From NCBI GenBank assembly GCA_003518365.1, contig DOYU01000021.1:492-64491 (forward strand): 64,000 bases of DNA, given 5' to 3'. Below the pieces are notes generated by a model. It worked only from the letters and a program-made list of their open reading frames with translations. It did not search any database and was not told where the DNA came from. Origin of the DNA: Candidatus Magasanikiibacteriota bacterium (GTDB lineage: Bacteria > Patescibacteriota > Patescibacteriia > Magasanikbacterales > UBA922). Shown here piece after piece: positions 1-64,000 of the stretch. A program made the translations under genes and the position numbers. Positions within the stretch are counted from its first letter, which is position 1, and each line of letters begins with the position of its first letter.

Positions 1-348
1 TCCGTCAACTGCACTTGTATCAATATCGTCATCACTTTGGGAAGCAACTGGTGGAGTCATGGCAGCAGCTGGTGCAGCACTGCGATATGCAGGGCCACGA
101 CCACCTTCTGGTTCATTGATCTTCAGATTAACGCGAGCGTTATTCTTTGCACCAACAATCTTCAAAAGTGTTCGAACTGATCGTGCGGTTTGACCTTGGC
201 GACCGATGACGTATGCCATGTCGCTAGGATCGACGTCGAGAGTGATGAGCACACCACGCTCATCAACGGTGCGAGTTGCCTTCACTTTGTCTGGGTTGTT
301 GACAATAGCTTTGACGACGTAATCCACAAAAGATTGATCTTGTTCCAT
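1..348 (-). CDS. KH-domain RNA-binding protein (YlqC/UPF0109-like). It is 5'-complete and runs off the window start.
   Basis: Reverse-complement translation from the ATG at ~346-348 gives MEQDQSFVDYVVKAIVNNPDKVKATRTVDERGVLITLDVDPSDMAYVIGRQGQTARSVRTLLKIVGAK..., a typical KH motif VIGRQGQTxRxxR. Position directly downstream of rpsP matches the conserved rpsP-KH gene order. Confidence 0.7.
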   Translation of the reverse strand, partial: MEQDQSFVDYVVKAIVNNPDKVKATRTVDERGVLITLDVDPSDMAYVIGRQGQTARSVRTLLKIVGAKNNARVNLKINEPEGGRGPAYRSAAPAAAMTPPVASQSDDDIDTSAVDG

Positions 349-508
349 AGAATTCGTTTCAGAATGTAAATTTGTGAAGAACTGTCGACATTTCCCGAGC
401 ATATCGGGCCAGTTCTATCGTGAGAGTAGTATATACAGATGGGTGGATTTTGTCAATGTCATAAAAAAGACACACCTCACGGCATGTCTTTTTTATTATT
501 TCAAAATA

Positions 509-1021
509 TTACTCTGCTTTCTTTTCTTCTTCAGCTGGAGTTTCCTCAGCAGCAAGAGCTTCCTCTGCCTTTGGCTCTTCAACAGCTGCAGGAGCTTCAC
601 TTGCAGCTGCCTCCGCAGCCTTTGCTGCTTCTTCAGCTTCTCGTGCTGCTTGTTCTTCCGCTTCCTTCGCTGCTTTTGCAGCTTCTTCTGCCTTGCGTTT
701 TGCTTCTACGGCAGCATTTTTTACTGCATCGATCTTTCCTTGTCGTTTCTGTGAGATACTGACTGCTTTCTTTTTGTCGCCAGTCAAAATTCCTTCGCGA
801 ACAAACAAGTTGTGCACGGCTTCTGATGGAGTCGCACCTTGTGCGAGCCAGTGCTTGATGCGATCTGTATTGAGTGATACTACTTTTGGATTTGCGACAG
901 GGTTGTAGTTGCCGAGAATCTCGAGCGCACGTCCCTGTGTGTCGCGAGCATTTTCTGAGATCACCAATCGGTAACTAGGTGATTTTTTTCTTCCGATGCG
1001 TTGAAATCTAATACTAAGCAT
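509..1021 (-). CDS. rpsP: 30S ribosomal protein S16 with an Ala/Glu/Lys-rich C-terminal extension
   Basis: Track ORF 509..1054. An internal Met gives MLSIRFQRIGRKKSPSYRLVISENARDTQGRALEILGNYNP, the canonical S16 N-terminus. Start chosen by homology; the upstream Met at 1054 is also possible. Confidence 0.85.
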   Translation of the reverse strand: MLSIRFQRIGRKKSPSYRLVISENARDTQGRALEILGNYNPVANPKVVSLNTDRIKHWLAQGATPSEAVHNLFVREGILTGDKKKAVSISQKRQGKIDAVKNAAVEAKRKAEEAAKAAKEAEEQAAREAEEAAKAAEAAASEAPAAVEEPKAEEALAAEETPAEEEKKAE

Positions 1022-1181
1022 AATGTCATTAAATGATGTAAACAATCCAATCAACGCAACAACAAACTGTTAGTTGTTAAAAGTTAATTGTTACTTGATT
1101 TGAGAGCAAAATTCTGGTTTCCCAGAGGTTTTTCGTGATGTTGGCGAGTATACAGGAAAGCTCTTCAGCTGTCAATACCAT

Positions 1182-4100
1182 CTAGGACGATGCCTTCTCT
1201 ACCACCTTCTCTGCTTCTCCGAGCTTCACAGAAAGCAGCCGACTCATCCCATCATTTCCCATCGTGACGCCATAGAGCGCGTCTGCTGCGTGCATACTCA
1301 CACGATTGTGTGTGATGAGGATAAACTGTGACTCGGTTGCAAGCTCTTGCAAGATATTCGTAAAGCGGAGTGTGTTTGCTTCGTCGAGGGCAGCCTCGAC
1401 TTCATCGAGAAAGACAAATGGTGATGGATTGGTGCGAAGAATCGCACACACAAGAGCAATCGATACCATGGTTCGCTCTCCTCCAGAAAGTGACTGAATA
1501 TTTTTAATTTTCTTGCCAGGTGGATTTGCCTTGACATCAATCCCCTGCAAAATTTCTTTGCCGCGCTTTTTCCGCCGACTCTTTGCGTCATCCTCGTCAT
1601 CAAGAAGATCATCTTCAACAAGAAGTGCTTCTTCATCGGTTTCATCTAAGGCGGATCCGCCTTGGGCGGATTCTTCCCCATATATCTCAATTAAATCCGC
1701 TTCCCCACCTTCAAACAGCGTCGTAAAATAGCGCTTGAATTCTGTCTTGATTTGTTTGAATGCCTTTTTTCGTTTTTTTCTCATCATTTCATCGAGCTCG
1801 GCAATAAGTGTTTCCAAATCTTTTGCCGTCTTTGTCAGATCATCGAGCTGCAACGATAAATGACTGTGTCGCGTTTTTGTTTCTTCATATTCATCCATGA
1901 CTTCCTGATCAATGCCGCCGATGAGCGACAATTTGTATTTCAATTTATCTATTTCTGCTTGCACTGCTTCGAGCCTATCCATCGTAAGCATAGTCTCAAC
2001 ACGATTCATCACTTCGCCGAGCGACATGTGGAGCTCGTGATAGATTTCTTCTTCGAGATCTTCCATCTTTGTTTCGAGCTTTGCAATCTCGACTTGGAGC
2101 GTATTGCGCTGTTCAGAGATACCATTAAGTGATGTCTGCACGCCTTGCATCTCATCCTGGAGTGCAAACACTCGTTTTCGTTTCTTTTCTTCTTCTGCAT
2201 TGAATGCATCGATCTTTGCTTGTGCTACGGCAAGTTCTTTTTCGACTGTTTCAATATCGTCATCCAGGGCATCCCGTTCTTGCTGAAGTTTTTTCATTGC
2301 AGCATCATAATCTCCTTCACTCATTGATGAGAGAGACAACTCTTGTTCAAACCCTGCTTTTTCTTTATCTATCTCATGCTTTTGCGATTCGAGAAGCTCT
2401 CGTTTGTTTGTGCGCTTGCCAATCTCTGCTTCGAGTGTTCGCAATGTTTCGTCTTCTTGTCGATGAACAGAGGTAAGCGCCGTAAGTTTGTGGTCAAGAG
2501 AAAGCAGTTCTTCTTTTATTTCTTCTTCATTATATTTTGCTCCATACATGGATTCTTGTGAAAAGCTCAGTCCCGTACTCTTTTGTTTTCGATAGCCACC
2601 TTTCATGCTGCCGCTCTTTTCGAGGATATCTCCATCGAGCGTGACCATGCGCACACGTCCGACACCAATCTCACGAGCAGTCTCGATATCTTCGACAATC
2701 AGCGTATCGCCAAGCACGTACGAAAAAATCTCTTCAAACTTTTCATCATATGTCACAATATCGAGCGCAAGACCAATCACGCCCTTCCTTCCAAGATAGC
2801 TTTCGATATCGTGTGAAATATGTCTCCCACGAATTTTTGTCAGTGGAAGAAATGTTGCATAACCAAGTTTACTTTCACGAAGATATCTGATGCAGCTTTC
2901 TGCCACTCGTTCATCTTCGACAACAATTGACGTCAGGTGCGCGCCTGCTGCGATATCGAGTGCAAGCTGATATTCTGCTGCAACGCGACCAAGCTGCGCC
3001 ACAGCGCCAGACACACCACCAAATCGACGGCGTTCAGACAGAATCGCTTCCACTGCACGCAGTCCCGTGTATTGGAAGACCGACGTTTGGGTTTCTGCCT
3101 CACGGAGCATGCGTTCGAGGTCCTGTTTTTTCCGATGCAATTCTTGTATGTCGAGAGACACCTCTTGCACTTTTTTTATCGCAGACATGCGCTTTTGTAC
3201 AAAGTCTGTTTCTTCTTTTTGTATACGAGCGATCTCATCAGCAAGAGTCGCCACTTTCGTATCCACGTCATCACGCTTTTGCTCAAGCCATCCGATATTT
3301 TGCTTGCCGGCTTGGCTATAGGCTGTCTGCATCCGACCGGAGAGAATTGCTCGTTCACGTTCGAGTTCATTCTTTTTTTTCTGTACATCACTATATGCGC
3401 GCTGCAACTCTGCAAAAACATCTTCACGCGATGCACCTTGCGCCAGGGTCGCAAGTTCTGTCTGAATTTCTGACAACGAACGACTCAGGTCATCGTATGT
3501 TTTTTGGATGCCAAACAAATCACTCCGTCCTTTTTCAAGTGCACTGTGATAATGCCCGCCCAAAGTGACATAGTATCCTTCTTGCAATTCGCGCAGCGCG
3601 ATTTCCACTTCTTTCCGCTGTTCAAGTTTTTTTACTTGTCGAGACAAGGCCTTCAATCGTGGCGTAATTTCGTTCAACAAGAGGGATGCCTGATCAATAT
3701 GTTCCTTACTTTTTCGAAGTTTGAGAAATGATTGGTGTCGCTTAATTTGAAATTCTTTGATGCCAGCCGCTTCGTCAAAAAATGCTTTTCGCTCTGAAGG
3801 AGATTGGAGCAGCATGCGATCGATCGTCCCCTGCCCGATGACGCTGTAAGAACCATGAGCAAACTGCGCTTTTGCTAATAAAATCTGAAGATCAATAAGA
3901 CGAACAGTGCCGCCATTGACCAGATACTCGCTCTCGCCAGAACGATAAAGGTTTCGCGTAATGATCAAATCTTCGTATTCTATTGGCGCGCTGTGATCAC
4001 TATTGTCAAAGTGTAAGCTCACGCTCGCCACACTCATTTGTCCCTTGGTGGCAGACCCGGCAAAAATCACGTCCGCCGTCTTTTTTCCTCGCAATTGCTT

Positions 4101-4277
4101 CACACTCTGCTCACCCAGCACCCACCGAATCGCGTCTGAGATATTGCTCTTGCCACTCCCATTTGGCCCCACGATTGCCGTAATACTTTGGCGGTCTTTA
4201 TATGGCGGCAAAAAAGATACCGTTGTCTTATCAGCAAAGGATTTGAAGCCGTGGAGTTCGATGGATTTGAGATGCAT
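1182..4277 (-). CDS. smc: Chromosome segregation protein SMC
   Basis: Track ORF 1182..4487. An internal Met gives MHLKSIELHGFKSFADKT...GPNGSGKSNISDAIRWVLGEQS (Walker A), a long coiled coil and a hinge. C-terminal LSGGERTMVSIALVCAI...FLDEVEAALDEAN is the ABC signature plus D-loop. Confidence 0.9.
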   Translation of the reverse strand: MHLKSIELHGFKSFADKTTVSFLPPYKDRQSITAIVGPNGSGKSNISDAIRWVLGEQSVKQLRGKKTADVIFAGSATKGQMSVASVSLHFDNSDHSAPIEYEDLIITRNLYRSGESEYLVNGGTVRLIDLQILLAKAQFAHGSYSVIGQGTIDRMLLQSPSERKAFFDEAAGIKEFQIKRHQSFLKLRKSKEHIDQASLLLNEITPRLKALSRQVKKLEQRKEVEIALRELQEGYYVTLGGHYHSALEKGRSDLFGIQKTYDDLSRSLSEIQTELATLAQGASREDVFAELQRAYSDVQKKKNELERERAILSGRMQTAYSQAGKQNIGWLEQKRDDVDTKVATLADEIARIQKEETDFVQKRMSAIKKVQEVSLDIQELHRKKQDLERMLREAETQTSVFQYTGLRAVEAILSERRRFGGVSGAVAQLGRVAAEYQLALDIAAGAHLTSIVVEDERVAESCIRYLRESKLGYATFLPLTKIRGRHISHDIESYLGRKGVIGLALDIVTYDEKFEEIFSYVLGDTLIVEDIETAREIGVGRVRMVTLDGDILEKSGSMKGGYRKQKSTGLSFSQESMYGAKYNEEEIKEELLSLDHKLTALTSVHRQEDETLRTLEAEIGKRTNKRELLESQKHEIDKEKAGFEQELSLSSMSEGDYDAAMKKLQQERDALDDDIETVEKELAVAQAKIDAFNAEEEKKRKRVFALQDEMQGVQTSLNGISEQRNTLQVEIAKLETKMEDLEEEIYHELHMSLGEVMNRVETMLTMDRLEAVQAEIDKLKYKLSLIGGIDQEVMDEYEETKTRHSHLSLQLDDLTKTAKDLETLIAELDEMMRKKRKKAFKQIKTEFKRYFTTLFEGGEADLIEIYGEESAQGGSALDETDEEALLVEDDLLDDEDDAKSRRKKRGKEILQGIDVKANPPGKKIKNIQSLSGGERTMVSIALVCAILRTNPSPFVFLDEVEAALDEANTLRFTNILQELATESQFILITHNRVSMHAADALYGVTMGNDGMSRLLSVKLGEAEKVVEKASS

Positions 4278-4480
4278 GTTTTCGGGACTAGAAGCTAGAA
4301 ACTGGACACTAGGGACAGAATCGCAAATATGGGATAATAATATCATATTTTGGGAGAGAGGAACAAGGTATTGACATTTTTTAGAAAATACGGTAGAGTC
4401 ATCGGCTTGTCTTTCTTCGCTCACGTATTTATAGTAAAAGGACGCAGTAACGAATTCCTCGTCACAAAGTCCAAACATAT

Positions 4481-5491
4481 ATGCCAAAACGGGTAGCCAC
4501 CCACATTTTCAAGGCCATCCAGGCAGCGAGAAAGATTCTCCTTGTGTCTCACAAAAATCCTGACGGAGACACGCTCGGATCTCTTGCTGCAATGATGCAA
4601 TACCTTCGCCATATCGAAAAACCACATGTGGCATTTTGTGCTACCGATATTTCTCCGTCACTGATGTTTTTGCCACACATCGACTATGTGACGCATACAC
4701 CGACCGTGTGGGATGATAAAGATATTGATCTCGTGATTGTATTTGATTCATCCAGTCCAGACTATGCTGGGGTAGAACACTTGCTCCCGATTATGAAAGA
4801 ACGTGGTGCACAGATCGCAAATATCGATCATCACAATACCAATCTTCAATATGGAGATTTCAACCTCGTCTTGCCAAAAGCAAGCTCAACGACAGAAATT
4901 GTCCATGACTTTTTTGCGCACAATAAAATAACCATCACACCAGCAATGGCAACATGCCTGCTCACTGGTATCATTACGGATACGGGGAATTTCACCAATG
5001 CAGCGACCACAAAACACTCGATGAATATTGCAAGCAAACTGATTGAAAAAGGCGGCAACATGGCACTCATTCAAGGATGGGTCCTGAAAGATAAGACTAT
5101 CAATGGACTCAAACTCTGGGGCACCGTACTCAGCAGAATGGCGCATCATGAAAAACTAGACATTGTCTACACGTATGTCACAAAAGAAGATATAGCAAAA
5201 CACGGCGTGACCGAACACGAAGTAGAAGGTATTGCAAACTTTATGAATAATATCAAAGATGGACGTGCTGGCATGATTCTAAAGGAAACAGAAGACGGCA
5301 ATTTCAAAGGGAGTTTTCGTACCACACATGATCATGTCGACGTCTCAGCTTTTGCAAAACTCTTTGGTGGCGGTGGACACAAAAAAGCAGCAGGCTTTTC
5401 TGTAGAAGGACCTATCGAACATGCACTCGAACATATCTTCGAAAAAATTCATCTTTTTGAGAATGGCGAACTTGCACTTGCTGAGGTGTAA
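4481..5491 (+). CDS. nrnA: DHH/DHHA1 phosphoesterase, NrnA-like bifunctional oligoribonuclease / pAp phosphatase
   Basis: Motifs DGDTLGS, NIDHHNTN and FGGGGHKKAAGF (DHHA1 GGGH). Confidence 0.8.
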   Translation: MPKRVATHIFKAIQAARKILLVSHKNPDGDTLGSLAAMMQYLRHIEKPHVAFCATDISPSLMFLPHIDYVTHTPTVWDDKDIDLVIVFDSSSPDYAGVEHLLPIMKERGAQIANIDHHNTNLQYGDFNLVLPKASSTTEIVHDFFAHNKITITPAMATCLLTGIITDTGNFTNAATTKHSMNIASKLIEKGGNMALIQGWVLKDKTINGLKLWGTVLSRMAHHEKLDIVYTYVTKEDIAKHGVTEHEVEGIANFMNNIKDGRAGMILKETEDGNFKGSFRTTHDHVDVSAFAKLFGGGGHKKAAGFSVEGPIEHALEHIFEKIHLFENGELALAEV

Positions 5492-5500
5492 CCATAAAAA

Positions 5501-5596
5501 CTCTCCCCCTAGTAGGGGGAGTTGGAGGGGGTTACCGCAGAAGCAAGAATAGTGGTAGTCCATAACCCCACCTTAATCCTCCCCTAGTAGGGGAGG
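5501..5596 (+). ncRNA. Two near-identical GC-stem hairpins with the same TAGTA loop, ~55 nt apart, immediately 3' of nrnA. Putative structured 3'-UTR element or small RNA.
   Basis: Read directly: CTCTCCCCC-TAGTA-GGGGGAG and CCTCCCC-TAGTA-GGGGAGG. Confidence 0.3.
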
Positions 5597-5606
5597 AAAT
5601 AATAAA

Positions 5607-5640
5607 AAAACAACTCACAAAAAATGTGAGCTGTTTTTTT
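5607..5640. terminator. Rho-independent terminator, bidirectional in form, after nrnA
   Basis: AAAAAAA-CAACTCACA-aaaaa-TGTGAGCTG-TTTTTTT: a stem-loop with A-run and T-run flanks. Confidence 0.7.
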
Positions 5641-5776
5641 ATTTCAAAAGGTTTCGTCTTTTGTCTTATGCTGAGAAGACTCATCAGTCCAGATATCATC
5701 TGAAAACCTCAATGCGACCCTGCAACACGATACCGAAGCATCGTGGCAGAGTCGCTGCAAGAGAACGTGGGAGGCA

Positions 5777-6274
5777 CTAGTACAGGTAGCGCACCACCTC
5801 GAACGTCTCAATTGCGCCTGGTTGCGGCGCAATCGGGACGAACGCCGAGATGTGCACGCCACCTTCCAGCCCGTCGACTTGGAAGACGTAGTCTTCCGTG
5901 TCCATGGTGAGGAACGCCCCACCGTAGACACCACCGTCGCCGGTGACGCCGAAGACCTCGATCTCGAAGATCATTCCGGCGTAGACCTGTACGGGGATCT
6001 CGCCGACGAACTCGTACTCGAACAGCGCGATGTCCGGATCGATGGGATCCCAGACCTGTTGCGCAAAGCCTGCCTCGTCCACCACGGTCAGCCGACAGAC
6101 CGAGATGCACTCGACCCACGCCAAGGGCGGGGTGATGGTCTCATCGCTCGGCGTCGTCGTGTCCACCTGCTCGGGGCAGGCGGCCTGGACGGGCGCGAGG
6201 GTGTCGGAGTCGCAGGCGGCGGCGAGGGTCAGGGTCAGGGTCAGGGCGATGGTGGCGACGAAGAAGCTACGCAT
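5777..6274 (-). CDS. Secreted lipoprotein, copy 1 of a tandem paralogous family, on the GC-rich island
   Basis: Internal Met at MRSFFVATIALTLTLTLAAACDSD (signal peptide plus lipobox Cys), with GGAGGA 8 nt upstream. C-terminal region FEYEFVGEIPVQVYAGMIFEIEVFGVTGDGG resembles copies 2 and 3. Sequence is visibly GC-rich. Confidence 0.6.
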   Translation of the reverse strand: MRSFFVATIALTLTLTLAAACDSDTLAPVQAACPEQVDTTTPSDETITPPLAWVECISVCRLTVVDEAGFAQQVWDPIDPDIALFEYEFVGEIPVQVYAGMIFEIEVFGVTGDGGVYGGAFLTMDTEDYVFQVDGLEGGVHISAFVPIAPQPGAIETFEVVRYLY

Positions 6275-6423
6275 CGGAATCCTCCGGTGATGCGGTCTCA
6301 CGATGTACTTTACTACAGCATTTCTGCAGCAAGCACGATCGAATGAACCGCACCACCAACATGTTCTCTTGCATTGTAAAAAGCATGTCAAAAGAGGTAC
6401 TTGTGTCCTATTTTGAACGGCTG

Positions 6424-6452
6424 AATATAACATAAAAACACACTTTTGTCAA
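6424..6452 (-). promoter_or_regulatory. Putative sigma70 promoter for lipoprotein copy 1
   Basis: On the minus strand: TTGACA, a 17-18 nt spacer, then TATATT, about 150 nt upstream of the start. Confidence 0.4.
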
Positions 6453-6516
6453 GTGTATAACTAAAAAAATTGCCTTATGTTAGCAATTTTCTTCTTTTTT
6501 AGAAGTTTGCAAACAG

Positions 6517-6560
6517 TCGACGCAGCGCACTCCGAAGAGCGCGCCGCGTCGACCGCGAAG
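6517..6560. terminator. GC-rich palindrome 3' of lipoprotein copy 2. A homologous copy sits at 7318-7375, 3' of copy 3.
   Basis: GTCGACGC...CTCCGAAGAG...GCGTCGAC. The related sequence GCGCAGCGC-TGCAACTCCGAAGAGTGCGCGCC follows copy 3. Confidence 0.45.
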
Positions 6561-6565
6561 AAAGA

Positions 6566-7102
6566 TCAGATGCCGTCTTGCCATCCGGGGTCGTAGACCA
6601 CTTGAATGGTGTACCTGCTCCCAGGTGTCCAGTCGTAGATGGGAAATCTCAGCTTTGGTGAGGTCTCGACACCATCATTGACTCGCAGGAGAAATTTGAA
6701 CATGAGGTTGTGGGACACGAGTTCGAGTGTCACACCGCCATTCATAGGGGGCGCGACCATCAGCTCGACCTCGATCTCTGCACCTTCAAGGAGCTGAAAA
6801 TCGAAGATCTCGTTACTCGCGAGATACTCATCGAGCGTAGGTCCCTCTTCATCACTCACATAGTACTCTCCATGAAAGAACCAAATGGGAGCGACCTCCC
6901 CATCCGGCAGGGTGACCGTCACCTTCCACACACCATTGGCCCAGAGAGAAGCGAAGGCTCCTTCTCCACCATAATGAAAGGTGATGCTTGGCTCAGAGGA
7001 ATCTTCCTCCTGCGGAATTTCCACATCTGGAAGGATGGTGGTGTCACAGCCGCCAGAGCTGTAGACGAAACCGAACAGAGCGAGAAAGATAAGTGCGTGC
7101 AT
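6566..7102 (-). CDS. Secreted lipoprotein, copy 2 of the tandem family
   Basis: Internal Met at MHALIFLALFGFVYSSGGCD (lipobox). LDEYLASNEIFDFQLLEGAEIEVELMVAPPMNGGVTLELVSHN aligns with copy 3. Confidence 0.65.
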   Translation of the reverse strand: MHALIFLALFGFVYSSGGCDTTILPDVEIPQEEDSSEPSITFHYGGEGAFASLWANGVWKVTVTLPDGEVAPIWFFHGEYYVSDEEGPTLDEYLASNEIFDFQLLEGAEIEVELMVAPPMNGGVTLELVSHNLMFKFLLRVNDGVETSPKLRFPIYDWTPGSRYTIQVVYDPGWQDGI

Positions 7103-7116
7103 GAAATACCTCAGTG

Positions 7117-7166
7117 TGAATGCGACCATTCGTCAACGTACGGGACCACCCCGCACGTAAACGTAT
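7117..7166 (-). promoter_or_regulatory. Conserved 5' leader element shared by lipoprotein copies 2 and 3. The second copy is at 7917-7965.
   Basis: About 50 nt are nearly identical directly upstream of both start codons: GAAT(G/A)CGACCATTCGTCA(A/G)CGTACGGGACCACCCCG(C/A)AC...AAACGTATC. It contains a CGGG-ACCAC-CCCG hairpin. Confidence 0.45.
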
Positions 7167-7376
7167 CAATCACATCCACATGACGTTGATCTTTCAAACG
7201 TATGATACCATACGTTTGACAGTAAAAAATAGCAGAAAAAACAATTTTGTCAAGTGTCCAAATAAAAAATTGCCTCATATTAGCAATTTCAAATATTTTT
7301 CAAAAGTGAAGCGAAGCGGCCGGCGCAGCGCTGCAACTCCGAAGAGTGCGCGCCACGCCGGTCGCAAGGTGAGAGA

Positions 7377-7895
7377 TCAGGAGCAGGTGCCGTCCGGCAC
7401 GAGCTCCACGAAGTAGGCACGAGGTTCACCCACCGATGTGTAGATGGGCAGATAACACGTGGGCACTCCCCGGTTATTCGTGAACTGATACGCCTGTTGA
7501 TGGGAGACCAAGGTCATCTGCTCGGCACCATTCTCTGGTGGAGATTCGATGAGCTCGACATGGATGGTCTGTCCCTCTGTCAGCTCAAAATCCAGGAACT
7601 CATTCTCCGCCAGGTAGCCATCCAGCTTCCCGGCATCTTCATCAAGGACTTCGTACGGTCCAAGAGAGCGCCAAATCGAAGCAGCAGACCCGTCCGGATT
7701 AAGAACGCTGATCTCGCAGGCTCCTCGGCACCAAAAGGTTCCAAAGTTCTTCTCTCCGAGGTCATGCACTACAACTTTTGCGCCGTCTGCCTTCCCGACC
7801 TTTGGTGTGTCGGATATGCCCTCAATGTCCACATCGCAACCACCAATGAAGATGGCGACCAGCGCAAGAATCATGGTGATAATCGTGAGATGCAT
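7377..7895 (-). CDS. Secreted lipoprotein, copy 3 of the tandem family
   Basis: Internal Met at MHLTIITMILALVAIFIGGCD, with GGAGGA upstream. LDGYLAENEFLDFELTEGQTIHVELIESPPENGAEQMTLVSHQ is paralogous to copy 2. Confidence 0.65.
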   Translation of the reverse strand: MHLTIITMILALVAIFIGGCDVDIEGISDTPKVGKADGAKVVVHDLGEKNFGTFWCRGACEISVLNPDGSAASIWRSLGPYEVLDEDAGKLDGYLAENEFLDFELTEGQTIHVELIESPPENGAEQMTLVSHQQAYQFTNNRGVPTCYLPIYTSVGEPRAYFVELVPDGTCS

Positions 7896-8201
7896 CGCGT
7901 CCTCCATAGAAGTATGAATACGACCATTCGTCAGCGTACGGGACCACCCCGAACACAAACGTATCTGCCGCATCCATACTTCTGTGATCTCTCAAAAATA
8001 TCATATCAAACTAGGAGTATTTTTCCTAGTTTGAATAGATGAAGATAGCGTATTTTGCGACGTTTGTCAATATATTAAATATCTGGCTGTATTGCTTACG
8101 CATGTTTCATTGTCAAATTGTTACATTGTTATATTGTTGATGATATTAAATAGATTGATATATGATAATTGTTATTTGCTATCTGAAATGTTAGCACTCT
8201 C

Positions 8202-8230
8202 TTGACAAGACTGATAATCTTCTCTATGCT
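8202..8230 (+). promoter_or_regulatory. Sigma70-type promoter for clpP
   Basis: TTGACA, a 17 nt spacer, then TATGCT, about 55 nt upstream of the clpP ATG. Confidence 0.5.
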
Positions 8231-8284
8231 ATACTTCTTTACATAATCTATTTCTAGTTACCAGTTACTGGTTCCTAGTCCCCT

Positions 8285-8875
8285 ATGTTTATGCATTCTC
8301 AATACCTCATCCCAACCGTCATCGAAAAAACATCACACGGTGAACGTGCATACGATATTTACTCTCGCCTTTTGAAAGATCGCATTATTTTTCTTGGCAG
8401 CGCGATCGATGACGGCGTCGCAAATACCATCATCGCTCAGCTCCTCTTCCTGGCAAATCAAGACGCGGAAAAAGATATCAAACTCTATATCAACTCCCCT
8501 GGTGGATCCGTCACCGCAGGTATGGCCATCTACGACACCATGCAATTTGTAAAACCACATGTTTCGACGATTTGTATCGGCATGGCAGCAAGTATGGGAT
8601 CAGTCCTCCTCGCAGCAGGAGAAAAAGGAAAACGTTTTGTCCTCCCAAATAGTGAAGTGATGATTCATCAAGTCCTCGGTGGGACACAAGGGCAAGCAAG
8701 TGATATTCAGATTCATGCAGAACGCATTGTCAAAATGAAAAAACATCTGAATGAAATTCTTGCAAAACACTGTGGCCAAACATTTGAAAAAGTAGAAAAA
8801 GACGCAGACCGAGATTACTTCATGAGTGCGGAAGAAGCTGTGACATACGGACTTGTGGACAAAGTTATATCGTAG
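8285..8875 (+). CDS. clpP: ATP-dependent Clp protease proteolytic subunit
   Basis: [11 protein letters not shown]...[20 protein letters not shown]...[14 protein letters not shown]...MIHQ places the catalytic Ser, His and Asp in context. Confidence 0.95.
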
Positions 8876-8904
8876 TTCACGAGTCACTTAACACGTAGCA
8901 CGAA

Positions 8905-9135
8905 ACAATCTTACTCTGAACGGGAGGAAACCTTGCCAGGCAAGACTACGCTTCGCTAAGATTATGTTTCACCTACGGTGAAACAAGATTGAAGATTACT
9001 TCACAAAAAGAAGGACATGCATGATATGCATGTCCTTCTTAGCATGTAACATAATCTTCAATCTTTTTTGCCGTAAGGCAAAAGTAATCTTAGTGGAGCG
9101 AAGCGAAACGCAATCTTACGTTGCACTAGGACACA
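8905..9135. repeat. Imperfect palindrome of about 230 bp between convergent genes. It has a perfect 15 bp central hairpin, branch hairpins and AATCTTAC direct repeats. Candidate structured ncRNA or compound bidirectional terminator.
   Basis: The arms pair CGCTTCGCTAAGATTA with TAATCTTAG-GCGAAGCG, and GATTGAAGATTA with TAATCTTCAATC. The centre is AAGAAGGACATGCAT-gat-ATGCATGTCCTTCTT at ~9008-9040. Side hairpins are GTTTCACC-tacg-GTGAAAC and TTTTGCC-gtaa-GGCAAAA. Confidence 0.5.
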
Positions 9136-9170
9136 CGTTGTCACATACTATGTGACTCGTGTCTCGTGAA

Positions 9171-10364
9171 CTACGTGAACAAAACAAACACACTATACAC
9201 TGCTCCAACAGTCAACACGAGCAAGAGCAATGCACCAAGGAGTGCGATATGATGCAATTTATATTTTCCAGGATCAAGATCACCCAATTTTTTTGCGCGC
9301 CAATAAATCAGAAGAATGAGCAACATCTCAATACTACCAAACACACCACCGACAATATTGATCGCGGCAACAAATTGTCGAAGACCTAATAAAAAAATGA
9401 TACAAGGAATACCAAGTGTCACCACCGTCGCAATGCGCCCACTCATATGATAATCCCATGACAGTGAATCTTTGAGCGATACACCATTGAGCAAAAAGCT
9501 GGTCGCCATGGCAAAGAATGCAAACGCATTGCCAAACAAAAACAACGTGTGGCCGAGCCTATTGCCAAGGCCTATCGTTGCAATTTCTGTTGTCCCCTGT
9601 CCTGTCACCCCTACAACGACGAGCGCAAATGTCAGATACAGCGCCATGACGAGCAACCCTCCTATGAGGATCGCGCGACGAAATGCTCCGTTATCATCTT
9701 TCAAAAGGGCATGTATCTCAGGCACTGCTGTCGTACCATGGAGAGAAAATAAGACCACACCATAGGGAAGAAAGAGATAGGCAAGATTTGTGGTATAGAG
9801 ATGGGTGATGTCAATATGTGGCACACTCAGTGACGTGATAAACAACACAATCACCAAAATGCCAATGGTGAGAATCAGTTCAGCGGTCTTCACAGTGCGA
9901 AGCCCGAGCATCACAAGGAGTGCTGCGAATACAAAGAACACCAGACTCCACTCTACGCTACTGCCCCCAAAGAGCGCAGCAAGCGTTTCCCCTTCTCCAA
10001 TCAGATAAATCACGAGCGCGCCAAACAGCATGCCATACATCATGACGGTCATGATCATCCCGCCTGCCTTTCCTAAATATTTTTTTGCAAACCCAACGAG
10101 CTGAAACGACCCATGTGTTCTCACTGCGACTTCGCCAAGCATGAGATTCAGTCCGATCATAAGCGCGCCTAAGCCAATAATATAGAGCACCCCAATCAAC
10201 ACACCCGCTTGTGCTACAGCATAGGGCAATCCGAGCACTCCAGCACCGATCGTCCCACTGATCATGAGTGCAACGCCTTCAGCCATAGAAAGTTTGCGTC
10301 GAAAAATTCCTTGATGCATGGCAAGGTCTGTGATTTCTAGTTGTGGGCGTTTTCGAAAGAACAT
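9171..10364 (-). CDS. Amino-acid permease, Aa_trans / aromatic amino acid (Trp/Tyr) permease-like, 11-12 TM
   Basis: Highly hydrophobic. N-terminal SMAEGVALMISGTIGAGVLGLPYAVAQAG resembles amino-acid/H+ symporters. The start is ambiguous between 10364 and 10319. Confidence 0.55.
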   Translation of the reverse strand: MFFRKRPQLEITDLAMHQGIFRRKLSMAEGVALMISGTIGAGVLGLPYAVAQAGVLIGVLYIIGLGALMIGLNLMLGEVAVRTHGSFQLVGFAKKYLGKAGGMIMTVMMYGMLFGALVIYLIGEGETLAALFGGSSVEWSLVFFVFAALLVMLGLRTVKTAELILTIGILVIVLFITSLSVPHIDITHLYTTNLAYLFLPYGVVLFSLHGTTAVPEIHALLKDDNGAFRRAILIGGLLVMALYLTFALVVVGVTGQGTTEIATIGLGNRLGHTLFLFGNAFAFFAMATSFLLNGVSLKDSLSWDYHMSGRIATVVTLGIPCIIFLLGLRQFVAAINIVGGVFGSIEMLLILLIYWRAKKLGDLDPGKYKLHHIALLGALLLLVLTVGAVYSVFVLFT

Positions 10365-10368
10365 GCGA

Positions 10369-11592
10369 TTAAATAGCAACAAGCGTGATAAGGAGCAACA
10401 GAAGACCAAGTGTTTGCACGGTCACATGATGATGCTGATATCGAATCTCCCAAAAGATATTCATGAGAAGTGCGATGGTAAAGAAACCAATAAAGAAAAA
10501 GAATATGCCATTTGTAATATCAAACAAGTTTGTAATAGAAGACAGCAATGATTTCGAGGCAGTGTATTGTTCGATTGGTGTCATTTGTACTTTTGGCAGG
10601 TGCTGCCAATGCAGTGCATAGCTCACAACGTCACCACTCGCGAGTGTCACACGAAGCTCTGGTGCGAGTACTGCAGAGAAATACTCAGACACAGATTCAT
10701 CAATATCGACTGATCCAGAGACAACTCCATAACTTCCTCCCTCTTCTGTGAGAGGAATCGCCGTGTCACCTATCAATACAGCCGCTGAACGATAGTCTTC
10801 GTTGATACTCGCAAATGCAGCAATACGAAATTGTGTGTCACTGATTTCTTCATACCGAACAAACGAACGATCAATATCAACCGGTGGAAGTGTTTCTTCT
10901 TGAACGTCTTCTGGCTCAACACTCACGGCAACAACTTCAGGTGTTGTATCTTCATCAAGAACAATGTCTTCAGCAACGGTTTCTTCTTCTTTTGTCCCGA
11001 GCACGTCGCCAAATGTGGTACTCGATACCACAGGAGCTGGTTCTTCGATTGCTACAAGGGCAAGTTCAGTGACATCCTCAAGAGGTGTATCGGTTACTTC
11101 TTCAAGAGTAGGAGCAACGACACTGCCAGACTTCTCAGCACCAAAGTGCTGCGCCACATACACGACCGGCACGCCATCATACATTCCTGCCGCGAGTCCA
11201 ATACCAGTATCGTGATATTCTGGATCAATAAGATTTGCCAAATGCGTGGGACTATTCACCCAAGCATTGACGAGCGCGCGTGGATCAGAAAAACCAATGG
11301 CAAGATTTTCTCCTGCGGCGCTGTATGGATAGCCAACATCACTAAGCCAAGATGCCAGAGACTTTCCGTCAGGGCCGGTGTGCGCAAAATACGATGCACT
11401 CGCCATGTCTGTGGCTTTGTGTTGTGATGATGCAAAAAGGCGTTGCTCTGATGTGAGTGGCGCGATACCGTTTGCCACGCGCACCTCATTTGTGAGGGTA
11501 AAGAGTCTTGCCTGCTGATCTGCCAAAACATCTGGGATCACATATACCTCCACAGGAACAAGCAGCACAAAGGCAACCACGATCGCTTTCAT
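10369..11592 (-). CDS. CAP/SCP/PR1-like (YkwD-type) domain protein with signal peptide and C-terminal TM anchor
   Basis: CAP-like block NEVRVANGIAPL...YFAHTGPDGKS...GENLAIGFSDP...VNAWVNSPTHLANLIDPEYHDTGIGLA. The start at MKAIVVAFVLLVPV was chosen as a signal peptide. Confidence 0.6.
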   Translation of the reverse strand: MKAIVVAFVLLVPVEVYVIPDVLADQQARLFTLTNEVRVANGIAPLTSEQRLFASSQHKATDMASASYFAHTGPDGKSLASWLSDVGYPYSAAGENLAIGFSDPRALVNAWVNSPTHLANLIDPEYHDTGIGLAAGMYDGVPVVYVAQHFGAEKSGSVVAPTLEEVTDTPLEDVTELALVAIEEPAPVVSSTTFGDVLGTKEEETVAEDIVLDEDTTPEVVAVSVEPEDVQEETLPPVDIDRSFVRYEEISDTQFRIAAFASINEDYRSAAVLIGDTAIPLTEEGGSYGVVSGSVDIDESVSEYFSAVLAPELRVTLASGDVVSYALHWQHLPKVQMTPIEQYTASKSLLSSITNLFDITNGIFFFFIGFFTIALLMNIFWEIRYQHHHVTVQTLGLLLLLITLVAI

Positions 11593-11732
11593 CGCCAAAA
11601 ATAGTCCACTATAAAAAATCGCCCGCTTTGTATGTAAGATATGCGGATGATAATTGTTCTCGCTATGTGGTATGAAAAAATGCTTGAGGGATGCCATACA
11701 AGAATGTCTGTAGTATAGCAATAAAGGAGTAT

Positions 11733-14399
11733 TTATGACAACGTATCTACCAATGAGTCTGCCAATCCAATATATTTTTCTGGTGTCAGTGTAAAAAGAA
11801 ATTGTTTGTCTTCTTCAGAAATATCAAGTGTTGCGACAAAATTCCTAATTGTTAGGCTATCAAGTCGTGTTCCCCTACTCAATTCTTTTAATCGTTCATA
11901 CGCATCCTGCTGTCCATACTTTCGCAACATGGTTTGGATTGCTTCGGTAACGATTTCCGGATGTGCCTGCAATTCTTGCACAAGCGCAGACTGATTTGGG
12001 GTAATCGTAGCCATTCCTTTTATCATACTTTTTACTGCCAAGAATGCATGCGCAAGTGCTACGCCTTGATTGCGTATCATTGTGCTTCCGCTAAGATCTC
12101 TTTGCATACGTGAGACTGGCAGATGCGTCGCCAATGTTGTAAACAATCCGTTGGCAAGAGCAATATTGCCTTCAGCATGTTCAAAGTGAATCGGATTTAC
12201 TTTATGCGGCATGGTACTTGATCCAACATGTTCTTTCTCTACCATTTGTCCAAACATTCCTCGACTAATATAGAGCCACATGTCTCGCGCCAGATCGAGA
12301 AGGATGGTATTTATACGAGAAACAATCTGATAACTTTCTGCAAGTGAATCATATGTATTGACTTGCGTCGTGAGCAGTAATTGTTCAAAGCCAAGGCTTG
12401 CAAGAAATGATTTGTGAAATCGAGGCCAGTCCACGTGCGCATCGAGTATCTGGTGTGCAGCAAACGTTCCTGTTGCCCCACTGCACTTTGCATCAAATGT
12501 CATGTTTGTAAGATTCGCACGCTGCTTTTTCAGTCTCTCTACAAAGACGGCAATTTCTTTCCCGACCGTAGTGGGTGTTGCCGCTTGTCCATGCGTGAGG
12601 GCAAGCATGGGGAGTCTCGCATGTGTCTTTGCAAATGTGGTTAGTGTGCTCATCAATCTATCAAGCGTTGGAACAAAGACCGTGCTCAGTGAATCACGCC
12701 AGAGTGACAGATATGCAATGTTATTGATATCTTCTGATGTCAGTGCGATATGAATAAAGGGAATTGCATGTGAAAGACCAAGCAATGGCAATCGTTCTTG
12801 CAAAAATATTTCAACGGCTTTTACATCATGATGAATCCTTTTTTCAATCTGTTTTACACGCGCAGCATCTTCGAGAGAAAACAATGTTGAAATGTTTCTA
12901 AGCTGCTCTTTTTGTATGTCTGAAAACGAAACCAACGCCGTGAAGGTTGTTTCTTCTGCGAGTGCAATAAGATATGCAATTTCAATATGCACACGAGAGC
13001 GAATCAATGCGTATTCTGAATGATATGCTGCAAGTTCTTGGACTTGTTCATAATATCGTCCGTCGATTGGGGAAATAGCAGTCAATGCGTTGTCAGCACC
13101 TTCTGCAAGATGTGAAGACAACACAACGGTTTCTGAACGCTTTGGACCAAATGACACAATACCGATCGGACACCCGACTTCTTTTTCTATGAAAGAGAGA
13201 TATGTCTGCACTGCAGGGTCAAATCCTTGCATCGTTGTTGGCATCTCGCCTGTGTACACCTGTTGCCATCCAGAGAGCGTGGTGTACACGGGCTGCGCCT
13301 TTCGCATGTCAGACAAACTTGCCGGCATTTCGTGAACAAGTTTTCCATCAATATAATACGCCGTACATACCTTCAATTCATCAAATCCATTCAAGACATC
13401 GAGCTTTGTAATTGCAATTTCAGTGAGTGGATGTACGCGGGCACTTTGCCTTACTTGCACCAAATCAAGCCAACCAATGCGACGCGCTCTCCCTGTCGTT
13501 GTCCCATATTCTTGTCCAAGTTCGCGGATACGGTCCCCGACCGAATCAGTCAATTCTGTCACAAACGGACTTGTCCCGACACGACTAACGTATGCTTTTA
13601 CCACACCGACAATCCGCTTTGGCGCATTGATGCCAAGTCCACTTCCGACTTCTGCGTGCGCTGCGACATTGTTTGAACTTGTCGTATGTGGATACAATCC
13701 ATGATCAGGATCGAGTGACATTCCTTGTGCTCCTTCAAAAAGGATACGTTTCCCTGCTGTATACGCGTGTGCGAGTTCCACTTCGGTATCAGCAATATAT
13801 TGTTTGAGTTGTTGTCCGTATGCAAGATATTGATTCGTGATTTCTTCTTTTGAAGATTGGAAGGTGCCACGAAGAACATTGGTAATCATGCCCACGTTGA
13901 AATCATACGCTTTGTCCAATTTTTCTCGAAACAGCTCTGGCTCGAGCAAATCGCCCATACGAATTCCATGGCGATACATTTTATCTGCATAGACCGGGGC
14001 AATACCACGCTTGGTGCTTCCGGCAGCGAGCGCACCCTGATGCCCAGAGAGTGCTTCATCCATGGCAATGTGATACGGCATGATGACATGCGCGCGTTCG
14101 CTGATAGCAAGTTTCAGTGGTCTACCGTTTTTTGTGATTTCTGCGATTTCTCCGAGAAGCACGCTGGGATCAATGACAACGCCATTTCCTATCACAGAAT
14201 GGGTGTGTTCAGATACCACGCCACAGGGCAACAGATGCAATTTGTATGTTTGTTCTCCAACGACAATCGTATGCCCAGCATTATTTCCTCCGTGAAATCG
14301 AACAACATACTCTGCATCACTCGCAAGCACATCTGTGATTTTTCCTTTCCCCTCATCCCCCCATTGAGCACCCACGACAACGGTTGTTTGTGGTTTCAT
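11733..14399 (-). CDS. purA-purB: Fused adenylosuccinate synthetase (PurA, N-terminal ~425 aa) and adenylosuccinate lyase (PurB, C-terminal ~445 aa) in one 888-aa ORF
   Basis: N-terminus VVVGAQWGDEGKGKITD...GGNNAGHT is the PurA P-loop. Junction ...IVSFGPKRSETVVLSSHLAEGADNALTAISPIDGRYYEQ... has no stop; I checked it by reading the DNA. The C-terminus carries the fumarate-lyase signature GSSTMPHKVNP and the PurB start motif SPIDGRY. Confidence 0.85.
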   Translation of the reverse strand: MKPQTTVVVGAQWGDEGKGKITDVLASDAEYVVRFHGGNNAGHTIVVGEQTYKLHLLPCGVVSEHTHSVIGNGVVIDPSVLLGEIAEITKNGRPLKLAISERAHVIMPYHIAMDEALSGHQGALAAGSTKRGIAPVYADKMYRHGIRMGDLLEPELFREKLDKAYDFNVGMITNVLRGTFQSSKEEITNQYLAYGQQLKQYIADTEVELAHAYTAGKRILFEGAQGMSLDPDHGLYPHTTSSNNVAAHAEVGSGLGINAPKRIVGVVKAYVSRVGTSPFVTELTDSVGDRIRELGQEYGTTTGRARRIGWLDLVQVRQSARVHPLTEIAITKLDVLNGFDELKVCTAYYIDGKLVHEMPASLSDMRKAQPVYTTLSGWQQVYTGEMPTTMQGFDPAVQTYLSFIEKEVGCPIGIVSFGPKRSETVVLSSHLAEGADNALTAISPIDGRYYEQVQELAAYHSEYALIRSRVHIEIAYLIALAEETTFTALVSFSDIQKEQLRNISTLFSLEDAARVKQIEKRIHHDVKAVEIFLQERLPLLGLSHAIPFIHIALTSEDINNIAYLSLWRDSLSTVFVPTLDRLMSTLTTFAKTHARLPMLALTHGQAATPTTVGKEIAVFVERLKKQRANLTNMTFDAKCSGATGTFAAHQILDAHVDWPRFHKSFLASLGFEQLLLTTQVNTYDSLAESYQIVSRINTILLDLARDMWLYISRGMFGQMVEKEHVGSSTMPHKVNPIHFEHAEGNIALANGLFTTLATHLPVSRMQRDLSGSTMIRNQGVALAHAFLAVKSMIKGMATITPNQSALVQELQAHPEIVTEAIQTMLRKYGQQDAYERLKELSRGTRLDSLTIRNFVATLDISEEDKQFLFTLTPEKYIGLADSLVDTLS

Positions 14400-14470
14400 A
14401 CTATTGCTAATTTACGTTGAACAGTGTCTCCAATATCTGCGTAATCATTTTATAATCAGTGTAATCCATG

Positions 14471-15913
14471 CTAGGTGATAGGATTGACATCATGCACACC
14501 ACTTTCTCGCGAACCAGCGCTGGTGATGCGCACAAATGTTACGTTTTCTTGCAGCTCGGCGATCGTGTGTGCATTGGTGTAGCTCATACCCGAGCGAAGC
14601 CCCCCAACAAGCTGATACACAATATCTGCCACCACACCTTTGTATGGCACGATTGACTCTACGCCTTCTGGCACCACGTGCGATAGTTCTTTTTGTTCTT
14701 GTCCTTTTTGCTGGCGTTTTTGCGCCTGAGTAAAGCTGGCACTACCGCGAGATATTTTGAATTTTTTATCCCCTTTTGTCATCACGACGCCCGGACTTTC
14801 TGCCGTGCCTGCAAACATACTGCCAATCATCACTGTGTCCGCGCCTGCGCCAATTGCTTTCACAATATCACCAGACGTTTTGATGCCACCGTCTGCGATC
14901 ACCGGAACGCCGTATGTTTTTGCCACTTTTGCGACTTCACTCACGGCAGTGAGCTGTGGCATGCCGCAACCGGTGACCAAACGAGTAATACAAATTGATC
15001 CAGGACCCACGCCAACTTTCAATGCATCAACACCTGCGTCACACAAATCTTTTGCCGCCTGCGCAGTTGCGATATTTCCGGCGATGAGTGGGGTGCCTGG
15101 CACGGCTTGTTTTAATGCTGCAATGGCATTGATCATGAGATCAGAGTGTCCGTGCGCGATATCAATCACGAGAACATCTGCGCCCGCTGTCACAACAGCT
15201 TTTGCTCGCTCGACAAAATCCCCATGCACGCCCACGGCAGCACCGACAATCAATCGTCCGTCTGTATCAAGATTTGCATCAGGAAAATCTACACTAAGTT
15301 TCATATCATCACTCGTAATAAGTCCGATAATGGTATTTTCTTCATCAACAAGTGGAAGTTTTTCTATTTTATGCCGTGCAAATATTGCTCGTGCATCTTC
15401 AAATGTTGTTTCTTTATTTCCAACAACAAGTTTTTCTCTTGGCGTCATAATCTGTGATACACGTGTATCACCATTTGGTGCATAGAGAAAATCTCGTCGT
15501 GATAAAATGCCAAGCAATTTTTTATCCGGACTTGCGACGAGCAGACCGGTGATGCCAATATCTGCGACATATTCTTTTGCAGAGGCAACGGTTTGATCTT
15601 GTTCTATGGTATAGGGATCTTCAATAATAAAATTTTGTGCGCGTTTTACACGCTTTACTTCTTCAACATTTTCTTCAATCGTATTGAAACGATGCAATAT
15701 ACCAATACCACCGAGGCGTGCCATGGCAATCGCCATGTCTGATCCTGTCACAGAATCCATGTTTGCTGTGACAATAGGTATGTTGATATCAAGCTGACGC
15801 GTCAATCTTGTTTTTGTCTGTGCATCGCTGCGAGAACTCAATGTAGAACGACGTGGGACGATGAGAACATCATCGTATGTGAGGGCAAATGGGATCTGCA
15901 TAGCAAAAGGCAT
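14471..15913 (-). CDS. guaB: IMP dehydrogenase
   Basis: ALTYDDVLIVP at the N-terminus, tandem CBS domains, catalytic loop GVGPGSICITR, and GGIKTSGDIVKAIGAGADTVMIGSMFAGTAESPG. Start chosen at MPFAMQ, with GGTGG 7 nt upstream. Confidence 0.9.
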   Translation of the reverse strand: MPFAMQIPFALTYDDVLIVPRRSTLSSRSDAQTKTRLTRQLDINIPIVTANMDSVTGSDMAIAMARLGGIGILHRFNTIEENVEEVKRVKRAQNFIIEDPYTIEQDQTVASAKEYVADIGITGLLVASPDKKLLGILSRRDFLYAPNGDTRVSQIMTPREKLVVGNKETTFEDARAIFARHKIEKLPLVDEENTIIGLITSDDMKLSVDFPDANLDTDGRLIVGAAVGVHGDFVERAKAVVTAGADVLVIDIAHGHSDLMINAIAALKQAVPGTPLIAGNIATAQAAKDLCDAGVDALKVGVGPGSICITRLVTGCGMPQLTAVSEVAKVAKTYGVPVIADGGIKTSGDIVKAIGAGADTVMIGSMFAGTAESPGVVMTKGDKKFKISRGSASFTQAQKRQQKGQEQKELSHVVPEGVESIVPYKGVVADIVYQLVGGLRSGMSYTNAHTIAELQENVTFVRITSAGSRESGVHDVNPIT

Positions 15914-16097
15914 AAAAAAACCACCAATTGGCGGCGTGTATACTAAAACGACATCTGCATGAATCCTCCTGTGTAGGATCGTGATTTCTTCATAGCAGAA
16001 GTATCGTAGCATGTTTCTTTTTTGTGGGCAAATACTCGACGAGAAAAGTTATCCGCAGTATACTGATGTGCAGAGCAGCCACAAAAGGAGGTCGCTC

Positions 16098-16397
16098 ATG
16101 CCCGACAATGCACAAAGCAGTGCCAATGGCGATACCCTTAGAGGGAATCCCTACATCGCCCGTGAACATGTCATCCTAAACCCTACAGATCCAAACTACG
16201 GAGGACGTCCCATCCCGAGGATCTGTGATCACTGCGTATTCCAACGCCGTGTGGGTACGACCAAGTACTCTGGTTGTTTGGTGGCCCACCAAAGGCCACT
16301 GACTGCCTTCCAGATCACGCAAGGTGATATACCTGATGTGCTTGATGGCAAACAGGTGGGGAACTACTGCACTTCATGGACACGTGTCGCACGCTGA
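16098..16397 (+). CDS. Small hypothetical Cys-containing protein of 99 aa, GC-rich
   Basis: Strong RBS AAGGAGG 6 nt before the ATG (MPDNAQSS...). Contains CDHC...C...C and is visibly GC-richer than its neighbours. Confidence 0.45.
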   Translation: MPDNAQSSANGDTLRGNPYIAREHVILNPTDPNYGGRPIPRICDHCVFQRRVGTTKYSGCLVAHQRPLTAFQITQGDIPDVLDGKQVGNYCTSWTRVAR

Positions 16398-16439
16398 GCA
16401 GACACGCGCGCGCGCCGGTGAGTCTCGTACTCACCGGCG

Positions 16440-16492
16440 CAGCGCATCAAAAAAAGATGACACATTTGTGCATCTCTTTTTTTATATATACT
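16440..16492. terminator. Tandem hairpins with a T-run after the small Cys protein gene; bidirectional
   Basis: GCCGGTGAG-tctcgta-CTCACCGGC, then AGATGACACA-ttt-GTGCATCT-CTTTTTTTAT. Confidence 0.55.
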
Positions 16493-16503
16493 CTTCCGCT
16501 TTT

Positions 16504-17505
16504 TTATTTTTTTGGTTGCAATGTATCTTGAATGAGCGCCCAATATCGATTGTCATCTTTTTGCGTTTTCATAAAGTACCACCACTCCACACCCCAAAAA
16601 TATACACGAGATGCACCAATGCGTGACGCATAGGAAATATTGTCTGCAAGAAATACCGGATTCATGGTCTGTTCCATGTCTTCGATCGTTGTATCAAGTG
16701 GTGTGCTGTCGGTAAACCATGGCTCTGCTTGCAATTCTGAAACAACAAATTGATCGTGTGGCTTATCCCACAGCGCTGCTTTCAAACGGTAAAAACCTGC
16801 TGGCAGCCACTTGTATGAAAAAATCATACCACCAGGTGTGCGTACTCGTCGATATAATGTAGTTCCTAATACATCTCCAAGTTTGCTTGGTCTTCGCCAT
16901 GATGCGAGTTCTCCACTATCTGTCATAACAATCTTACGATCAGGATCAAGGTGTTGAACCAACGCAAGTTCAGAGTAGACAGCCTCTTGATCAAACCTCG
17001 CACAGTCCCCAAATGCAAATCGGATAAACGCTTCGTTTTCTACTTGCCACAATTCAAGCGCTGGATGATCTTGATAGCGTTCTACAACCGTGCGGACATA
17101 GGCAAGCAGCTTTGTGCGATATGATTCTTGTTCAATACCATTGACCCATGCAGGGACATGGCACTCAGGCCAGCGTGGAGCTTTTTGTCCTACGACCAAC
17201 ATGACTTTCACATTATAGGTTGCTGCTTCTTCCATCATCCAGTCCACATTTGAAAAGTCATACGTACCTTCTTCACTCTCAATATCACTCCACATGGCAG
17301 CAATCCTGATATAGTTTGGATGCAGGTCAGTCAGCATTGCTTGATATGCCTGTCGCCAGTCAAGCCCGAGAGATGTTGCATGGTCAGGACTAAAACTAAT
17401 GCCATAGCCGACGTCGTACGTTTTGTGACTATAGGACCAGAAGACGATCCACAGTGCAAGTGCGATGAGAAGTATTGTGGCAAGAGTATATCCGAGGAGT
17501 TTCAT
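16504..17505 (-). CDS. Membrane-anchored TIM-barrel glycoside hydrolase (GH5/cellulase-superfamily-like)
   Basis: N-terminal TM helix MKLLGYTLATILLIALALWIVFW. WQVENE-type motif (ELWQVENEAF) consistent with a catalytic Glu in an NEP-like context. Many aromatic residues. Confidence 0.45.
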   Translation of the reverse strand: MKLLGYTLATILLIALALWIVFWSYSHKTYDVGYGISFSPDHATSLGLDWRQAYQAMLTDLHPNYIRIAAMWSDIESEEGTYDFSNVDWMMEEAATYNVKVMLVVGQKAPRWPECHVPAWVNGIEQESYRTKLLAYVRTVVERYQDHPALELWQVENEAFIRFAFGDCARFDQEAVYSELALVQHLDPDRKIVMTDSGELASWRRPSKLGDVLGTTLYRRVRTPGGMIFSYKWLPAGFYRLKAALWDKPHDQFVVSELQAEPWFTDSTPLDTTIEDMEQTMNPVFLADNISYASRIGASRVYFWGVEWWYFMKTQKDDNRYWALIQDTLQPKK

Positions 17506-17610
17506 AGATTTAGAATGTTGAATGTCCCGCAAAGCGGGATAGAATGTAGGATCTTGAATGCAGAATATGGAATGTTGAATGCAACATTCTACATTCTATA
17601 TTCCACATTC
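17505..17610. repeat. Array of at least 7 copies of the heptamer AGAATGT/ACATTCT in both orientations, plus one GTCCCGC-AAA-GCGGGAT hairpin, between the EamA and GH genes
   Basis: Read directly: ...GAATGTTGAATG TCCCGCAAAGCGGGA TAGAATGTAGG...GAATGTTGAATGCAACATTCTACATTCTATATTCCACATTCTAC... Confidence 0.5.
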
Positions 17611-18524
17611 TACAATACAAAAAGTGCTGAGCCCAGTATAACAAATATCATCGCCACTGTCTGTACGGCAATCTCTCGACGAGAAAATGTTTCTTTCAAA
17701 ACACGTGGCGCAAATTTGGTGAGGAGCACGATGAAGAGGGTCATCAAGGCATACTGCACACCAACAAGTGCATTCACGAGCGTCACACTACCAACTGCGA
17801 TCGCGAGCTGGATGAGGACCACACCGACCACGCCGAGGACTTTGTTACTCACAATAATCAGTATGCCTCTGACGCCGCGAAACGCAGCGTTTTCTCCTTC
17901 TGCTTTTTTCACTCGATGAAACGTATTGCGAACAGCAGGAGAAAAAAGACAAACAATCCCAACCAACCCGGTCGTGGCGCGCGTCCACACAAATCCGGTG
18001 AGAAATGGATAGAGTTCATACAAATATTTTGCTGTCACGTGTGAGATAGCAAAGAGAAGAGCCGCAAGGATTCCCCACGCAAAACTGCTGTTGAATTCTA
18101 CAAGCCCTTTCTCATTAAAAAATGCGAGTAACAATGTTGCTCCTGCAAGCACTGCCATGCCGGCGATCTCAATCGTGCGAAGTGTTTCCCCGAGAAAAAC
18201 AAACGCGAGCACAAAAATAACAATGGTAATCATCGCGCCAATAAATGGGTTGATATGGCTTGCTTCTCCCTTTTTTACGGACAAAAACATTGCCCACAAA
18301 CCAAATCCAAATCCAAGCCCAGAGACAAGTGCCCAGAGCCAATCAATCCCATGTAAAAGCCCTACTCCAAACGGAAACGCAAGCAGCGCGCCAAACATGA
18401 AGATGGTAGAATAAAACGTATACACAATAGGATTGCTAAGTGTTTTTGTGAGGATCAATTTGTCGAGCACAAACACAATCGCAAGTGCAACGTATCCGGC
18501 AAGAGCAAGAAGTAACCAAAGCAT
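17610..18524 (-). CDS. EamA/DMT-family transporter (10 TM)
   Basis: Two-repeat hydrophobic topology typical of EamA. No soluble domains. Confidence 0.6.
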   Translation of the reverse strand: MLWLLLALAGYVALAIVFVLDKLILTKTLSNPIVYTFYSTIFMFGALLAFPFGVGLLHGIDWLWALVSGLGFGFGLWAMFLSVKKGEASHINPFIGAMITIVIFVLAFVFLGETLRTIEIAGMAVLAGATLLLAFFNEKGLVEFNSSFAWGILAALLFAISHVTAKYLYELYPFLTGFVWTRATTGLVGIVCLFSPAVRNTFHRVKKAEGENAAFRGVRGILIIVSNKVLGVVGVVLIQLAIAVGSVTLVNALVGVQYALMTLFIVLLTKFAPRVLKETFSRREIAVQTVAMIFVILGSALFVL

Positions 18525-18527
18525 AGA

Positions 18528-19430
18528 TTAAGAAAAATACGGAATCCCCCACCAAAGAGATGGCTCAACATAACGGTGCGGGATTTCAAGTGCGAGTAAC
18601 TTCGTTATATCTTCTTGTGACAATGTGAAAGAAATTGCATCGATATTTTCAGCAATGCGTGACGGCGTGGTACTTTTTGGAATGACCACAACACCTCGGT
18701 CAAGGCCAAAACGAAGGAGCACCTGTGCTGGTGTTTTTCCATACGCTTTAGCAATCGACATAACAATGGGATGATCAATCAGTTTTGGGGTAGGATCTCC
18801 TTCATGCTGTCCGCCAGGACGACCAAGTGGTGAATACGCCGTTATATGAATATTTTTTTCATGACAAAATGCGCGGAGGGATTCTTGTGGCAAGTACGGA
18901 TGCATTTCCACTTGATTCATCGCCGGCACAATTGCCACTCGCTCGAGCAGCGATGTGAGCATGTCTTCTGTAAAATTTGACACACCAATTGCGCGGACTA
19001 ATCCCGTTTCAACCAACATCTCCATTGCTTGCCATGTTTCTTCAAAAGGAATATCAATAATCTCACCTGTATCATTTTGTGCAATTCTCCAATGCATCAG
19101 ATACAAATCTAGATAGTCGAGCTGTAGGTCTTTCAATGTCTTTTCACACGCATGGCGCACACGAGTTGGATCATGTTCGGTATTCCAGAGTTTGCTTGTG
19201 ATGAAGACGTCCTCTCGTTTCACACTGCCACGAGAAAACACACTGCTCAGTGCCTCTCCGATTTCTGCTTCATTTTCATAAATCGCCGCACAATCGATGT
19301 GCGTGTATCCAGCCTCTTCGAGCGCATAGCGCACCGCCTCCCCCACTTTCCCAGCCTCAGCCTTCCACGTCCCCAGCCCAATCTGTGGCATGTTCATCCC
19401 AGTATTCAACTCGATCATCGGAAGAACCAT
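18528..19430 (-). CDS. Aldo/keto reductase
   Basis: IGLGTWK, catalytic D/Y/K context, LDYLDLYLMHW, and IPKSTTPSRIAEN at the C-terminus. Confidence 0.85.
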   Translation of the reverse strand: MVLPMIELNTGMNMPQIGLGTWKAEAGKVGEAVRYALEEAGYTHIDCAAIYENEAEIGEALSSVFSRGSVKREDVFITSKLWNTEHDPTRVRHACEKTLKDLQLDYLDLYLMHWRIAQNDTGEIIDIPFEETWQAMEMLVETGLVRAIGVSNFTEDMLTSLLERVAIVPAMNQVEMHPYLPQESLRAFCHEKNIHITAYSPLGRPGGQHEGDPTPKLIDHPIVMSIAKAYGKTPAQVLLRFGLDRGVVVIPKSTTPSRIAENIDAISFTLSQEDITKLLALEIPHRYVEPSLWWGIPYFS

Positions 19431-19455
19431 ATTTGAAATTAGAAATTAGAAATTT

Positions 19456-19488
19456 GTCCCGCAGAGACGGGATCCCGCTTTGCGGGAC
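19456..19488. promoter_or_regulatory. Overlapping alternative GC hairpins GTCCCGCagagaCGGGATCCCGCtttGCGGGAC immediately after the glycosyltransferase stop, followed by a (GAAATTA)n repeat before the AKR gene
   Basis: Segments A=GTCCCGC, B=CGGGATCCCGC and C=GCGGGAC can pair as A:B or B:C locally, or A:C at long range. Same motif family as the hairpin at 17524-17540. Confidence 0.4.
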
Positions 19489-20856
19489 TTACATTAAATG
19501 CATATCTTCTATCTCACTCCTCTTTCCCTTCAGCACAATCTCTTCTATATGATACGCACCATTTCTCGGCGCATTGAGAAAGCCACTCATGGCAGCCTCA
19601 GCCAGCCAGCCGGATTCGAGCCAGTCAAAGAGCCATTCGTGTGTAAACGCCGGATCTTCTTGTTCAAATCCTGCATTCACGGCATGAAGCCAGGCCTTAT
19701 TGTATTCTTCTTGCGACCCAATTGTTGGTGCGATAATGATCGGAATACCAAGGCCGGCGTAAAATGACAATTCACTCGGCTTTGTCCAAAGAATATCTGT
19801 GGTGCGGAGTACTTCGTTAAATTGTGAAAAATAATCCAGCTTATGTTTTGCAAACATAATATTCACCGTACCACCAAGATGTTTTTCGAGATGAAGTTCT
19901 TTTACTTTTTCATCATAAAATCGATACACATCATTGCGTGAACCAGCGACAAGATTGAGACGAACAGTTCCTTTTTCTATATGTACACGCAAACTTTCGA
20001 GAATCGTGACTCCCACATCTCGCTGAGCACCAGCACCACCGACAGCGAAGGTAATGGTCAATGGATGTTTTGCATTCAAATTGCAATACTGCTTGCCGAG
20101 GTAGGTATGCAACGTGCTTTCGTATTTTTTTTGATATTTTCCATGCGGATCGAGATTGCCAATACGACACCCAAGATCTTCTTTGAGTGTTTTGATAGTC
20201 TTCCCCCCAATATTTTCTTTTGGTAATGGAAATCCTGTCACAAAAATATTTTTTTCTTTCACCCCATACAGCATGAGACGCTGTTTTACTCGCTTTGTAG
20301 GTGCAAAGTACTGAATTCTACTTTTTTCAGGATGAAGCGGAGCCCAGGCACGACTAATATCCGTATCTGTACACAAGCAAAAAATGTCCCCTTTGTATCC
20401 ATGCTCTTCGGCAAAAAATGCCGTGATGAAAAAGGACGTGACAAATGGTTTTGGATCTTCATTGAGCACCTCTATAAGATGTTTCCCCCACCCTTTTGAA
20501 ATCATCTTATAAATTTGTTTGAGCTGAAGTGATGGCGCTGACAAATCTCTCTTTGGATAAAATGGTTTGATCCGCTGGACATAGTCCATGATATCAAAAA
20601 TCGGCTGGCCAATGAGCGGAATCTTTTTCATACGAGAAATAGTCTCGTACACTTTTTGATTATTTTCCCACGTTCGTTTGTCTTTTTTGGGAATACCGCC
20701 GTAATTGTTTGCCGTGATGATCCCAGCTTGTTGCCACCCTACCGGGCAGGCAGCCATATCTTTCAATGGATATACCGCCCGCTGATGTCCGTATCCCATG
20801 TCTACTGTGACAATATAGGCCTCTTTGTTTGATTGTGGTGTTTTTTTCGTTGCCAT
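19489..20856 (-). CDS. Glycosyltransferase, GT28-like (MurG/MGDG-synthase/UgtP fold)
   Basis: N-terminal VTVDMGYGHQRAVYPL resembles the GT28 Gly-rich N-domain. C-terminal FAVGGAGAQRD nucleotide-sugar-binding-like motif. Start set at MATKKTPQ. Confidence 0.5.
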   Translation of the reverse strand: MATKKTPQSNKEAYIVTVDMGYGHQRAVYPLKDMAACPVGWQQAGIITANNYGGIPKKDKRTWENNQKVYETISRMKKIPLIGQPIFDIMDYVQRIKPFYPKRDLSAPSLQLKQIYKMISKGWGKHLIEVLNEDPKPFVTSFFITAFFAEEHGYKGDIFCLCTDTDISRAWAPLHPEKSRIQYFAPTKRVKQRLMLYGVKEKNIFVTGFPLPKENIGGKTIKTLKEDLGCRIGNLDPHGKYQKKYESTLHTYLGKQYCNLNAKHPLTITFAVGGAGAQRDVGVTILESLRVHIEKGTVRLNLVAGSRNDVYRFYDEKVKELHLEKHLGGTVNIMFAKHKLDYFSQFNEVLRTTDILWTKPSELSFYAGLGIPIIIAPTIGSQEEYNKAWLHAVNAGFEQEDPAFTHEWLFDWLESGWLAEAAMSGFLNAPRNGAYHIEEIVLKGKRSEIEDMHLM

Positions 20857-20964
20857 AGCGAGTATGAATAGTATATCACAAAAATTATTCTGCTCACATG
20901 GCGAGTCTTGATTTTTTCGTGTATATTGAGTATTATAGCGAAGCAAAAAAAGATGGGCTTGTCC

Positions 20965-21023
20965 TGCCTTTCGCGAAAGGCGGAGCGCGTCCCTCCCTTC
21001 ACGAAGGGAGGGATATATCGTAT
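20965..21023. repeat. Two adjacent GC hairpins of one family. Hairpin A is repeated at 21322-21353, so the GIY-YIG gene is flanked by it on both sides.
   Basis: GGGCTTGTCCTGCCTTTCGCGAAAGGCGGA at 20965-20994, then TCCCTCCCTTCACGAAGGGAGGGA at 21000-21023. TGGCTTGTCCCTGCCTTTCGCGAAAGGCGGGA at 21322-21353. Both flanks also carry a TATAGTG motif. Confidence 0.5.
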
Positions 21024-21047
21024 AGTGTGTATCAAACAGGAGGGGCT

Positions 21048-21296
21048 ATGTTCTATACCTACCTATTGCAAAGTACAAAGGACAACAATTTTTATATTGG
21101 ATCAACGACGGATTTAAAAAGAAGATTCACCGAACATAACGATGGGAAAGTTTCTTCAACAAAATTTCGTCGTCCAATGAAATTGGTATATTACGAAGCC
21201 TATCCAGAAGAACATCTGGCACGAGTACGCGAACAAAAATTAAAAGATTTTGGTTCAGCATACACAGCACTATTAAAAAGATTAGGGTATAAATAA
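21048..21296 (+). CDS. GIY-YIG nuclease-superfamily small protein (82 aa)
   Basis: MFYTYLLQSTKDNNFYIGSTTDLKRRFTEHNDGK...YYEAYPEEHLARVREQKLK carries the YIG motif, conserved Arg and Glu. RBS AGGAGG upstream. Confidence 0.8.
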   Translation: MFYTYLLQSTKDNNFYIGSTTDLKRRFTEHNDGKVSSTKFRRPMKLVYYEAYPEEHLARVREQKLKDFGSAYTALLKRLGYK

Positions 21297-21411
21297 TATA
21301 GATATATAGTACGTTGTATAGTGGCTTGTCCCTGCCTTTCGCGAAAGGCGGGATAAATACTGTGGTCTTCAAAAGAAGATGAGGCAAACAAAAAAATGCA
21401 TATACATACAT

Positions 21412-21484
21412 GGGCGCATCGTATAGTGGTAGTACATTGGTCTCCAAAACCAATTGCGTGGGTTCGATTCCTACTGCGCCTGCA
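21412..21484 (+). tRNA. tRNA-Trp (anticodon CCA)
   Basis: Manual fold: acceptor GGGCGCA/TGCGCCT with a G1-U72 wobble, D-arm GTAT/GTAC, anticodon stem TTGGT/ACCAA with loop CTCCAAA, T-arm GTGGG-TTCGATT-CCTAC. CCA is not encoded. Confidence 0.8.
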
Positions 21485-21538
21485 CTGGAAAACATACCAA
21501 AAATAAGGTATGTTTTTATAGATAATAGAATAAACGAT

Positions 21539-21973
21539 ATGAAAAAAATAACCATCTCCCCCATGCCGACAATAGATTTTCTCTACATATTTTTTGCAGG
21601 TCTTTTGGGGGCAATCAGCTTCGGCATTGTATTTGGACTCATTGGTCTCTTGTTTGCAGATTATCTCGGCTTTCCACTCGCGGTAGGATCTGAAGAATTT
21701 ATGATGGGAGCTAGCATGATCTTCTACAGTACGCTTGCAATACCAGTCGGCGCATATATTGGATGCCTCAAAACTGCAAAATATTTATCATATACAACAA
21801 AAGACCTATACTCTTATTTTACAGGGTTTGTCCTTATTGCGATTGGATTATTTTTGAAAGATTATGTAAGTGTCTATTCATTGCTAGCATTCGGTGCAGT
21901 CAGTGCATTGGTCTTTGCAATGGTAATGGGGGTCTCTGCAAGCAAATCACAAAAGTCTGACATGACAAAATAG
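21539..21973 (+). CDS. Hypothetical integral membrane protein (4 TM)
   Basis: The track ORF 21410.. overlaps the tRNA, so I trimmed it to MKKITISPMPTIDFLYIFFAGLLG. Confidence 0.5.
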   Translation: MKKITISPMPTIDFLYIFFAGLLGAISFGIVFGLIGLLFADYLGFPLAVGSEEFMMGASMIFYSTLAIPVGAYIGCLKTAKYLSYTTKDLYSYFTGFVLIAIGLFLKDYVSVYSLLAFGAVSALVFAMVMGVSASKSQKSDMTK

Positions 21974-22059
21974 GTCAAATCGATTTAATCGTTATTCATA
22001 TCCAGCCCCAAGCTGAATTTTGAAGTATCGTTCCAAGTGCGTCTCACAACGCATGCTAA

Positions 22060-22095
22060 CAAGATAAGACTTACCCTAGTCTTATTTTTTTTACC
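22060..22095 (+). terminator. Rho-independent terminator
   Basis: AAGATAAGACTTA-ccc-TAGTCTTATTTTTTTT. Confidence 0.6.
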
Positions 22096-22176
22096 AAAAA
22101 TTGGATAATGTTTCTATAATAATATACTATATATGATAATCAAGAATATATTATTCAAGATTAATAGATATAGATT

Positions 22177-22827
22177 ATGTATAGAAAAGGAGAAGTCATA
22201 GGTGTCGGGAATGACAAACGCATATATGCTGACGCAATAACTCCTGAGACAAGAGTTATTGCTGAATTTCGCAAGGAACAAACACCTGAAGAAATAAAGA
22301 GTGTGTACTATCTTGGGAACATAGCTCATATATTATTCCCTCAAAATGTACCCAAAGTATATGAAGCAGGGATGCATCCACAAGAACATACGAAAGTAGA
22401 AAGAAAAAAGGTGGATGTCAATCATAAAAATACGGCTGATCTCATGGTGACATACGAAGATTATTTCATGGGAGATGGTGAAACGGGACCTTCTTCAGAA
22501 GAAGATAGTGAGATGGATGTAGATATAGAAAAAAAAGAAACCGATCCAAGAGTAAAACAACTTTTAACAAAAGCGTCTTCTGTCGGATTATATTTTGATA
22601 CAGGCGGACAAAATTTTTCTTTTGACGATTTGGGTACTGTCCAATATCTTGAAGTGAATCCAGCATTTCATATAGAAAAAAACCACGTCCGTTTGCACTT
22701 CAACGAAAGCAAATTAAGAGATGCCATACAAGCATTAGAAAATGAAAAAGAGAAAAAAAAGGCTACACTATATTTCGAACGATTGATGTCTTTGATCCAA
22801 GTAGCACAAAATAATCTTATACAATAG
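22177..22827 (+). CDS. Hypothetical acidic protein of 216 aa, AT-rich, apparently monocistronic between two terminators
   Basis: No recognisable motifs and an acidic middle region (SSEEDSEMDVDIEKKE). Confidence 0.4.
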   Translation: MYRKGEVIGVGNDKRIYADAITPETRVIAEFRKEQTPEEIKSVYYLGNIAHILFPQNVPKVYEAGMHPQEHTKVERKKVDVNHKNTADLMVTYEDYFMGDGETGPSSEEDSEMDVDIEKKETDPRVKQLLTKASSVGLYFDTGGQNFSFDDLGTVQYLEVNPAFHIEKNHVRLHFNESKLRDAIQALENEKEKKKATLYFERLMSLIQVAQNNLIQ

Positions 22828-22911
22828 TTCCAACTTCCTCCTTCCTCTACGATCCCCTGCACCTCCTGCAGTAGCTCCTGCCGGCAGGCAGGTTAGCGAA
22901 GGCACGGCACT

Positions 22912-22946
22912 TGAAAAACAGAGTGAAAAACACTCTGTTTTTCTTT
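22912..22946 (+). terminator. Rho-independent terminator
   Basis: AAAACAGAGTG-aaaaa-CACTCTGTTTTTCTTTTTG. Confidence 0.65.
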
Positions 22947-22951
22947 TTGAC

Positions 22952-23212
22952 ATGAAGGGAAGAACGGAGTATTGTACAAGTAAACATATACATTATATTG
23001 GTATGGCTCATCAAAAAAATACAATCGGAAAAAACATCAAACGATTACGGCAAGAACAAAAAATTTCCCAAGATCGTCTTTCAAAACTTGCGGATCTTTC
23101 TTTGAATACTATTGTTACCGTTGAAAGTGGCGCAAACGAAAATCCTACTATTGATACGCTCACAAGGATTGCGAAAGCGTTTCAAGTTGGCGTGGATGAC
23201 CTCATAACATAA
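22952..23212 (+). CDS. XRE-family HTH transcriptional regulator, first gene of the defence operon
   Basis: IGKNIKRLRQEQKISQDRLSKLADLSLNTIVTVESG is a classic Cro/C1 HTH. The true start may be the internal Met at 23003. Confidence 0.75.
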   Translation: MKGRTEYCTSKHIHYIGMAHQKNTIGKNIKRLRQEQKISQDRLSKLADLSLNTIVTVESGANENPTIDTLTRIAKAFQVGVDDLIT

Positions 23213-23220
23213 CACCCACT

Positions 23221-24198
23221 ATGTCTAAACAAACACCTACCAATAATCTCGCTATCTACCAAGCTAAAAACGGCGCGATTGAATTTCGCGGTGATTTTGA
23301 GCAAGAGACGGTTTGGGGAAATTTAAATCAAATTGCCGATCTTTTTGGTCGCGACAAGTCCGTTGTTTCCCGCCATATAAAAAACATCTATAAAACAGGC
23401 GAATTAAACGAAACGGCAACTGTTGCAAAAATTGCAACAGTTCAAAAGGAAGGAAGGAGAGAAGTGATGCGTGAAATTGAGTACTTCAACCTTGATGTTA
23501 TTTTGTCCGTTGGGTACAGAGTAGATTCCAAGCAAGCCACGCAATTCCGCAAATGGTCAACGCAAGCGCTCAAGGCACACCTTGTAGACGGGTATACCAT
23601 CAACAAAAAACGCATCGGTAATAACTACGAACACTTTTTGCGTGCAGTGGCAGAAACAAAAGCACTCCTCCCTGTGGGCAACAAGGTTTCTACCGAGGAT
23701 ATACTTGAACTCGTGAACGCATTTGCTGCTACGTGGTTTTCGCTCGATGCATATGACAAAGACGCATTTCCTCAAAAAACAGCCTCAAAAAAGTCAGTTT
23801 CAGTTGACACTGTAAAGCTACTCAATGCGATTGGTGAGTTGAAGCAAGAACTGATAACCAAAAAGCAAGCAACAAACCTATTTGCACAAGAAAGGAAGAC
23901 GGGAACAGTAGAAGGAATCGTCGGAAATGTATTTCAGTCTGCCTTTGGCAAAGATGTATATCCAAGTATAGAAGAAAAGGCCGCACACATCCTCTACTTC
24001 ATGGTAAAAAATCATCCATTCACCGATGGCAACAAGCGCAGCGGAGCCTTTGCATTTGTTTGGTTTCTACGAAAAGCTGGTTTACTCCGACCAAGTCTTA
24101 CTCCAGAAGCGTTGACTGCCATTACCCTCCTCATTGCAGAGAGTAATCCAAAAGATAAAGACAAAATGGTGGGACTAGTGGTGATGTTAATCAAATAA
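23221..24198 (+). CDS. RhuM-family N-domain fused to a Fic/Doc-type C-domain
   Basis: RhuM-like N-terminus: NLAIYQAKNGAIEFRGDFEQETVWGNLNQIADLFGRDKSVVSRHIKNI...YFNLDVILSVGYRVDSKQATQFRKWSTQ. C-terminal HPFTDGNKRSG matches the Doc/Fic motif HxFx(D/N)GNKR. Confidence 0.7.
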   Translation: MSKQTPTNNLAIYQAKNGAIEFRGDFEQETVWGNLNQIADLFGRDKSVVSRHIKNIYKTGELNETATVAKIATVQKEGRREVMREIEYFNLDVILSVGYRVDSKQATQFRKWSTQALKAHLVDGYTINKKRIGNNYEHFLRAVAETKALLPVGNKVSTEDILELVNAFAATWFSLDAYDKDAFPQKTASKKSVSVDTVKLLNAIGELKQELITKKQATNLFAQERKTGTVEGIVGNVFQSAFGKDVYPSIEEKAAHILYFMVKNHPFTDGNKRSGAFAFVWFLRKAGLLRPSLTPEALTAITLLIAESNPKDKDKMVGLVVMLIK

Positions 24199-24200
24199 CT

Positions 24201-25322
24201 ATGGCAAATAAAAACCTTACAAAAGCAAAAAAGGCAAAAAATGATGAATTTTATACTCAATTTTCAGATATTCAAAAAGAAGTTGAGTCTTATCTTGAGT
24301 ATAACCCAGATACTTTTAAAGATAAGATAATTTACAGTAATTGTGACGACCCGTTCGAAAGTAATTTCTTTCGCTATTTTGTATTAAATTTTGATCGTTT
24401 AGGACTAAAGAGACTTATTTCAACGAGCTACAAACCCTCACCTGTTGCCAATACGCAACTGGGATTATTTGGCGATGACAAAACACTTGAAAAAGTAAAA
24501 GGCCGTCCAAAAGTAACCGCTAACAAATTCATCATCAACGAAGTTGGCGATATCGACGGCGACGGCTCTTTTACGCTAGAAGATATTGCCCAACAGCTTC
24601 GAGCGAATAAAAATAACGAATGGACTCCGCTTGAGGGCGATGGTGATTTTAGAAGTGCCGAATGTGTCGAGTTGCTCAAACAATCTGACATCGTAGTTAC
24701 TAATCCTCCATTTAGTTTATTCCGTGAATATATTACGCAACTTTTCGAACACAAAAAGCAATTTCTAATTATTGGTAGCATGAACTCAATTACTTACAAA
24801 GAAATCTTTGTGTTGATTAAAAATAATAAATTGTGGTTAGGTAATGGGTTTAATGCTGGCAATGCATATTTTTCAACTCCCAATGCGCGAAAAGATTTTG
24901 CTTCTGGTGTGTATGATGAAAAAACTGGTCTTGTAAAATTTCGGAATTGTCATTGGTTTACTAATTTAGATCATGGTCGTCGTCATCAGCCTCTTAATCT
25001 GATGACAACAAATGAAAACCTAAGATTTAATAAAAAAATGCAAGGCAAAACTACTTATGATCGTTATGACAATTATGACGCTATTGATGTACCATTTACA
25101 AAAGCTATCCCTTCTGACTACGAAGGAGTAATGGGTGTTCCTATAAGCTTTCTCGATAAGTACAATCCTAATCAGTTTGAGATATTGGGCTCTGACACAG
25201 ACATAAAAGAAGGTAAACTTCCACTTTTAATAATAAGTAAATGGAATGGAAAGCTAGACAGAGGTTATATACATGGAAAGAGAATCTTCAGTAGAATGTT
25301 TATTAAGCACAAAAAGAAATAA
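24201..25322 (+). CDS. N6-adenine DNA methyltransferase (NPPF motif), tentatively EcoRI-methylase-like family
   Basis: TNPPF catalytic motif in [15 protein letters not shown]-terminal [10 protein letters not shown] block. Starts 3 nt after the upstream stop. Confidence 0.6.
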
Positions 25323-25323
25323 T

Positions 25324-26487
25324 ATGAAAACAACCTTAAAAAATGATATCACCGTTAAAGAAGTTTGCGACGGCTTTGAATACAACGAATTTGAAGGAAA
25401 AGGTTTGTTTGGTCTCTCTGGCAAACTAACTATTCAGCCAGAGTATCAGCGTAATTATATTTATGCTGACGGCAAACGTGACGTTGCTGTAATTGACTCA
25501 ATTTTAAAGGGTTATCCTATCGGTTTGATCTATTTCAATCAGGCTGGTAAAGACGAGTTTGAAGTATTAGATGGTCAACAGCGCATCACGAGTATAGGTC
25601 GTTTTGTTACTGGCAAATTTGCTGTTAAAGATAAAAACGGTCACGAGCAATACTACAGCGGTATGTCTGAGAGTCAGCGTGAGCAAATTATGAAGACTAA
25701 GTTGTTGGTGTATGTGTGCGAAGGTGACGAGCCTGAGATCAAAGATTGGTTCAAGACTATTAACATTGCTGGAGTGCCATTAACTGAACAAGAGATTCTT
25801 AACGCGGTATATTCTGGGCCATTCGTTACTCGAGCTCGTGAAGAGTTTAGTAATAGTCAAAATACCAACATCCAGAAATGGAGTGCGTACATCGCAGGTG
25901 ATATCAAGCGTCAGGCATACTTGGAACGAGCTCTAGATTGGGTTTCTGATGGATCAATCGATAGTTATATGAGCAAACACCGCAATGACAAAAATATTAC
26001 TGAACTAAAAAAACATTTTGATACTATCATTGACTGGGTCTCAACTATCTTTACTGACGTTGAGAGCGATATGAAAGGCCTTGAGTGGAACAGGATTTAT
26101 GAGACATATCACAAGAAGAAATACAATCCGACTACCATCTCTGCTTCTGTTCAGAAGCTCTATGCTGATGGTTTCGTAAAAAGTCGCAAAGGCATTTTTG
26201 AATATGTTTTAGGCGGAGAAGTTGAAACTAAACTACTTGAAATACGAGTATTTGAGGACTCAACAAAACGTTCAGTTTACGAAGCTCAAACTGCTATTGC
26301 AAAGAAAAAAGGTGTTTCAAACTGTCCACATTGTGCTATTGGGCATGATGCCAATAAAGAAAAAATTTGGACTTTAAGCGATATGGATGCTGATCATGTG
26401 GCTGCTTGGAGTAAAGGTGGAAAAACGGAAGCAAAAAACTGTGAGATGTTGTGTAAAACGCATAATCGTGCCAAAGGTAATCGGTAA
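25324..26487 (+). CDS. DUF262 (ParB/Srx-like) N-domain plus C-terminal HNH nuclease; GmrSD/SspE-like architecture
   Basis: DUF262 hallmark [11 protein letters not shown]...[13 protein letters not shown]-terminal CPHCAIGHD...[12 protein letters not shown]...[10 protein letters not shown] (CxxC...DH...N...CxxHN). Start MKTTLK sits 2 nt after the MTase stop. Confidence 0.65.
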
Positions 26488-26493
26488 AATATT

Positions 26494-27987
26494 ATGCACC
26501 TCACAAAAACCGACTATCTCGAATATACCTTTTGCAAAAAGAACCTTTGGCTCAAAAAACATAAGCCAGAGCTTTTTGAAGATGTAGAATTGTCGGAATT
26601 TGAAAAAAAAATTATTGAGGAAGGGAATTTGGCTGATGAGGCTGCAAGAAATTTATTTCCTGATGGAGAATTGATCGGTATCGTCGGAGTAAATGCTATA
26701 CCTGTTACAAAAAAGATACTGGAGAAAAACCCACCAGTATTATTTCAAGGTGCATTTTCATTCAATGACTTTTTTGTTCAAGCGGATATTTTACGTTACA
26801 ACGACATTTTAAAGGGTTGGGAACTTTACGAAGTAAAAGCAACAAATGATGTAAAACGAGAAATCCCTCATCACCATATCAACGACCTTGCGTTTCAAAA
26901 AATTGTAATTGAACAAAATGGGATACACATTATAAAAGCAGGCGTTATTCACCTTAACGGCGAATATAGACAACGAGGCAAAGTAAACTATAACGAACTG
27001 TTCATCATTGCCGAGCTTACTGATGAAGTACTAGAAGCGGAAGAACTTGTACGTGGGCAGATGCGTGATATTCACACATATATGGACATGGCAGAAGAAA
27101 AAAATTGTGAATGTTTGTATCGAGGTAGAAATGCACAATGTACAACGTTCGCTTACTCTAATCCTGAAGTGCCTGAATACTCTGTTCACGATATCAATAG
27201 AATTGGCGGAAGCAAAAAACTGTTTTTTGACTGGATAGATAGAGGGATCTACCGGCTCGAAGATATAGATAACCCAGAAAATCTTACAGGATCAAAAAAG
27301 GCACAATATACTGCGTACATAACAGGTAAGCCTCTCATAGACAAAGAAGCAATACAAAAAGAACTTGGTGAATTGGTTTTTCCTCTCCAATTTTTTGATT
27401 ACGAAGGATATTCTAGTGCTATCCCCAGCTTTAACGGCTTCGGTGCGTATGAACAAGTGCCTTTTCAATATTCACTACATACGCTCCATGAAGACGGAAC
27501 GCTTGAACACCGAGAATATCTCATCACAGAGCCAGAGAATGATTTGACTTTGCCATTGGTAGAAAGAATGAAAGAAGACTTTGATGATGTTGGTACTGTC
27601 ATATCTTGGTACAAATCATACGAATCACAACGAAACGACAAACTAGCAGAACTTCATCCAAATCATGCAGACTTTCTTATTGGCCTCAATGACAGAATGT
27701 TTGACCTCATGACAATGTTTTCCAAAAATTATTATGTGGATGCACGGTTCAAAGGGAGTGCAAGCATAAAAAATGTTCTGCCGGTCATTGTACCGGAATT
27801 AACGTACAAAGTACTTGGTATTCAAAAAGGAGATCAAGCAGTAGAACGTTGGGAAAAAATGATATTTGCAGATATTCATCCAGATGAAAAGAAAGAAATA
27901 AAAAAAGATTTGCTTGAGTATTGCAAATTGGATACTTTGGCGATGGTGAGGATTTGGGAGTTTCTAATGAAAATAAAAAATGTATGA
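26494..27987 (+). CDS. DUF2779-family protein (predicted PD-(D/E)xK-like nuclease N-domain plus RNase-H-like C-domain)
   Basis: N-terminal LTKTDYLEYTFCKKNLWL and C-terminal YCKLDTLAMVRIW are the blocks I recall for DUF2779. The identification is from memory, not searched. Confidence 0.5.
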   Translation: MHLTKTDYLEYTFCKKNLWLKKHKPELFEDVELSEFEKKIIEEGNLADEAARNLFPDGELIGIVGVNAIPVTKKILEKNPPVLFQGAFSFNDFFVQADILRYNDILKGWELYEVKATNDVKREIPHHHINDLAFQKIVIEQNGIHIIKAGVIHLNGEYRQRGKVNYNELFIIAELTDEVLEAEELVRGQMRDIHTYMDMAEEKNCECLYRGRNAQCTTFAYSNPEVPEYSVHDINRIGGSKKLFFDWIDRGIYRLEDIDNPENLTGSKKAQYTAYITGKPLIDKEAIQKELGELVFPLQFFDYEGYSSAIPSFNGFGAYEQVPFQYSLHTLHEDGTLEHREYLITEPENDLTLPLVERMKEDFDDVGTVISWYKSYESQRNDKLAELHPNHADFLIGLNDRMFDLMTMFSKNYYVDARFKGSASIKNVLPVIVPELTYKVLGIQKGDQAVERWEKMIFADIHPDEKKEIKKDLLEYCKLDTLAMVRIWEFLMKIKNV

Positions 27988-29219
27988 ATATGCACAGCCC
28001 TCTTTCTTCAATTCAACAACTACAATCAATATTAAGTAGTCCTTCGAAAAAAATCGGATTCCTTTTTGGGGCTGGAATTTCAATGGAAAAAAAAGATAAG
28101 AGTGATTTGGTGGTAGGAACTGATGACAAAAAAGATGAGAACGGTAATGTAATAAAAGAAGGAATGACAAGTCTCGCAATTAAAAATTTATCAGAGGAAC
28201 AAAAAAAAGCTGTAGATTTAATAAAGAATGAGGTTGAAACAGAAAATAAAAAATTTAACATCGAAAGTCTCTTATCAAAAATTTCTGAAAAAGAAAGAGC
28301 TGTTGGCGATCAAGAGCTTTGTGGTTTAACAAAAGAAAAATTATTAAATTTGAGAAAGGATATACAGGATAAAATAAGAGATTTGGTTTCCGTACATAGG
28401 GTGGATGATAAAGAAATTGATATTGAGGCATTAAATCACAGCACATTTGCTCAATGGATTAGTAATGCTGATAGAGAATTCTCAGTAGAAATTTTTACAA
28501 CAAATTACGATTATCTACTAGAACTAGCACTTGAAAAACAAGGAATTCCCTATTTCGATGGTTTTGTGGGTAGTTATGAAGCATTTTTTTGCCCTGAATG
28601 GATTGAAGATGACACGCCTGTCAAAAATTGGGTAAAGCTATGGAAATTACATGGTTCACTTGGTTGGGCACAGAATAGTAAAAAAGAAATAATTAGAACA
28701 TCTGGTAATACCGGTGCGGCGATGATATACCCTTCATTTTTGAAATATGACCATTCCAAAAAACAGCCATACTTGAGCTATATGGATAGATTGTCCGATT
28801 TTTTAAAGCAAGAAGATTCTGTCTTATTTGTTTGTGGTTATTCATTTGGAGATGAACATATAAATGAAATAATTTTGACAGCACTTACGCACTCTCGCTC
28901 ATCACATGTATTTGTGTTGAAAAATGGAGAAATGGAAAAATCTAGCCATCTTTCAAAAGAAATTGCACAAAAAAATTCTAGAATTTCAGTTTATGCAAAA
29001 CGTACCTGTATTATTGGAGGTAAATTTGGAGAATGGAAGCTCGATAGAGAACCAGACAGAAATGAATCCTACAACATATTAGATTATGCTTTTGATGAAG
29101 ACGCTACACCTGATGGAGTACCATGGACAGGAAGAGGTGATTTTCGTCTTGGAGACTTTAAAAAATTTACGGAGTTTTTAGAGCTTTTCTACCATAATTC
29201 GAGATATATCAATAAATGA
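27984..29219 (+). CDS. sir2: SIR2-family domain protein, the NADase partner of the SIR2-HerA system
   Basis: GFLFGAGIS...FTTNYDYLLE...KLHGSLGW...VCGYSFGDEHINEII is the SIR2_2-type motif set. The start ATG overlaps the DUF2779 stop (ATGA). Confidence 0.75.
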   Translation: MNMHSPLSSIQQLQSILSSPSKKIGFLFGAGISMEKKDKSDLVVGTDDKKDENGNVIKEGMTSLAIKNLSEEQKKAVDLIKNEVETENKKFNIESLLSKISEKERAVGDQELCGLTKEKLLNLRKDIQDKIRDLVSVHRVDDKEIDIEALNHSTFAQWISNADREFSVEIFTTNYDYLLELALEKQGIPYFDGFVGSYEAFFCPEWIEDDTPVKNWVKLWKLHGSLGWAQNSKKEIIRTSGNTGAAMIYPSFLKYDHSKKQPYLSYMDRLSDFLKQEDSVLFVCGYSFGDEHINEIILTALTHSRSSHVFVLKNGEMEKSSHLSKEIAQKNSRISVYAKRTCIIGGKFGEWKLDREPDRNESYNILDYAFDEDATPDGVPWTGRGDFRLGDFKKFTEFLELFYHNSRYINK

Positions 29220-29220
29220 C

Positions 29221-30999
29221 ATGAGAAATAAAGAGACATTTATAGGTAAAGTGAGAAGTGTCACAGGTAGTACGCTTGCTATTGAGTTACACGAAGATAT
29301 TAGATCAACGTTACCTATTATTGATGGGATATTATATAGAATTGGACAAATTGGTTCTTTTATAAGAATTCCTTTTGGTTATGTTGATTTATATGGAGTA
29401 ATTACACAAGCTGGATCAGACGCTATACCAGAAAAATTAGCGGAGCAAGAGGGTTTGAAAGGATCTCGCTGGATTAAGGCTACTCTTATTGGAGAAAGGG
29501 TCGGTAATAGATTTGAAAGAGGGGTGTTGCAATTTCCTATTGCTGATGACGAAGTTCATTTGGTCACGAAGGATGATTTGGAATTGATATATGGTGGAAT
29601 TGATGAATCAAAGTCAATAGTAGTTGGACAGGTCAGTGCCTCTGAAAATCTGTCAGCAAGAATAGATATAGACAGATTAATTAATAGACATTGCGCCATA
29701 CTTGGCTCTACAGGAAGTGGAAAATCAAATACAGTTTCTGTAATACTAGAAGCAATTGCTTCTAGACATCATGATGATGAAAATATAAAAAGTACGAGAA
29801 TTCTTTTGGTCGACCCTCATGGTGAGTATGGCGATATTTTAAAAAATTATAGTCAAATATTTAAGTTAGGAGCAGACTTGTCAAAAGGAGAAAAAGAACT
29901 AGTTGTTCCATATTGGGCTTTACCTTTTCAAGAATTTATAAAAAGTTTTCCAGGTAATCTAACTGAAAAGCAGGAAGAGTACATACGTGAAGAAATTCTA
30001 CAAAGAAAGATTAAGGCTTCTAAAAAATTAAATCCTATTCCACAAGAGGAGGCAATTACAGCTGATAGCCCTATCCCTTTCAGTATTAAACAACTATGGT
30101 TTGACCTTATTGATATAGAGCAAAAAACTTTTAATAACAAGGAGTTAACCGAAGTCGCACTCGAATCACTAGGCGATCCTGAGGCACTTAAGCCTAACAA
30201 ATACTCCATAGCGTCAACAAATAATACAGCCCCTTTCAGTAATAACAGGGTTGCGCAGGGTATTTCAAGTTTTTTAAACTTAATGCGGAATAGAATTTTA
30301 GATCAAAGATTTAAGTTTTTATTCAAACTAGACACGCTCTCTCCTGGTATTGACGGAACTATTTCAAGTGATTTAGACAGTCTCATTGAAAGTTGGATTG
30401 GGACAGAGAAACCAATAACTATTTTAGACCTATCGAGTATACCCTCTGAAATCATGGGTTCAATTTCTGGTTCTTTGCTTTCAATAATTTATGAATTTCT
30501 ATATTGGGGACAGAATGAAGATGTGGGAGGTCGCCAAACACCTATTCTGTTTGTACTAGAAGAGGCACATAATTATCTAAAGTCAGGCGAGAATTCTATT
30601 GCCTCAAGAACTGTACAAAAAATTGCAAAAGAGGGTAGAAAATATGGTTCAGGTTTACTACTCGTAACCCAACGACCTTCTGAACTGGATGATACTGTTT
30701 TGAGTCAATGTGGTTCAGTTATCGCGTTGAGAATGACAAATTCTAGCGATAGAGGCCACGTAAAGAGTGCTGTCGAGGATTCCCTAAACGAGTTAGTTGA
30801 TTTGCTTCCGAGCCTAAGAACAGGTGAAGGTTTAATTATGGGTGAATGTGTAAAATTACCTATGCGAACTAAATTTTCTAAAACTAGGGAATCTAAAAGT
30901 ACAGACCCACTTGTTTCTAAGCAGTGGAAAACAACTCTTCCAGAATCCTCTAACTATAATAAAGTTTTAGAAAATTGGAGAAATAATAAATTTTCTTAA
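29221..30999 (+). CDS. herA: HerA-like (DUF87) ATPase/helicase, partner of SIR2
   Basis: Walker A AILGSTGSGKSNTVSVILE, Walker B ILFVLEEAHNYL, and LLLVTQRPSELDDTVLSQCGSVIALRMTN (sensor/arginine-finger region). Starts 2 nt after the SIR2 stop. Confidence 0.8.
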   Translation: MRNKETFIGKVRSVTGSTLAIELHEDIRSTLPIIDGILYRIGQIGSFIRIPFGYVDLYGVITQAGSDAIPEKLAEQEGLKGSRWIKATLIGERVGNRFERGVLQFPIADDEVHLVTKDDLELIYGGIDESKSIVVGQVSASENLSARIDIDRLINRHCAILGSTGSGKSNTVSVILEAIASRHHDDENIKSTRILLVDPHGEYGDILKNYSQIFKLGADLSKGEKELVVPYWALPFQEFIKSFPGNLTEKQEEYIREEILQRKIKASKKLNPIPQEEAITADSPIPFSIKQLWFDLIDIEQKTFNNKELTEVALESLGDPEALKPNKYSIASTNNTAPFSNNRVAQGISSFLNLMRNRILDQRFKFLFKLDTLSPGIDGTISSDLDSLIESWIGTEKPITILDLSSIPSEIMGSISGSLLSIIYEFLYWGQNEDVGGRQTPILFVLEEAHNYLKSGENSIASRTVQKIAKEGRKYGSGLLLVTQRPSELDDTVLSQCGSVIALRMTNSSDRGHVKSAVEDSLNELVDLLPSLRTGEGLIMGECVKLPMRTKFSKTRESKSTDPLVSKQWKTTLPESSNYNKVLENWRNNKFS

Positions 31000-31010
31000 T
31001 TATTAAACAT

Positions 31011-31223
31011 ATGGAAAGAAAACCAGTACAATCATCAAATCTTGCTGCTATTGGATATGATCCTTTGACAGAAACTTTGGAGGTGGAATTCACAGATGGG
31101 TCTGTCTATGAGTATAAGAACGTCTCTCAATTTATATACGATGAGCTGATGAATGCTTCGTCTCATGGTTCTTATTTTAATAGAGAAATCAGTAAAAGTT
31201 TTCCGTATGAGAAAATAGGTTAA
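31011..31223 (+). CDS. KTSC-domain small protein (70 aa), last gene of the operon
   Basis: PVQSSNLAAIGYDPLTETLEVEFTDGSVYEYKNVSQFIYDELMNASSHGSYFNREI matches the KTSC domain consensus. Confidence 0.7.
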   Translation: MERKPVQSSNLAAIGYDPLTETLEVEFTDGSVYEYKNVSQFIYDELMNASSHGSYFNREISKSFPYEKIG

Positions 31224-31242
31224 ATATGAAATAGGATTGTTT

Positions 31243-31289
31243 GAGGGAGGGGCAATTCTCCTTTTTGATTCCCCTCTTCCCCCTCCCCC
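31243..31289 (+). terminator. Putative imperfect G/C-tract hairpin with an internal T-run at the end of the defence operon
   Basis: GAGGGAGGGG-caattctcctttttgatt-CCCCTCTTCCCCCTCCCCC. Confidence 0.35.
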
Positions 31290-31401
31290 AAACCAGAAAT
31301 AGAAGTTTTGAATGAATAGAATTAATTGGATACAATTGGACGTAGTTAATATATCCAAAAACCAATAATCTGTTATACTTTCATAGAAGTATCATTCTCA
31401 C

Positions 31402-33249
31402 ATGAAACATTCAACATTCCACTATCATCTATCACGTATGACCCTCCTCTTTCTCATACTGATCCCCATCCTCATCATTATTGTGGGGATGTATGTTTTC
31501 TTTTGGAAAAACGCTGTACCAACAGGAGAACAATTTGTGACCGTATGCTCGGATGAAGATGTGTCGTGCCACCCGACGAATCTCCCGTATCAAGATGCAA
31601 CACTTCCGACTCAGGAACGAGTTGTTGATTTGCTCGGCAGGATGACTCTGGCAGAAAAAATAGGACAAATGGCACTTGTTGAAAAAAATAGTATTAAAAA
31701 CAACAATGACATTGCAACGTATGGACTTGGTGCCATTATGAGTGGTGGTGGAGGAAAACCCACTGACAATAGTCCTACAGGTTGGAAAGACATGATACAG
31801 TCATTTCAAACAAAGAGCCAAACAACACGTCTTCAAATTCCCCTCTTGTATGGCGTGGATGCAAATCATGGACATGGCAATGTACCAGGAGCAACAATTT
31901 TTCCACACGCTATCGGACTTGGCGCGACAAACAACGCGGAACTCGTAAAAAATATTGCAAAAGCAACCGCACAAGAAGCAGAAGCGACTGGCGTTAATTG
32001 GATATTTTCTCCAAATCTTGACGTGACAAACGATGTCAGATGGGGACGAACGTATGAGACGTTTGGTTCAAACACAGAAACCATCGCTAAACTTGGACAA
32101 GCATCTATAGAAGGTATGAACACGGTGCCGACGATGCTTGCGGGCGCAAAACACTTTATCGGGAATGGTGCGACCGAGTGGGGATCATCTGAAAACAAAA
32201 ATTTTTTTATCGACCAAGGCAATGCTTCTGTATCTGAAGAAGAATTGCGAAAGACGCATCTGATACCCTTTATCTCCGCCATTGATGCTGGAGCCAAATC
32301 AATTATGATTGGTCTCAATCAATGGAACAATGAAAAAATTATATTTCACACATATCTTATACAGGATGTATTAAAAGGTAAGCTTGGATTTGACGGATTT
32401 GTCTTCTCAGACTGGTATGGCGTATACGAGGGGGAATCAAATAAATCAACAGCACTCATCAGTGCCATCAATGCTGGCGTAGATATGGTGATGCTTCCCT
32501 ATGATTACACACAATTCTCTCGTATCATGCACCGCGCCGTACAAAATGGCGATATTTCAGAAGCACGGATTGATGATGCTGTGACGAGAATTCTCACGGT
32601 AAAATTTGATAAAGGACTTTTTGATACAACACCAACAAACGTCTCAGACCTCGACATCGTCGGATCAAAAGAACACAAAGATCTTGCACGAATTGCAGTA
32701 CAACAATCTCTGGTGTTGTTAAAAAATAAGAACGTCCTTCCCCTCTCTAAAAAAGTGAATTCCATATTTATAGCAGGATCGAGCGCAGATAATATTGGAA
32801 GACAATCTGGTGGGTGGACAGTAGAGTGGTCTGGTATTGATGGAAATTGGATCCCCGGAACGACGATATTGGAAGGAATAAAAAACACCGTATCCCCTAC
32901 CACGAATATTCAATATGACATGCAGGGATCATTTCCAACACAAACAGAAAAAGCAGATGTTGGTATTGCGATTGTAGGAGAAATGCCGTATGCAGAAGGC
33001 TGGGGAGACAATGCACACCCATCACTTTCTGAAGAAGATATCAATACTATTGAAGCATTGAAAGCACAGAGTAAAAAAATTGTAGTGATTATTGTTTCTG
33101 GTCGTCCGCTTGATATTGCCCCATATATTGACGAGTGGGATGCCGTTGTGGCCGTATGGCTTCCTGGTTCTGAAGGAATGGGAATTGCAGATGTTCTGTT
33201 TGGAGATGTTTCATTCACAGGGAAACTTCCTATTGAGTGGACATGGTAA
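31402..33249 (+). CDS. Glycoside hydrolase family 3 (beta-glucosidase / beta-hexosaminidase-like) with N-terminal TM anchor
   Basis: MTLAEKIGQM, GVDANHGHG, and GFDGFVFSDW with the GH3 catalytic Asp in context. Confidence 0.8.
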   Translation: MKHSTFHYHLSRMTLLFLILIPILIIIVGMYVFFWKNAVPTGEQFVTVCSDEDVSCHPTNLPYQDATLPTQERVVDLLGRMTLAEKIGQMALVEKNSIKNNNDIATYGLGAIMSGGGGKPTDNSPTGWKDMIQSFQTKSQTTRLQIPLLYGVDANHGHGNVPGATIFPHAIGLGATNNAELVKNIAKATAQEAEATGVNWIFSPNLDVTNDVRWGRTYETFGSNTETIAKLGQASIEGMNTVPTMLAGAKHFIGNGATEWGSSENKNFFIDQGNASVSEEELRKTHLIPFISAIDAGAKSIMIGLNQWNNEKIIFHTYLIQDVLKGKLGFDGFVFSDWYGVYEGESNKSTALISAINAGVDMVMLPYDYTQFSRIMHRAVQNGDISEARIDDAVTRILTVKFDKGLFDTTPTNVSDLDIVGSKEHKDLARIAVQQSLVLLKNKNVLPLSKKVNSIFIAGSSADNIGRQSGGWTVEWSGIDGNWIPGTTILEGIKNTVSPTTNIQYDMQGSFPTQTEKADVGIAIVGEMPYAEGWGDNAHPSLSEEDINTIEALKAQSKKIVVIIVSGRPLDIAPYIDEWDAVVAVWLPGSEGMGIADVLFGDVSFTGKLPIEWTW

Positions 33250-33262
33250 ACAGTGTTTTTCT

Positions 33263-33793
33263 ATGCCAACAATAACTTTCAAAACAACACTCCTCACCAT
33301 TGGCTCATGGACTATTCTTCGATTGCCAAAACAGGCAAGCGCGAAACTCCCCTCTCGCGGCATGTGTATGGTGGAAGGAAAAATCAATGATGTGCCATTT
33401 CAGACACCACTCGAACCAGATGGTGAAGGTAGTCATTGGTTTCGTGTCGATGCCACACTGGCAAAGAAAGCTGGTGTGCATGCAGGTGACACCGTCACAC
33501 TCGCAATCGAACCAATGAAAGAATGGCCAAACCCAACGGTGCCAGCAGATCTAAAAAAAGCACTTGCTACGAATAAAAAGGTTGCGCAAGTGTGGGAAGA
33601 CATCACACCAATCGCGCGCTGGGACTGGATCAGATGGATCCGTTCGACAAACAATGCCGACACACGAAAAAAACGCATCGACGTGGCATGCTCGAAAATG
33701 ACAAGTGGCATGAAGAGACCGTGCTGCTTTAACCGCAGCATGTGCACCGAACCGAAGGTGTCGAAAAGCGGTGTGCTACTCGACATAAAGTAA
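33263..33793 (+). CDS. DUF1905 plus YdeI/OmpD-associated (OmdA-like) family protein
   Basis: Pattern ...LPSRGMCMVEGKINDVPFQTPLEPDGEGSHWFRVDATLAKKAGVHAGDTVTLAIEP..., then WDWIRWIRSTNNADTRKKRI. The track ORF was trimmed to MPTITF because the upstream part overlaps the GH3 gene. Confidence 0.45.
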   Translation: MPTITFKTTLLTIGSWTILRLPKQASAKLPSRGMCMVEGKINDVPFQTPLEPDGEGSHWFRVDATLAKKAGVHAGDTVTLAIEPMKEWPNPTVPADLKKALATNKKVAQVWEDITPIARWDWIRWIRSTNNADTRKKRIDVACSKMTSGMKRPCCFNRSMCTEPKVSKSGVLLDIK

Positions 33794-33924
33794 TGCTTGA
33801 CTTTTGCCAAGCACTTCGATAGAGTATATTCACTATGAATCGACGAGCATACACAACATTTGTACCGCCAACCTACACTTCTCCCCCGGGTGTATAGATA
33901 TTTTTGTATCAAACTGTTACTAAG

Positions 33925-33952
33925 CACCCGATCGGGTGCTTTTTCTTACTTC
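33925..33952 (+). promoter_or_regulatory. Hairpin plus T-run only ~15 nt upstream of the proA start. Possible leader attenuator, or terminator of the upstream gene.
   Basis: AAGCACCCGATCGGGTGCTT-TTTCTTAC. Confidence 0.35.
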
Positions 33953-33966
33953 TCTTATATTCATCT

Positions 33967-35148
33967 ATGAAGACTGAACAAAAAAACAATGTCCTCACCT
34001 CCCTCGCCACATTACTCCGAGAGCAAACGGATGCCATCTTACACGCCAATACACAGGATCTCGACAATGCGTCTGATATGGATACAGCATTGCGCGAGAG
34101 ATTGGCACTCGATGCTACAAAAATTCAAAGCATGATTACGTCGATTCACACCATTCTGACACTGCCAGATCCTGAACAAAAAATCATTTCTGCATACACG
34201 CATGACAATGGCCTCGTGATAAAAAATATGACTGTGACTTTTGGCACGATCTTGATTATCTATGAATCACGTCCGGATGTGACGATAGAGGCATCCGCGC
34301 TCGCCTTCAAAGCAGGCAACACGGTACTGCTGAAAGGTGGAAAAGAATCTCTCCATACCAATCTCGCTCTCATCGATCTCTGGCACAAAGCATTGTCTAT
34401 ACATGATATTGATACGTCATATGTAACATATCTCGATATGGACAGAGATGACACGCAATCACTCATTGCAAACAACACACATGATGTTGATCTCATCATT
34501 CCACGCGGCGGCGAAGGGTTGATTTCGTTTGTAGAAACACATGCAAGCGTGCCAGTCCTCGTGAGTGGGCGCGGCAACAATTTTCTCTATCTTGATAGTG
34601 ACGCGGATATCGACATGGCAATTGATATTATAAAAAACGGAAAATCGCGCATAAGCGTGTGCAATGCACTTGATAAAGTATTGATCAATGAGCAGGTGTC
34701 TGACGAACATATCCGCATGATCACATCCACAGTGCATGATGCTGGCATTGCGCTCCTCGGCGACGAACACATTGTAGCAATTGATGAACGCGTGATGCGC
34801 GTCGAAGATATGGAAGCAATTCTCAAAAAAGAATTTCTTTCTGCGACGCTCTTTCTTCACGTGGTAGACACTCTCGACACAGCAATATATATGATCAATA
34901 CCTATTCTGGCGGACATTCAGCAAGCATCGTCTCAAACAATGCTGCACACGCGGACACATTTCAACAGCAGGTTGACTGTGCTGCCGTCTATCACAATGC
35001 ATCATCGCGTTTTACGGATGGCGGACAATTTGGACTTGGTGGAGAAATCGCAATCAGTACTCAAAAGCTCCACTGTCGTGGTCCCATCGGACTCGATAGT
35101 CTTGTGACAAATAAATGGTTCATCACTGGAACCGGACAAATTAGATAA
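33967..35148 (+). CDS. proA: Gamma-glutamyl phosphate reductase
   Basis: Start at MKTEQKNN aligns with the ProA N-terminus. C-terminal GPIGLDSLVTNKW is the ALDH-superfamily ProA end. Confidence 0.85.
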   Translation: MKTEQKNNVLTSLATLLREQTDAILHANTQDLDNASDMDTALRERLALDATKIQSMITSIHTILTLPDPEQKIISAYTHDNGLVIKNMTVTFGTILIIYESRPDVTIEASALAFKAGNTVLLKGGKESLHTNLALIDLWHKALSIHDIDTSYVTYLDMDRDDTQSLIANNTHDVDLIIPRGGEGLISFVETHASVPVLVSGRGNNFLYLDSDADIDMAIDIIKNGKSRISVCNALDKVLINEQVSDEHIRMITSTVHDAGIALLGDEHIVAIDERVMRVEDMEAILKKEFLSATLFLHVVDTLDTAIYMINTYSGGHSASIVSNNAAHADTFQQQVDCAAVYHNASSRFTDGGQFGLGGEIAISTQKLHCRGPIGLDSLVTNKWFITGTGQIR

Positions 35149-35155
35149 CCGTATT

Positions 35156-35923
35156 ATGAAAAGAAAAAAAATCGTCCTCAAACTTGGCACATCGACCCTC
35201 ACAGCAGGCAGCACCCATATCTCGTATGGAAAACTGGAAGACATTGCAAGACAACTACTCGCCTTGCGTGACACGTATGATATTATCGTTGTTTCTTCTG
35301 GTGCGATCGCCACAGCAAAACAATTTGTGTCTCTCTCCGGCAATGGCAACACCGTTGAATTGAAGCAGGCACTCTCAGCGATTGGCCAGCCAAAATTGAT
35401 GAGTATGTATGACGAAGTGTTTGAAAAGTTTGGCTTACACATGGCGCAGTGTCTGCTCACAAATCGCGATATTGACCACGATGTCTCACGAACAAACATA
35501 AAAAATACGCTTGATGTGTTGCTTGCAAATGGATACACACCTATCATCAATGAAAATGATACAGTCGCCATCGAAGAAATTATGTTTGGTGACAACGATG
35601 CACTTGCTGCACACGTGGCCGTGATCGCCGAGGCAGACTTGGTCGTGCTTGCATCAGACGTGGATGGCTTGTATGATCGAAATATACACATAGATAAAGA
35701 TGCCATCCTTATCACCGAGGTGTCAGATTTGCAATCTGTCGAATCATACATTGGAGAAAGTACGACAACACTCGGCACCGGTGGCATGAGATCAAAATTA
35801 AAATCAGTTGAAATTTGTAGAAACGCGGGCATTGAAGTCTGGATTGTGAACGGTCAAAAACAAAACTTTCTTGTCGATGCACTCGAACATAAGATTCAAT
35901 TCACTACATTTACCACCACCTAA
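35156..35923 (+). CDS. proB: Glutamate 5-kinase (no PUA domain)
   Basis: IVLKLGTSTL...VVSSGAIA...NENDTVA...FGDNDALAAHVA. Confidence 0.85.
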   Translation: MKRKKIVLKLGTSTLTAGSTHISYGKLEDIARQLLALRDTYDIIVVSSGAIATAKQFVSLSGNGNTVELKQALSAIGQPKLMSMYDEVFEKFGLHMAQCLLTNRDIDHDVSRTNIKNTLDVLLANGYTPIINENDTVAIEEIMFGDNDALAAHVAVIAEADLVVLASDVDGLYDRNIHIDKDAILITEVSDLQSVESYIGESTTTLGTGGMRSKLKSVEICRNAGIEVWIVNGQKQNFLVDALEHKIQFTTFTTT

Positions 35924-35924
35924 T

Positions 35925-36692
35925 ATGAAACATGGATTTATTGGATTTGGGAATATTGCGCACGCCCTCCATGCAGGATTGCAAAAAAATCAAGACAACA
36001 CATTCAAATATATCTCAAAGAGTACGCCAAACGAGAATCTCGATGCGGCAAAGAATATTGGTGACCTCGCAGAATGGGCAGATGTGATTTGGCTTTGCGT
36101 GAAACCACAACAAGCAGCCGAGGTTCTCTCTGAACTGCGCGGCGCAGATCTCTCAAACACGATCGTTGTCTCCCCTATTGCCGGAGTAAAGATCTCAACA
36201 CTGCAAGAAACACTCGGCACAGATATGCCTCTTGTCAGAATTATGCCAAATCTTGCCTTGCAGTACGGACATTCTGTCACTGCGTTTTGTGCGAGTGAGA
36301 TGGATGATGATGTGAAAAAAGTGTACGTTGCACTCGAAACCATGGGCATTGTATTGCATCTGACTGAAGACAAATTTGATCTGTTCACTGCCCTGTTTGG
36401 CAGTGGCCCAGCATTTTTGCTCCGCGTGTTGAACGTCTTTCAAGAGCAAGCCATTGTCTTGGGAATTTCTGAGCAAGAAGCTGCATCACTGGTATTAACA
36501 TTACTGAAAGGGACTACTGCATATCTAGGTGAAAACAAAGAGCAAAGTATCACAGAACTCATTGCACAAGTCGCAAGTAAAGGCGGCGTGACAGAAGCTG
36601 GATTGCACTATTTTGATGACCATCATATAGCGCAGTCATTTCAAGATATGATCTCAATTGCAAAGGAACAATCTGCACGTCTGGGGACGTAA
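35925..36692 (+). CDS. proC: Pyrroline-5-carboxylate reductase
   Basis: Internal Met gives MKHGFIGFGNIAHAL (NADP Rossmann fold) and a P5CR C-terminus (GGVTEAGL). Confidence 0.8.
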   Translation: MKHGFIGFGNIAHALHAGLQKNQDNTFKYISKSTPNENLDAAKNIGDLAEWADVIWLCVKPQQAAEVLSELRGADLSNTIVVSPIAGVKISTLQETLGTDMPLVRIMPNLALQYGHSVTAFCASEMDDDVKKVYVALETMGIVLHLTEDKFDLFTALFGSGPAFLLRVLNVFQEQAIVLGISEQEAASLVLTLLKGTTAYLGENKEQSITELIAQVASKGGVTEAGLHYFDDHHIAQSFQDMISIAKEQSARLGT

Positions 36693-36758
36693 TACATTAC
36701 CATTCTTTTGTCATGAACGACAAAGTGGTATATCATACGACATACATACACTATCACT

Positions 36759-37283
36759 ATGGCTGCAACGCAGGGAGATATCGAACAACTCTTCATGACA
36801 CTCTACGACACGTATCAAGATGCGATTTTTCGGCATTGCTATTTTCGTGTCTATCATCGAGAGATTGCAAAAGAGCTTGCGCAAGAAGCATTCATGAAGG
36901 TCTGGAACTATCTGCAAAAAGGAAATACACTCGAACACCCCAAAGCATTTCTCTATAAAATAGCGACAAACACAGTCATCGACTACCGGCGACGAAAAAA
37001 AGAACAATCACTGGAACAACTCCAAGACACAGGATTTCAAATCGCTGATACCGATCGAATGGAAGAAACCGTGGACGGGAATATGGCCATGGCACACCTC
37101 AGAGAAGTCCTCGACACGCTCGAAGACATCTATCGCGAAGCCTTTCTCTTACGCTATATCGAAGGATTGAAACCAAAAGAAATCGCCGTGATGACTGGCG
37201 AAACCGTGAATGTCATCTCAGTAAGAATCACAAGGGCAAAACGTCAGGTACAGCAGAAGATGAAACACATCCCAACGGTATGA
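36759..37283 (+). CDS. ECF-type RNA polymerase sigma factor (sigma-70 regions 2 and 4)
   Basis: Region 2 FMKVWNYL...; region 4 LKPKEIAVMTGETVNVISVRITRAKRQV. Confidence 0.8.
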   Translation: MAATQGDIEQLFMTLYDTYQDAIFRHCYFRVYHREIAKELAQEAFMKVWNYLQKGNTLEHPKAFLYKIATNTVIDYRRRKKEQSLEQLQDTGFQIADTDRMEETVDGNMAMAHLREVLDTLEDIYREAFLLRYIEGLKPKEIAVMTGETVNVISVRITRAKRQVQQKMKHIPTV

Positions 37284-38626
37284 AAAAGCTACACAAACAA
37301 TTGAACCATGTCAGATTGACAAAGCAAGAATCGGCAGATATGCGTGGTGAGATGTTGTCATACATGAAAGAACACCCAGCAGCGGTAAGTCCTGTAAGAA
37401 AATCTGATCCTATCCGACATAGTATGGGTATAGGGAAACACTTCCCTATACGCTTACTCGTAACACACAATCGTATGTTTGCAGGAATCTTACTTGCCAT
37501 TGTGGCAGCACTCAGTGGAGGGACCGTATTTGCAGCACAAGGAGCATTGCCAGGAGATATGCTGTACCCAATAAAAGTGAACGTCAACGAAGAAGTACGT
37601 GGTGCCTTCACATTGAATACAGAAGCAAAAGTCGCATGGGAGACTACCCTTGCAGAACGTAGATCACACGAAGCAGCAACACTTGTGACAGAAGGAACAC
37701 TTGACGAAGACGTCGCAGCAGACCTTTCAGCCAGGCTCGCAACACATCTTGACAAAGCCGAATCGCTCATGGCAGAGCTGGAAGCAAAAGGAAATCTGGA
37801 AGCCGCTGCCAATGCCCAAAGTAGACTGGAAGCGTTATTGAACGTCCAACAACGCATCTTCCAATCACTTGAAGATGACGCAACCGCTGACACAGAAGAC
37901 AACACCACTACAAGCACTACAACCACAACAACGTCAACAGATACTGACGACGAGGATGATGATACAAATGATGACAATCGAAAAAATGTGTCATCAATCA
38001 CCCATATCCTCGACGCACTCGAACATAAAGCTGATGTTCAAGAACGGGTGAGAGCAGACTACGCAGACAAACTTGAGGAAAAAGATGAAGACGACCGAGC
38101 TCGTACGCTCGCTCAAACAAAACAAGTCACTGAAACAAAAATTGCAACCACAGAAAAAATCCTTCTCGCATTTGAAGAAAAAAATGGCGCACGAACAGAA
38201 GCACACACAGCATTTAACGCAGCTGTCAAGGTAAAACAAGAAGCTGATCAAAAACTTCTTGCAAAAGAATACGGCGATGCATTTGAACTCTATCACAAGG
38301 CGCAAACCATGCTTGATCGCGTTCATCTCTTCTTACGCACTTCAGCCGCTATTGGGATTGATCTCCAGATAGACACTGATCGTGATGACGACGGGGACGA
38401 CGACCGAAATCGATCAGACGAAAAACGTGAAGATGTGAATGATGAAGATACAGACGACGAGCAAAATGCTGATGATGCAGACGAGAAAGAAGATGAAGAG
38501 AAAAATGATGATGATACTGATGAAGATGACGCACTCAATATTGAGATAGAAACCGACGCACTTCTCGATATTGACGACAAAGAGACACGCAGCGAATCAA
38601 AGAGTCGCGTGAACATTGGATTGTAA
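37280..38626 (+). CDS. Anti-sigma-like membrane protein (DUF5667-type LPGDxLYPIK motif) with a highly acidic low-complexity tail
   Basis: Four-nt overlap with the sigma gene. One TM helix, LPGDMLYPIK, and D/E/T-rich repeats. Confidence 0.55.
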   Translation: MKKLHKQLNHVRLTKQESADMRGEMLSYMKEHPAAVSPVRKSDPIRHSMGIGKHFPIRLLVTHNRMFAGILLAIVAALSGGTVFAAQGALPGDMLYPIKVNVNEEVRGAFTLNTEAKVAWETTLAERRSHEAATLVTEGTLDEDVAADLSARLATHLDKAESLMAELEAKGNLEAAANAQSRLEALLNVQQRIFQSLEDDATADTEDNTTTSTTTTTTSTDTDDEDDDTNDDNRKNVSSITHILDALEHKADVQERVRADYADKLEEKDEDDRARTLAQTKQVTETKIATTEKILLAFEEKNGARTEAHTAFNAAVKVKQEADQKLLAKEYGDAFELYHKAQTMLDRVHLFLRTSAAIGIDLQIDTDRDDDGDDDRNRSDEKREDVNDEDTDDEQNADDADEKEDEEKNDDDTDEDDALNIEIETDALLDIDDKETRSESKSRVNIGL

Positions 38627-38729
38627 ATAACAATTTTTACATGATAAACCACTTGCATTCATGCTGGTGGTTTATATTTACGCTCGTTCTAATTCTATGG
38701 ATGCTTTTGATAACGGCTACAAGTAAACA

Positions 38730-38852
38730 AAGGGTTTTGAGGGGGAAGCTGTTCGAGCCTCATCGCTTGTCAATGAGTACTTTATTAGCGCCGACACAGG
38801 CGAGTTCTTCCCCCCAACACTTTTTGTTACTTTTTGGTGACAAAAAGTAAGG
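38730..38852 (+). repeat. Copy A of a ~120 bp structured repeat element: a long-range stem, internal hairpins, a T-run and a terminal 9-bp hairpin. Copy B lies at 54781-54904 and fragment C at 52066-52122.
   Basis: A and B are ~85% identical. The enclosing stem shows a compensatory change: GAGGGGGAAG/CTTCCCCCC in A versus AGGGGAAAG/CTTTCCCCT in B. Both end CACTTTTTG-TTACTTTTT-ggtgac-AAAAAGTAA-GG. Confidence 0.55.
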
Positions 38853-39001
38853 AAAGAAGTGACTTACAGTGGGTGACCTAAAAATTTGTTTACAGAATAG
38901 ACTCTCATATACTGAATGACGTTCAAACGTGCAGCATGTTACTTTCTCACGATTCTATCGTATACTATAGTAGAAGCATACAAAAAGATATCTTTTTCCC
39001 C

Positions 39002-39571
39002 ATGAACAACACACATATACAGCGTTGGGCCGATGCCGCATCACACGGAGATCGTGAAGCTTTTGGTCGTCTCTATGATCTGTATATCAAAGAGATCTAT
39101 CGCTTTGTCTATTACAAAACACATCACACACAAACGGCAGAAGATTTGACTGCAGATATTTTTGTCAAAGCAATCAAAAATATTTCCTCATATGTTCACA
39201 CCCACGGATCCTTTCGCACATGGCTCTATACCATCACGCGAAGTGCAGTCATCGATCACTATCGGACACAAAAACATGATTCGCCCATAGAAGATGCATG
39301 GGACATCGTGCCAACAAAAGATACCACACAACAAATCCATGCACGCATAGAGATAGATCAGCTCAAACCGTATCTGGCACAATTGTCATCAGAACAGCGA
39401 GATATTCTTGTTCTCAGGCTATGGCAAGCAAAAAGCTATAAAGAAATAGCAGACATCCTCGGCAAAAGTGAAGCAAGCTGCAAAATGGCATTCTCCAGAT
39501 CTCTCAAAACACTTCGTGACAACATGCCCCTTCATCTCTTCCTCATGTTTCTTACCACTCCATTCTTATGA
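39002..39571 (+). CDS. ECF-type RNA polymerase sigma factor
   Basis: YKEIADILGKSEASCKMAFSRSLKTLR is a region 4 HTH. Start at MNNTHIQRW. Confidence 0.75.
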   Translation: MNNTHIQRWADAASHGDREAFGRLYDLYIKEIYRFVYYKTHHTQTAEDLTADIFVKAIKNISSYVHTHGSFRTWLYTITRSAVIDHYRTQKHDSPIEDAWDIVPTKDTTQQIHARIEIDQLKPYLAQLSSEQRDILVLRLWQAKSYKEIADILGKSEASCKMAFSRSLKTLRDNMPLHLFLMFLTTPFL

Positions 39572-41067
39572 AAAAAATACATACATTTCTCAAAGAACTC
39601 TACGCCATCGATCCAACGCTGAAAGCGCATGAAACAGAACTCATCATACTCCTCACGCGCATGCTCGAACAAAAACCAGACGTACATATCGACGACGCAT
39701 TTGTATCCTCACTTCGAAAACGACTTGTGGGGACACCGGTACCGTCATCACCTTCATTCTTCACGCATCTTTTTATGAACAAACAACCAGCCTTCATTGC
39801 AACAGGTGCAGTCCTCTCGCTCGCGTTGCTCGTGGGTGTCTATCACTATGGCACGACACGTACAGGCATGATCTCAGGAGGCCAATTTGCTTCGATCTTT
39901 TCACCAAATGAGGTCGTCCACAGAAATGCAGGAGCCTTTGGTGTGCTCTCGTCAACAGAAAGCGCTGCCGCACCGACAGCAGAATCAGTCTCCTTTGATA
40001 CCAGTATGCTCAGCAGCCGTATGCCAGCAGATACGGTGGTCGGCATGGGTGGCGATGGCGTGGATGCAAAGATGATGATCGCGCCAGCACCATACCGCTA
40101 CACATACACGTATACTGGCGAGCCGCTCGAGCTCACTGACACCACGCTCCCAGTCTATCGACGCATCGTGCCAACGAATGCATCACAGGCACTCGGTACA
40201 CAACTCAGCAATGTCGGCACAGGTCTTGTCGATTTGTCCTCATTTGGCACACTGCATGCAGAAACGATTTCTATCTATGACAACGAATATCGTATCACTA
40301 TCGATATTGCCAATGGGCAAGCAAGTATTTATGAAAATTACGACAATCGACAGGACATCTATCGTGAAGCCACAGAAGCAGACATGTTGCCAGAACAACA
40401 ATTGATCGACATCGCAGATGCATTTTTACGCGCACACAATATCAGCACAGCGGGTTATGGCACACCAGTCGTAGATATGCAGTGGAAAACAGTGCAAGCA
40501 AAGCAAGAAACTGCTGATGCAGCATACCAGACGTATATTCCAAATATCATCACGATCATCTATCCATTCCAGCTCGAAGATCATACTGCGCATGACTATA
40601 GCGGATTGCCAGAGGGCATGCGTGTGAATGTCGACATCTTCACAAAAAAAGTAAATAATGTCTCAAATCTCATGGCAGGAGGATTTGAAGCATCAGACTA
40701 CGATGTGACGACAGACAGTAGCCGCGTGATCTCACTTGCAGAGCAAGGTGGACTCAACATGTATCCATGGTATGCAGAAGAGTCAGAAGAACGAATCCTC
40801 GAGCTCGGCACGCCAACGCTCGTCTATATCCAGCACTACTTGCCACAGGAAGGCAATGCACGTTCGTACGAAGTGTTTATCCCTGCACTCCAATTCCCTG
40901 TACAAAATATCCCAACAGATGAACCATTCTACAGCTCACGCATTATCACGATCCCGCTGGTCACCAATATTCTCGATGAAGAAAGAGACCGCCCGATCCC
41001 TACAGAACCACCGATCCTCCTGATGAAAGATGGTGCAGAGCCGGCAGTGGAACCTGCGGTAAGATAA
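39568..41067 (+). CDS. Membrane-anchored protein cotranscribed with the ECF sigma gene (4-nt overlap); putative anti-sigma or sensor
   Basis: Single TM helix (FIATGAVLSLALLVGVY) and a large extracytoplasmic domain without recognisable motifs. Confidence 0.4.
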   Translation: MKKIHTFLKELYAIDPTLKAHETELIILLTRMLEQKPDVHIDDAFVSSLRKRLVGTPVPSSPSFFTHLFMNKQPAFIATGAVLSLALLVGVYHYGTTRTGMISGGQFASIFSPNEVVHRNAGAFGVLSSTESAAAPTAESVSFDTSMLSSRMPADTVVGMGGDGVDAKMMIAPAPYRYTYTYTGEPLELTDTTLPVYRRIVPTNASQALGTQLSNVGTGLVDLSSFGTLHAETISIYDNEYRITIDIANGQASIYENYDNRQDIYREATEADMLPEQQLIDIADAFLRAHNISTAGYGTPVVDMQWKTVQAKQETADAAYQTYIPNIITIIYPFQLEDHTAHDYSGLPEGMRVNVDIFTKKVNNVSNLMAGGFEASDYDVTTDSSRVISLAEQGGLNMYPWYAEESEERILELGTPTLVYIQHYLPQEGNARSYEVFIPALQFPVQNIPTDEPFYSSRIITIPLVTNILDEERDRPIPTEPPILLMKDGAEPAVEPAVR

Positions 41068-41084
41068 CAATTTATTTCAACAAA

Positions 41085-41160
41085 AAAGCCACTCACTTCC
41101 CCCCTGTACTGATGCTGAGAATCTCAGAAGCAATACAGGATGTGTGAGTGGCTTTTGTTG
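41085..41160. terminator. Bidirectional terminator with a 13-bp outer stem enclosing an inner hairpin
   Basis: AAAAGCCACTCAC...CTGAGAatCTCAG...GTGAGTGGCTTTT. Confidence 0.6.
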
Positions 41161-41210
41161 TACCGCCCACGCATCCCGTTGTCAGGGTTGGGGCGTGGGT
41201 GGAGCAGAGG

Positions 41211-42287
41211 CTACGCGAAGCCACGAACCTTCAGCTCGTGTCGAACCTGGTCTCCTACCAAGATCGGTGGGTAGAGGCTATCAATCGCAGCCAGGTGGTC
41301 CTCATTGAGGCCTTCCAAGAACATCGGTAATGGGCGAAGCATGTGATCCGATCGGAAATGAACAAAGAATGTGGACGACACACTGACCAACGGCCATCCC
41401 TCTTGTTCGGAATACTCCATCGCTTTAATGGTCTCTGGTAGGGAGACAACCTCGCTGAAGCTTGCCAAAAGCTTACCCCCGGTAAGCCACTCGAGCTGCT
41501 GTCCGACCTGCACGAGGAGCCAGCCATCAGGCACACAAACCTTCTTCGGCTGTCCGTCGGGGCCCCAGATAATGAGCCCTGGAAACCGAGACTTGCCGTG
41601 GATCGTCAATGCGTTCAAATCCGTATTGAAGGCATTGATGATCGTGTCCTTCTTGCCATGTTCTCGAAGGTTCACACCACTCGGAACCAGGAGATGTGGG
41701 GCTTTTTTCAACAAACGAGAGAAGGTATCACGTTTGAGCCCCTGTGCCAGCGCAAGCATTTCACAGACCGTACGAGCGGTCTCCAGCATCTTCTCTCCCA
41801 ATGCGTCCATCGTGCTGGCCCACTCATTCTTGAATCCGCTCGGGATTACCCGATCAGCGGCGTTCTGCACAGGAAAGGCGGTGGACGCCGGACGCTCACC
41901 AATAGGCCAGGAAAAACGCTCTCCCGGATCTCCCTTACAGTTGCAGGGCGTCACATAAGGGCGATATTCAGGCGGCATGCGGGCGATGAAACCACGATAA
42001 TCAGGAGGGCGCTCAATGTACGGTGGAGAAACTCCCACATGATAGCCCAGATCCGGTCGTTGATCATGGACCCGATCTTTGTAGGGGTTGCCGAAGTAAT
42101 CCTCAAGCATGTTCAGGTATCTTTCGTTGTCACTCGGCAAAATCCGCGGATCGCGCACAAAAACTGCTGAGTGCTGCTTCAACGATTTGAAGAGTCTCCT
42201 GGCCTGCGACATGTCGTGTTTCAATCCCTTCCTGCCTACAAATGTGGACAAGTGGACATATGGAATACCCAACGCCCCGTATCGCAT
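41211..42287 (-). CDS. 2OG-Fe(II) oxygenase superfamily protein (IPNS/clavaminate-synthase-like), GC-rich
   Basis: Jelly-roll region NTDLNALTIHGKSRFPGLIIWGPDGQ...VPDGWLLVQVGQQLEWLTGGKLLASFSEV resembles the 2OG-oxygenase C-domain. GAGGTG RBS 5 nt before the ATG. Visibly GC-rich. Confidence 0.5.
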   Translation of the reverse strand: MRYGALGIPYVHLSTFVGRKGLKHDMSQARRLFKSLKQHSAVFVRDPRILPSDNERYLNMLEDYFGNPYKDRVHDQRPDLGYHVGVSPPYIERPPDYRGFIARMPPEYRPYVTPCNCKGDPGERFSWPIGERPASTAFPVQNAADRVIPSGFKNEWASTMDALGEKMLETARTVCEMLALAQGLKRDTFSRLLKKAPHLLVPSGVNLREHGKKDTIINAFNTDLNALTIHGKSRFPGLIIWGPDGQPKKVCVPDGWLLVQVGQQLEWLTGGKLLASFSEVVSLPETIKAMEYSEQEGWPLVSVSSTFFVHFRSDHMLRPLPMFLEGLNEDHLAAIDSLYPPILVGDQVRHELKVRGFA

Positions 42288-42471
42288 GATTCACCTCGCT
42301 TTCTCACCAATACGAACATCGTATTGGGAAGTAAAGATACACTACACGACGTATTTCTGACGGTCAAGGTATGGGTTTGGAAGAGTGTTTTTTTGAAAGA
42401 AAATACGTTCGTATACGTACTACGTATATATGAGTACACAGTAGCGTAGATATTTTTTTTTATTACTCGTT

Positions 42472-43065
42472 ATGAACAAACATATTCTCGTTTCATTGTC
42501 TTTTTTATCAGTAGCTCTGGTAATTTCTGGTTGTGGAAATAACACAACTACACCCAATGCTTCTGATACAGGTACAGAGCCAGGTCAAGAACGATTTGGG
42601 AATAATCCAAATGCTCCACAAACTCAGGCTGATATTGTGGGTATTGTGAAATCTATGGTTGGGAATGAAGTGACCATTACTCAAATCGATATGGACAAAA
42701 TGCGTGAGGCAATGGCTGCCAGTAGGCCAGATAGCCAACCTGCAACGGGTGAGGAAGGAAGGAGTAATAATTTTGTCGCAGGAACAGGACCAGGTATGGG
42801 ACCGGGGGGCGGTATGGGTCCTGGTGGTGGTATGGGACCAGATGGTGCCAATATTGATAGTGAAGAAAGAAATCAAGCACTCTCTGACATGATGAAAGAA
42901 TATAGTGCAGGAGACGTAAAAGTAATACTTCCTGTAGGGATTGCGATGAACCGTCGTGGGGAAACAGCAAGTTTAGCTGATGTTGCTGTTGGTGCCAATC
43001 TTTCTATTTGGTTAAATACGTCAGTCAGTGACAAAAAAGTAGCTGAGTATGTAAGTATTAGATAA
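42472..43065 (+). CDS. Lipoprotein with a Gly/Pro/Met-rich repeat (GPGMGPGGGMGPGGGMGPDG)
   Basis: Signal peptide plus lipobox LVISGCGNN. Confidence 0.6.
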   Translation: MNKHILVSLSFLSVALVISGCGNNTTTPNASDTGTEPGQERFGNNPNAPQTQADIVGIVKSMVGNEVTITQIDMDKMREAMAASRPDSQPATGEEGRSNNFVAGTGPGMGPGGGMGPGGGMGPDGANIDSEERNQALSDMMKEYSAGDVKVILPVGIAMNRRGETASLADVAVGANLSIWLNTSVSDKKVAEYVSIR

Positions 43066-43066
43066 T

Positions 43067-44905
43067 ATGTCTCAAGAAGAATCAATCATTGCTCAAAGCA
43101 AAAAATTTCGTCGTGGAGGATACATACCAAAACTTTTGAAAAATAAAAAAGTACTGATGATAGTGCTTGTTTTGGTAATGACTCTTTCAGGCGGATATTA
43201 TGTGTATTCAAAAATCGCAAAGAACAATGATACCGCTGTTGCTACGAAAAAAACATATACCGTAAAAAAAGGTGATATTCGTATTTCTACCAATGCTGAC
43301 GGCAGTATTGTTGCCAAAGATGGTGTGAGTTTGTCTTTTTCGAGTACAGGTGTCACGATAAAAAATGTATATGTAAAAGAAGGCGATATCGTCAAAAAAG
43401 GTGACAACATTGCAACAGCCGATACAGGTACCCAAAGCATTGATTTGCAATCAGCGTATGCTTCGTATACGTCTGCGAAAGCAAGTTATGAAGAAAAAAT
43501 TGCAGGACCTACAGAAAATGATTTGGCTTCCTACAAAAATTCTGTTGAAAGTGCTCAAGCAAGTCTTGATAAGACGTTGAAACAAAATGAATATGCAATA
43601 CAGAGTGCGGAAAGTTCTCTAGAAACAGCTCTTGCTAATTTGAAATTGTCAGAAGGTGGTGAACAGAGTCAGATAGTACAAGATGCGTACAACGATATAT
43701 ATCTGGATTCACTCAGTGCGGTGACGAATCTGAATGCAGCGCTTACTGCCTCAGATAATATTCTTGGTATTGACAACATATTTGCCAATGATGTTTTTGA
43801 AAATGTATTATCAGTCTTAGATAGTGCGAGCATTTCTCAGGCAAGAAATTCTTATCTTGTTGCAAAACATACGTTGACAACTGCAGAAAATGCCGTTGTG
43901 GTATTGAATGCTTCTTCTCCTCAAGGAGATATGTTGGCGAGTGCCCAATTAGTTCTAGTAGCTATTACCCAAATGCATCAGCATTATTATGATATGCAAG
44001 AAATGCTTGTAGCAACGCTACCCATTGGTGATCTGTCACAAAGCTCCTTAGAGAGTATGCGAAGCAGTGTGAATAGCAAAAAATCATCCATGGTTTCTTT
44101 GCTCAGTTCTTTCAATGCTTCTCTGAAAGCCATAGATACAGCAACATCAAGTTATGATTCATATAAAAGAGCATATGAAAATGCTCTCCAAGCATTGGAA
44201 AAAGCAAAGAGTGATGCTGAGTCTTCTGAAATAAGTGCCAGATTGAGTCTACAAAATGCAGAACAACAGTTGAAAGAGGCATCGGCTCCTTTGACAGAGT
44301 CTGAGCGTAGTTCCGCCAAGAGTAGTCTTGCAAATGCAAGTGCAAGTGTACAAAAACTTCAATATCAAATAGATCAATCTACGCTCAAATCCCCGATTGA
44401 TGGTGAAGTGGTATTGTTGAATGGGAAAACAGGAGACATCATCGTGGATGAAAAAAATTCTCCTTTTGTAACAATTTTGAATAAAGAAACATTTTTTGTT
44501 GAGACAAATATAGAGGAATCTGAAATAAGTAACATCCAAGTTGGTCAAAAAGCTCACATCATTGTTGATGCACTCGATGAAGCAACGCTTGAGGGTACGG
44601 TCAATTTTATTTCCCTTACTTCTGAAAGTGGTACTGGTGGTGTTGTGACGTACCTTGTGCGTGTGTTGCTAGATGATACAGAGTATGTTGATGTGAGAGA
44701 AGGAATGACGGCAGGTGTGGACTTCGTGATTGCGGAATCAAATGATGTCCTGATGGTGCCAGTGCAAGCAGTACAAAATGTAAATGGCAAACCTGCAGTA
44801 ACCATGAACAATGGAGATACCAGAGACGTTGTCACTGGTTTTACAGATGGACAAACAGTGGAGATTATTTCTGGATTAGAAGTTGGAGAACAAGTAACCT
44901 ATTAA
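43067..44905 (+). CDS. HlyD/MacA-family periplasmic adaptor (membrane-fusion protein)
   Basis: N-terminal TM helix, long coiled coil, C-terminal beta-barrel region. Sits upstream of an ABC ATPase and permease. Confidence 0.7.
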   Translation: MSQEESIIAQSKKFRRGGYIPKLLKNKKVLMIVLVLVMTLSGGYYVYSKIAKNNDTAVATKKTYTVKKGDIRISTNADGSIVAKDGVSLSFSSTGVTIKNVYVKEGDIVKKGDNIATADTGTQSIDLQSAYASYTSAKASYEEKIAGPTENDLASYKNSVESAQASLDKTLKQNEYAIQSAESSLETALANLKLSEGGEQSQIVQDAYNDIYLDSLSAVTNLNAALTASDNILGIDNIFANDVFENVLSVLDSASISQARNSYLVAKHTLTTAENAVVVLNASSPQGDMLASAQLVLVAITQMHQHYYDMQEMLVATLPIGDLSQSSLESMRSSVNSKKSSMVSLLSSFNASLKAIDTATSSYDSYKRAYENALQALEKAKSDAESSEISARLSLQNAEQQLKEASAPLTESERSSAKSSLANASASVQKLQYQIDQSTLKSPIDGEVVLLNGKTGDIIVDEKNSPFVTILNKETFFVETNIEESEISNIQVGQKAHIIVDALDEATLEGTVNFISLTSESGTGGVVTYLVRVLLDDTEYVDVREGMTAGVDFVIAESNDVLMVPVQAVQNVNGKPAVTMNNGDTRDVVTGFTDGQTVEIISGLEVGEQVTY

Positions 44906-44916
44906 GACTGAATGGT

Positions 44917-45627
44917 ATGAGTGAAGAAGTTGTCATACAATTGAAAGATGTCCACAAATCTTATTATTTAGGCAATGGCGAAGAAGTACAGGTCTTAAAA
45001 GGGGTTGATGTAGAAATAAAAAAGGGAGAATTTGTCGCACTCATGGGAGAGTCTGGTGGTGGAAAAACCACGTTACTCAATATTCTAGGATGCCTCCATC
45101 CCCTCTCTTCTGGTACATATTTACTCGAAGGAGAAAATATTGGAGATGTCCGTGATGATGGAACGCTCGCGTTTATCCGTAACAAAAAAATGGGCTTTGT
45201 GTTTCAACAATTCAATTTGTTGTCACGTCTCAGTGCTCTCAAAAATGTGGCATTGCCAAGTCTGTATGCAGGAGTCGACAAAGAAACGAGAAACACAAAA
45301 GCAAAAGAACTGTTAAAACTTTTATCAATGGAAGAAAGAACAGAACACAAACCAACAGAGCTTTCGGGTGGTCAACAACAACGTGTCGCCATAGCACGCG
45401 CGCTGATGAACGACCCTGAAATAATTTTGGCAGATGAACCGACAGGTGCTCTTGATTCAAAAAATGGTTTGGAGATTATGGAAATTTTCAAAAATTTCAA
45501 AAACCAACAAAAGACGGTCGTGATGGTAACGCATACCGCAGAAGTTGCAAAATACGCTGACAGAATTATCTATATGCGTGATGGTAAAATTTTGGATACT
45601 CATTATCAGTTGAAGAGTGAGTACTAA
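44917..45627 (+). CDS. ABC transporter ATP-binding protein (MacB/LolD-type)
   Basis: GESGGGKTTLLNILG (Walker A), [26 protein letters not shown]. Confidence 0.9.
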   Translation: MSEEVVIQLKDVHKSYYLGNGEEVQVLKGVDVEIKKGEFVALMGESGGGKTTLLNILGCLHPLSSGTYLLEGENIGDVRDDGTLAFIRNKKMGFVFQQFNLLSRLSALKNVALPSLYAGVDKETRNTKAKELLKLLSMEERTEHKPTELSGGQQQRVAIARALMNDPEIILADEPTGALDSKNGLEIMEIFKNFKNQQKTVVMVTHTAEVAKYADRIIYMRDGKILDTHYQLKSEY

Positions 45628-45685
45628 TTTTTTGTGAATATACTAGGTAAAAAATTAGAGTTTACGAGGATCATTTGTTGAACGT

Positions 45686-46894
45686 ATGTTTTTAGAAATA
45701 TTAAAAATGGCAGGTGAAGCACTTTGGTCCAATAAGATCCGAAGTTTTTTGTCAGTGCTTGGTATTATTATTGGGGTGTCTACGGTTATCGTAGTAGTAG
45801 GCATTGGGACTGGAGCAAAAAAACAAATAGAAGAACAATACAAAAATCTGAGTGCGACGACCATCATGGTCATGAAACAGATGGGACGAGATGCTGTTTC
45901 TTCTTCAAAACTGGAAGCAGAAGATGCCACTGTTATTTCTCAAAATATTGAACATATAAAGAGTACCACCGTTTTTATTTCGGGCAACTCAACGGTTGCG
46001 TATGGACAAGAATCTGGTTCAGTAAATACATTTGGTATCTATGATACTTTTTTTGATATAGGTAATTTAGAGCTAGAAGCTGGGAGACTTCTCACTCAAG
46101 AAGATGTGAGTAATAAATCAAAAGTCATTGTCATTGGTTCAGGTGCGTTGACGACACTTTTTGGTGAGGAGGCTGAGACTACTCAAGCGGTCGGTCAATT
46201 TATTACTGTTTCTAATAAAAAAATGGAAATAGTCGGCATCCTCAAAGAAAATGGAGGAAGTGTGATGGGGAGAATGTCTTATGATGATGCGGTGTTTGTC
46301 CCATATACGACGGCTGAAAGTATGTTGGGAAATCAAGCCAACATGATGATTGTGGTACTTATGGATGATGTGGACAATTTGCAAACAGGCATGGATGATA
46401 TTACCACTATCTTGCGAATTCAGCATAAACTCAAAGCAAGTCAGGCTGATGATTTTCGTATTTTTGATCCTGGTTCTATTGTCGGCGCTGCCCAAAGTTC
46501 TGCAGATACCATGTCATTACTGTTGGTATCGATCGCAACGATTGTGCTTATTGTATCTGGCGTCGGTATTATGAATGTCATGTTTGTGACGGTGGCAGAA
46601 AGAACAAAAGAAATTGGTATTGCAAAAGCAATTGGGGCACAAAAACAAGATATCTTGACTCAATTTTTGGCTGAATCAGTGATTTTATCAATTGGGGGAG
46701 GAATGGTAGGAGCATTACTTGGTCAAATCATCATTCCCATTTTGAATACATTTGAAGGTTGGTATGTTGTTCCATCTGTTTCTGGAGTGATATTGTCTTT
46801 TACGTTCTCAGCTATTGTAGGTTTATTTTTTGGATTTTATCCAGCACTCAAAGCAAGCAAACTCGATCCTGTAGATGCGTTGAGGAGTGAATAG
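45686..46894 (+). CDS. ABC transporter permease, FtsX/MacB-like
   Basis: N-terminal TM helix, large periplasmic domain and a C-terminal 3-TM FtsX bundle (LDPVDALRSE end). Confidence 0.8.
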   Translation: MFLEILKMAGEALWSNKIRSFLSVLGIIIGVSTVIVVVGIGTGAKKQIEEQYKNLSATTIMVMKQMGRDAVSSSKLEAEDATVISQNIEHIKSTTVFISGNSTVAYGQESGSVNTFGIYDTFFDIGNLELEAGRLLTQEDVSNKSKVIVIGSGALTTLFGEEAETTQAVGQFITVSNKKMEIVGILKENGGSVMGRMSYDDAVFVPYTTAESMLGNQANMMIVVLMDDVDNLQTGMDDITTILRIQHKLKASQADDFRIFDPGSIVGAAQSSADTMSLLLVSIATIVLIVSGVGIMNVMFVTVAERTKEIGIAKAIGAQKQDILTQFLAESVILSIGGGMVGALLGQIIIPILNTFEGWYVVPSVSGVILSFTFSAIVGLFFGFYPALKASKLDPVDALRSE

Positions 46895-46942
46895 CACATT
46901 TTGATTGATGTATACATATACTTGACTTTTTCTGATATTTCA

Positions 46943-47023
46943 TACAGTATAGAAGTATACTTACTTCTCTGGACTTCCGATTTCTACCACAAATTCACAG
47001 AGTATAGTATACTTAAAAAGTAC
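46943..47023 (+). promoter_or_regulatory. Two copies of the perfect palindrome AAGTATACTT / TAGTATACTTA upstream of hicB; probable TA autoregulatory operator
   Basis: CAGTATAGAAGTATACTTACTTC and AGAGTATAGTATACTTAAAAAG. Confidence 0.5.
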
Positions 47024-47036
47024 GTAAACATTTTAT

Positions 47037-47354
47037 ATGTGGAACACTATATATCGTTTTTTCTTCCCAGCGCTTTCGCCTGCTGAAATAAAAAAAACAT
47101 ATAATATCCCAAACAAATTTAATCTACGCATCCGATTTACTCCTGATGGTTTTTTTGTCTTGACCTGTGAAGAATTGCCAGGCCTCGTAACAGAGGCAAA
47201 AAATGGCAAAGATCTTATAAGAATGTTTAACGATGCCGTATTATCTTACTATGATGTTCCTAAAAAAATAGGAGATGTGGTCCATGAGAAAATGATTATT
47301 GACGGATACGGAACATTTGTATTGCAGGACAACAAGGTTGTCCAACCAGCGTAA
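47037..47354 (+). CDS. hicB: HicB-family antitoxin
   Basis: FTPDGFFVLTCEELPGLVTEAKNGKDLIRMFNDAV matches the HicB N-domain pattern (F.v...dlPG..t.g.t.eea). Confidence 0.65.
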   Translation: MWNTIYRFFFPALSPAEIKKTYNIPNKFNLRIRFTPDGFFVLTCEELPGLVTEAKNGKDLIRMFNDAVLSYYDVPKKIGDVVHEKMIIDGYGTFVLQDNKVVQPA

Positions 47355-47359
47355 ACCAT

Positions 47360-47620
47360 ATGGGGAGGCAAGATTTCAATAGAAAACAATGTATACGAGC
47401 ATTACTAAAACTGGGATTTGTAAAAGATAATAAACGACGTGGGAGTCATGACAAATTCAAGGCACCCGAACATGTATTACAACAAAGACAAGCAAATCAG
47501 CCCCCTTTTATCATGGTTCCAAGGTCAAGACAACTTCACTGCCAGTTGGAAATATTGAAAGAACTATGGGCTTTTGGTGGCGATGCATTTGTGGAAGAAT
47601 TTTTAGGCCATATAAAATAA
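47360..47620 (+). CDS. hicA: HicA-family toxin (YcfA-like mRNA interferase)
   Basis: CIRALLKLGFVKDNKRRGSHDKFKAP...FIMVPRSRQLHCQLEILKEL matches the HicA pattern. Confidence 0.65.
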   Translation: MGRQDFNRKQCIRALLKLGFVKDNKRRGSHDKFKAPEHVLQQRQANQPPFIMVPRSRQLHCQLEILKELWAFGGDAFVEEFLGHIK

Positions 47621-47630
47621 AAACACAGTT

Positions 47631-47924
47631 GTGTCCTTATTAAGGGGAAAAAACAATTCGAGAACAAATAGAAATATAGTCTTCTTTGTAGTCTCTTTTT
47701 TTATTACATTGAATCTTTTTGGTTACACCGGACCACATATTCTAAATCTAATTTTATACTTAGCTTTTTCCGCGTGGTTGACTATCCCCATATTTTCCTA
47801 TAAAGAAGAAAATGTTGACCTAACAAAGTTAATTATCGGTTACCTTTTGTGGGTCGCTATCCAATATTCCATTGTACTATTTGGCATTGCACCTCCAGAA
47901 GGATCGGGAATCCCTCATTTTTAA
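47631..47924 (+). CDS. Small hypothetical membrane protein (97 aa)
   Basis: Two or three predicted TM helices. AT-rich. Confidence 0.4.
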   Translation: MSLLRGKNNSRTNRNIVFFVVSFFITLNLFGYTGPHILNLILYLAFSAWLTIPIFSYKEENVDLTKLIIGYLLWVAIQYSIVLFGIAPPEGSGIPHF

Positions 47925-47943
47925 TGATTACCTCCAATAACTT

Positions 47944-48375
47944 ATGGACAAAGAAAAGATTGATTTTGAATTTCTAAAAATTCAAATGGACTCATTGCAT
48001 ACTTCAGTACGTTCTAAATTAGCGATTGTTCCACAAATTGCTGCTTTGTCAGCAACAGTTCTTGTTATAGCAACTTTTAGCGATGAACTTTTACAAATAA
48101 CAGGATTATTTAAAGCATCATTATCAGTATTACTCGCATTAATACCAATATCACTTTTGTTTTATCTAATTGAGGTTCATATATCTATAGATAAAGGTGT
48201 TAAAATTATTGAAGAAATTACTAAAGCTGCGCCAGGAGAATTGATGAAAAAAGTAACAGAGAAGCAACCGAAAAAAATAGTATTATTCAATTTTTTGGCA
48301 AATTACTATCCTTTTTTTGCTACAATTCTGTTATCACTCGTGATAGTCTATACTATTTCCCAAATTTGGTGTTAA
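47944..48375 (+). CDS. Hypothetical membrane protein (143 aa)
   Basis: Predicted TM helices. AT-rich. Confidence 0.4.
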   Translation: MDKEKIDFEFLKIQMDSLHTSVRSKLAIVPQIAALSATVLVIATFSDELLQITGLFKASLSVLLALIPISLLFYLIEVHISIDKGVKIIEEITKAAPGELMKKVTEKQPKKIVLFNFLANYYPFFATILLSLVIVYTISQIWC

Positions 48376-48386
48376 GGTGACTCTCC

Positions 48387-50183
48387 CTACACCAACCTCC
48401 CCAACTCCCCTTCCATTCCATCAATCTTCTCTTGAATAAGAAGCCACTCCTTCTCTACTCCCTCGAGCTCGTAGGTGATATGATCTACCTGCTCTTTTTT
48501 TATACGTGAAAAACTATTTGGATTTTGTTCAAACCAAACAAACAACTCTTGCTTTTCTTTTTCCAGCTCCATCATCCTCACTTCTGCATCATGCAGATTC
48601 TTTTTTTCTTGCTTGAGTTCCTCTCTGATTTCAATGCGTCGTTCTTTCTTTTCGTTTGGGGTTTTTTCTTCTTCTGCGAGCTCTGGCATGGCGATGTGCA
48701 GACGTTCTTTCAGATGATAAATATAATTTTCATAATCATGAAGCGATCGACGTACTTTTCCGCCACCTACTTCGATAATACTCGTCGCAATATTATTTAC
48801 AAACGTTCTATTGTGACTCACAAAAAGAATAGTGATATTCGTCTCTGACAGAGCTTCAGCAAGAGCTTCAACAGTTTCAAAATCGAGATGGTTTGTCGGC
48901 TCGTCGAGGAGAAGGACATCATTCTTTTGGAGCAAAAGTCCTGCCAGACACAGCCGTGCCTTTTCTCCCCCACTCAGGACAGAAATCGGCTTTTTCAGAT
49001 CCTCGTCTGAAAAAAGAAAATTGCCTGCCATCTGAAAGACATCTTGATCTTTTACCTCTGGACCAGCCATATGCACGAGATGATCACCGACTTGATCTTT
49101 TGGATTGAGCATGTCAGGCACATGCTGAGCATAGTAGCCAATGCGAATATGCACACCAAACTTGTATGATCCTGCAAGTGGCGTGAGTGCTCCGGCAATA
49201 GTTTTGAGAAGCGTAGTTTTTCCTTGTCCATTGTTTCCCACGATTGCCACATGCTCTCCCCGCTCGATGTGAAATGAAATATCACTCGCAACGGTATACT
49301 CCGGATACCCGATCGACATCTCGTGCAGAGAAAGTGCTGTTCCTTTTTTATCAGATACAGAAGGAATCGCTATCATGGCACTGCGACTAGGATTCACGAT
49401 CGTGATCGTCTGCAATTTATGAAGTTGCTTCAATTTTGATTGTGCTTGCGATGCTTTTGATGCTTTGTATCGAAAACGGTCGACAAAGGATTGCAAGTGT
49501 CGTTGTTCTTTTGCAATTTTTTTATTGTACCTGCGTGCAAATTCTTCTTGTTGTTCTTTATAGAGCAGATATGCTTCGAGTGGTTGAGGAAAAAAACTTG
49601 CCTTGCCCTGTGCAATCTCGAGTGTCTCTGTGCACGTACGCTTCAAGAATTCTCTGTCATGCGAGATGAGCAAAAAACTTCCAGAAAAGTTTCGCAAAAA
49701 TTGTTCGAGAAGGAGCAGTGTCGAAAGATCGAGATAGTTTGTCGGCTCGTCGAGCAAAAGCAAGTTTGGATCTTCGAGAAGCATCGCCACGATCTTCACG
49801 CGCATCTGATATCCTCCGGCAAAGGATCCGATCTCGCGCGTGAGTTGTGCTTTTTTCAAATGAAATTGTCCAGCCATCTTTGCACATTCCCATTCTTCCT
49901 TGCCGCTCGAACGCATGAGAAAACCGATGACAGTTTCTGTGAGTTCAAAGGGATTTTCTTGCTGACGCAGATAGCCGATGCGCGCATTCTGATGAATCTT
50001 TACTTCTCCCTCCTCTGCCTCTTCGAGTCCCATGATGATTTTGAAAAGCGTCGACTTCCCCGCTCCATTTCTCCCCACCACCCCAATATGCTGCCCAGTA
50101 GACACGGTCAACGACAAATTATCAAACAAAGGATTGATATCATATGACTTTTTCAGATTTGCGACCTGGAGGAGAATCGACAT
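48387..50183 (-). CDS. ABC-F family ATPase (Uup/YheS-like) with two ABC domains and a C-terminal coiled coil
   Basis: Two Walker A sites (GRNGAGKST, GNNGQGKTT), two LSGGE signatures and an EEEK-rich coiled-coil tail. Start at MSILLQVANL. Confidence 0.85.
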   Translation of the reverse strand: MSILLQVANLKKSYDINPLFDNLSLTVSTGQHIGVVGRNGAGKSTLFKIIMGLEEAEEGEVKIHQNARIGYLRQQENPFELTETVIGFLMRSSGKEEWECAKMAGQFHLKKAQLTREIGSFAGGYQMRVKIVAMLLEDPNLLLLDEPTNYLDLSTLLLLEQFLRNFSGSFLLISHDREFLKRTCTETLEIAQGKASFFPQPLEAYLLYKEQQEEFARRYNKKIAKEQRHLQSFVDRFRYKASKASQAQSKLKQLHKLQTITIVNPSRSAMIAIPSVSDKKGTALSLHEMSIGYPEYTVASDISFHIERGEHVAIVGNNGQGKTTLLKTIAGALTPLAGSYKFGVHIRIGYYAQHVPDMLNPKDQVGDHLVHMAGPEVKDQDVFQMAGNFLFSDEDLKKPISVLSGGEKARLCLAGLLLQKNDVLLLDEPTNHLDFETVEALAEALSETNITILFVSHNRTFVNNIATSIIEVGGGKVRRSLHDYENYIYHLKERLHIAMPELAEEEKTPNEKKERRIEIREELKQEKKNLHDAEVRMMELEKEKQELFVWFEQNPNSFSRIKKEQVDHITYELEGVEKEWLLIQEKIDGMEGELGRLV

Positions 50184-50276
50184 ATGCGGACATGCTAGCA
50201 GAAATATGCAGAAAAATCCAGGGAAACAATACAACAAAAAACGCCTTTTGAAAAAGCGTCCTTTGTAAAAAGTATG

Positions 50277-51302
50277 TTATGAAATTCTGACACTTTCCCC
50301 ACTTTCCATAGACGCATATGAAGCTTCCACAATCTCGAGCGTCGATAAGACTTCATCTTTTGTAATATAGGCAGGAGCATGGTGAAACATCACATCATAC
50401 ATATTTTGGATCACACCAATATGCCCATATCCATAGACCGTATCTGCAGTATCGGGAAATGATACGGCTCGATACGCGTCTTCTCCGAGCCCTTGCCAAG
50501 AAACAATTTCATCCATTGCTTTGCCACCAATTTTGACTGTGGCATGTTCAAAACACATCGTAATACTTCCTTCTAAATTTTCTGGATACGAAATAGTATT
50601 CACCTGACACGATCCTATCACATCATTATGAAATTTTACTTGCAATGAGACGACATCTTCACTCTCCATTGCATGTCCATAATTGCCACCAAACGCAAAC
50701 ACATGTTTTGGTGTAGACTCGACGACATGACACATCATATCGACATAATGAATTCCCTGATTCATGAGCACACCACCTTCCAAATCTTTTTTGCCATGCC
50801 ATCCATCATCATAATAACTTTGTGGACGATACCAAAAACAAGATGCATTGACATATTGCAATGTCCCGACAACATCTCTTTGCGTCTGCAAAAATCGTAC
50901 CGGAGGATTAAATCTATTTTGCATCACAGGCAACAACAATCTGCTATATTCTGTTGCCACATCAAACATATCTTTTGCATCAGAGAATTTCATGGCAAGT
51001 GGTTTTTCAACAATCACATCTTTTCCAGCTTTCATACTATCTATGGCAATCTGCCGATGTGATGCAGGAGGCGTACAGATAGCAATAACATCCACCGTGT
51101 CATCTTGAAGCAACGCCTGATAGTCCGTATACATGCGTACACTTCCGTCTATTGTATGGACCAAGGCATCCATTCTTGCCTGATCAGTATCACAGAGAGC
51201 AACAATGGTTGCGTGTGTTACCGCATGGACAGCGTGAATATAGGTAGAAGCAATACGCCCACATCCAATAAGTCCAATGCGAAGAGATTTGTGTGTTGTC
51301 AT
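50277..51302 (-). CDS. Gfo/Idh/MocA-family NAD(P)-dependent oxidoreductase
   Basis: Internal Met gives LRIGLIGCGRIA (Rossmann fold) and EKPLA. Confidence 0.75.
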   Translation of the reverse strand: MTTHKSLRIGLIGCGRIASTYIHAVHAVTHATIVALCDTDQARMDALVHTIDGSVRMYTDYQALLQDDTVDVIAICTPPASHRQIAIDSMKAGKDVIVEKPLAMKFSDAKDMFDVATEYSRLLLPVMQNRFNPPVRFLQTQRDVVGTLQYVNASCFWYRPQSYYDDGWHGKKDLEGGVLMNQGIHYVDMMCHVVESTPKHVFAFGGNYGHAMESEDVVSLQVKFHNDVIGSCQVNTISYPENLEGSITMCFEHATVKIGGKAMDEIVSWQGLGEDAYRAVSFPDTADTVYGYGHIGVIQNMYDVMFHHAPAYITKDEVLSTLEIVEASYASMESGESVRIS

Positions 51303-51638
51303 ACGTGTCTCAGTTAAAAAACAGGATCGATATATATCGTACCATATATGTAAAAACTGCATAGGGTGTCTCCTATCTTGGCTTTTTGTATAAAAAAAGA
51401 TAGAATGACCTACTTTTTGATTTGACATCGCTTTTTTGTACGTGATTCTCTCCCGTATACAAAAGCTGGGTCAACTCGACCAAAGAAATACCTCGGAGGA
51501 ATTTCCATGATCAAGTTCATCGTCACCGCCGGGCCGGCGCTGACACCCATGACCCACTCTCTCCGGAGGTGGGTCTGTTGCTTTCTATCGCATTCTATTT
51601 TACTATGAATAGTATAATAACCTTTTAAGCCTTCCCCT

Positions 51639-51995
51639 ATGCCGGAACAACTCCACCACGGCAGCTGCCACTGCGGCGCTGTCGCATACGATGTGACCAT
51701 GTCACTCGACAACACAATCACCTGCAATTGTTCTATGTGCGGACGCGCAGGAACCATTCTTGCGTTTGTGCCAGCAGAAAAATTCACCCTTCTCTCAGGA
51801 GAAGACGCACTCACAAATTATCAATTCAATAAAAAAGTGATTGATCATCTCTTTTGCAGCATCTGCGGGATCAAAGCATTTGGGAAAGGAAAAGACAACG
51901 ATGGGAATGATACCGTTGCAGTAAATGTTCGCTGTCTTGATGGTGTTGATATTGAAAGTCTTTCCCCGTATCAGTACGATGGCAAAAATGTATAA
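51639..51995 (+). CDS. GFA (glutathione-dependent formaldehyde-activating / CENP-V-like) family protein
   Basis: CHCGAV...CNCSMC...C Zn-binding Cys pattern. Confidence 0.7.
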   Translation: MPEQLHHGSCHCGAVAYDVTMSLDNTITCNCSMCGRAGTILAFVPAEKFTLLSGEDALTNYQFNKKVIDHLFCSICGIKAFGKGKDNDGNDTVAVNVRCLDGVDIESLSPYQYDGKNV

Positions 51996-52173
51996 GAAAT
52001 CCCCATCGACAAATTACGTTTGCCAACAATGTTCATCATAATGTATGTACATTACAGCAACCCTCTTCCCTTAAGCTGTTTGTCCCGATTTGATCGGGAT
52101 TGGTGACAAAAAGTAAGGGAGGAAATAAAAAACGTTCGCCATATCAGCAAACGTTTTTACTATATCATGAATA

Positions 52174-53046
52174 TTATTTCTTCTCCTGCGGAGATTTTGG
52201 GAGTTGTATGTCTGACATCGGCGGTTGCTGCGGCATCTTTTTCATACCGTAGAAAAGAGCGCCAAACATGAACCCAAGGAGAATGATCGAGTATACATAC
52301 GGCACAGGAAAGACCATCAAAAGCATGATGAGCTGCACAATCGTAGGAACGGTCAGTGCATACACACCGATGGTGAACACCTGCCAATAGGTAATAGGCT
52401 TTTTGTCTGCGCGCGCGACCACGTAGACCAGCCATGACATAATACCCAGAAAAAACAATTTCCACATGCCCAGAAAACCGGTAATCACAAGCGCAATAGC
52501 AAGCAAAATCCACGGCATGGCACCCTGAAAAAATGTTGTTAATTTGTCACTCACCTGCTGTCTTGTCACAGAAAAGGAAGGAACATTTTTGATATATTCT
52601 GTTTGGACATTCTTCAAATCCTGATCATAGACTTTGATCAGTTTACTCGTGAGCACGAGCGTTGGTATCTCATCGACAACATCGCCACGCGCGTCTTCGA
52701 TACTCACAGAACTCGTTGTCACGGTATCAACATAGAGGAGCATGGCATCACCTTCTGTACTTTCAAAAATCTGACGATATGGCTGTTCCAATCCTGAAAT
52801 GGATAAGGTGCCATCCTGCACTGATACAGCAACATCTGGTGCATTCTCAGTCACTTCATTCCAATACACCAATGCTTGTGATGGCAAATCTCGGACGAAC
52901 AGATAGCCACCAATCACCACGACAAGAAAAAAGAATATGAAAAAATACGCAAGCGCGCTGCCAAGTTTTTCTCGGTTTGATGCCAGCCAGGTGACATCAT
53001 AACAACTTTTGTAGAAGGCTGTTGCAATATGTTTGAGAAATTTCAT
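52174..53046 (-). CDS. DUF1189-family membrane protein
   Basis: N- and C-terminal TM segments with a central soluble region, consistent with DUF1189-type architecture. Medium-confidence recall. Confidence 0.45.
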   Translation of the reverse strand: MKFLKHIATAFYKSCYDVTWLASNREKLGSALAYFFIFFFLVVVIGGYLFVRDLPSQALVYWNEVTENAPDVAVSVQDGTLSISGLEQPYRQIFESTEGDAMLLYVDTVTTSSVSIEDARGDVVDEIPTLVLTSKLIKVYDQDLKNVQTEYIKNVPSFSVTRQQVSDKLTTFFQGAMPWILLAIALVITGFLGMWKLFFLGIMSWLVYVVARADKKPITYWQVFTIGVYALTVPTIVQLIMLLMVFPVPYVYSIILLGFMFGALFYGMKKMPQQPPMSDIQLPKSPQEKK

Positions 53047-53166
53047 AATAAATCCTGATATGCGGATAATCCAGATCAACAGATACGTATCCGTGGATCT
53101 GGATTATCTGGATATCCGTATGCTGCTACAAACAAAAACACCCCTGTTACGGGGCGTAGTGTACCA

Positions 53167-53322
53167 TTACTTGGTTTCCTTGTGCAAAGTATGAGTGCCG
53201 CAAGTTGGGCAGAGTTTCTTGAGCTCGAGGCGATCCTTGAGCTTTTGTTTATTTTTTCTAGAAAAATGGTTGATCTGCTTGCACTGCTCACATTGCAGCT
53301 TGATCATCTGTTTCTGTGCCAT
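53167..53322 (-). CDS. rpmG: 50S ribosomal protein L33. Not in the ORF track (under 60 aa); it replaces the spurious 53076..53291 and 53182..53397 ORFs.
   Basis: Manual translation: MAQKQMIKLQCEQCKQINHFSRKNKQKLKDRLELKKLCPTCGTHTLHKETK. Coordinates come from the printed numbering (+/-2). Confidence 0.85.
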   Translation of the reverse strand: MAQKQMIKLQCEQCKQINHFSRKNKQKLKDRLELKKLCPTCGTHTLHKETK

Positions 53323-53449
53323 ATGATTAATTACAGAATGATGTTAGTAGTGCAAAGACTATACAGGATTGCGGGAGATTTGTCAATACACACATAAAGG
53401 GAAGAGCCTCCATTGATTTTTGGCTCTATTATGCTATCCTCTGTCATAT

Positions 53450-54700
53450 ATGAGAGTAGCCATCGTAGGTGGAGGCGCCGCTGGCATGATGTGCGCCGCA
53501 ACTATCGCAGAGGAATATCCACATGTGGAAATCTTTGTGCTCGAAAAAAACGCCTCTCTTGGCAAAAAAGTCATTATTTCCGGTGGTGGGAGATGTAATG
53601 TTACGACCGGTATAGAAGACATTGCATTGGTACTCGAAAAATATCCTCGCGGCAATAAATTTCTCCAATCTGCCATGCATCGATTTTCTCCGAGCATGGT
53701 CTATGCTTGGTTTGAAGCACATGGCGTTCCACTCAAATGTGAAGACGATTTGCGAGTGTTTCCCGTATCAAATAATGGGAAAGATATTGTGGCGGTGTTT
53801 GAAGATATATTTGAAGAAGCAGACGTTCACGTCAAATATAAACACAATGTACAAGATATAACAAAAAAAGAAACAGGATTTGTTCTTTCTTTCAAAGATC
53901 AAAATGATCTCGAGGTAGACAAGGTCGTCATGGCACTCGGTGGACAAGCGTATCGTCACACCGGATCTACTGGCGACGGATATTATATCCTCGAACAATT
54001 GGGACACACAATCACTCCCCTTGCACCAAGTCTCAATTCTTTTTTGACAAAAGAATCCTGGCCAAAAGAACTTTCTGGCCTTTCATTTCAAAAAGCAACC
54101 ATTTTTGTACACGGACAAAAAAAACAATATAACAGTACCGGCCCATTTCTCTTTACCCATACTGGTGTCAGCGGCCCGGCAGTGTTTGCACTGTCTTCTC
54201 GAATTGCATTTCTTGACTATGACAAAACGAATCCACTCGCAATACAGATAGATGTCTTTCCAGACCAGACAGAACAAGAACTTCTTGAAAGACTTCAACA
54301 AACGAGAGAAGAACACATGCAAAAAACATTCAAAAATACGTTACCCCACTTGGTAGCGAAGTCACTTGCAGAAGAAATGTGTATCCAACTCGATATTCCC
54401 CTCGATAAAAAAAATGCCGACATGAGTAAAAAAGAATTGGCACGTATCGCAACATATGTAAAAGGAATACCACTCGAAGTAATTGGACGCGGTGCAGGAG
54501 ATGAATTTGTGACTGCCGGTGGCGTCGAACTCACAGAGGTCGACCCAAAAACAATGGAATCAAAAATATGTCCTGGACTGTACTTTGCAGGAGAAATTCT
54601 TGACGTCGACGGCTATACAGGCGGATTCAACTTACAAGCGTCTTGGGCAACTGGGAATGCTGCGGGTATAGCGATTGGAAGTAATGTGCCATTAGCCTAA
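53450..54700 (+). CDS. HI0933/BaiN-like NAD(P)/FAD-dependent oxidoreductase
   Basis: VAIVGGGAAGMMCA (FAD dinucleotide fold), GGGRCNVTT, and GEILDVDGYTGGFNLQ at the C-terminus. Confidence 0.8.
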   Translation: MRVAIVGGGAAGMMCAATIAEEYPHVEIFVLEKNASLGKKVIISGGGRCNVTTGIEDIALVLEKYPRGNKFLQSAMHRFSPSMVYAWFEAHGVPLKCEDDLRVFPVSNNGKDIVAVFEDIFEEADVHVKYKHNVQDITKKETGFVLSFKDQNDLEVDKVVMALGGQAYRHTGSTGDGYYILEQLGHTITPLAPSLNSFLTKESWPKELSGLSFQKATIFVHGQKKQYNSTGPFLFTHTGVSGPAVFALSSRIAFLDYDKTNPLAIQIDVFPDQTEQELLERLQQTREEHMQKTFKNTLPHLVAKSLAEEMCIQLDIPLDKKNADMSKKELARIATYVKGIPLEVIGRGAGDEFVTAGGVELTEVDPKTMESKICPGLYFAGEILDVDGYTGGFNLQASWATGNAAGIAIGSNVPLA

Positions 54701-54955
54701 ATACCAACAATTTTGGATTTGTCACCATGACCATGACGTCTGACATTAATTTGAATTACGAAAAACATTTCTTCTTATCCAAGGGGTTTTAAGGGGAAAG
54801 CTGTTTGAGCCTAAGTGCTTGCCAATGAGTATTTTCTTAGCACCGACACAGGCGAGTTCTTTCCCCTAACACTTTTTGTTACTTTTTGGTGACAAAAAGT
54901 AAGGGAAGAAGTATATATATTATTATCTGAAACATCTTTCTTAAAAAAGAAAGTA

Positions 54956-56086
54956 TTATTTCTTATAATACTTCTTTCCCTGCAACTTCTCCGGCAAAAA
55001 ACTTTTCTTTGATCTCATCTCATACCCTTCACCATATCCAAGTTCTTTCATCAAGGCTGTCGGGGCATTCCGGACTTCCATAGGAATAGACAAATTTCCA
55101 TGTGCCTTCACATCTGCCTCTGCCGCGCGGAGGGCATCGTAGGCAGATCGATCTTTTTTACTTTCTGCGAGATAGACGACGCCGTGAGCCAAATTGATCG
55201 CGCATTCCGGCAATCCTATTGTCTCTACTGATCGAAATACTTCATTTGCCACGACGAGCGCGGTTGGCTGCGCCATGCCGATGTCTTCACTCGCAAAGAC
55301 GACCATCCTTCGCGCAATAAACTTTGGGTCTTCACCAGCATCAAGCATCCGTGCGAGATAGTACACCGCCGCATCCGGCTGGCTCGCGCGCATAGATTTG
55401 ATAAAGGCGCTAATCGTGTTGTAATGTTCCTCCCCTTTTTTATCGTAGCGCAGATGTTTTGATTGCAGCGCTTCTTTCAAATGCTCGACAGTAATGGTGG
55501 TATATAATTCTTTTGTCTGCTCTAGCATGGTCAGTGCTTGGCGTGCGTCACCGTTTGCCATAGCAATGAGCCATTCCATAGCATCGTCTGGAATATACAT
55601 CTTTGTGGCTGTCAAAATAACGCGCATATCATCTGGCGTATGTTCGTGCAAGACAAACACCCGACATCGTGATAAGAGCGCGGAGATGACTTCAAAGCTG
55701 GGATTTTCTGTGGTCGCGCCGATCAACACGATTTCTCCAGATTCCACAAACGGGAGCAGATAATCTTGTTGCGCTTTATTGAAGCGATGAATTTCGTCGA
55801 GAAACAATATTTTTTGCGAATCACTTTCTGTCTTGATCACTTTTTCTACATCAGCCTTTTTTGCAGAGACAGCAGAGAGTTCAAAAAAATTTGCACCGAG
55901 ACTTTCTGCATATATTTTTGCCAATGTTGTCTTGCCACTTCCCGGAGGCCCCCAAAGAAGAAATGAAAACATATGCCCCTGCTCGATCGCTTTGCGAAGT
56001 GGCTTTCCGGGTCCCACAAGATGTTCTTGACCAATAAAGTCGTCAAGTGCCCGCGGACGGAGTTGTGTGGCGAGTGGGGTTTTCAT
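54956..56086 (-). CDS. rarA: Replication-associated recombination protein A (AAA+)
   Basis: LRPRALDDFIGQEHLVG...LLWGPPGSGKTTLA...LFLDEIHRFNKAQQD. Confidence 0.85.
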   Translation of the reverse strand: MKTPLATQLRPRALDDFIGQEHLVGPGKPLRKAIEQGHMFSFLLWGPPGSGKTTLAKIYAESLGANFFELSAVSAKKADVEKVIKTESDSQKILFLDEIHRFNKAQQDYLLPFVESGEIVLIGATTENPSFEVISALLSRCRVFVLHEHTPDDMRVILTATKMYIPDDAMEWLIAMANGDARQALTMLEQTKELYTTITVEHLKEALQSKHLRYDKKGEEHYNTISAFIKSMRASQPDAAVYYLARMLDAGEDPKFIARRMVVFASEDIGMAQPTALVVANEVFRSVETIGLPECAINLAHGVVYLAESKKDRSAYDALRAAEADVKAHGNLSIPMEVRNAPTALMKELGYGEGYEMRSKKSFLPEKLQGKKYYKK

Positions 56087-56128
56087 ATATACCAGCAGTA
56101 AGCAATAAGCAGAGTAAGCAGAATATGC

Positions 56129-56515
56129 TTATCGCTTATCTACTGACTGAAATCCAAGCGAAAGGGAATTGATACAATACCGCTTACCAGTCTCTGTCGG
56201 ACCGTCGTCAAAGATGTGGCCAAGATGAGAACCACACTGTGCGCAGCGTACTTCTGTTCTCGTCATGCCCAGAGTAGTATCATCGAGAAATGTCACTGTC
56301 CCCTCTCCCATATCACGATCAAAACTCGGCCATCCACAATGGGAGTCAAATTTTGCGCCAGAAGCAAATAACACATTGCCGCAAGCTGCACATGTGTAGG
56401 ATCCGTCTTCTTTGTGATCGAGAAATTTGCCGGAAAATGGCGCTTCGGTACCACGTTCTCTAAGAATGTGATATTGTTCTTGGGTAAGTTTCTCTCTGAA
56501 CTCTTGGTCGTTCAT
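56129..56515 (-). CDS. msrB: Peptide-methionine (R)-S-oxide reductase
   Basis: Two CxxC pairs (CAACGNVLF...HCGWPSF...RTEVRCAQCGSHLGHIFDDGP). Confidence 0.85.
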   Translation of the reverse strand: MNDQEFREKLTQEQYHILRERGTEAPFSGKFLDHKEDGSYTCAACGNVLFASGAKFDSHCGWPSFDRDMGEGTVTFLDDTTLGMTRTEVRCAQCGSHLGHIFDDGPTETGKRYCINSLSLGFQSVDKR

Positions 56516-56650
56516 ATAGGGAGGTGTGAGAAAGTACAATGTATAGGTTCATCGTACGTCGAATTGGCAGGTTGGTCAACTCACAGCATTGTATTGACTA
56601 CTTGACGGGAATACGGTATAGTTAGCCTCGCAAAAAACAATGGATTTTAT

Positions 56651-56727
56651 GCGCGCCTAGCTCAGTTGGTTAGAGCATCTCGTTTACACCGAGAGGGTCG
56701 GGGGTTCGAATCCCTCGGCGCGCACCA
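56651..56727 (+). tRNA. tRNA-Val (anticodon TAC), with CCA encoded
   Basis: Manual fold: acceptor GCGCGCC/GGCGCGC, D-arm GCTC-AGTTGGTTA-GAGC, anticodon stem TCTCG/CGAGA with loop TTTACAC, T-arm GGGGG-TTCGAAT-CCCTC, then ACCA. Confidence 0.8.
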
Positions 56728-56812
56728 AGAACATAAGCAATAAACACTAAACAATAAACAGTCGTTACTCAAAATTGTTTATTGCCTGCTGTTTATTGTT
56801 TATTTTTTTCAT

Positions 56813-56888
56813 GCCGTCATAGCTCAGTTGGTAGAGCGCATCCATGGTAAGGATGAGGTCTCGGGTTCGATTCCCGATGTCGGCTCAA
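56813..56888 (+). tRNA. tRNA-Thr (anticodon GGT)
   Basis: D-arm GCTCAGTTGGTAGAGC, anticodon stem CATCC/GGATG with loop ATGGTAA, T-arm TCGGG-TTCGATT-CCCGA. There is one T-T mismatch in the acceptor stem. Confidence 0.7.
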
Positions 56889-56889
56889 A

Positions 56890-56926
56890 AAAAACATTGC
56901 TACATCAAGCAATGTTTTTTTTGCAA
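56890..56926 (+). terminator. Rho-independent terminator after the tRNA pair
   Basis: AAAAAAAACATTGCT-acatca-AGCAATGTTTTTTTTG. Confidence 0.7.
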
Positions 56927-57148
56927 TCAATGTTTGAACTGAGCATCAAGAATATTCTATTCATTTTCAATACATCTCACACCAACAAAAAAGTACCTCG
57001 CTCATCACCAAAATTCCTCCTATATATTTATTCATAACATAGACATGTTAGCATCTACTACTCTAAGTCAAACCATGCCTTATACGCTCTACATCTCCTA
57101 CACATTATGTGATATACTCTTATCAATAATGACCTCCTCTGCCTGTCT

Positions 57149-58501
57149 ATGCCAGCAGCTATTTCAATTCACAATCTTTCTGTTACCTATTTTCCTGGAA
57201 AGAGCAATGAAGTAAAAGCACTCAGTAATGCTACTCTTGATATTTATTCAGGAGAATTTATTATTTTTTTTGGTCCTTCTGGTTGTGGAAAATCCACCCT
57301 CCTCTACACTATTGCTGGTCTTGAAAGACCCACAGAAGGAGAAGTTGTTGTCCAAAATTTAACATTGCATGACCTGAAAAATAAAGAACTAGAATATTAT
57401 CACCAGTTTACCACCGGCATGGTCTTTCAGGCGTTTCATCTGATTCCCTCTCTGAGTGTTGAAAAAAATATCTTGTTGCCGCAAATCGCAGTCGGAGGAA
57501 AACGGAAGGAACGCCAAGCAGAAGCAGAACGCCTCATGAAATATTTTGGCGTGTATGAACAACGAGGCAAATTGCCAAACGAACTTTCCGGTGGGCAGCA
57601 GCAACGTGTTGCTATTTGTCGTTCGCTCATCAATGATCCTGAAATTATCTTTGCTGATGAACCGGTCGGAAATCTTGATTCAAAATCAGCACAAGACGTG
57701 CTTGCCCTTATTCAAGAATTGAACATCAAACAAAAAAAGACGATCATTCTCGTCACGCATGATCCTTCCCACCTCGATATAGCGGATCGCGTGTTCTTTA
57801 TGAAAGATGGGAAAATCATTAATACCAAGGAAAATCCCAACAAACGACACATTACGCCAGGTGAACTCGCTGCGGCTCCAGCACCACCAAAGACAAACCT
57901 CGAATTGGTCTCCACATCATTTACCAAAGAAGGTGCCTTTGGGCTGGAAGGCATGTTGCTCGACTATACAGCAAAAGAAATTGTTGCAGAGGCACTCACT
58001 GGATTTACGGCAGAAGAAATCAATCGTATCGAACAGTATGTGAAGTCATATCTGACCGATGTAAAAGCAAAACCGAGCACATTGCAGGAATATCTCAATG
58101 AAGATTATATGACAGCCAATGGATTGGCTCTCAATAAACGCTCTGCCAAAAGGCTGACAACCTTGCTCACGCATACAGCAAAGGAAATGCGTGACCTTCA
58201 CGACAGAGTTATCAGCAAACATAAGAAAAAACCAAACTATGCAGCAGAACTACGCTACTATTTGCTCGGGACGTTTGATGTGTCACTGAGAAATACTGAG
58301 GCAATTGATGCCATGGATGCCGTTATCAAGGATAGAATCAATGACAGGACAGATAGAAAAGGCGCGCAAGCGATGTTTGAGTTGCCTATCTCTCGTGGGG
58401 GTGTAGGTCTTCGCAAAAGAGTTGCAAGAAAAATGGCAAAGCACCTCGACGTGGTATTACTCGCAAGATATCGTGTTGAAAAAAAGGCAAAAAAAATATA
58501 A
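57149..58501 (+). CDS. ABC transporter ATP-binding protein with a ~220-aa C-terminal extension of unknown function
   Basis: [36 protein letters not shown], then a non-ABC C-terminal domain ending [11 protein letters not shown]. Confidence 0.8.
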
Positions 58502-58520
58502 TACGTAATGACTGGCTCGC

Positions 58521-59810
58521 ATGAAAAAAGATGTGAACACAATCTCACAAAAAAACACCCCAATTGCGGGGGGACAACCTCATCCAAAAAGAAAACGGAT
58601 GGCTTTTCAAGATGTGTTGATGCTCTCTACGCGTACATTTCGGACAAGACCCTTGCGTACATCACTCACCATTTTAGGTATGAGTGTTGGTATAGGTGCC
58701 GTCTTATTTTTGGTATCCCTGGGATATGGTCTCCAAGAAACGGTATTAAATCGTATTACAACCGCAGATGCCCTCCTCAGTCTCGACGTCAGCCCAGGAG
58801 ATACAGAACTCATCCAACTCAATAATCAGAGTATCGACAAGATAGCTTCTTTGGAGCATGTTGAAGAAGTGAGTCCTGTGGCAGCACTTCCTTCTCAGAT
58901 TGCTTACGGAGAACTGACAGGTGTCGTCACGATGTACGGCGTCAAACCATCCTTTTTTGGTCTGAGTGGTCTGAACCCCATGATTGGTGACTTCTTTTCA
59001 GACGAAGATCTGAATAATGGACGCCATGATATAGTCGTATCGTCTGCGTTGTCGGCAATATTTGATGTTCCTCCAGAAGACATGATTGGACACAACGTCA
59101 CGCTCACAGCCTTTTTGCCATTCATCGATGAGGCTGGATTTGAAGAAATAAAAACAGTAGACATTCCTGCAACATTTACCATCAGTGCCGTCATTGACGA
59201 TGAAGGAGAAAGCTTTATTTACGCACCATCATCATTGCTCGAAGGAATCCAAGTGAATACCTACATAGGCATAAAGGTAAAAGCGACAGATCCTGAATAT
59301 ATGAGTGCACTCAGAGATCAAATTATTGAAATGGGATTCTTTGTATCAGTCCTCCAAGATACCATTGATCAAGTAACAAAAATCTTCACCATTATTCAGG
59401 TAGTCCTCGGATTGTTTGGTCTCATAGCTCTCATCGTCTCTGCGATTGGGATGTTTAATACGATGACGGTCATGCTCCTCGAAAGAACGAATGAAATCGG
59501 TATTATGCGCTCTATTGGCGTCACAAAAAGTGACGTAAAAAAACTCTTTATTATTGAAGCAATGGTAATGGGATTTTTAGGTGGTTTTGGTGGAGTTGCC
59601 CTCGGTCACATTGGAGGTGTTTTAGCAAATGTAGGGGTAAACATCCTCGCAAAAAGTTTTGGTGGACAAGCACTGGACCTCTTCTCATACCCCTCAATAT
59701 TTATCCTTGTAATCGTCATTTTTTCAACAATTATTGGACTTCTCACCGGTCTCTTCCCTGCTCGACGTGCCGGCAAGCTCAAACCCCTCGATGCGCTCAG
59801 ATATAAGTAA
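58521..59810 (+). CDS. ABC transporter permease, FtsX/MacB-like
   Basis: N-terminal TM helix, periplasmic domain, C-terminal FtsX 3-TM region (LKPLDALRYK end). Confidence 0.75.
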   Translation: MKKDVNTISQKNTPIAGGQPHPKRKRMAFQDVLMLSTRTFRTRPLRTSLTILGMSVGIGAVLFLVSLGYGLQETVLNRITTADALLSLDVSPGDTELIQLNNQSIDKIASLEHVEEVSPVAALPSQIAYGELTGVVTMYGVKPSFFGLSGLNPMIGDFFSDEDLNNGRHDIVVSSALSAIFDVPPEDMIGHNVTLTAFLPFIDEAGFEEIKTVDIPATFTISAVIDDEGESFIYAPSSLLEGIQVNTYIGIKVKATDPEYMSALRDQIIEMGFFVSVLQDTIDQVTKIFTIIQVVLGLFGLIALIVSAIGMFNTMTVMLLERTNEIGIMRSIGVTKSDVKKLFIIEAMVMGFLGGFGGVALGHIGGVLANVGVNILAKSFGGQALDLFSYPSIFILVIVIFSTIIGLLTGLFPARRAGKLKPLDALRYK

Positions 59811-59864
59811 TATCATGCACAATGTGTCTCATATCGAAAAATCCTTTAGGTAAGGGCTTTTCTA

Positions 59865-59893
59865 TTGACAAGAACAACAGGATCCGCTATACT
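59865..59893 (+). promoter_or_regulatory. Sigma70-type promoter for typA, followed by a leader hairpin plus T-run at ~59908-59932
   Basis: TTGACA, a 17 nt spacer, then TATACT. Leader: ATTCTCC-agctc-GGAGAAT-TTTATT. Confidence 0.5.
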
Positions 59894-59963
59894 TGTGCCC
59901 TATAGAGATTCTCCAGCTCGGAGAATTTTATTATAAAAAAATTACGAACTAGTACCACAAGAT

Positions 59964-61748
59964 ATGGATATTCGAAATATCGCCATCATCGCACACGTAG
60001 ACCATGGCAAAACCACCCTCACAGACGCCCTCCTCCGCCAAACAGGGATGATTGAGGAAACAGGCAGTATGGATAGTAACTCGCTTGAACAAGAGCGAGG
60101 TATTACGATTTATGCAAAAAACACCACGCTCTATTACAAAGATGTAAAAATCAATATCGTTGACACACCAGGCCATGCGGATTTTGGCTCAGAAGTAGAA
60201 CGAGTCCTCCGATCGATTGATTCTGTGATCCTCGTTGTAGATGCACAGGAAGGGCCAATGCCACAGACAAAATTTGTCTTGAAAAAAAGTCTCGAGCTTG
60301 GTCTCAAGCCGCTTGTGGTACTCAATAAAATTGACAAACCTGCAGCAAGACCAGACGAAGTCCATGAAGAAGTACTGGAATTATTTATGGATCTTGGTGC
60401 CAATGATGAACAAATGAACTTCCCGTATTGTTATGCCATCGGCAAACAAGGAATTGCGAAAAAAACACTCGACGATGCATCAACTGATATGAATCCCCTC
60501 CTGGATCTCATTCTCGAGCACGTTCAGCCAGCACCTCATGACATCACTGTCCCATTTCGCATGCAACCCTTCAATCTTGCCTATGATGACTTTGTTGGTC
60601 GTCTTGCGATTGGACGTATTTACGAAGGAATTGTGCATGTCGGTGATAAAGTCATTATCAAAAAACCAACAGGTGAAACACGCAGTGGCACGATTACAAA
60701 ACTGCAGCAATTCAAAGGGTTTGATCGTGTTGACGCCACAGAAGCGCTTGCTGGTGACATTGTCATGTTAGCAGGCATTGCAGACATCGATATTGGAGAA
60801 ACCATCTGTCACAGCGCCAATCAAGAACCACTCCCAGCGATTCATGTGGATGAGCCAACTATCGGGATTGACTTTTTAGTCAATAATTCTCCCTTTGCCG
60901 GCAAAGAAGGAAAATTTGTCACGACAAGACAGATCAAAGAACGACTTGAAAAAGAATTGGAAATTAATGTAGGGCTCAAAATCGACTTTTCTGAATCAGA
61001 CAAATTCAAAGTCTATGGCCGTGGAGAACTCCATATTGCTATTTTGCTTGAACAAATGCGCAGAGAAGGATTTGAATTGCAAGTCAGCCAGCCACAGGTT
61101 ATTATCAAAGAAATCGAAGGCGTCAAAAGCGAACCATTTGAAGAAGTCACGATCGATATTCCTGAAGAATTCACGGGAACGATTATCGAAAAATTGAGTA
61201 AACGCAAAGGTCTCATGACAAACATGGTCTCAAAAAACGGCCATGCGCGTCTTACCTTTGAAATTCCTTCTCGTGGCCTCCTTGGTTACCGTGGTCAATT
61301 TATCATGGACACAAAAGGCGAAGGTATCATGGCAAGCCAAGGCGCAGGGTTCCGTAAATATGTTGGAGAGATAGAAAAACGAAATGTTGGCTCTATGATC
61401 TCCATGGTCACAGGCAAAGCGCTTGGCTATTCACTCGCAAATCTCCAAGAACGAGGTGCCCTCTATATCGGACCAAACGTCGAAGTATACGAAGGTATGG
61501 TCATCGGAAATACTGCAAAGGGAGAAGACATGGCGGTCAATCCTATCAAAGGAAAGCAACTCACCAATATGCGTGCCAGTGGTACGGATGAGGCGCTGAA
61601 CCTGACACCACCATTGGACATGACGCTTGAACGTGCGCTGGAAACCATTGCAGAAGACGAATACCTTGAAATCACGCCATTAAGTGTCCGCATTCGAAAA
61701 CAATTTCTTACAGAAAATGATCGAAAGAGATCCGGACGCAAGGCCTAG
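59964..61748 (+). CDS. typA: Translational GTPase TypA/BipA
   Basis: IRNIAIIAHVDHGKTTL (G1), DTPGHADF (G3), NKID (G4), EF-G-like domain layout, ~594 aa. Confidence 0.9.
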   Translation: MDIRNIAIIAHVDHGKTTLTDALLRQTGMIEETGSMDSNSLEQERGITIYAKNTTLYYKDVKINIVDTPGHADFGSEVERVLRSIDSVILVVDAQEGPMPQTKFVLKKSLELGLKPLVVLNKIDKPAARPDEVHEEVLELFMDLGANDEQMNFPYCYAIGKQGIAKKTLDDASTDMNPLLDLILEHVQPAPHDITVPFRMQPFNLAYDDFVGRLAIGRIYEGIVHVGDKVIIKKPTGETRSGTITKLQQFKGFDRVDATEALAGDIVMLAGIADIDIGETICHSANQEPLPAIHVDEPTIGIDFLVNNSPFAGKEGKFVTTRQIKERLEKELEINVGLKIDFSESDKFKVYGRGELHIAILLEQMRREGFELQVSQPQVIIKEIEGVKSEPFEEVTIDIPEEFTGTIIEKLSKRKGLMTNMVSKNGHARLTFEIPSRGLLGYRGQFIMDTKGEGIMASQGAGFRKYVGEIEKRNVGSMISMVTGKALGYSLANLQERGALYIGPNVEVYEGMVIGNTAKGEDMAVNPIKGKQLTNMRASGTDEALNLTPPLDMTLERALETIAEDEYLEITPLSVRIRKQFLTENDRKRSGRKA

Positions 61749-61765
61749 GCACATATACTCCTGGA

Positions 61766-61800
61766 AGCCCCTGTTATCTACATAGCAGGGGCTTTTGTAT
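61766..61800 (+). terminator. Rho-independent terminator of typA
   Basis: GAAGCCCCTG-ttatctacata-GCAGGGGCTTTTGTATTG. Confidence 0.65.
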
Positions 61801-61852
61801 TGCAATGAAAGAAATGAGTGATACCGTGCGTATTACATCATAGAGGAAAAGT

Positions 61853-62449
61853 GTGTATACTCTCAGCATGACTGATTATTCTGCCGATACAGATGAATCC
61901 CTTGCTCTGCGCTCGACGACCGATCACGACGCATTTGGAGCACTCGTTGGGCGATATGAGCAAAAGCTCTATCGCTATGTTCGTCGTATCACAGATGCGA
62001 GTCATGAAGAGTGTGAAGATATTTTGCAAGAAATTTTTTTAAAAACATATCGCTATCTACATAATTTTGATGATTCACTTTCATTTTCTTCATGGATCTA
62101 TCGAATAGCACACAATGAAACGATCAGCCACTTCCGAAAACGATCAGTAAGACCACAGACCATCCGAGAAGAAGATGGGACTCTCTACCTCCAAAATATT
62201 GAAGCAGATATGGATATTGCCGCAGAGATAGATACCAAAGCTCTTCAACAACAAATTCAAAAAATCCTAGATACCCTTGGCCCAAAATATAAAGATGTTC
62301 TCCTCCTGAGATACCTCGAAGAAAAAAATTATCAAGAAATTTCAGATATTCTCAAAATACCCGTAAAAACAGTAGGGACAAGAATCAATAGAGCAAAAAA
62401 ACAACTGCATCAGAGTATTACAGAACAGGGCCTGTTCATTACTCCATAA
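61853..62449 (+). CDS. ECF-type RNA polymerase sigma factor
   Basis: Region 2 FSSWIYRIAHNETISHFRK; region 4 YQEISDILKIPVKTVGTRINRAKKQL. Confidence 0.8.
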   Translation: MYTLSMTDYSADTDESLALRSTTDHDAFGALVGRYEQKLYRYVRRITDASHEECEDILQEIFLKTYRYLHNFDDSLSFSSWIYRIAHNETISHFRKRSVRPQTIREEDGTLYLQNIEADMDIAAEIDTKALQQQIQKILDTLGPKYKDVLLLRYLEEKNYQEISDILKIPVKTVGTRINRAKKQLHQSITEQGLFITP

Positions 62450-62453
62450 TCAT

Positions 62454-63239
62454 ATGGATATCAAACAAAAAATCCTAGATACAATCAAAAACGAACACAT
62501 CACCCCTATTCCCGCATGGAAATTCTTCATGGGGACATATGGCTTATGGATGCTTTCTGGAGTGCTTCTCATACTCGGTTCCTTTGGTGTGGCATCGATT
62601 GTTTTTCTCTTTACAAAAAATGATTGGGATATTTATACCGAATTGTCTGAATCAAAATTCACACATATTGTATCAACACTCCCCTATTTGTGGCTTGCCA
62701 TTTTTGTCATCATGCTCATTTTGCTCTATGTCGATATTCGTCATACAAAACGAGGATATTCCTATACATCACTGCATCTTTTCTTCGCAGCATTAGGAGC
62801 AAGCATACTCCTCGGGTTTGGGCTTCATGTGATAGGCGTTGGACAAAAAATCGACACGATCATCACAAAAACAGACCCCCACTATGCTCACATGTTCAAT
62901 CCTCGCCTGAGAGCGTTGAGCCAGCCAGAAAAAGGTATTCTTATGGGAAAGGTCACCAACATAGAGACTATATCCTCGACAACAACACGCATGTATGTCG
63001 AAAATCCTCTCTTAGAAGGTACCTGGGTTGTGATTGTTCAGCCAACAACTATTCTTCCACCCTCAGGAATACAGATTCAAGATCGTATTCGTGTACTTGG
63101 AGAAGAAATAAAAGATGTCGACACAGCAGAACATCAATTTTTTGCTCACATCATCCTTCCCTTTGACACACTCGGCATAGAACCAGGATGGAAAAGACGG
63201 AACATGCAACCACCCCCTCTCCAACGTCCTATCCGCTAA
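62454..63239 (+). CDS. Membrane protein cotranscribed with the ECF sigma gene; putative anti-sigma or sensor
   Basis: Three TM helices near the N-terminus and a C-terminal domain with no recognisable motifs. Confidence 0.4.
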   Translation: MDIKQKILDTIKNEHITPIPAWKFFMGTYGLWMLSGVLLILGSFGVASIVFLFTKNDWDIYTELSESKFTHIVSTLPYLWLAIFVIMLILLYVDIRHTKRGYSYTSLHLFFAALGASILLGFGLHVIGVGQKIDTIITKTDPHYAHMFNPRLRALSQPEKGILMGKVTNIETISSTTTRMYVENPLLEGTWVVIVQPTTILPPSGIQIQDRIRVLGEEIKDVDTAEHQFFAHIILPFDTLGIEPGWKRRNMQPPPLQRPIR

Positions 63240-63374
63240 GAACCACATACAAAGAGAAAAGAGAGAGGCACATACGCTTCTCTCTTTATTATGAAAGAAA
63301 ATATGAGAAGGATACGTACTATATAGCAGAAGGGCCCGAGAACAACAATCTATACTCAATAATTCATATCTCCT

Positions 63375-64000
63375 ATGAACAAGCCACAAATAACGACAAC
63401 AGCAGCCATTCTCTTTGCCGTTGCAACTATGGGAATTGGTCTGGCAAATGCACAAGGAAGTGCATCTTCAGAAGGAGCAAATCCTCCTCAACGATCTTTT
63501 GGACAAGCACAACATCAACGCATGGATCAGGTACTCGAAGCCACAGATTATGCATCATTTGTCGATGAAGTAGGCACTGATGCAAAAATTCTTGACGTCA
63601 TTACTGAAGACAATTTTGGTCAATTCCTCAAAATGCATGAACTCATGCAATCCGGAGATTTAGACGGTGCAAAGACTATTGCAGATGAGCTAGACATGCC
63701 ATATGGAATGAAAGACATGCGTCAGGATGGAAGAGGAAGAGGTGCAGAAGGTATGGGACAAAGAGGTGGTAACAGAGGACAACTTTCAGAAGAAGAAAGA
63801 ACTGCGGTAGACGCAGCGATGGAATCTGGAGATTACCAGGCTTTTATAAAAGCACATGGAGCAGATTCAGATATAACATCTCGAGTGAGTGAAGAACAAT
63901 TCAAGGACATGGTGACTCGTCATAAAGAAAATGAAACACGCCGAGATGCAGTACAGGCATCCATTGATGCACGAGATTACGACTCCTTTGTGAAAGCAGT
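63375..64000 (+). CDS. Secreted repeat protein, 3'-truncated by the window end and not in the ORF track
   Basis: Manual translation from the ATG at ~63375: MNKPQITTTAAILFAVATMGIGLANAQG (signal peptide), then repeated DY(A/Q/D)(S/A)F(V/I)... motifs. The frame is open to 64000. Confidence 0.45.
   Translation, partial: MNKPQITTTAAILFAVATMGIGLANAQGSASSEGANPPQRSFGQAQHQRMDQVLEATDYASFVDEVGTDAKILDVITEDNFGQFLKMHELMQSGDLDGAKTIADELDMPYGMKDMRQDGRGRGAEGMGQRGGNRGQLSEEERTAVDAAMESGDYQAFIKAHGADSDITSRVSEEQFKDMVTRHKENETRRDAVQASIDARDYDSFVKA

Follow-up and report, generated by a model that had tools for sequence, protein, structure and literature searches.

The window, that is, the whole stretch of 64,000 nt analyzed here, comes from a Candidatus Magasanikbacteria of Rifle groundwater and contains three copies of a dispersed repeat: two long copies (A and B) and one short form. 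All three are intergenic and each is located 3' of a plus-strand gene. The gene upstream of copy A (37280-38626, plus strand) encodes a DUF5667 anti-sigma-like protein with long acidic, low-complexity stretches rich in Asp, Glu, and Thr, and a second ECF sigma factor gene is found 3' of this copy. Copy B is preceded by a gene for an HI0933-like flavoprotein and the short form by a gene for a GFA-family protein.

Other parts of the window have features of their own. An inverted repeat of 35 + 35 nt without a spacer (53052-53121, 83% complementary), unrelated in sequence to the repeat studied here, lies between the DUF1189 gene and rpmG. A single 888-aa open reading frame on the minus strand (11733-14399) fuses PurA (adenylosuccinate synthetase) and PurB (adenylosuccinate lyase) domains, and at 5777-7973 three paralogous genes (about 190-218 aa) stand in tandem, their spacers being repeated. 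Downstream of tRNA-Trp (21412-21483) there is a defense-type gene island (23221-30999, plus strand) with RhuM/Fic, an EcoRI-like adenine methylase, GmrSD-N, DUF2779, and SIR2_2, behind which lies a HerA helicase, a pairing known from SIR2-HerA defense systems; the position beside a tRNA suggests an integrated island. About 6-10 kb past the right end of the window (L159, 17108-20786), genes of type IV secretion or conjugation type are encoded (TraG/VirB4-like ATPase, TraC-like, and PrgI).

The copies and their parts are the following:

38727..38862, plus strand: long copy A, whole unit (covariance model R1, 140.1 bits, E 5e-38; 89% identical to copy B)
38727..38735, plus strand: copy A, P0 5' strand ACAAAGGGT, predicted to pair with ACTTTTTGT at 38819-38827 (MFE fold)
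38737..38748, plus strand: copy A, P1 5' strand TTGAGGGGGAAG, with A38740 bulged; pairs with 38807-38817
38749..38757, plus strand: copy A, 5' side of the internal loop, CTGTTCGAG (CTGTTTGAG in the other nine copies)
38758..38800, plus strand: copy A, variable apical domain P2, with an inner 5-bp helix that covaries within its subfamily
38801..38806, plus strand: copy A, 3' side of the internal loop, CGAGTT, invariant in 10/10 copies
38807..38817, plus strand: copy A, P1 3' strand CTTCCCCCCAA
38818..38859, plus strand: copy A, 3' domain, consisting of CAC, U-run 1 (38821-38825), the hairpin, and the purine-rich end GGAAAGAAG
38827..38850, plus strand: copy A, hairpin with arms TTACTTTTT (38827-38835) and AAAAAGTAA (38842-38850) and loop GGTGAC (38836-38841)
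52064..52123, plus strand: short form, 60 nt, TCTTCCCTTA-AGCTGTTTG-[TCCCGATTTGATCGGGA]-TTGGTGACAAAAAG-TAAGGGAGGA, one extended hairpin
52127..52158, no strand assigned: separate bidirectional terminator-like hairpin AAAAACGTT..AACGTTTTT, directly 3' of the short form and outside the repeat
54779..54914, plus strand: long copy B, whole unit (covariance model R1, 135.5 bits)
54780..54787, plus strand: copy B, P0
54789..54800, plus strand: copy B, P1 5' strand; pairs with 54859-54869
54801..54809 and 54853..54858, plus strand: copy B, the two sides of the internal loop
54810..54852, plus strand: copy B, P2
54879..54902, plus strand: copy B, hairpin

The repeat family put forward in the original prediction is confirmed, and the case for it is stronger than was supposed there. 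Copies A and B are 88-89% identical (89% over 133 nt without gaps, between 38728-38860 and 54780-54912 in the repeat search), with covariance model scores of 140 and 135 bits, respectively. Run with its filters off, the model recovered no further full copies in the window, and no additional copy was found when the same genome was extended past both window ends; the copy number is three in about 80 kb of this genome. The 3' 19-mer TTGGTGACAAAAAGTAAGG occurs exactly three times in the window (38834, 52100, and 54886), always on the plus strand, versus 0.03 occurrences expected by chance from shuffles. The sequence of copy B is the same in six further assemblies of the species. The predicted 9-bp hairpin, TTACTTTTT-GGTGAC-AAAAAGTAA, is present in both copies (38827-38850 and 54879-54902), and the intergenic location 3' of plus-strand genes was correctly described for all three copies. 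The compensatory changes between the 5' G-tract and its 3' partner are also real, and there are two such pairs in the window, not one: the first is GGGGGAAG/CTTCCCCC vs. GGGGAAAG/CTTTCCCC (G-C to A-U) and the second, beside the bulged A, is G-C vs. A-U.

Relatives of the repeat exist in other CPR metagenome-assembled genomes (MAGs) and in metagenomes; those of full length are 52-88% identical. An exact scan for the 19-mer in one genome per species (185,579 species) yielded seven stretches, five of which are full-length relatives in four CPR MAGs, specifically Parcubacteria SI034_bin149 (two copies), Parcubacteria BM521, Magasanikbacteria RIFOXYD12_FULL_33_17, and one Saccharibacteria MAG, while the other two are chance matches within genes. 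Scanning metagenomes added two further long variants (L012 and L020) and two short forms (L013 and L011), and the covariance model found a diverged second copy in L012 that lacks the 19-mer (L012b, 72 bits). There are thus 10 distinct long copies: L001, L002, and L007 (Parcubacteria), window copies A and B and L004 (Magasanikbacteria), L006 (Saccharibacteria), and L012a, L012b, and L020 (metagenomes). Their pairwise identity ranges from 52 to 95%, with 84% between copy A and the Saccharibacteria copy. This small sample of 10 long and three short copies was ascertained through one exact motif, and the “invariance” of the 19-mer is therefore partly a product of the exact search by which the copies were collected. 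The 16 nt 5' of the 19-mer, CACTTTTTGTTACTTT, were outside the query, yet they are identical in nine copies. Only four of the 185,579 representative genomes have the canonical 19-mer; either the family is rare, or it has diverged far beyond what was sampled.

No new members were found by a second covariance model that included the diverged copy (251 kb searched). The 19-mer has no match in IMG/VR, and a looser two-block pattern returned 120 viral stretches, with the covariance model matching none of the 80 listed loci that were scanned; phage and plasmid collections gave no meaningful match. The family is absent from Rfam 15: at gathering scores the whole window matches only three tRNAs, and at E <= 10 copies A and B, L001, and L012a/b match only eukaryotic miRNA, snoRNA, and lncRNA models at 12-20 bits. 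Exact-string searches with the tail and keyword searches on CPR RNAs and repeats returned no prior description. This family of elements of about 135 bases is thus apparently undescribed so far. Structured small RNAs and dispersed intergenic repeats are as such already known; unusual here are the architecture, the lack of terminal inverted repeats, the occurrence in several classes, and a 3' domain with three co-varying runs.

All long copies have the same order of parts: a G-run, (C)AAGGGGU, followed by P1, CUGUUUGAG, P2, CGAGUU, the P1 return, and the 3' domain, CAC-U5-GUUAC-U5-GGUGAC-A5-GUAAGG, which is followed by purines. The G-run is found at the P0 position in 10/10 long copies and is predicted to pair with ACUUUUUG through G.U. 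Being rich in G.U, P0 would be able to form in plus-strand RNA only; its covariation is low, and the pairing is a feature of the modeled fold. Since both P0 and the pairing across the loop are nearly invariant, covariation provides no test of them. Each of the 10 long copies has the motif TGTT[TC]GAG, and the sole loop change, a U to C in copy A, makes a U.G pair a C-G pair. P2 varies between 16 and 50 nt in the family, and its inner helix appears within the subfamily as TCGCT/AGCGC, GTGCT/AGCAC, or CCGCT/AGCGG. The 3' domain, from CAC to the purine-rich end, is identical in nine copies, with L012b differing. Past GTAAGG(A), conservation ends abruptly and the 3' sequence is unrelated among the copies.

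In a model alignment of the 10 long copies, both sides change in eight of the nine modeled pairs of P1. Pairing is present in 97% of the P1 cells but in only 40-57% when the partner is slid by one to three columns, and none of 500 shuffles reaches the observed covariation score. The P1 sequence is wholly different among lineages (GAGGGGAAAG/CUUUCCCC.., GGGGUGACUG/CAGUCACCC, GGGGGGAUCCGA/UCGGUCCCCCC, and GGGGUUGCAA/UUGCAUCCCC) and also between the two copies of L012, with pairing always kept. By duplex calculation, all 112 paired cells of P1 are Watson-Crick with no G.U, the mismatches being G.A, U.U, or bulges. The hairpin of L012b has two compensatory pairs, GUCC/GGAC replacing UUAC/GUAA, and both U-runs and the A-run are each one base shorter in this copy. 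A 13-bp alternative hairpin, ACUUUUUGUUACU/GGUGACAAAAAGU, is near-isoenergetic in eight of the nine canonical copies and 10 kcal/mol worse in L012b. The compensatory change and the poor alternative in L012b indicate that the 9-bp hairpin is the conserved form, and bistability of the tail between the 9-bp and 13-bp hairpins is a possibility. The folds of the long copies are stable (z about -3), and the plus-strand fold is better than the minus-strand fold in nine of 10, by up to 13 kcal/mol, because of G.U pairs in P0, UUUG/CGAG, and the tail. Selection for intramolecular pairing is beyond doubt.

The shorter copy at 52066-52122, originally described as a fragment, is not a random 3' piece but a conserved short form. 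Like the long form, it has AAGCTGTTTG and the 3' 19-mer, and its layout, ..AAGCTGTTTG, TCCCGA-loop-TCGGGA, TTGGTGACAAAAAGTAAGG, is alike in the window and in L013. Written as RNA, it reads ..AAGCUGUUUG, the GC hairpin UCCCGA-loop-UCGGGA, and UUGGUGACAAAAAGUAAGG, again the same in L013. The plus-strand fold of the window copy has -28.8 kcal/mol (z = -4.7) vs. -20.4 for the minus strand. L004 and L013 represent one locus in close strains; over about 200 nt, two substitutions and one 2-nt indel are all that separates their flanks. At this locus, 79 nt of the long form in L004 are replaced by 16 nt in L013; the difference is a replacement rather than a deletion, which points to exchange between dispersed copies. 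L011 is a decayed short form at the same locus. Relatives have a plain terminator hairpin in the GFA/DUF1189 spacer where the window has the short form. The middle of the short form is a hairpin type, TCCCGAYNNNRTCGGGA, that recurs in many Magasanikbacteria spacers. In L157 (2290-2410, minus strand), two extra 5' halves of tRNA-Val, each beside such a TCCCGAYNNNRTCGGGA hairpin, adjoin tRNA-Val (2212-2288) and tRNA-Thr (2059-2134).

The neighbors of the repeat are unrelated housekeeping genes across the loci, including ECF sigma/anti-sigma factors, HI0933-like flavoprotein, MgsA, GFA, DUF1189, RecQ, DUF5671, a LOG-like protein, FtsH, S1, S6, SSB, IF-2, thioredoxin, and VanW. According to the gene maps, five copies are located behind a co-directional gene, three lie between two genes of one strand and are antisense to both (L004, L007, and L020), and two are face-to-face; in eight of 11 loci the 3' end of the element faces a convergent gene. 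In L002 and L008 the element sits between pdxS and pdxT, with pdxT starting 16 nt after the element in L002. In L012 (3510-3858), two members separated by 78 nt are arranged head to head in the interval from SSB to a pilin-type gene cluster. Their P1 sequences differ, and the tail of one of them is diverged. Several metagenome contigs stop within 30-400 nt of the element (L013, at its contig end, L011, L006, and L020), as expected of assemblies that break at a multi-copy repeat.

The distribution is patchy at short evolutionary range as well. No copy lies within 10 kb of the gene in relatives whose MgsA is 85-90% identical; this synteny check covered five MgsA homologs, four of which contributed about 70 kb of unique, copy-free sequence. 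Between MgsA and rpmG, both the HI0933-like gene and copy B are absent in three related Magasanikbacteria (53450-54914 compared with L028-L035). In L156 the HI0933 gene is present and the spacer holds a different GC-rich hairpin cluster instead of the element. The element is absent in these relatives, but their spacers are too diverged for the junctions to be defined. No flanking direct repeat is visible at the copies, and neither the window nor the loci contain isolated extra 5' or 3' ends of the element. Among roughly 50 neighboring proteins scanned, no transposase, recombinase, reverse transcriptase, or Cas/TnpB-type protein was found near any copy, nor in the annotated part of the window. 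Copies have probably been gained and lost, and the family is patchy across very distant CPR lineages; it has probably spread horizontally. The identity between classes points to such a spread under both an RNA reading and a DNA-repeat reading.

The original prediction had proposed either a small structured RNA or a REP/MITE-like element with terminator function. The multi-copy nature and the maintained stem stand and the pair of hypotheses is still the right one, while the terminator and the hallmarks of a MITE do not hold. An intrinsic terminator is ruled out, as all hairpins of the element lack a U-tract behind them: there are no terminator-like sites on either strand in 38600-39010 or 54690-54970, the T-runs of the element occur before and inside the hairpin with none after it, and the AU-rich 9-bp hairpin is followed by GGAAAGAAG. 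The real terminators in the vicinity are separate hairpins 10-30 nt downstream (52127-52158, L001, and L007), and none was found that belongs to the element itself. As to a MITE, there is no complementarity between GGGGTTTTGAGGGG at the 5' end and AAAAAGTAAGGAAG at the 3' end, the repeat search gave no inverted pair, and neither the window nor the loci contain a parent element in which such ends enclose a transposase gene. A REP or REPIN is rejected on the size of the unit (about 135 nt, not a 20-40-nt GC-rich palindrome) and on the three copies in about 80 kb.

Several further identities were discarded. For an integron attC site, the ends, (C)AAGGGG... and ...GTAAGG, do not fit: the only GTT is in GTTACTT, a misfit to GTTRRRY, and L001 has CAGG in place of the AAC of the R''-type core (RYYYAAC). 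The differences between A and B (A/G, C/T, C/A, T/G, and more, in both directions) are not adenine-specific as in the TR/VR pair of a DGR, the two copies lie outside genes, and there is no RT. A TnpB/IscB omega-RNA is rejected by position, the neighbors being ECF sigma/anti-sigma factors, HI0933-like, MgsA, RecQ, PdxS/PdxT, FtsH, SSB, and IF-2. A protein-coding mini-gene was considered for the minus-strand frame FLTFCHQKVTKS.., which most copies leave open; stops interrupt it in copy B and L006, it is frameshifted in L012b, it lacks a start codon, and the variation is compensatory rather than synonymous. No such ORF is present in the protein collection: used as a profile against 5.8 billion proteins, the frame gave 23 word candidates, none of which scored. 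A K-turn, box C/D, group II intron domain 5, SRP, 5S, and 6S RNA, a tRNA-like fold, a Xer/dif site, a CIRCE-type operator, and rrn boxA were dropped by eye as their defining motifs are absent; all that the element has in common with the mycobacterial boxA is the 8-mer UGUUUGAG.

We read the copies, tentatively and with somewhat less than even confidence, as a patchily distributed and probably horizontally spread small structured-RNA module that is expressed from the plus strand. The plus-strand transcript would fold as an interrupted rod, consisting of the G.U-rich P0, the 12-position Watson-Crick P1, a sequence-invariant asymmetric internal loop (CUGUUUGAG/CGAGUU), and the variable apical P2. 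The rod would be followed by the U5-GUUAC-U5-GGUGAC-A5 domain, whose conserved state is the 9-bp hairpin. The invariant loop, as a putative binding site, and the 3' domain would probably be what a trans-acting protein or RNA recognizes; the stems would need only pairing. Copies would be dispersed in intergenic DNA, often opposite the 3' end of a convergent gene, and recombination may have allowed them to be gained, lost, and switched between long and short forms; the family would have passed horizontally from one CPR class to another.

That the active form is RNA, and that its strand is the plus strand, is suggested by the G.U-dependent helices, the energy advantage of this strand, and the U.G to C-G change in the loop of copy A. 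Promoter-like or -10-like boxes before the G-run and copies beyond the reach of read-through point the same way. In L001, a sigma-70-like promoter ends 2 nt 5' of the modeled unit and 6 nt 5' of TGGGG, and in most copies a -10-like hexamer is found 1-8 nt 5' of the G-run. The antisense copies of L004, L007, and L020 and the head-to-head pair of L012 make four cases that cannot be expressed by read-through. A promoter scan found no promoter upstream of copy A or B, and the window copies could be 3' UTR passengers. P1 itself would not call for RNA, since the lack of any G.U among its 112 paired cells is as expected of a DNA hairpin or of a structure needed on both strands.

Among known RNAs, 6S RNA, Y RNA, and SRP 4.5S RNA resemble the element in that their 5' and 3' ends form a covarying closing stem, their apical part is variable, and their recognition sites are located in conserved internal loops. 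The element differs from them in that it has not even a weak match to any Rfam model, their defining loops are absent, it is not universal in its lineage, and no partner gene adjoins it. A bolder reading of the 3' domain, which we consider speculative and quite improbable, is that CAC-U5-GUUAC-U5-GGUGAC-A5 forms an H-type pseudoknot with a U.A-U major-groove triple helix, in a horizontally mobile CPR small RNA whose invariant internal loop would dock a putative protein partner; it would be the bacterial counterpart of an ENE/MALAT1-type 3'-end cap. The 3' order of U-run, U-run, and A-run is that of the MALAT1/PAN ENE and of U.A-U pseudoknots (telomerase RNA, SAM-II, and preQ1-II), the polarity permits U-run 1 to be parallel to the A-run, and the three runs shorten together in L012b. 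Unlike the ENE, the element has no stem between the U-runs and its pseudoknot stem would be only CAC:GUG; the likeness is one of structural reasoning only. The joint shortening of the runs in L012b and its retained CAC/GUG fit a triple-helix pseudoknot and a two-hairpin switch equally.

The small structured RNA has to be weighed against a palindromic repeat that acts as DNA, comparable to REP/BIME or to a MITE without TIRs, which is possible but the less favored explanation. The hairpins would then be required in single-stranded DNA, where a transposase or recombinase with its gene elsewhere would mobilize the element; this enzyme would bind or cleave at the conserved loop and the 9-6-9 palindrome, and RNA folding would be a by-product. 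The purely Watson-Crick P1 fits this explanation, as do the mixed orientation relative to genes, the insertion between pdxS and pdxT, the syntenic sites without the element in close relatives, the high identity between classes, and the contigs that break at the element. The mosaic build, with long and short forms that have common ends and are swapped at one locus, and the arm-spacer-arm layout of TTACTTTTT-GGTGAC-AAAAAGTAA, as in the core site of a recombinase, also speak for it. On the other hand, there are neither terminal inverted repeats nor a recognizable target duplication, the proteins expected to move such a repeat (transposase, recombinase, reverse transcriptase) are absent near all copies, and the copy number is low. 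The two hairpins of the element are dissimilar, whereas IS200/IS605 ends are alike, and the plus strand is consistently more stable through its G.U pairs.

Known repeats of this kind share part of the organization. The REP, BIME, and REPIN elements of proteobacteria are also dispersed intergenic palindromes, often between convergent genes, with stems kept by compensatory change, a mosaic build, strain variation, and a possible location inside operons. REPs are GC-rich hairpins of 20-40 nt with a GTAG-type head, are present in hundreds of copies, and are tied to a RAYT transposase, whereas the present element has about 135 nt, invariant unpaired loops, an AU-rich second hairpin, few copies per genome, 84% identity between CPR classes, and no RAYT in sight. 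Correia/NEMIS (Neisseria), pneumococcal BOX and RUP, and enterobacterial ERIC are closer in size (100-150 nt); they are likewise non-coding and multi-copy, form long RNA hairpins, are co-transcribed with their neighbors, in some cases carry promoter elements, and are variably present among relatives. These have either terminal inverted repeats and target duplications or modular boxes A/B/C, none of which was seen here, and they are confined to a genus or family, whereas the element spans class-level lineages.

It is unlikely that the element is a 3'-UTR module that, as a terminator or a barrier to exonucleases, ends or stabilizes transcripts from the gene upstream. The three window copies behind plus-strand genes, the convergent gene at the 3' end in eight of 11 mapped loci, the stable folds (z about -3), and the lone terminator hairpin in the equivalent spacer of relatives would agree with such a role. 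A U-tract behind a hairpin and terminator-like sites at copies A and B are absent, several loci have separate terminators 3' of the element, three copies are antisense to both neighbors, and one lies within an operon; moreover, a stabilizer would have no need of an invariant internal loop or of 84% identity between classes.

It is very improbable that the element is an orphan guide-RNA scaffold comparable to a TnpB omega-RNA or a natural single guide. Here the variable DNA 3' of ...GUAAGG would be the guide for a nuclease or repressor encoded elsewhere, which would account for the sharp stop of conservation after GTAAGG(A) and the unrelated sequence beyond. The size of about 125 nt and the order of a 5' scaffold and a 3' variable part resemble omega-RNAs, and GUUUGAGC...GCGAGUU bears a loose resemblance to the repeat:anti-repeat duplexes of Cas9. 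Omega-RNAs normally overlap the 3' end of their own nuclease gene, and no TnpB, IscB, or Cas gene is present in the window or beside any copy; the Rfam models IS605-orfB and HEARO do not match.

Least credible is a cis-regulatory leader (riboswitch or attenuator) of the downstream gene, with the alternative 3' hairpins as expression platform and AAGGA as ribosome-binding site: the two near-isoenergetic tail folds in eight of nine canonical copies, the AAGGA purine tract behind the hairpin, and pdxT 16 nt downstream in L002 suit it, but it is largely refuted by gene contexts, in which the downstream gene is on the opposite strand in eight of 11 mapped loci and functionally unrelated among loci, the “platform” is far more conserved than the “aptamer,” and the alternative hairpin is 10 kcal/mol worse in L012b.

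CPR bacteria (Patescibacteria) have tiny genomes with little spare DNA, and their non-coding RNAs and repeats are hardly known. An invariant loop and 3' domain, covarying stems, multiple copies, and 84% identity between classes whose proteins are far more diverged point either to a new structured RNA with a conserved partner or to a new cross-lineage mobile element. Either outcome would offer a handle on gene exchange and RNA biology in these mostly unculturable organisms, for which the covariance model obtained in this analysis is a ready search tool.
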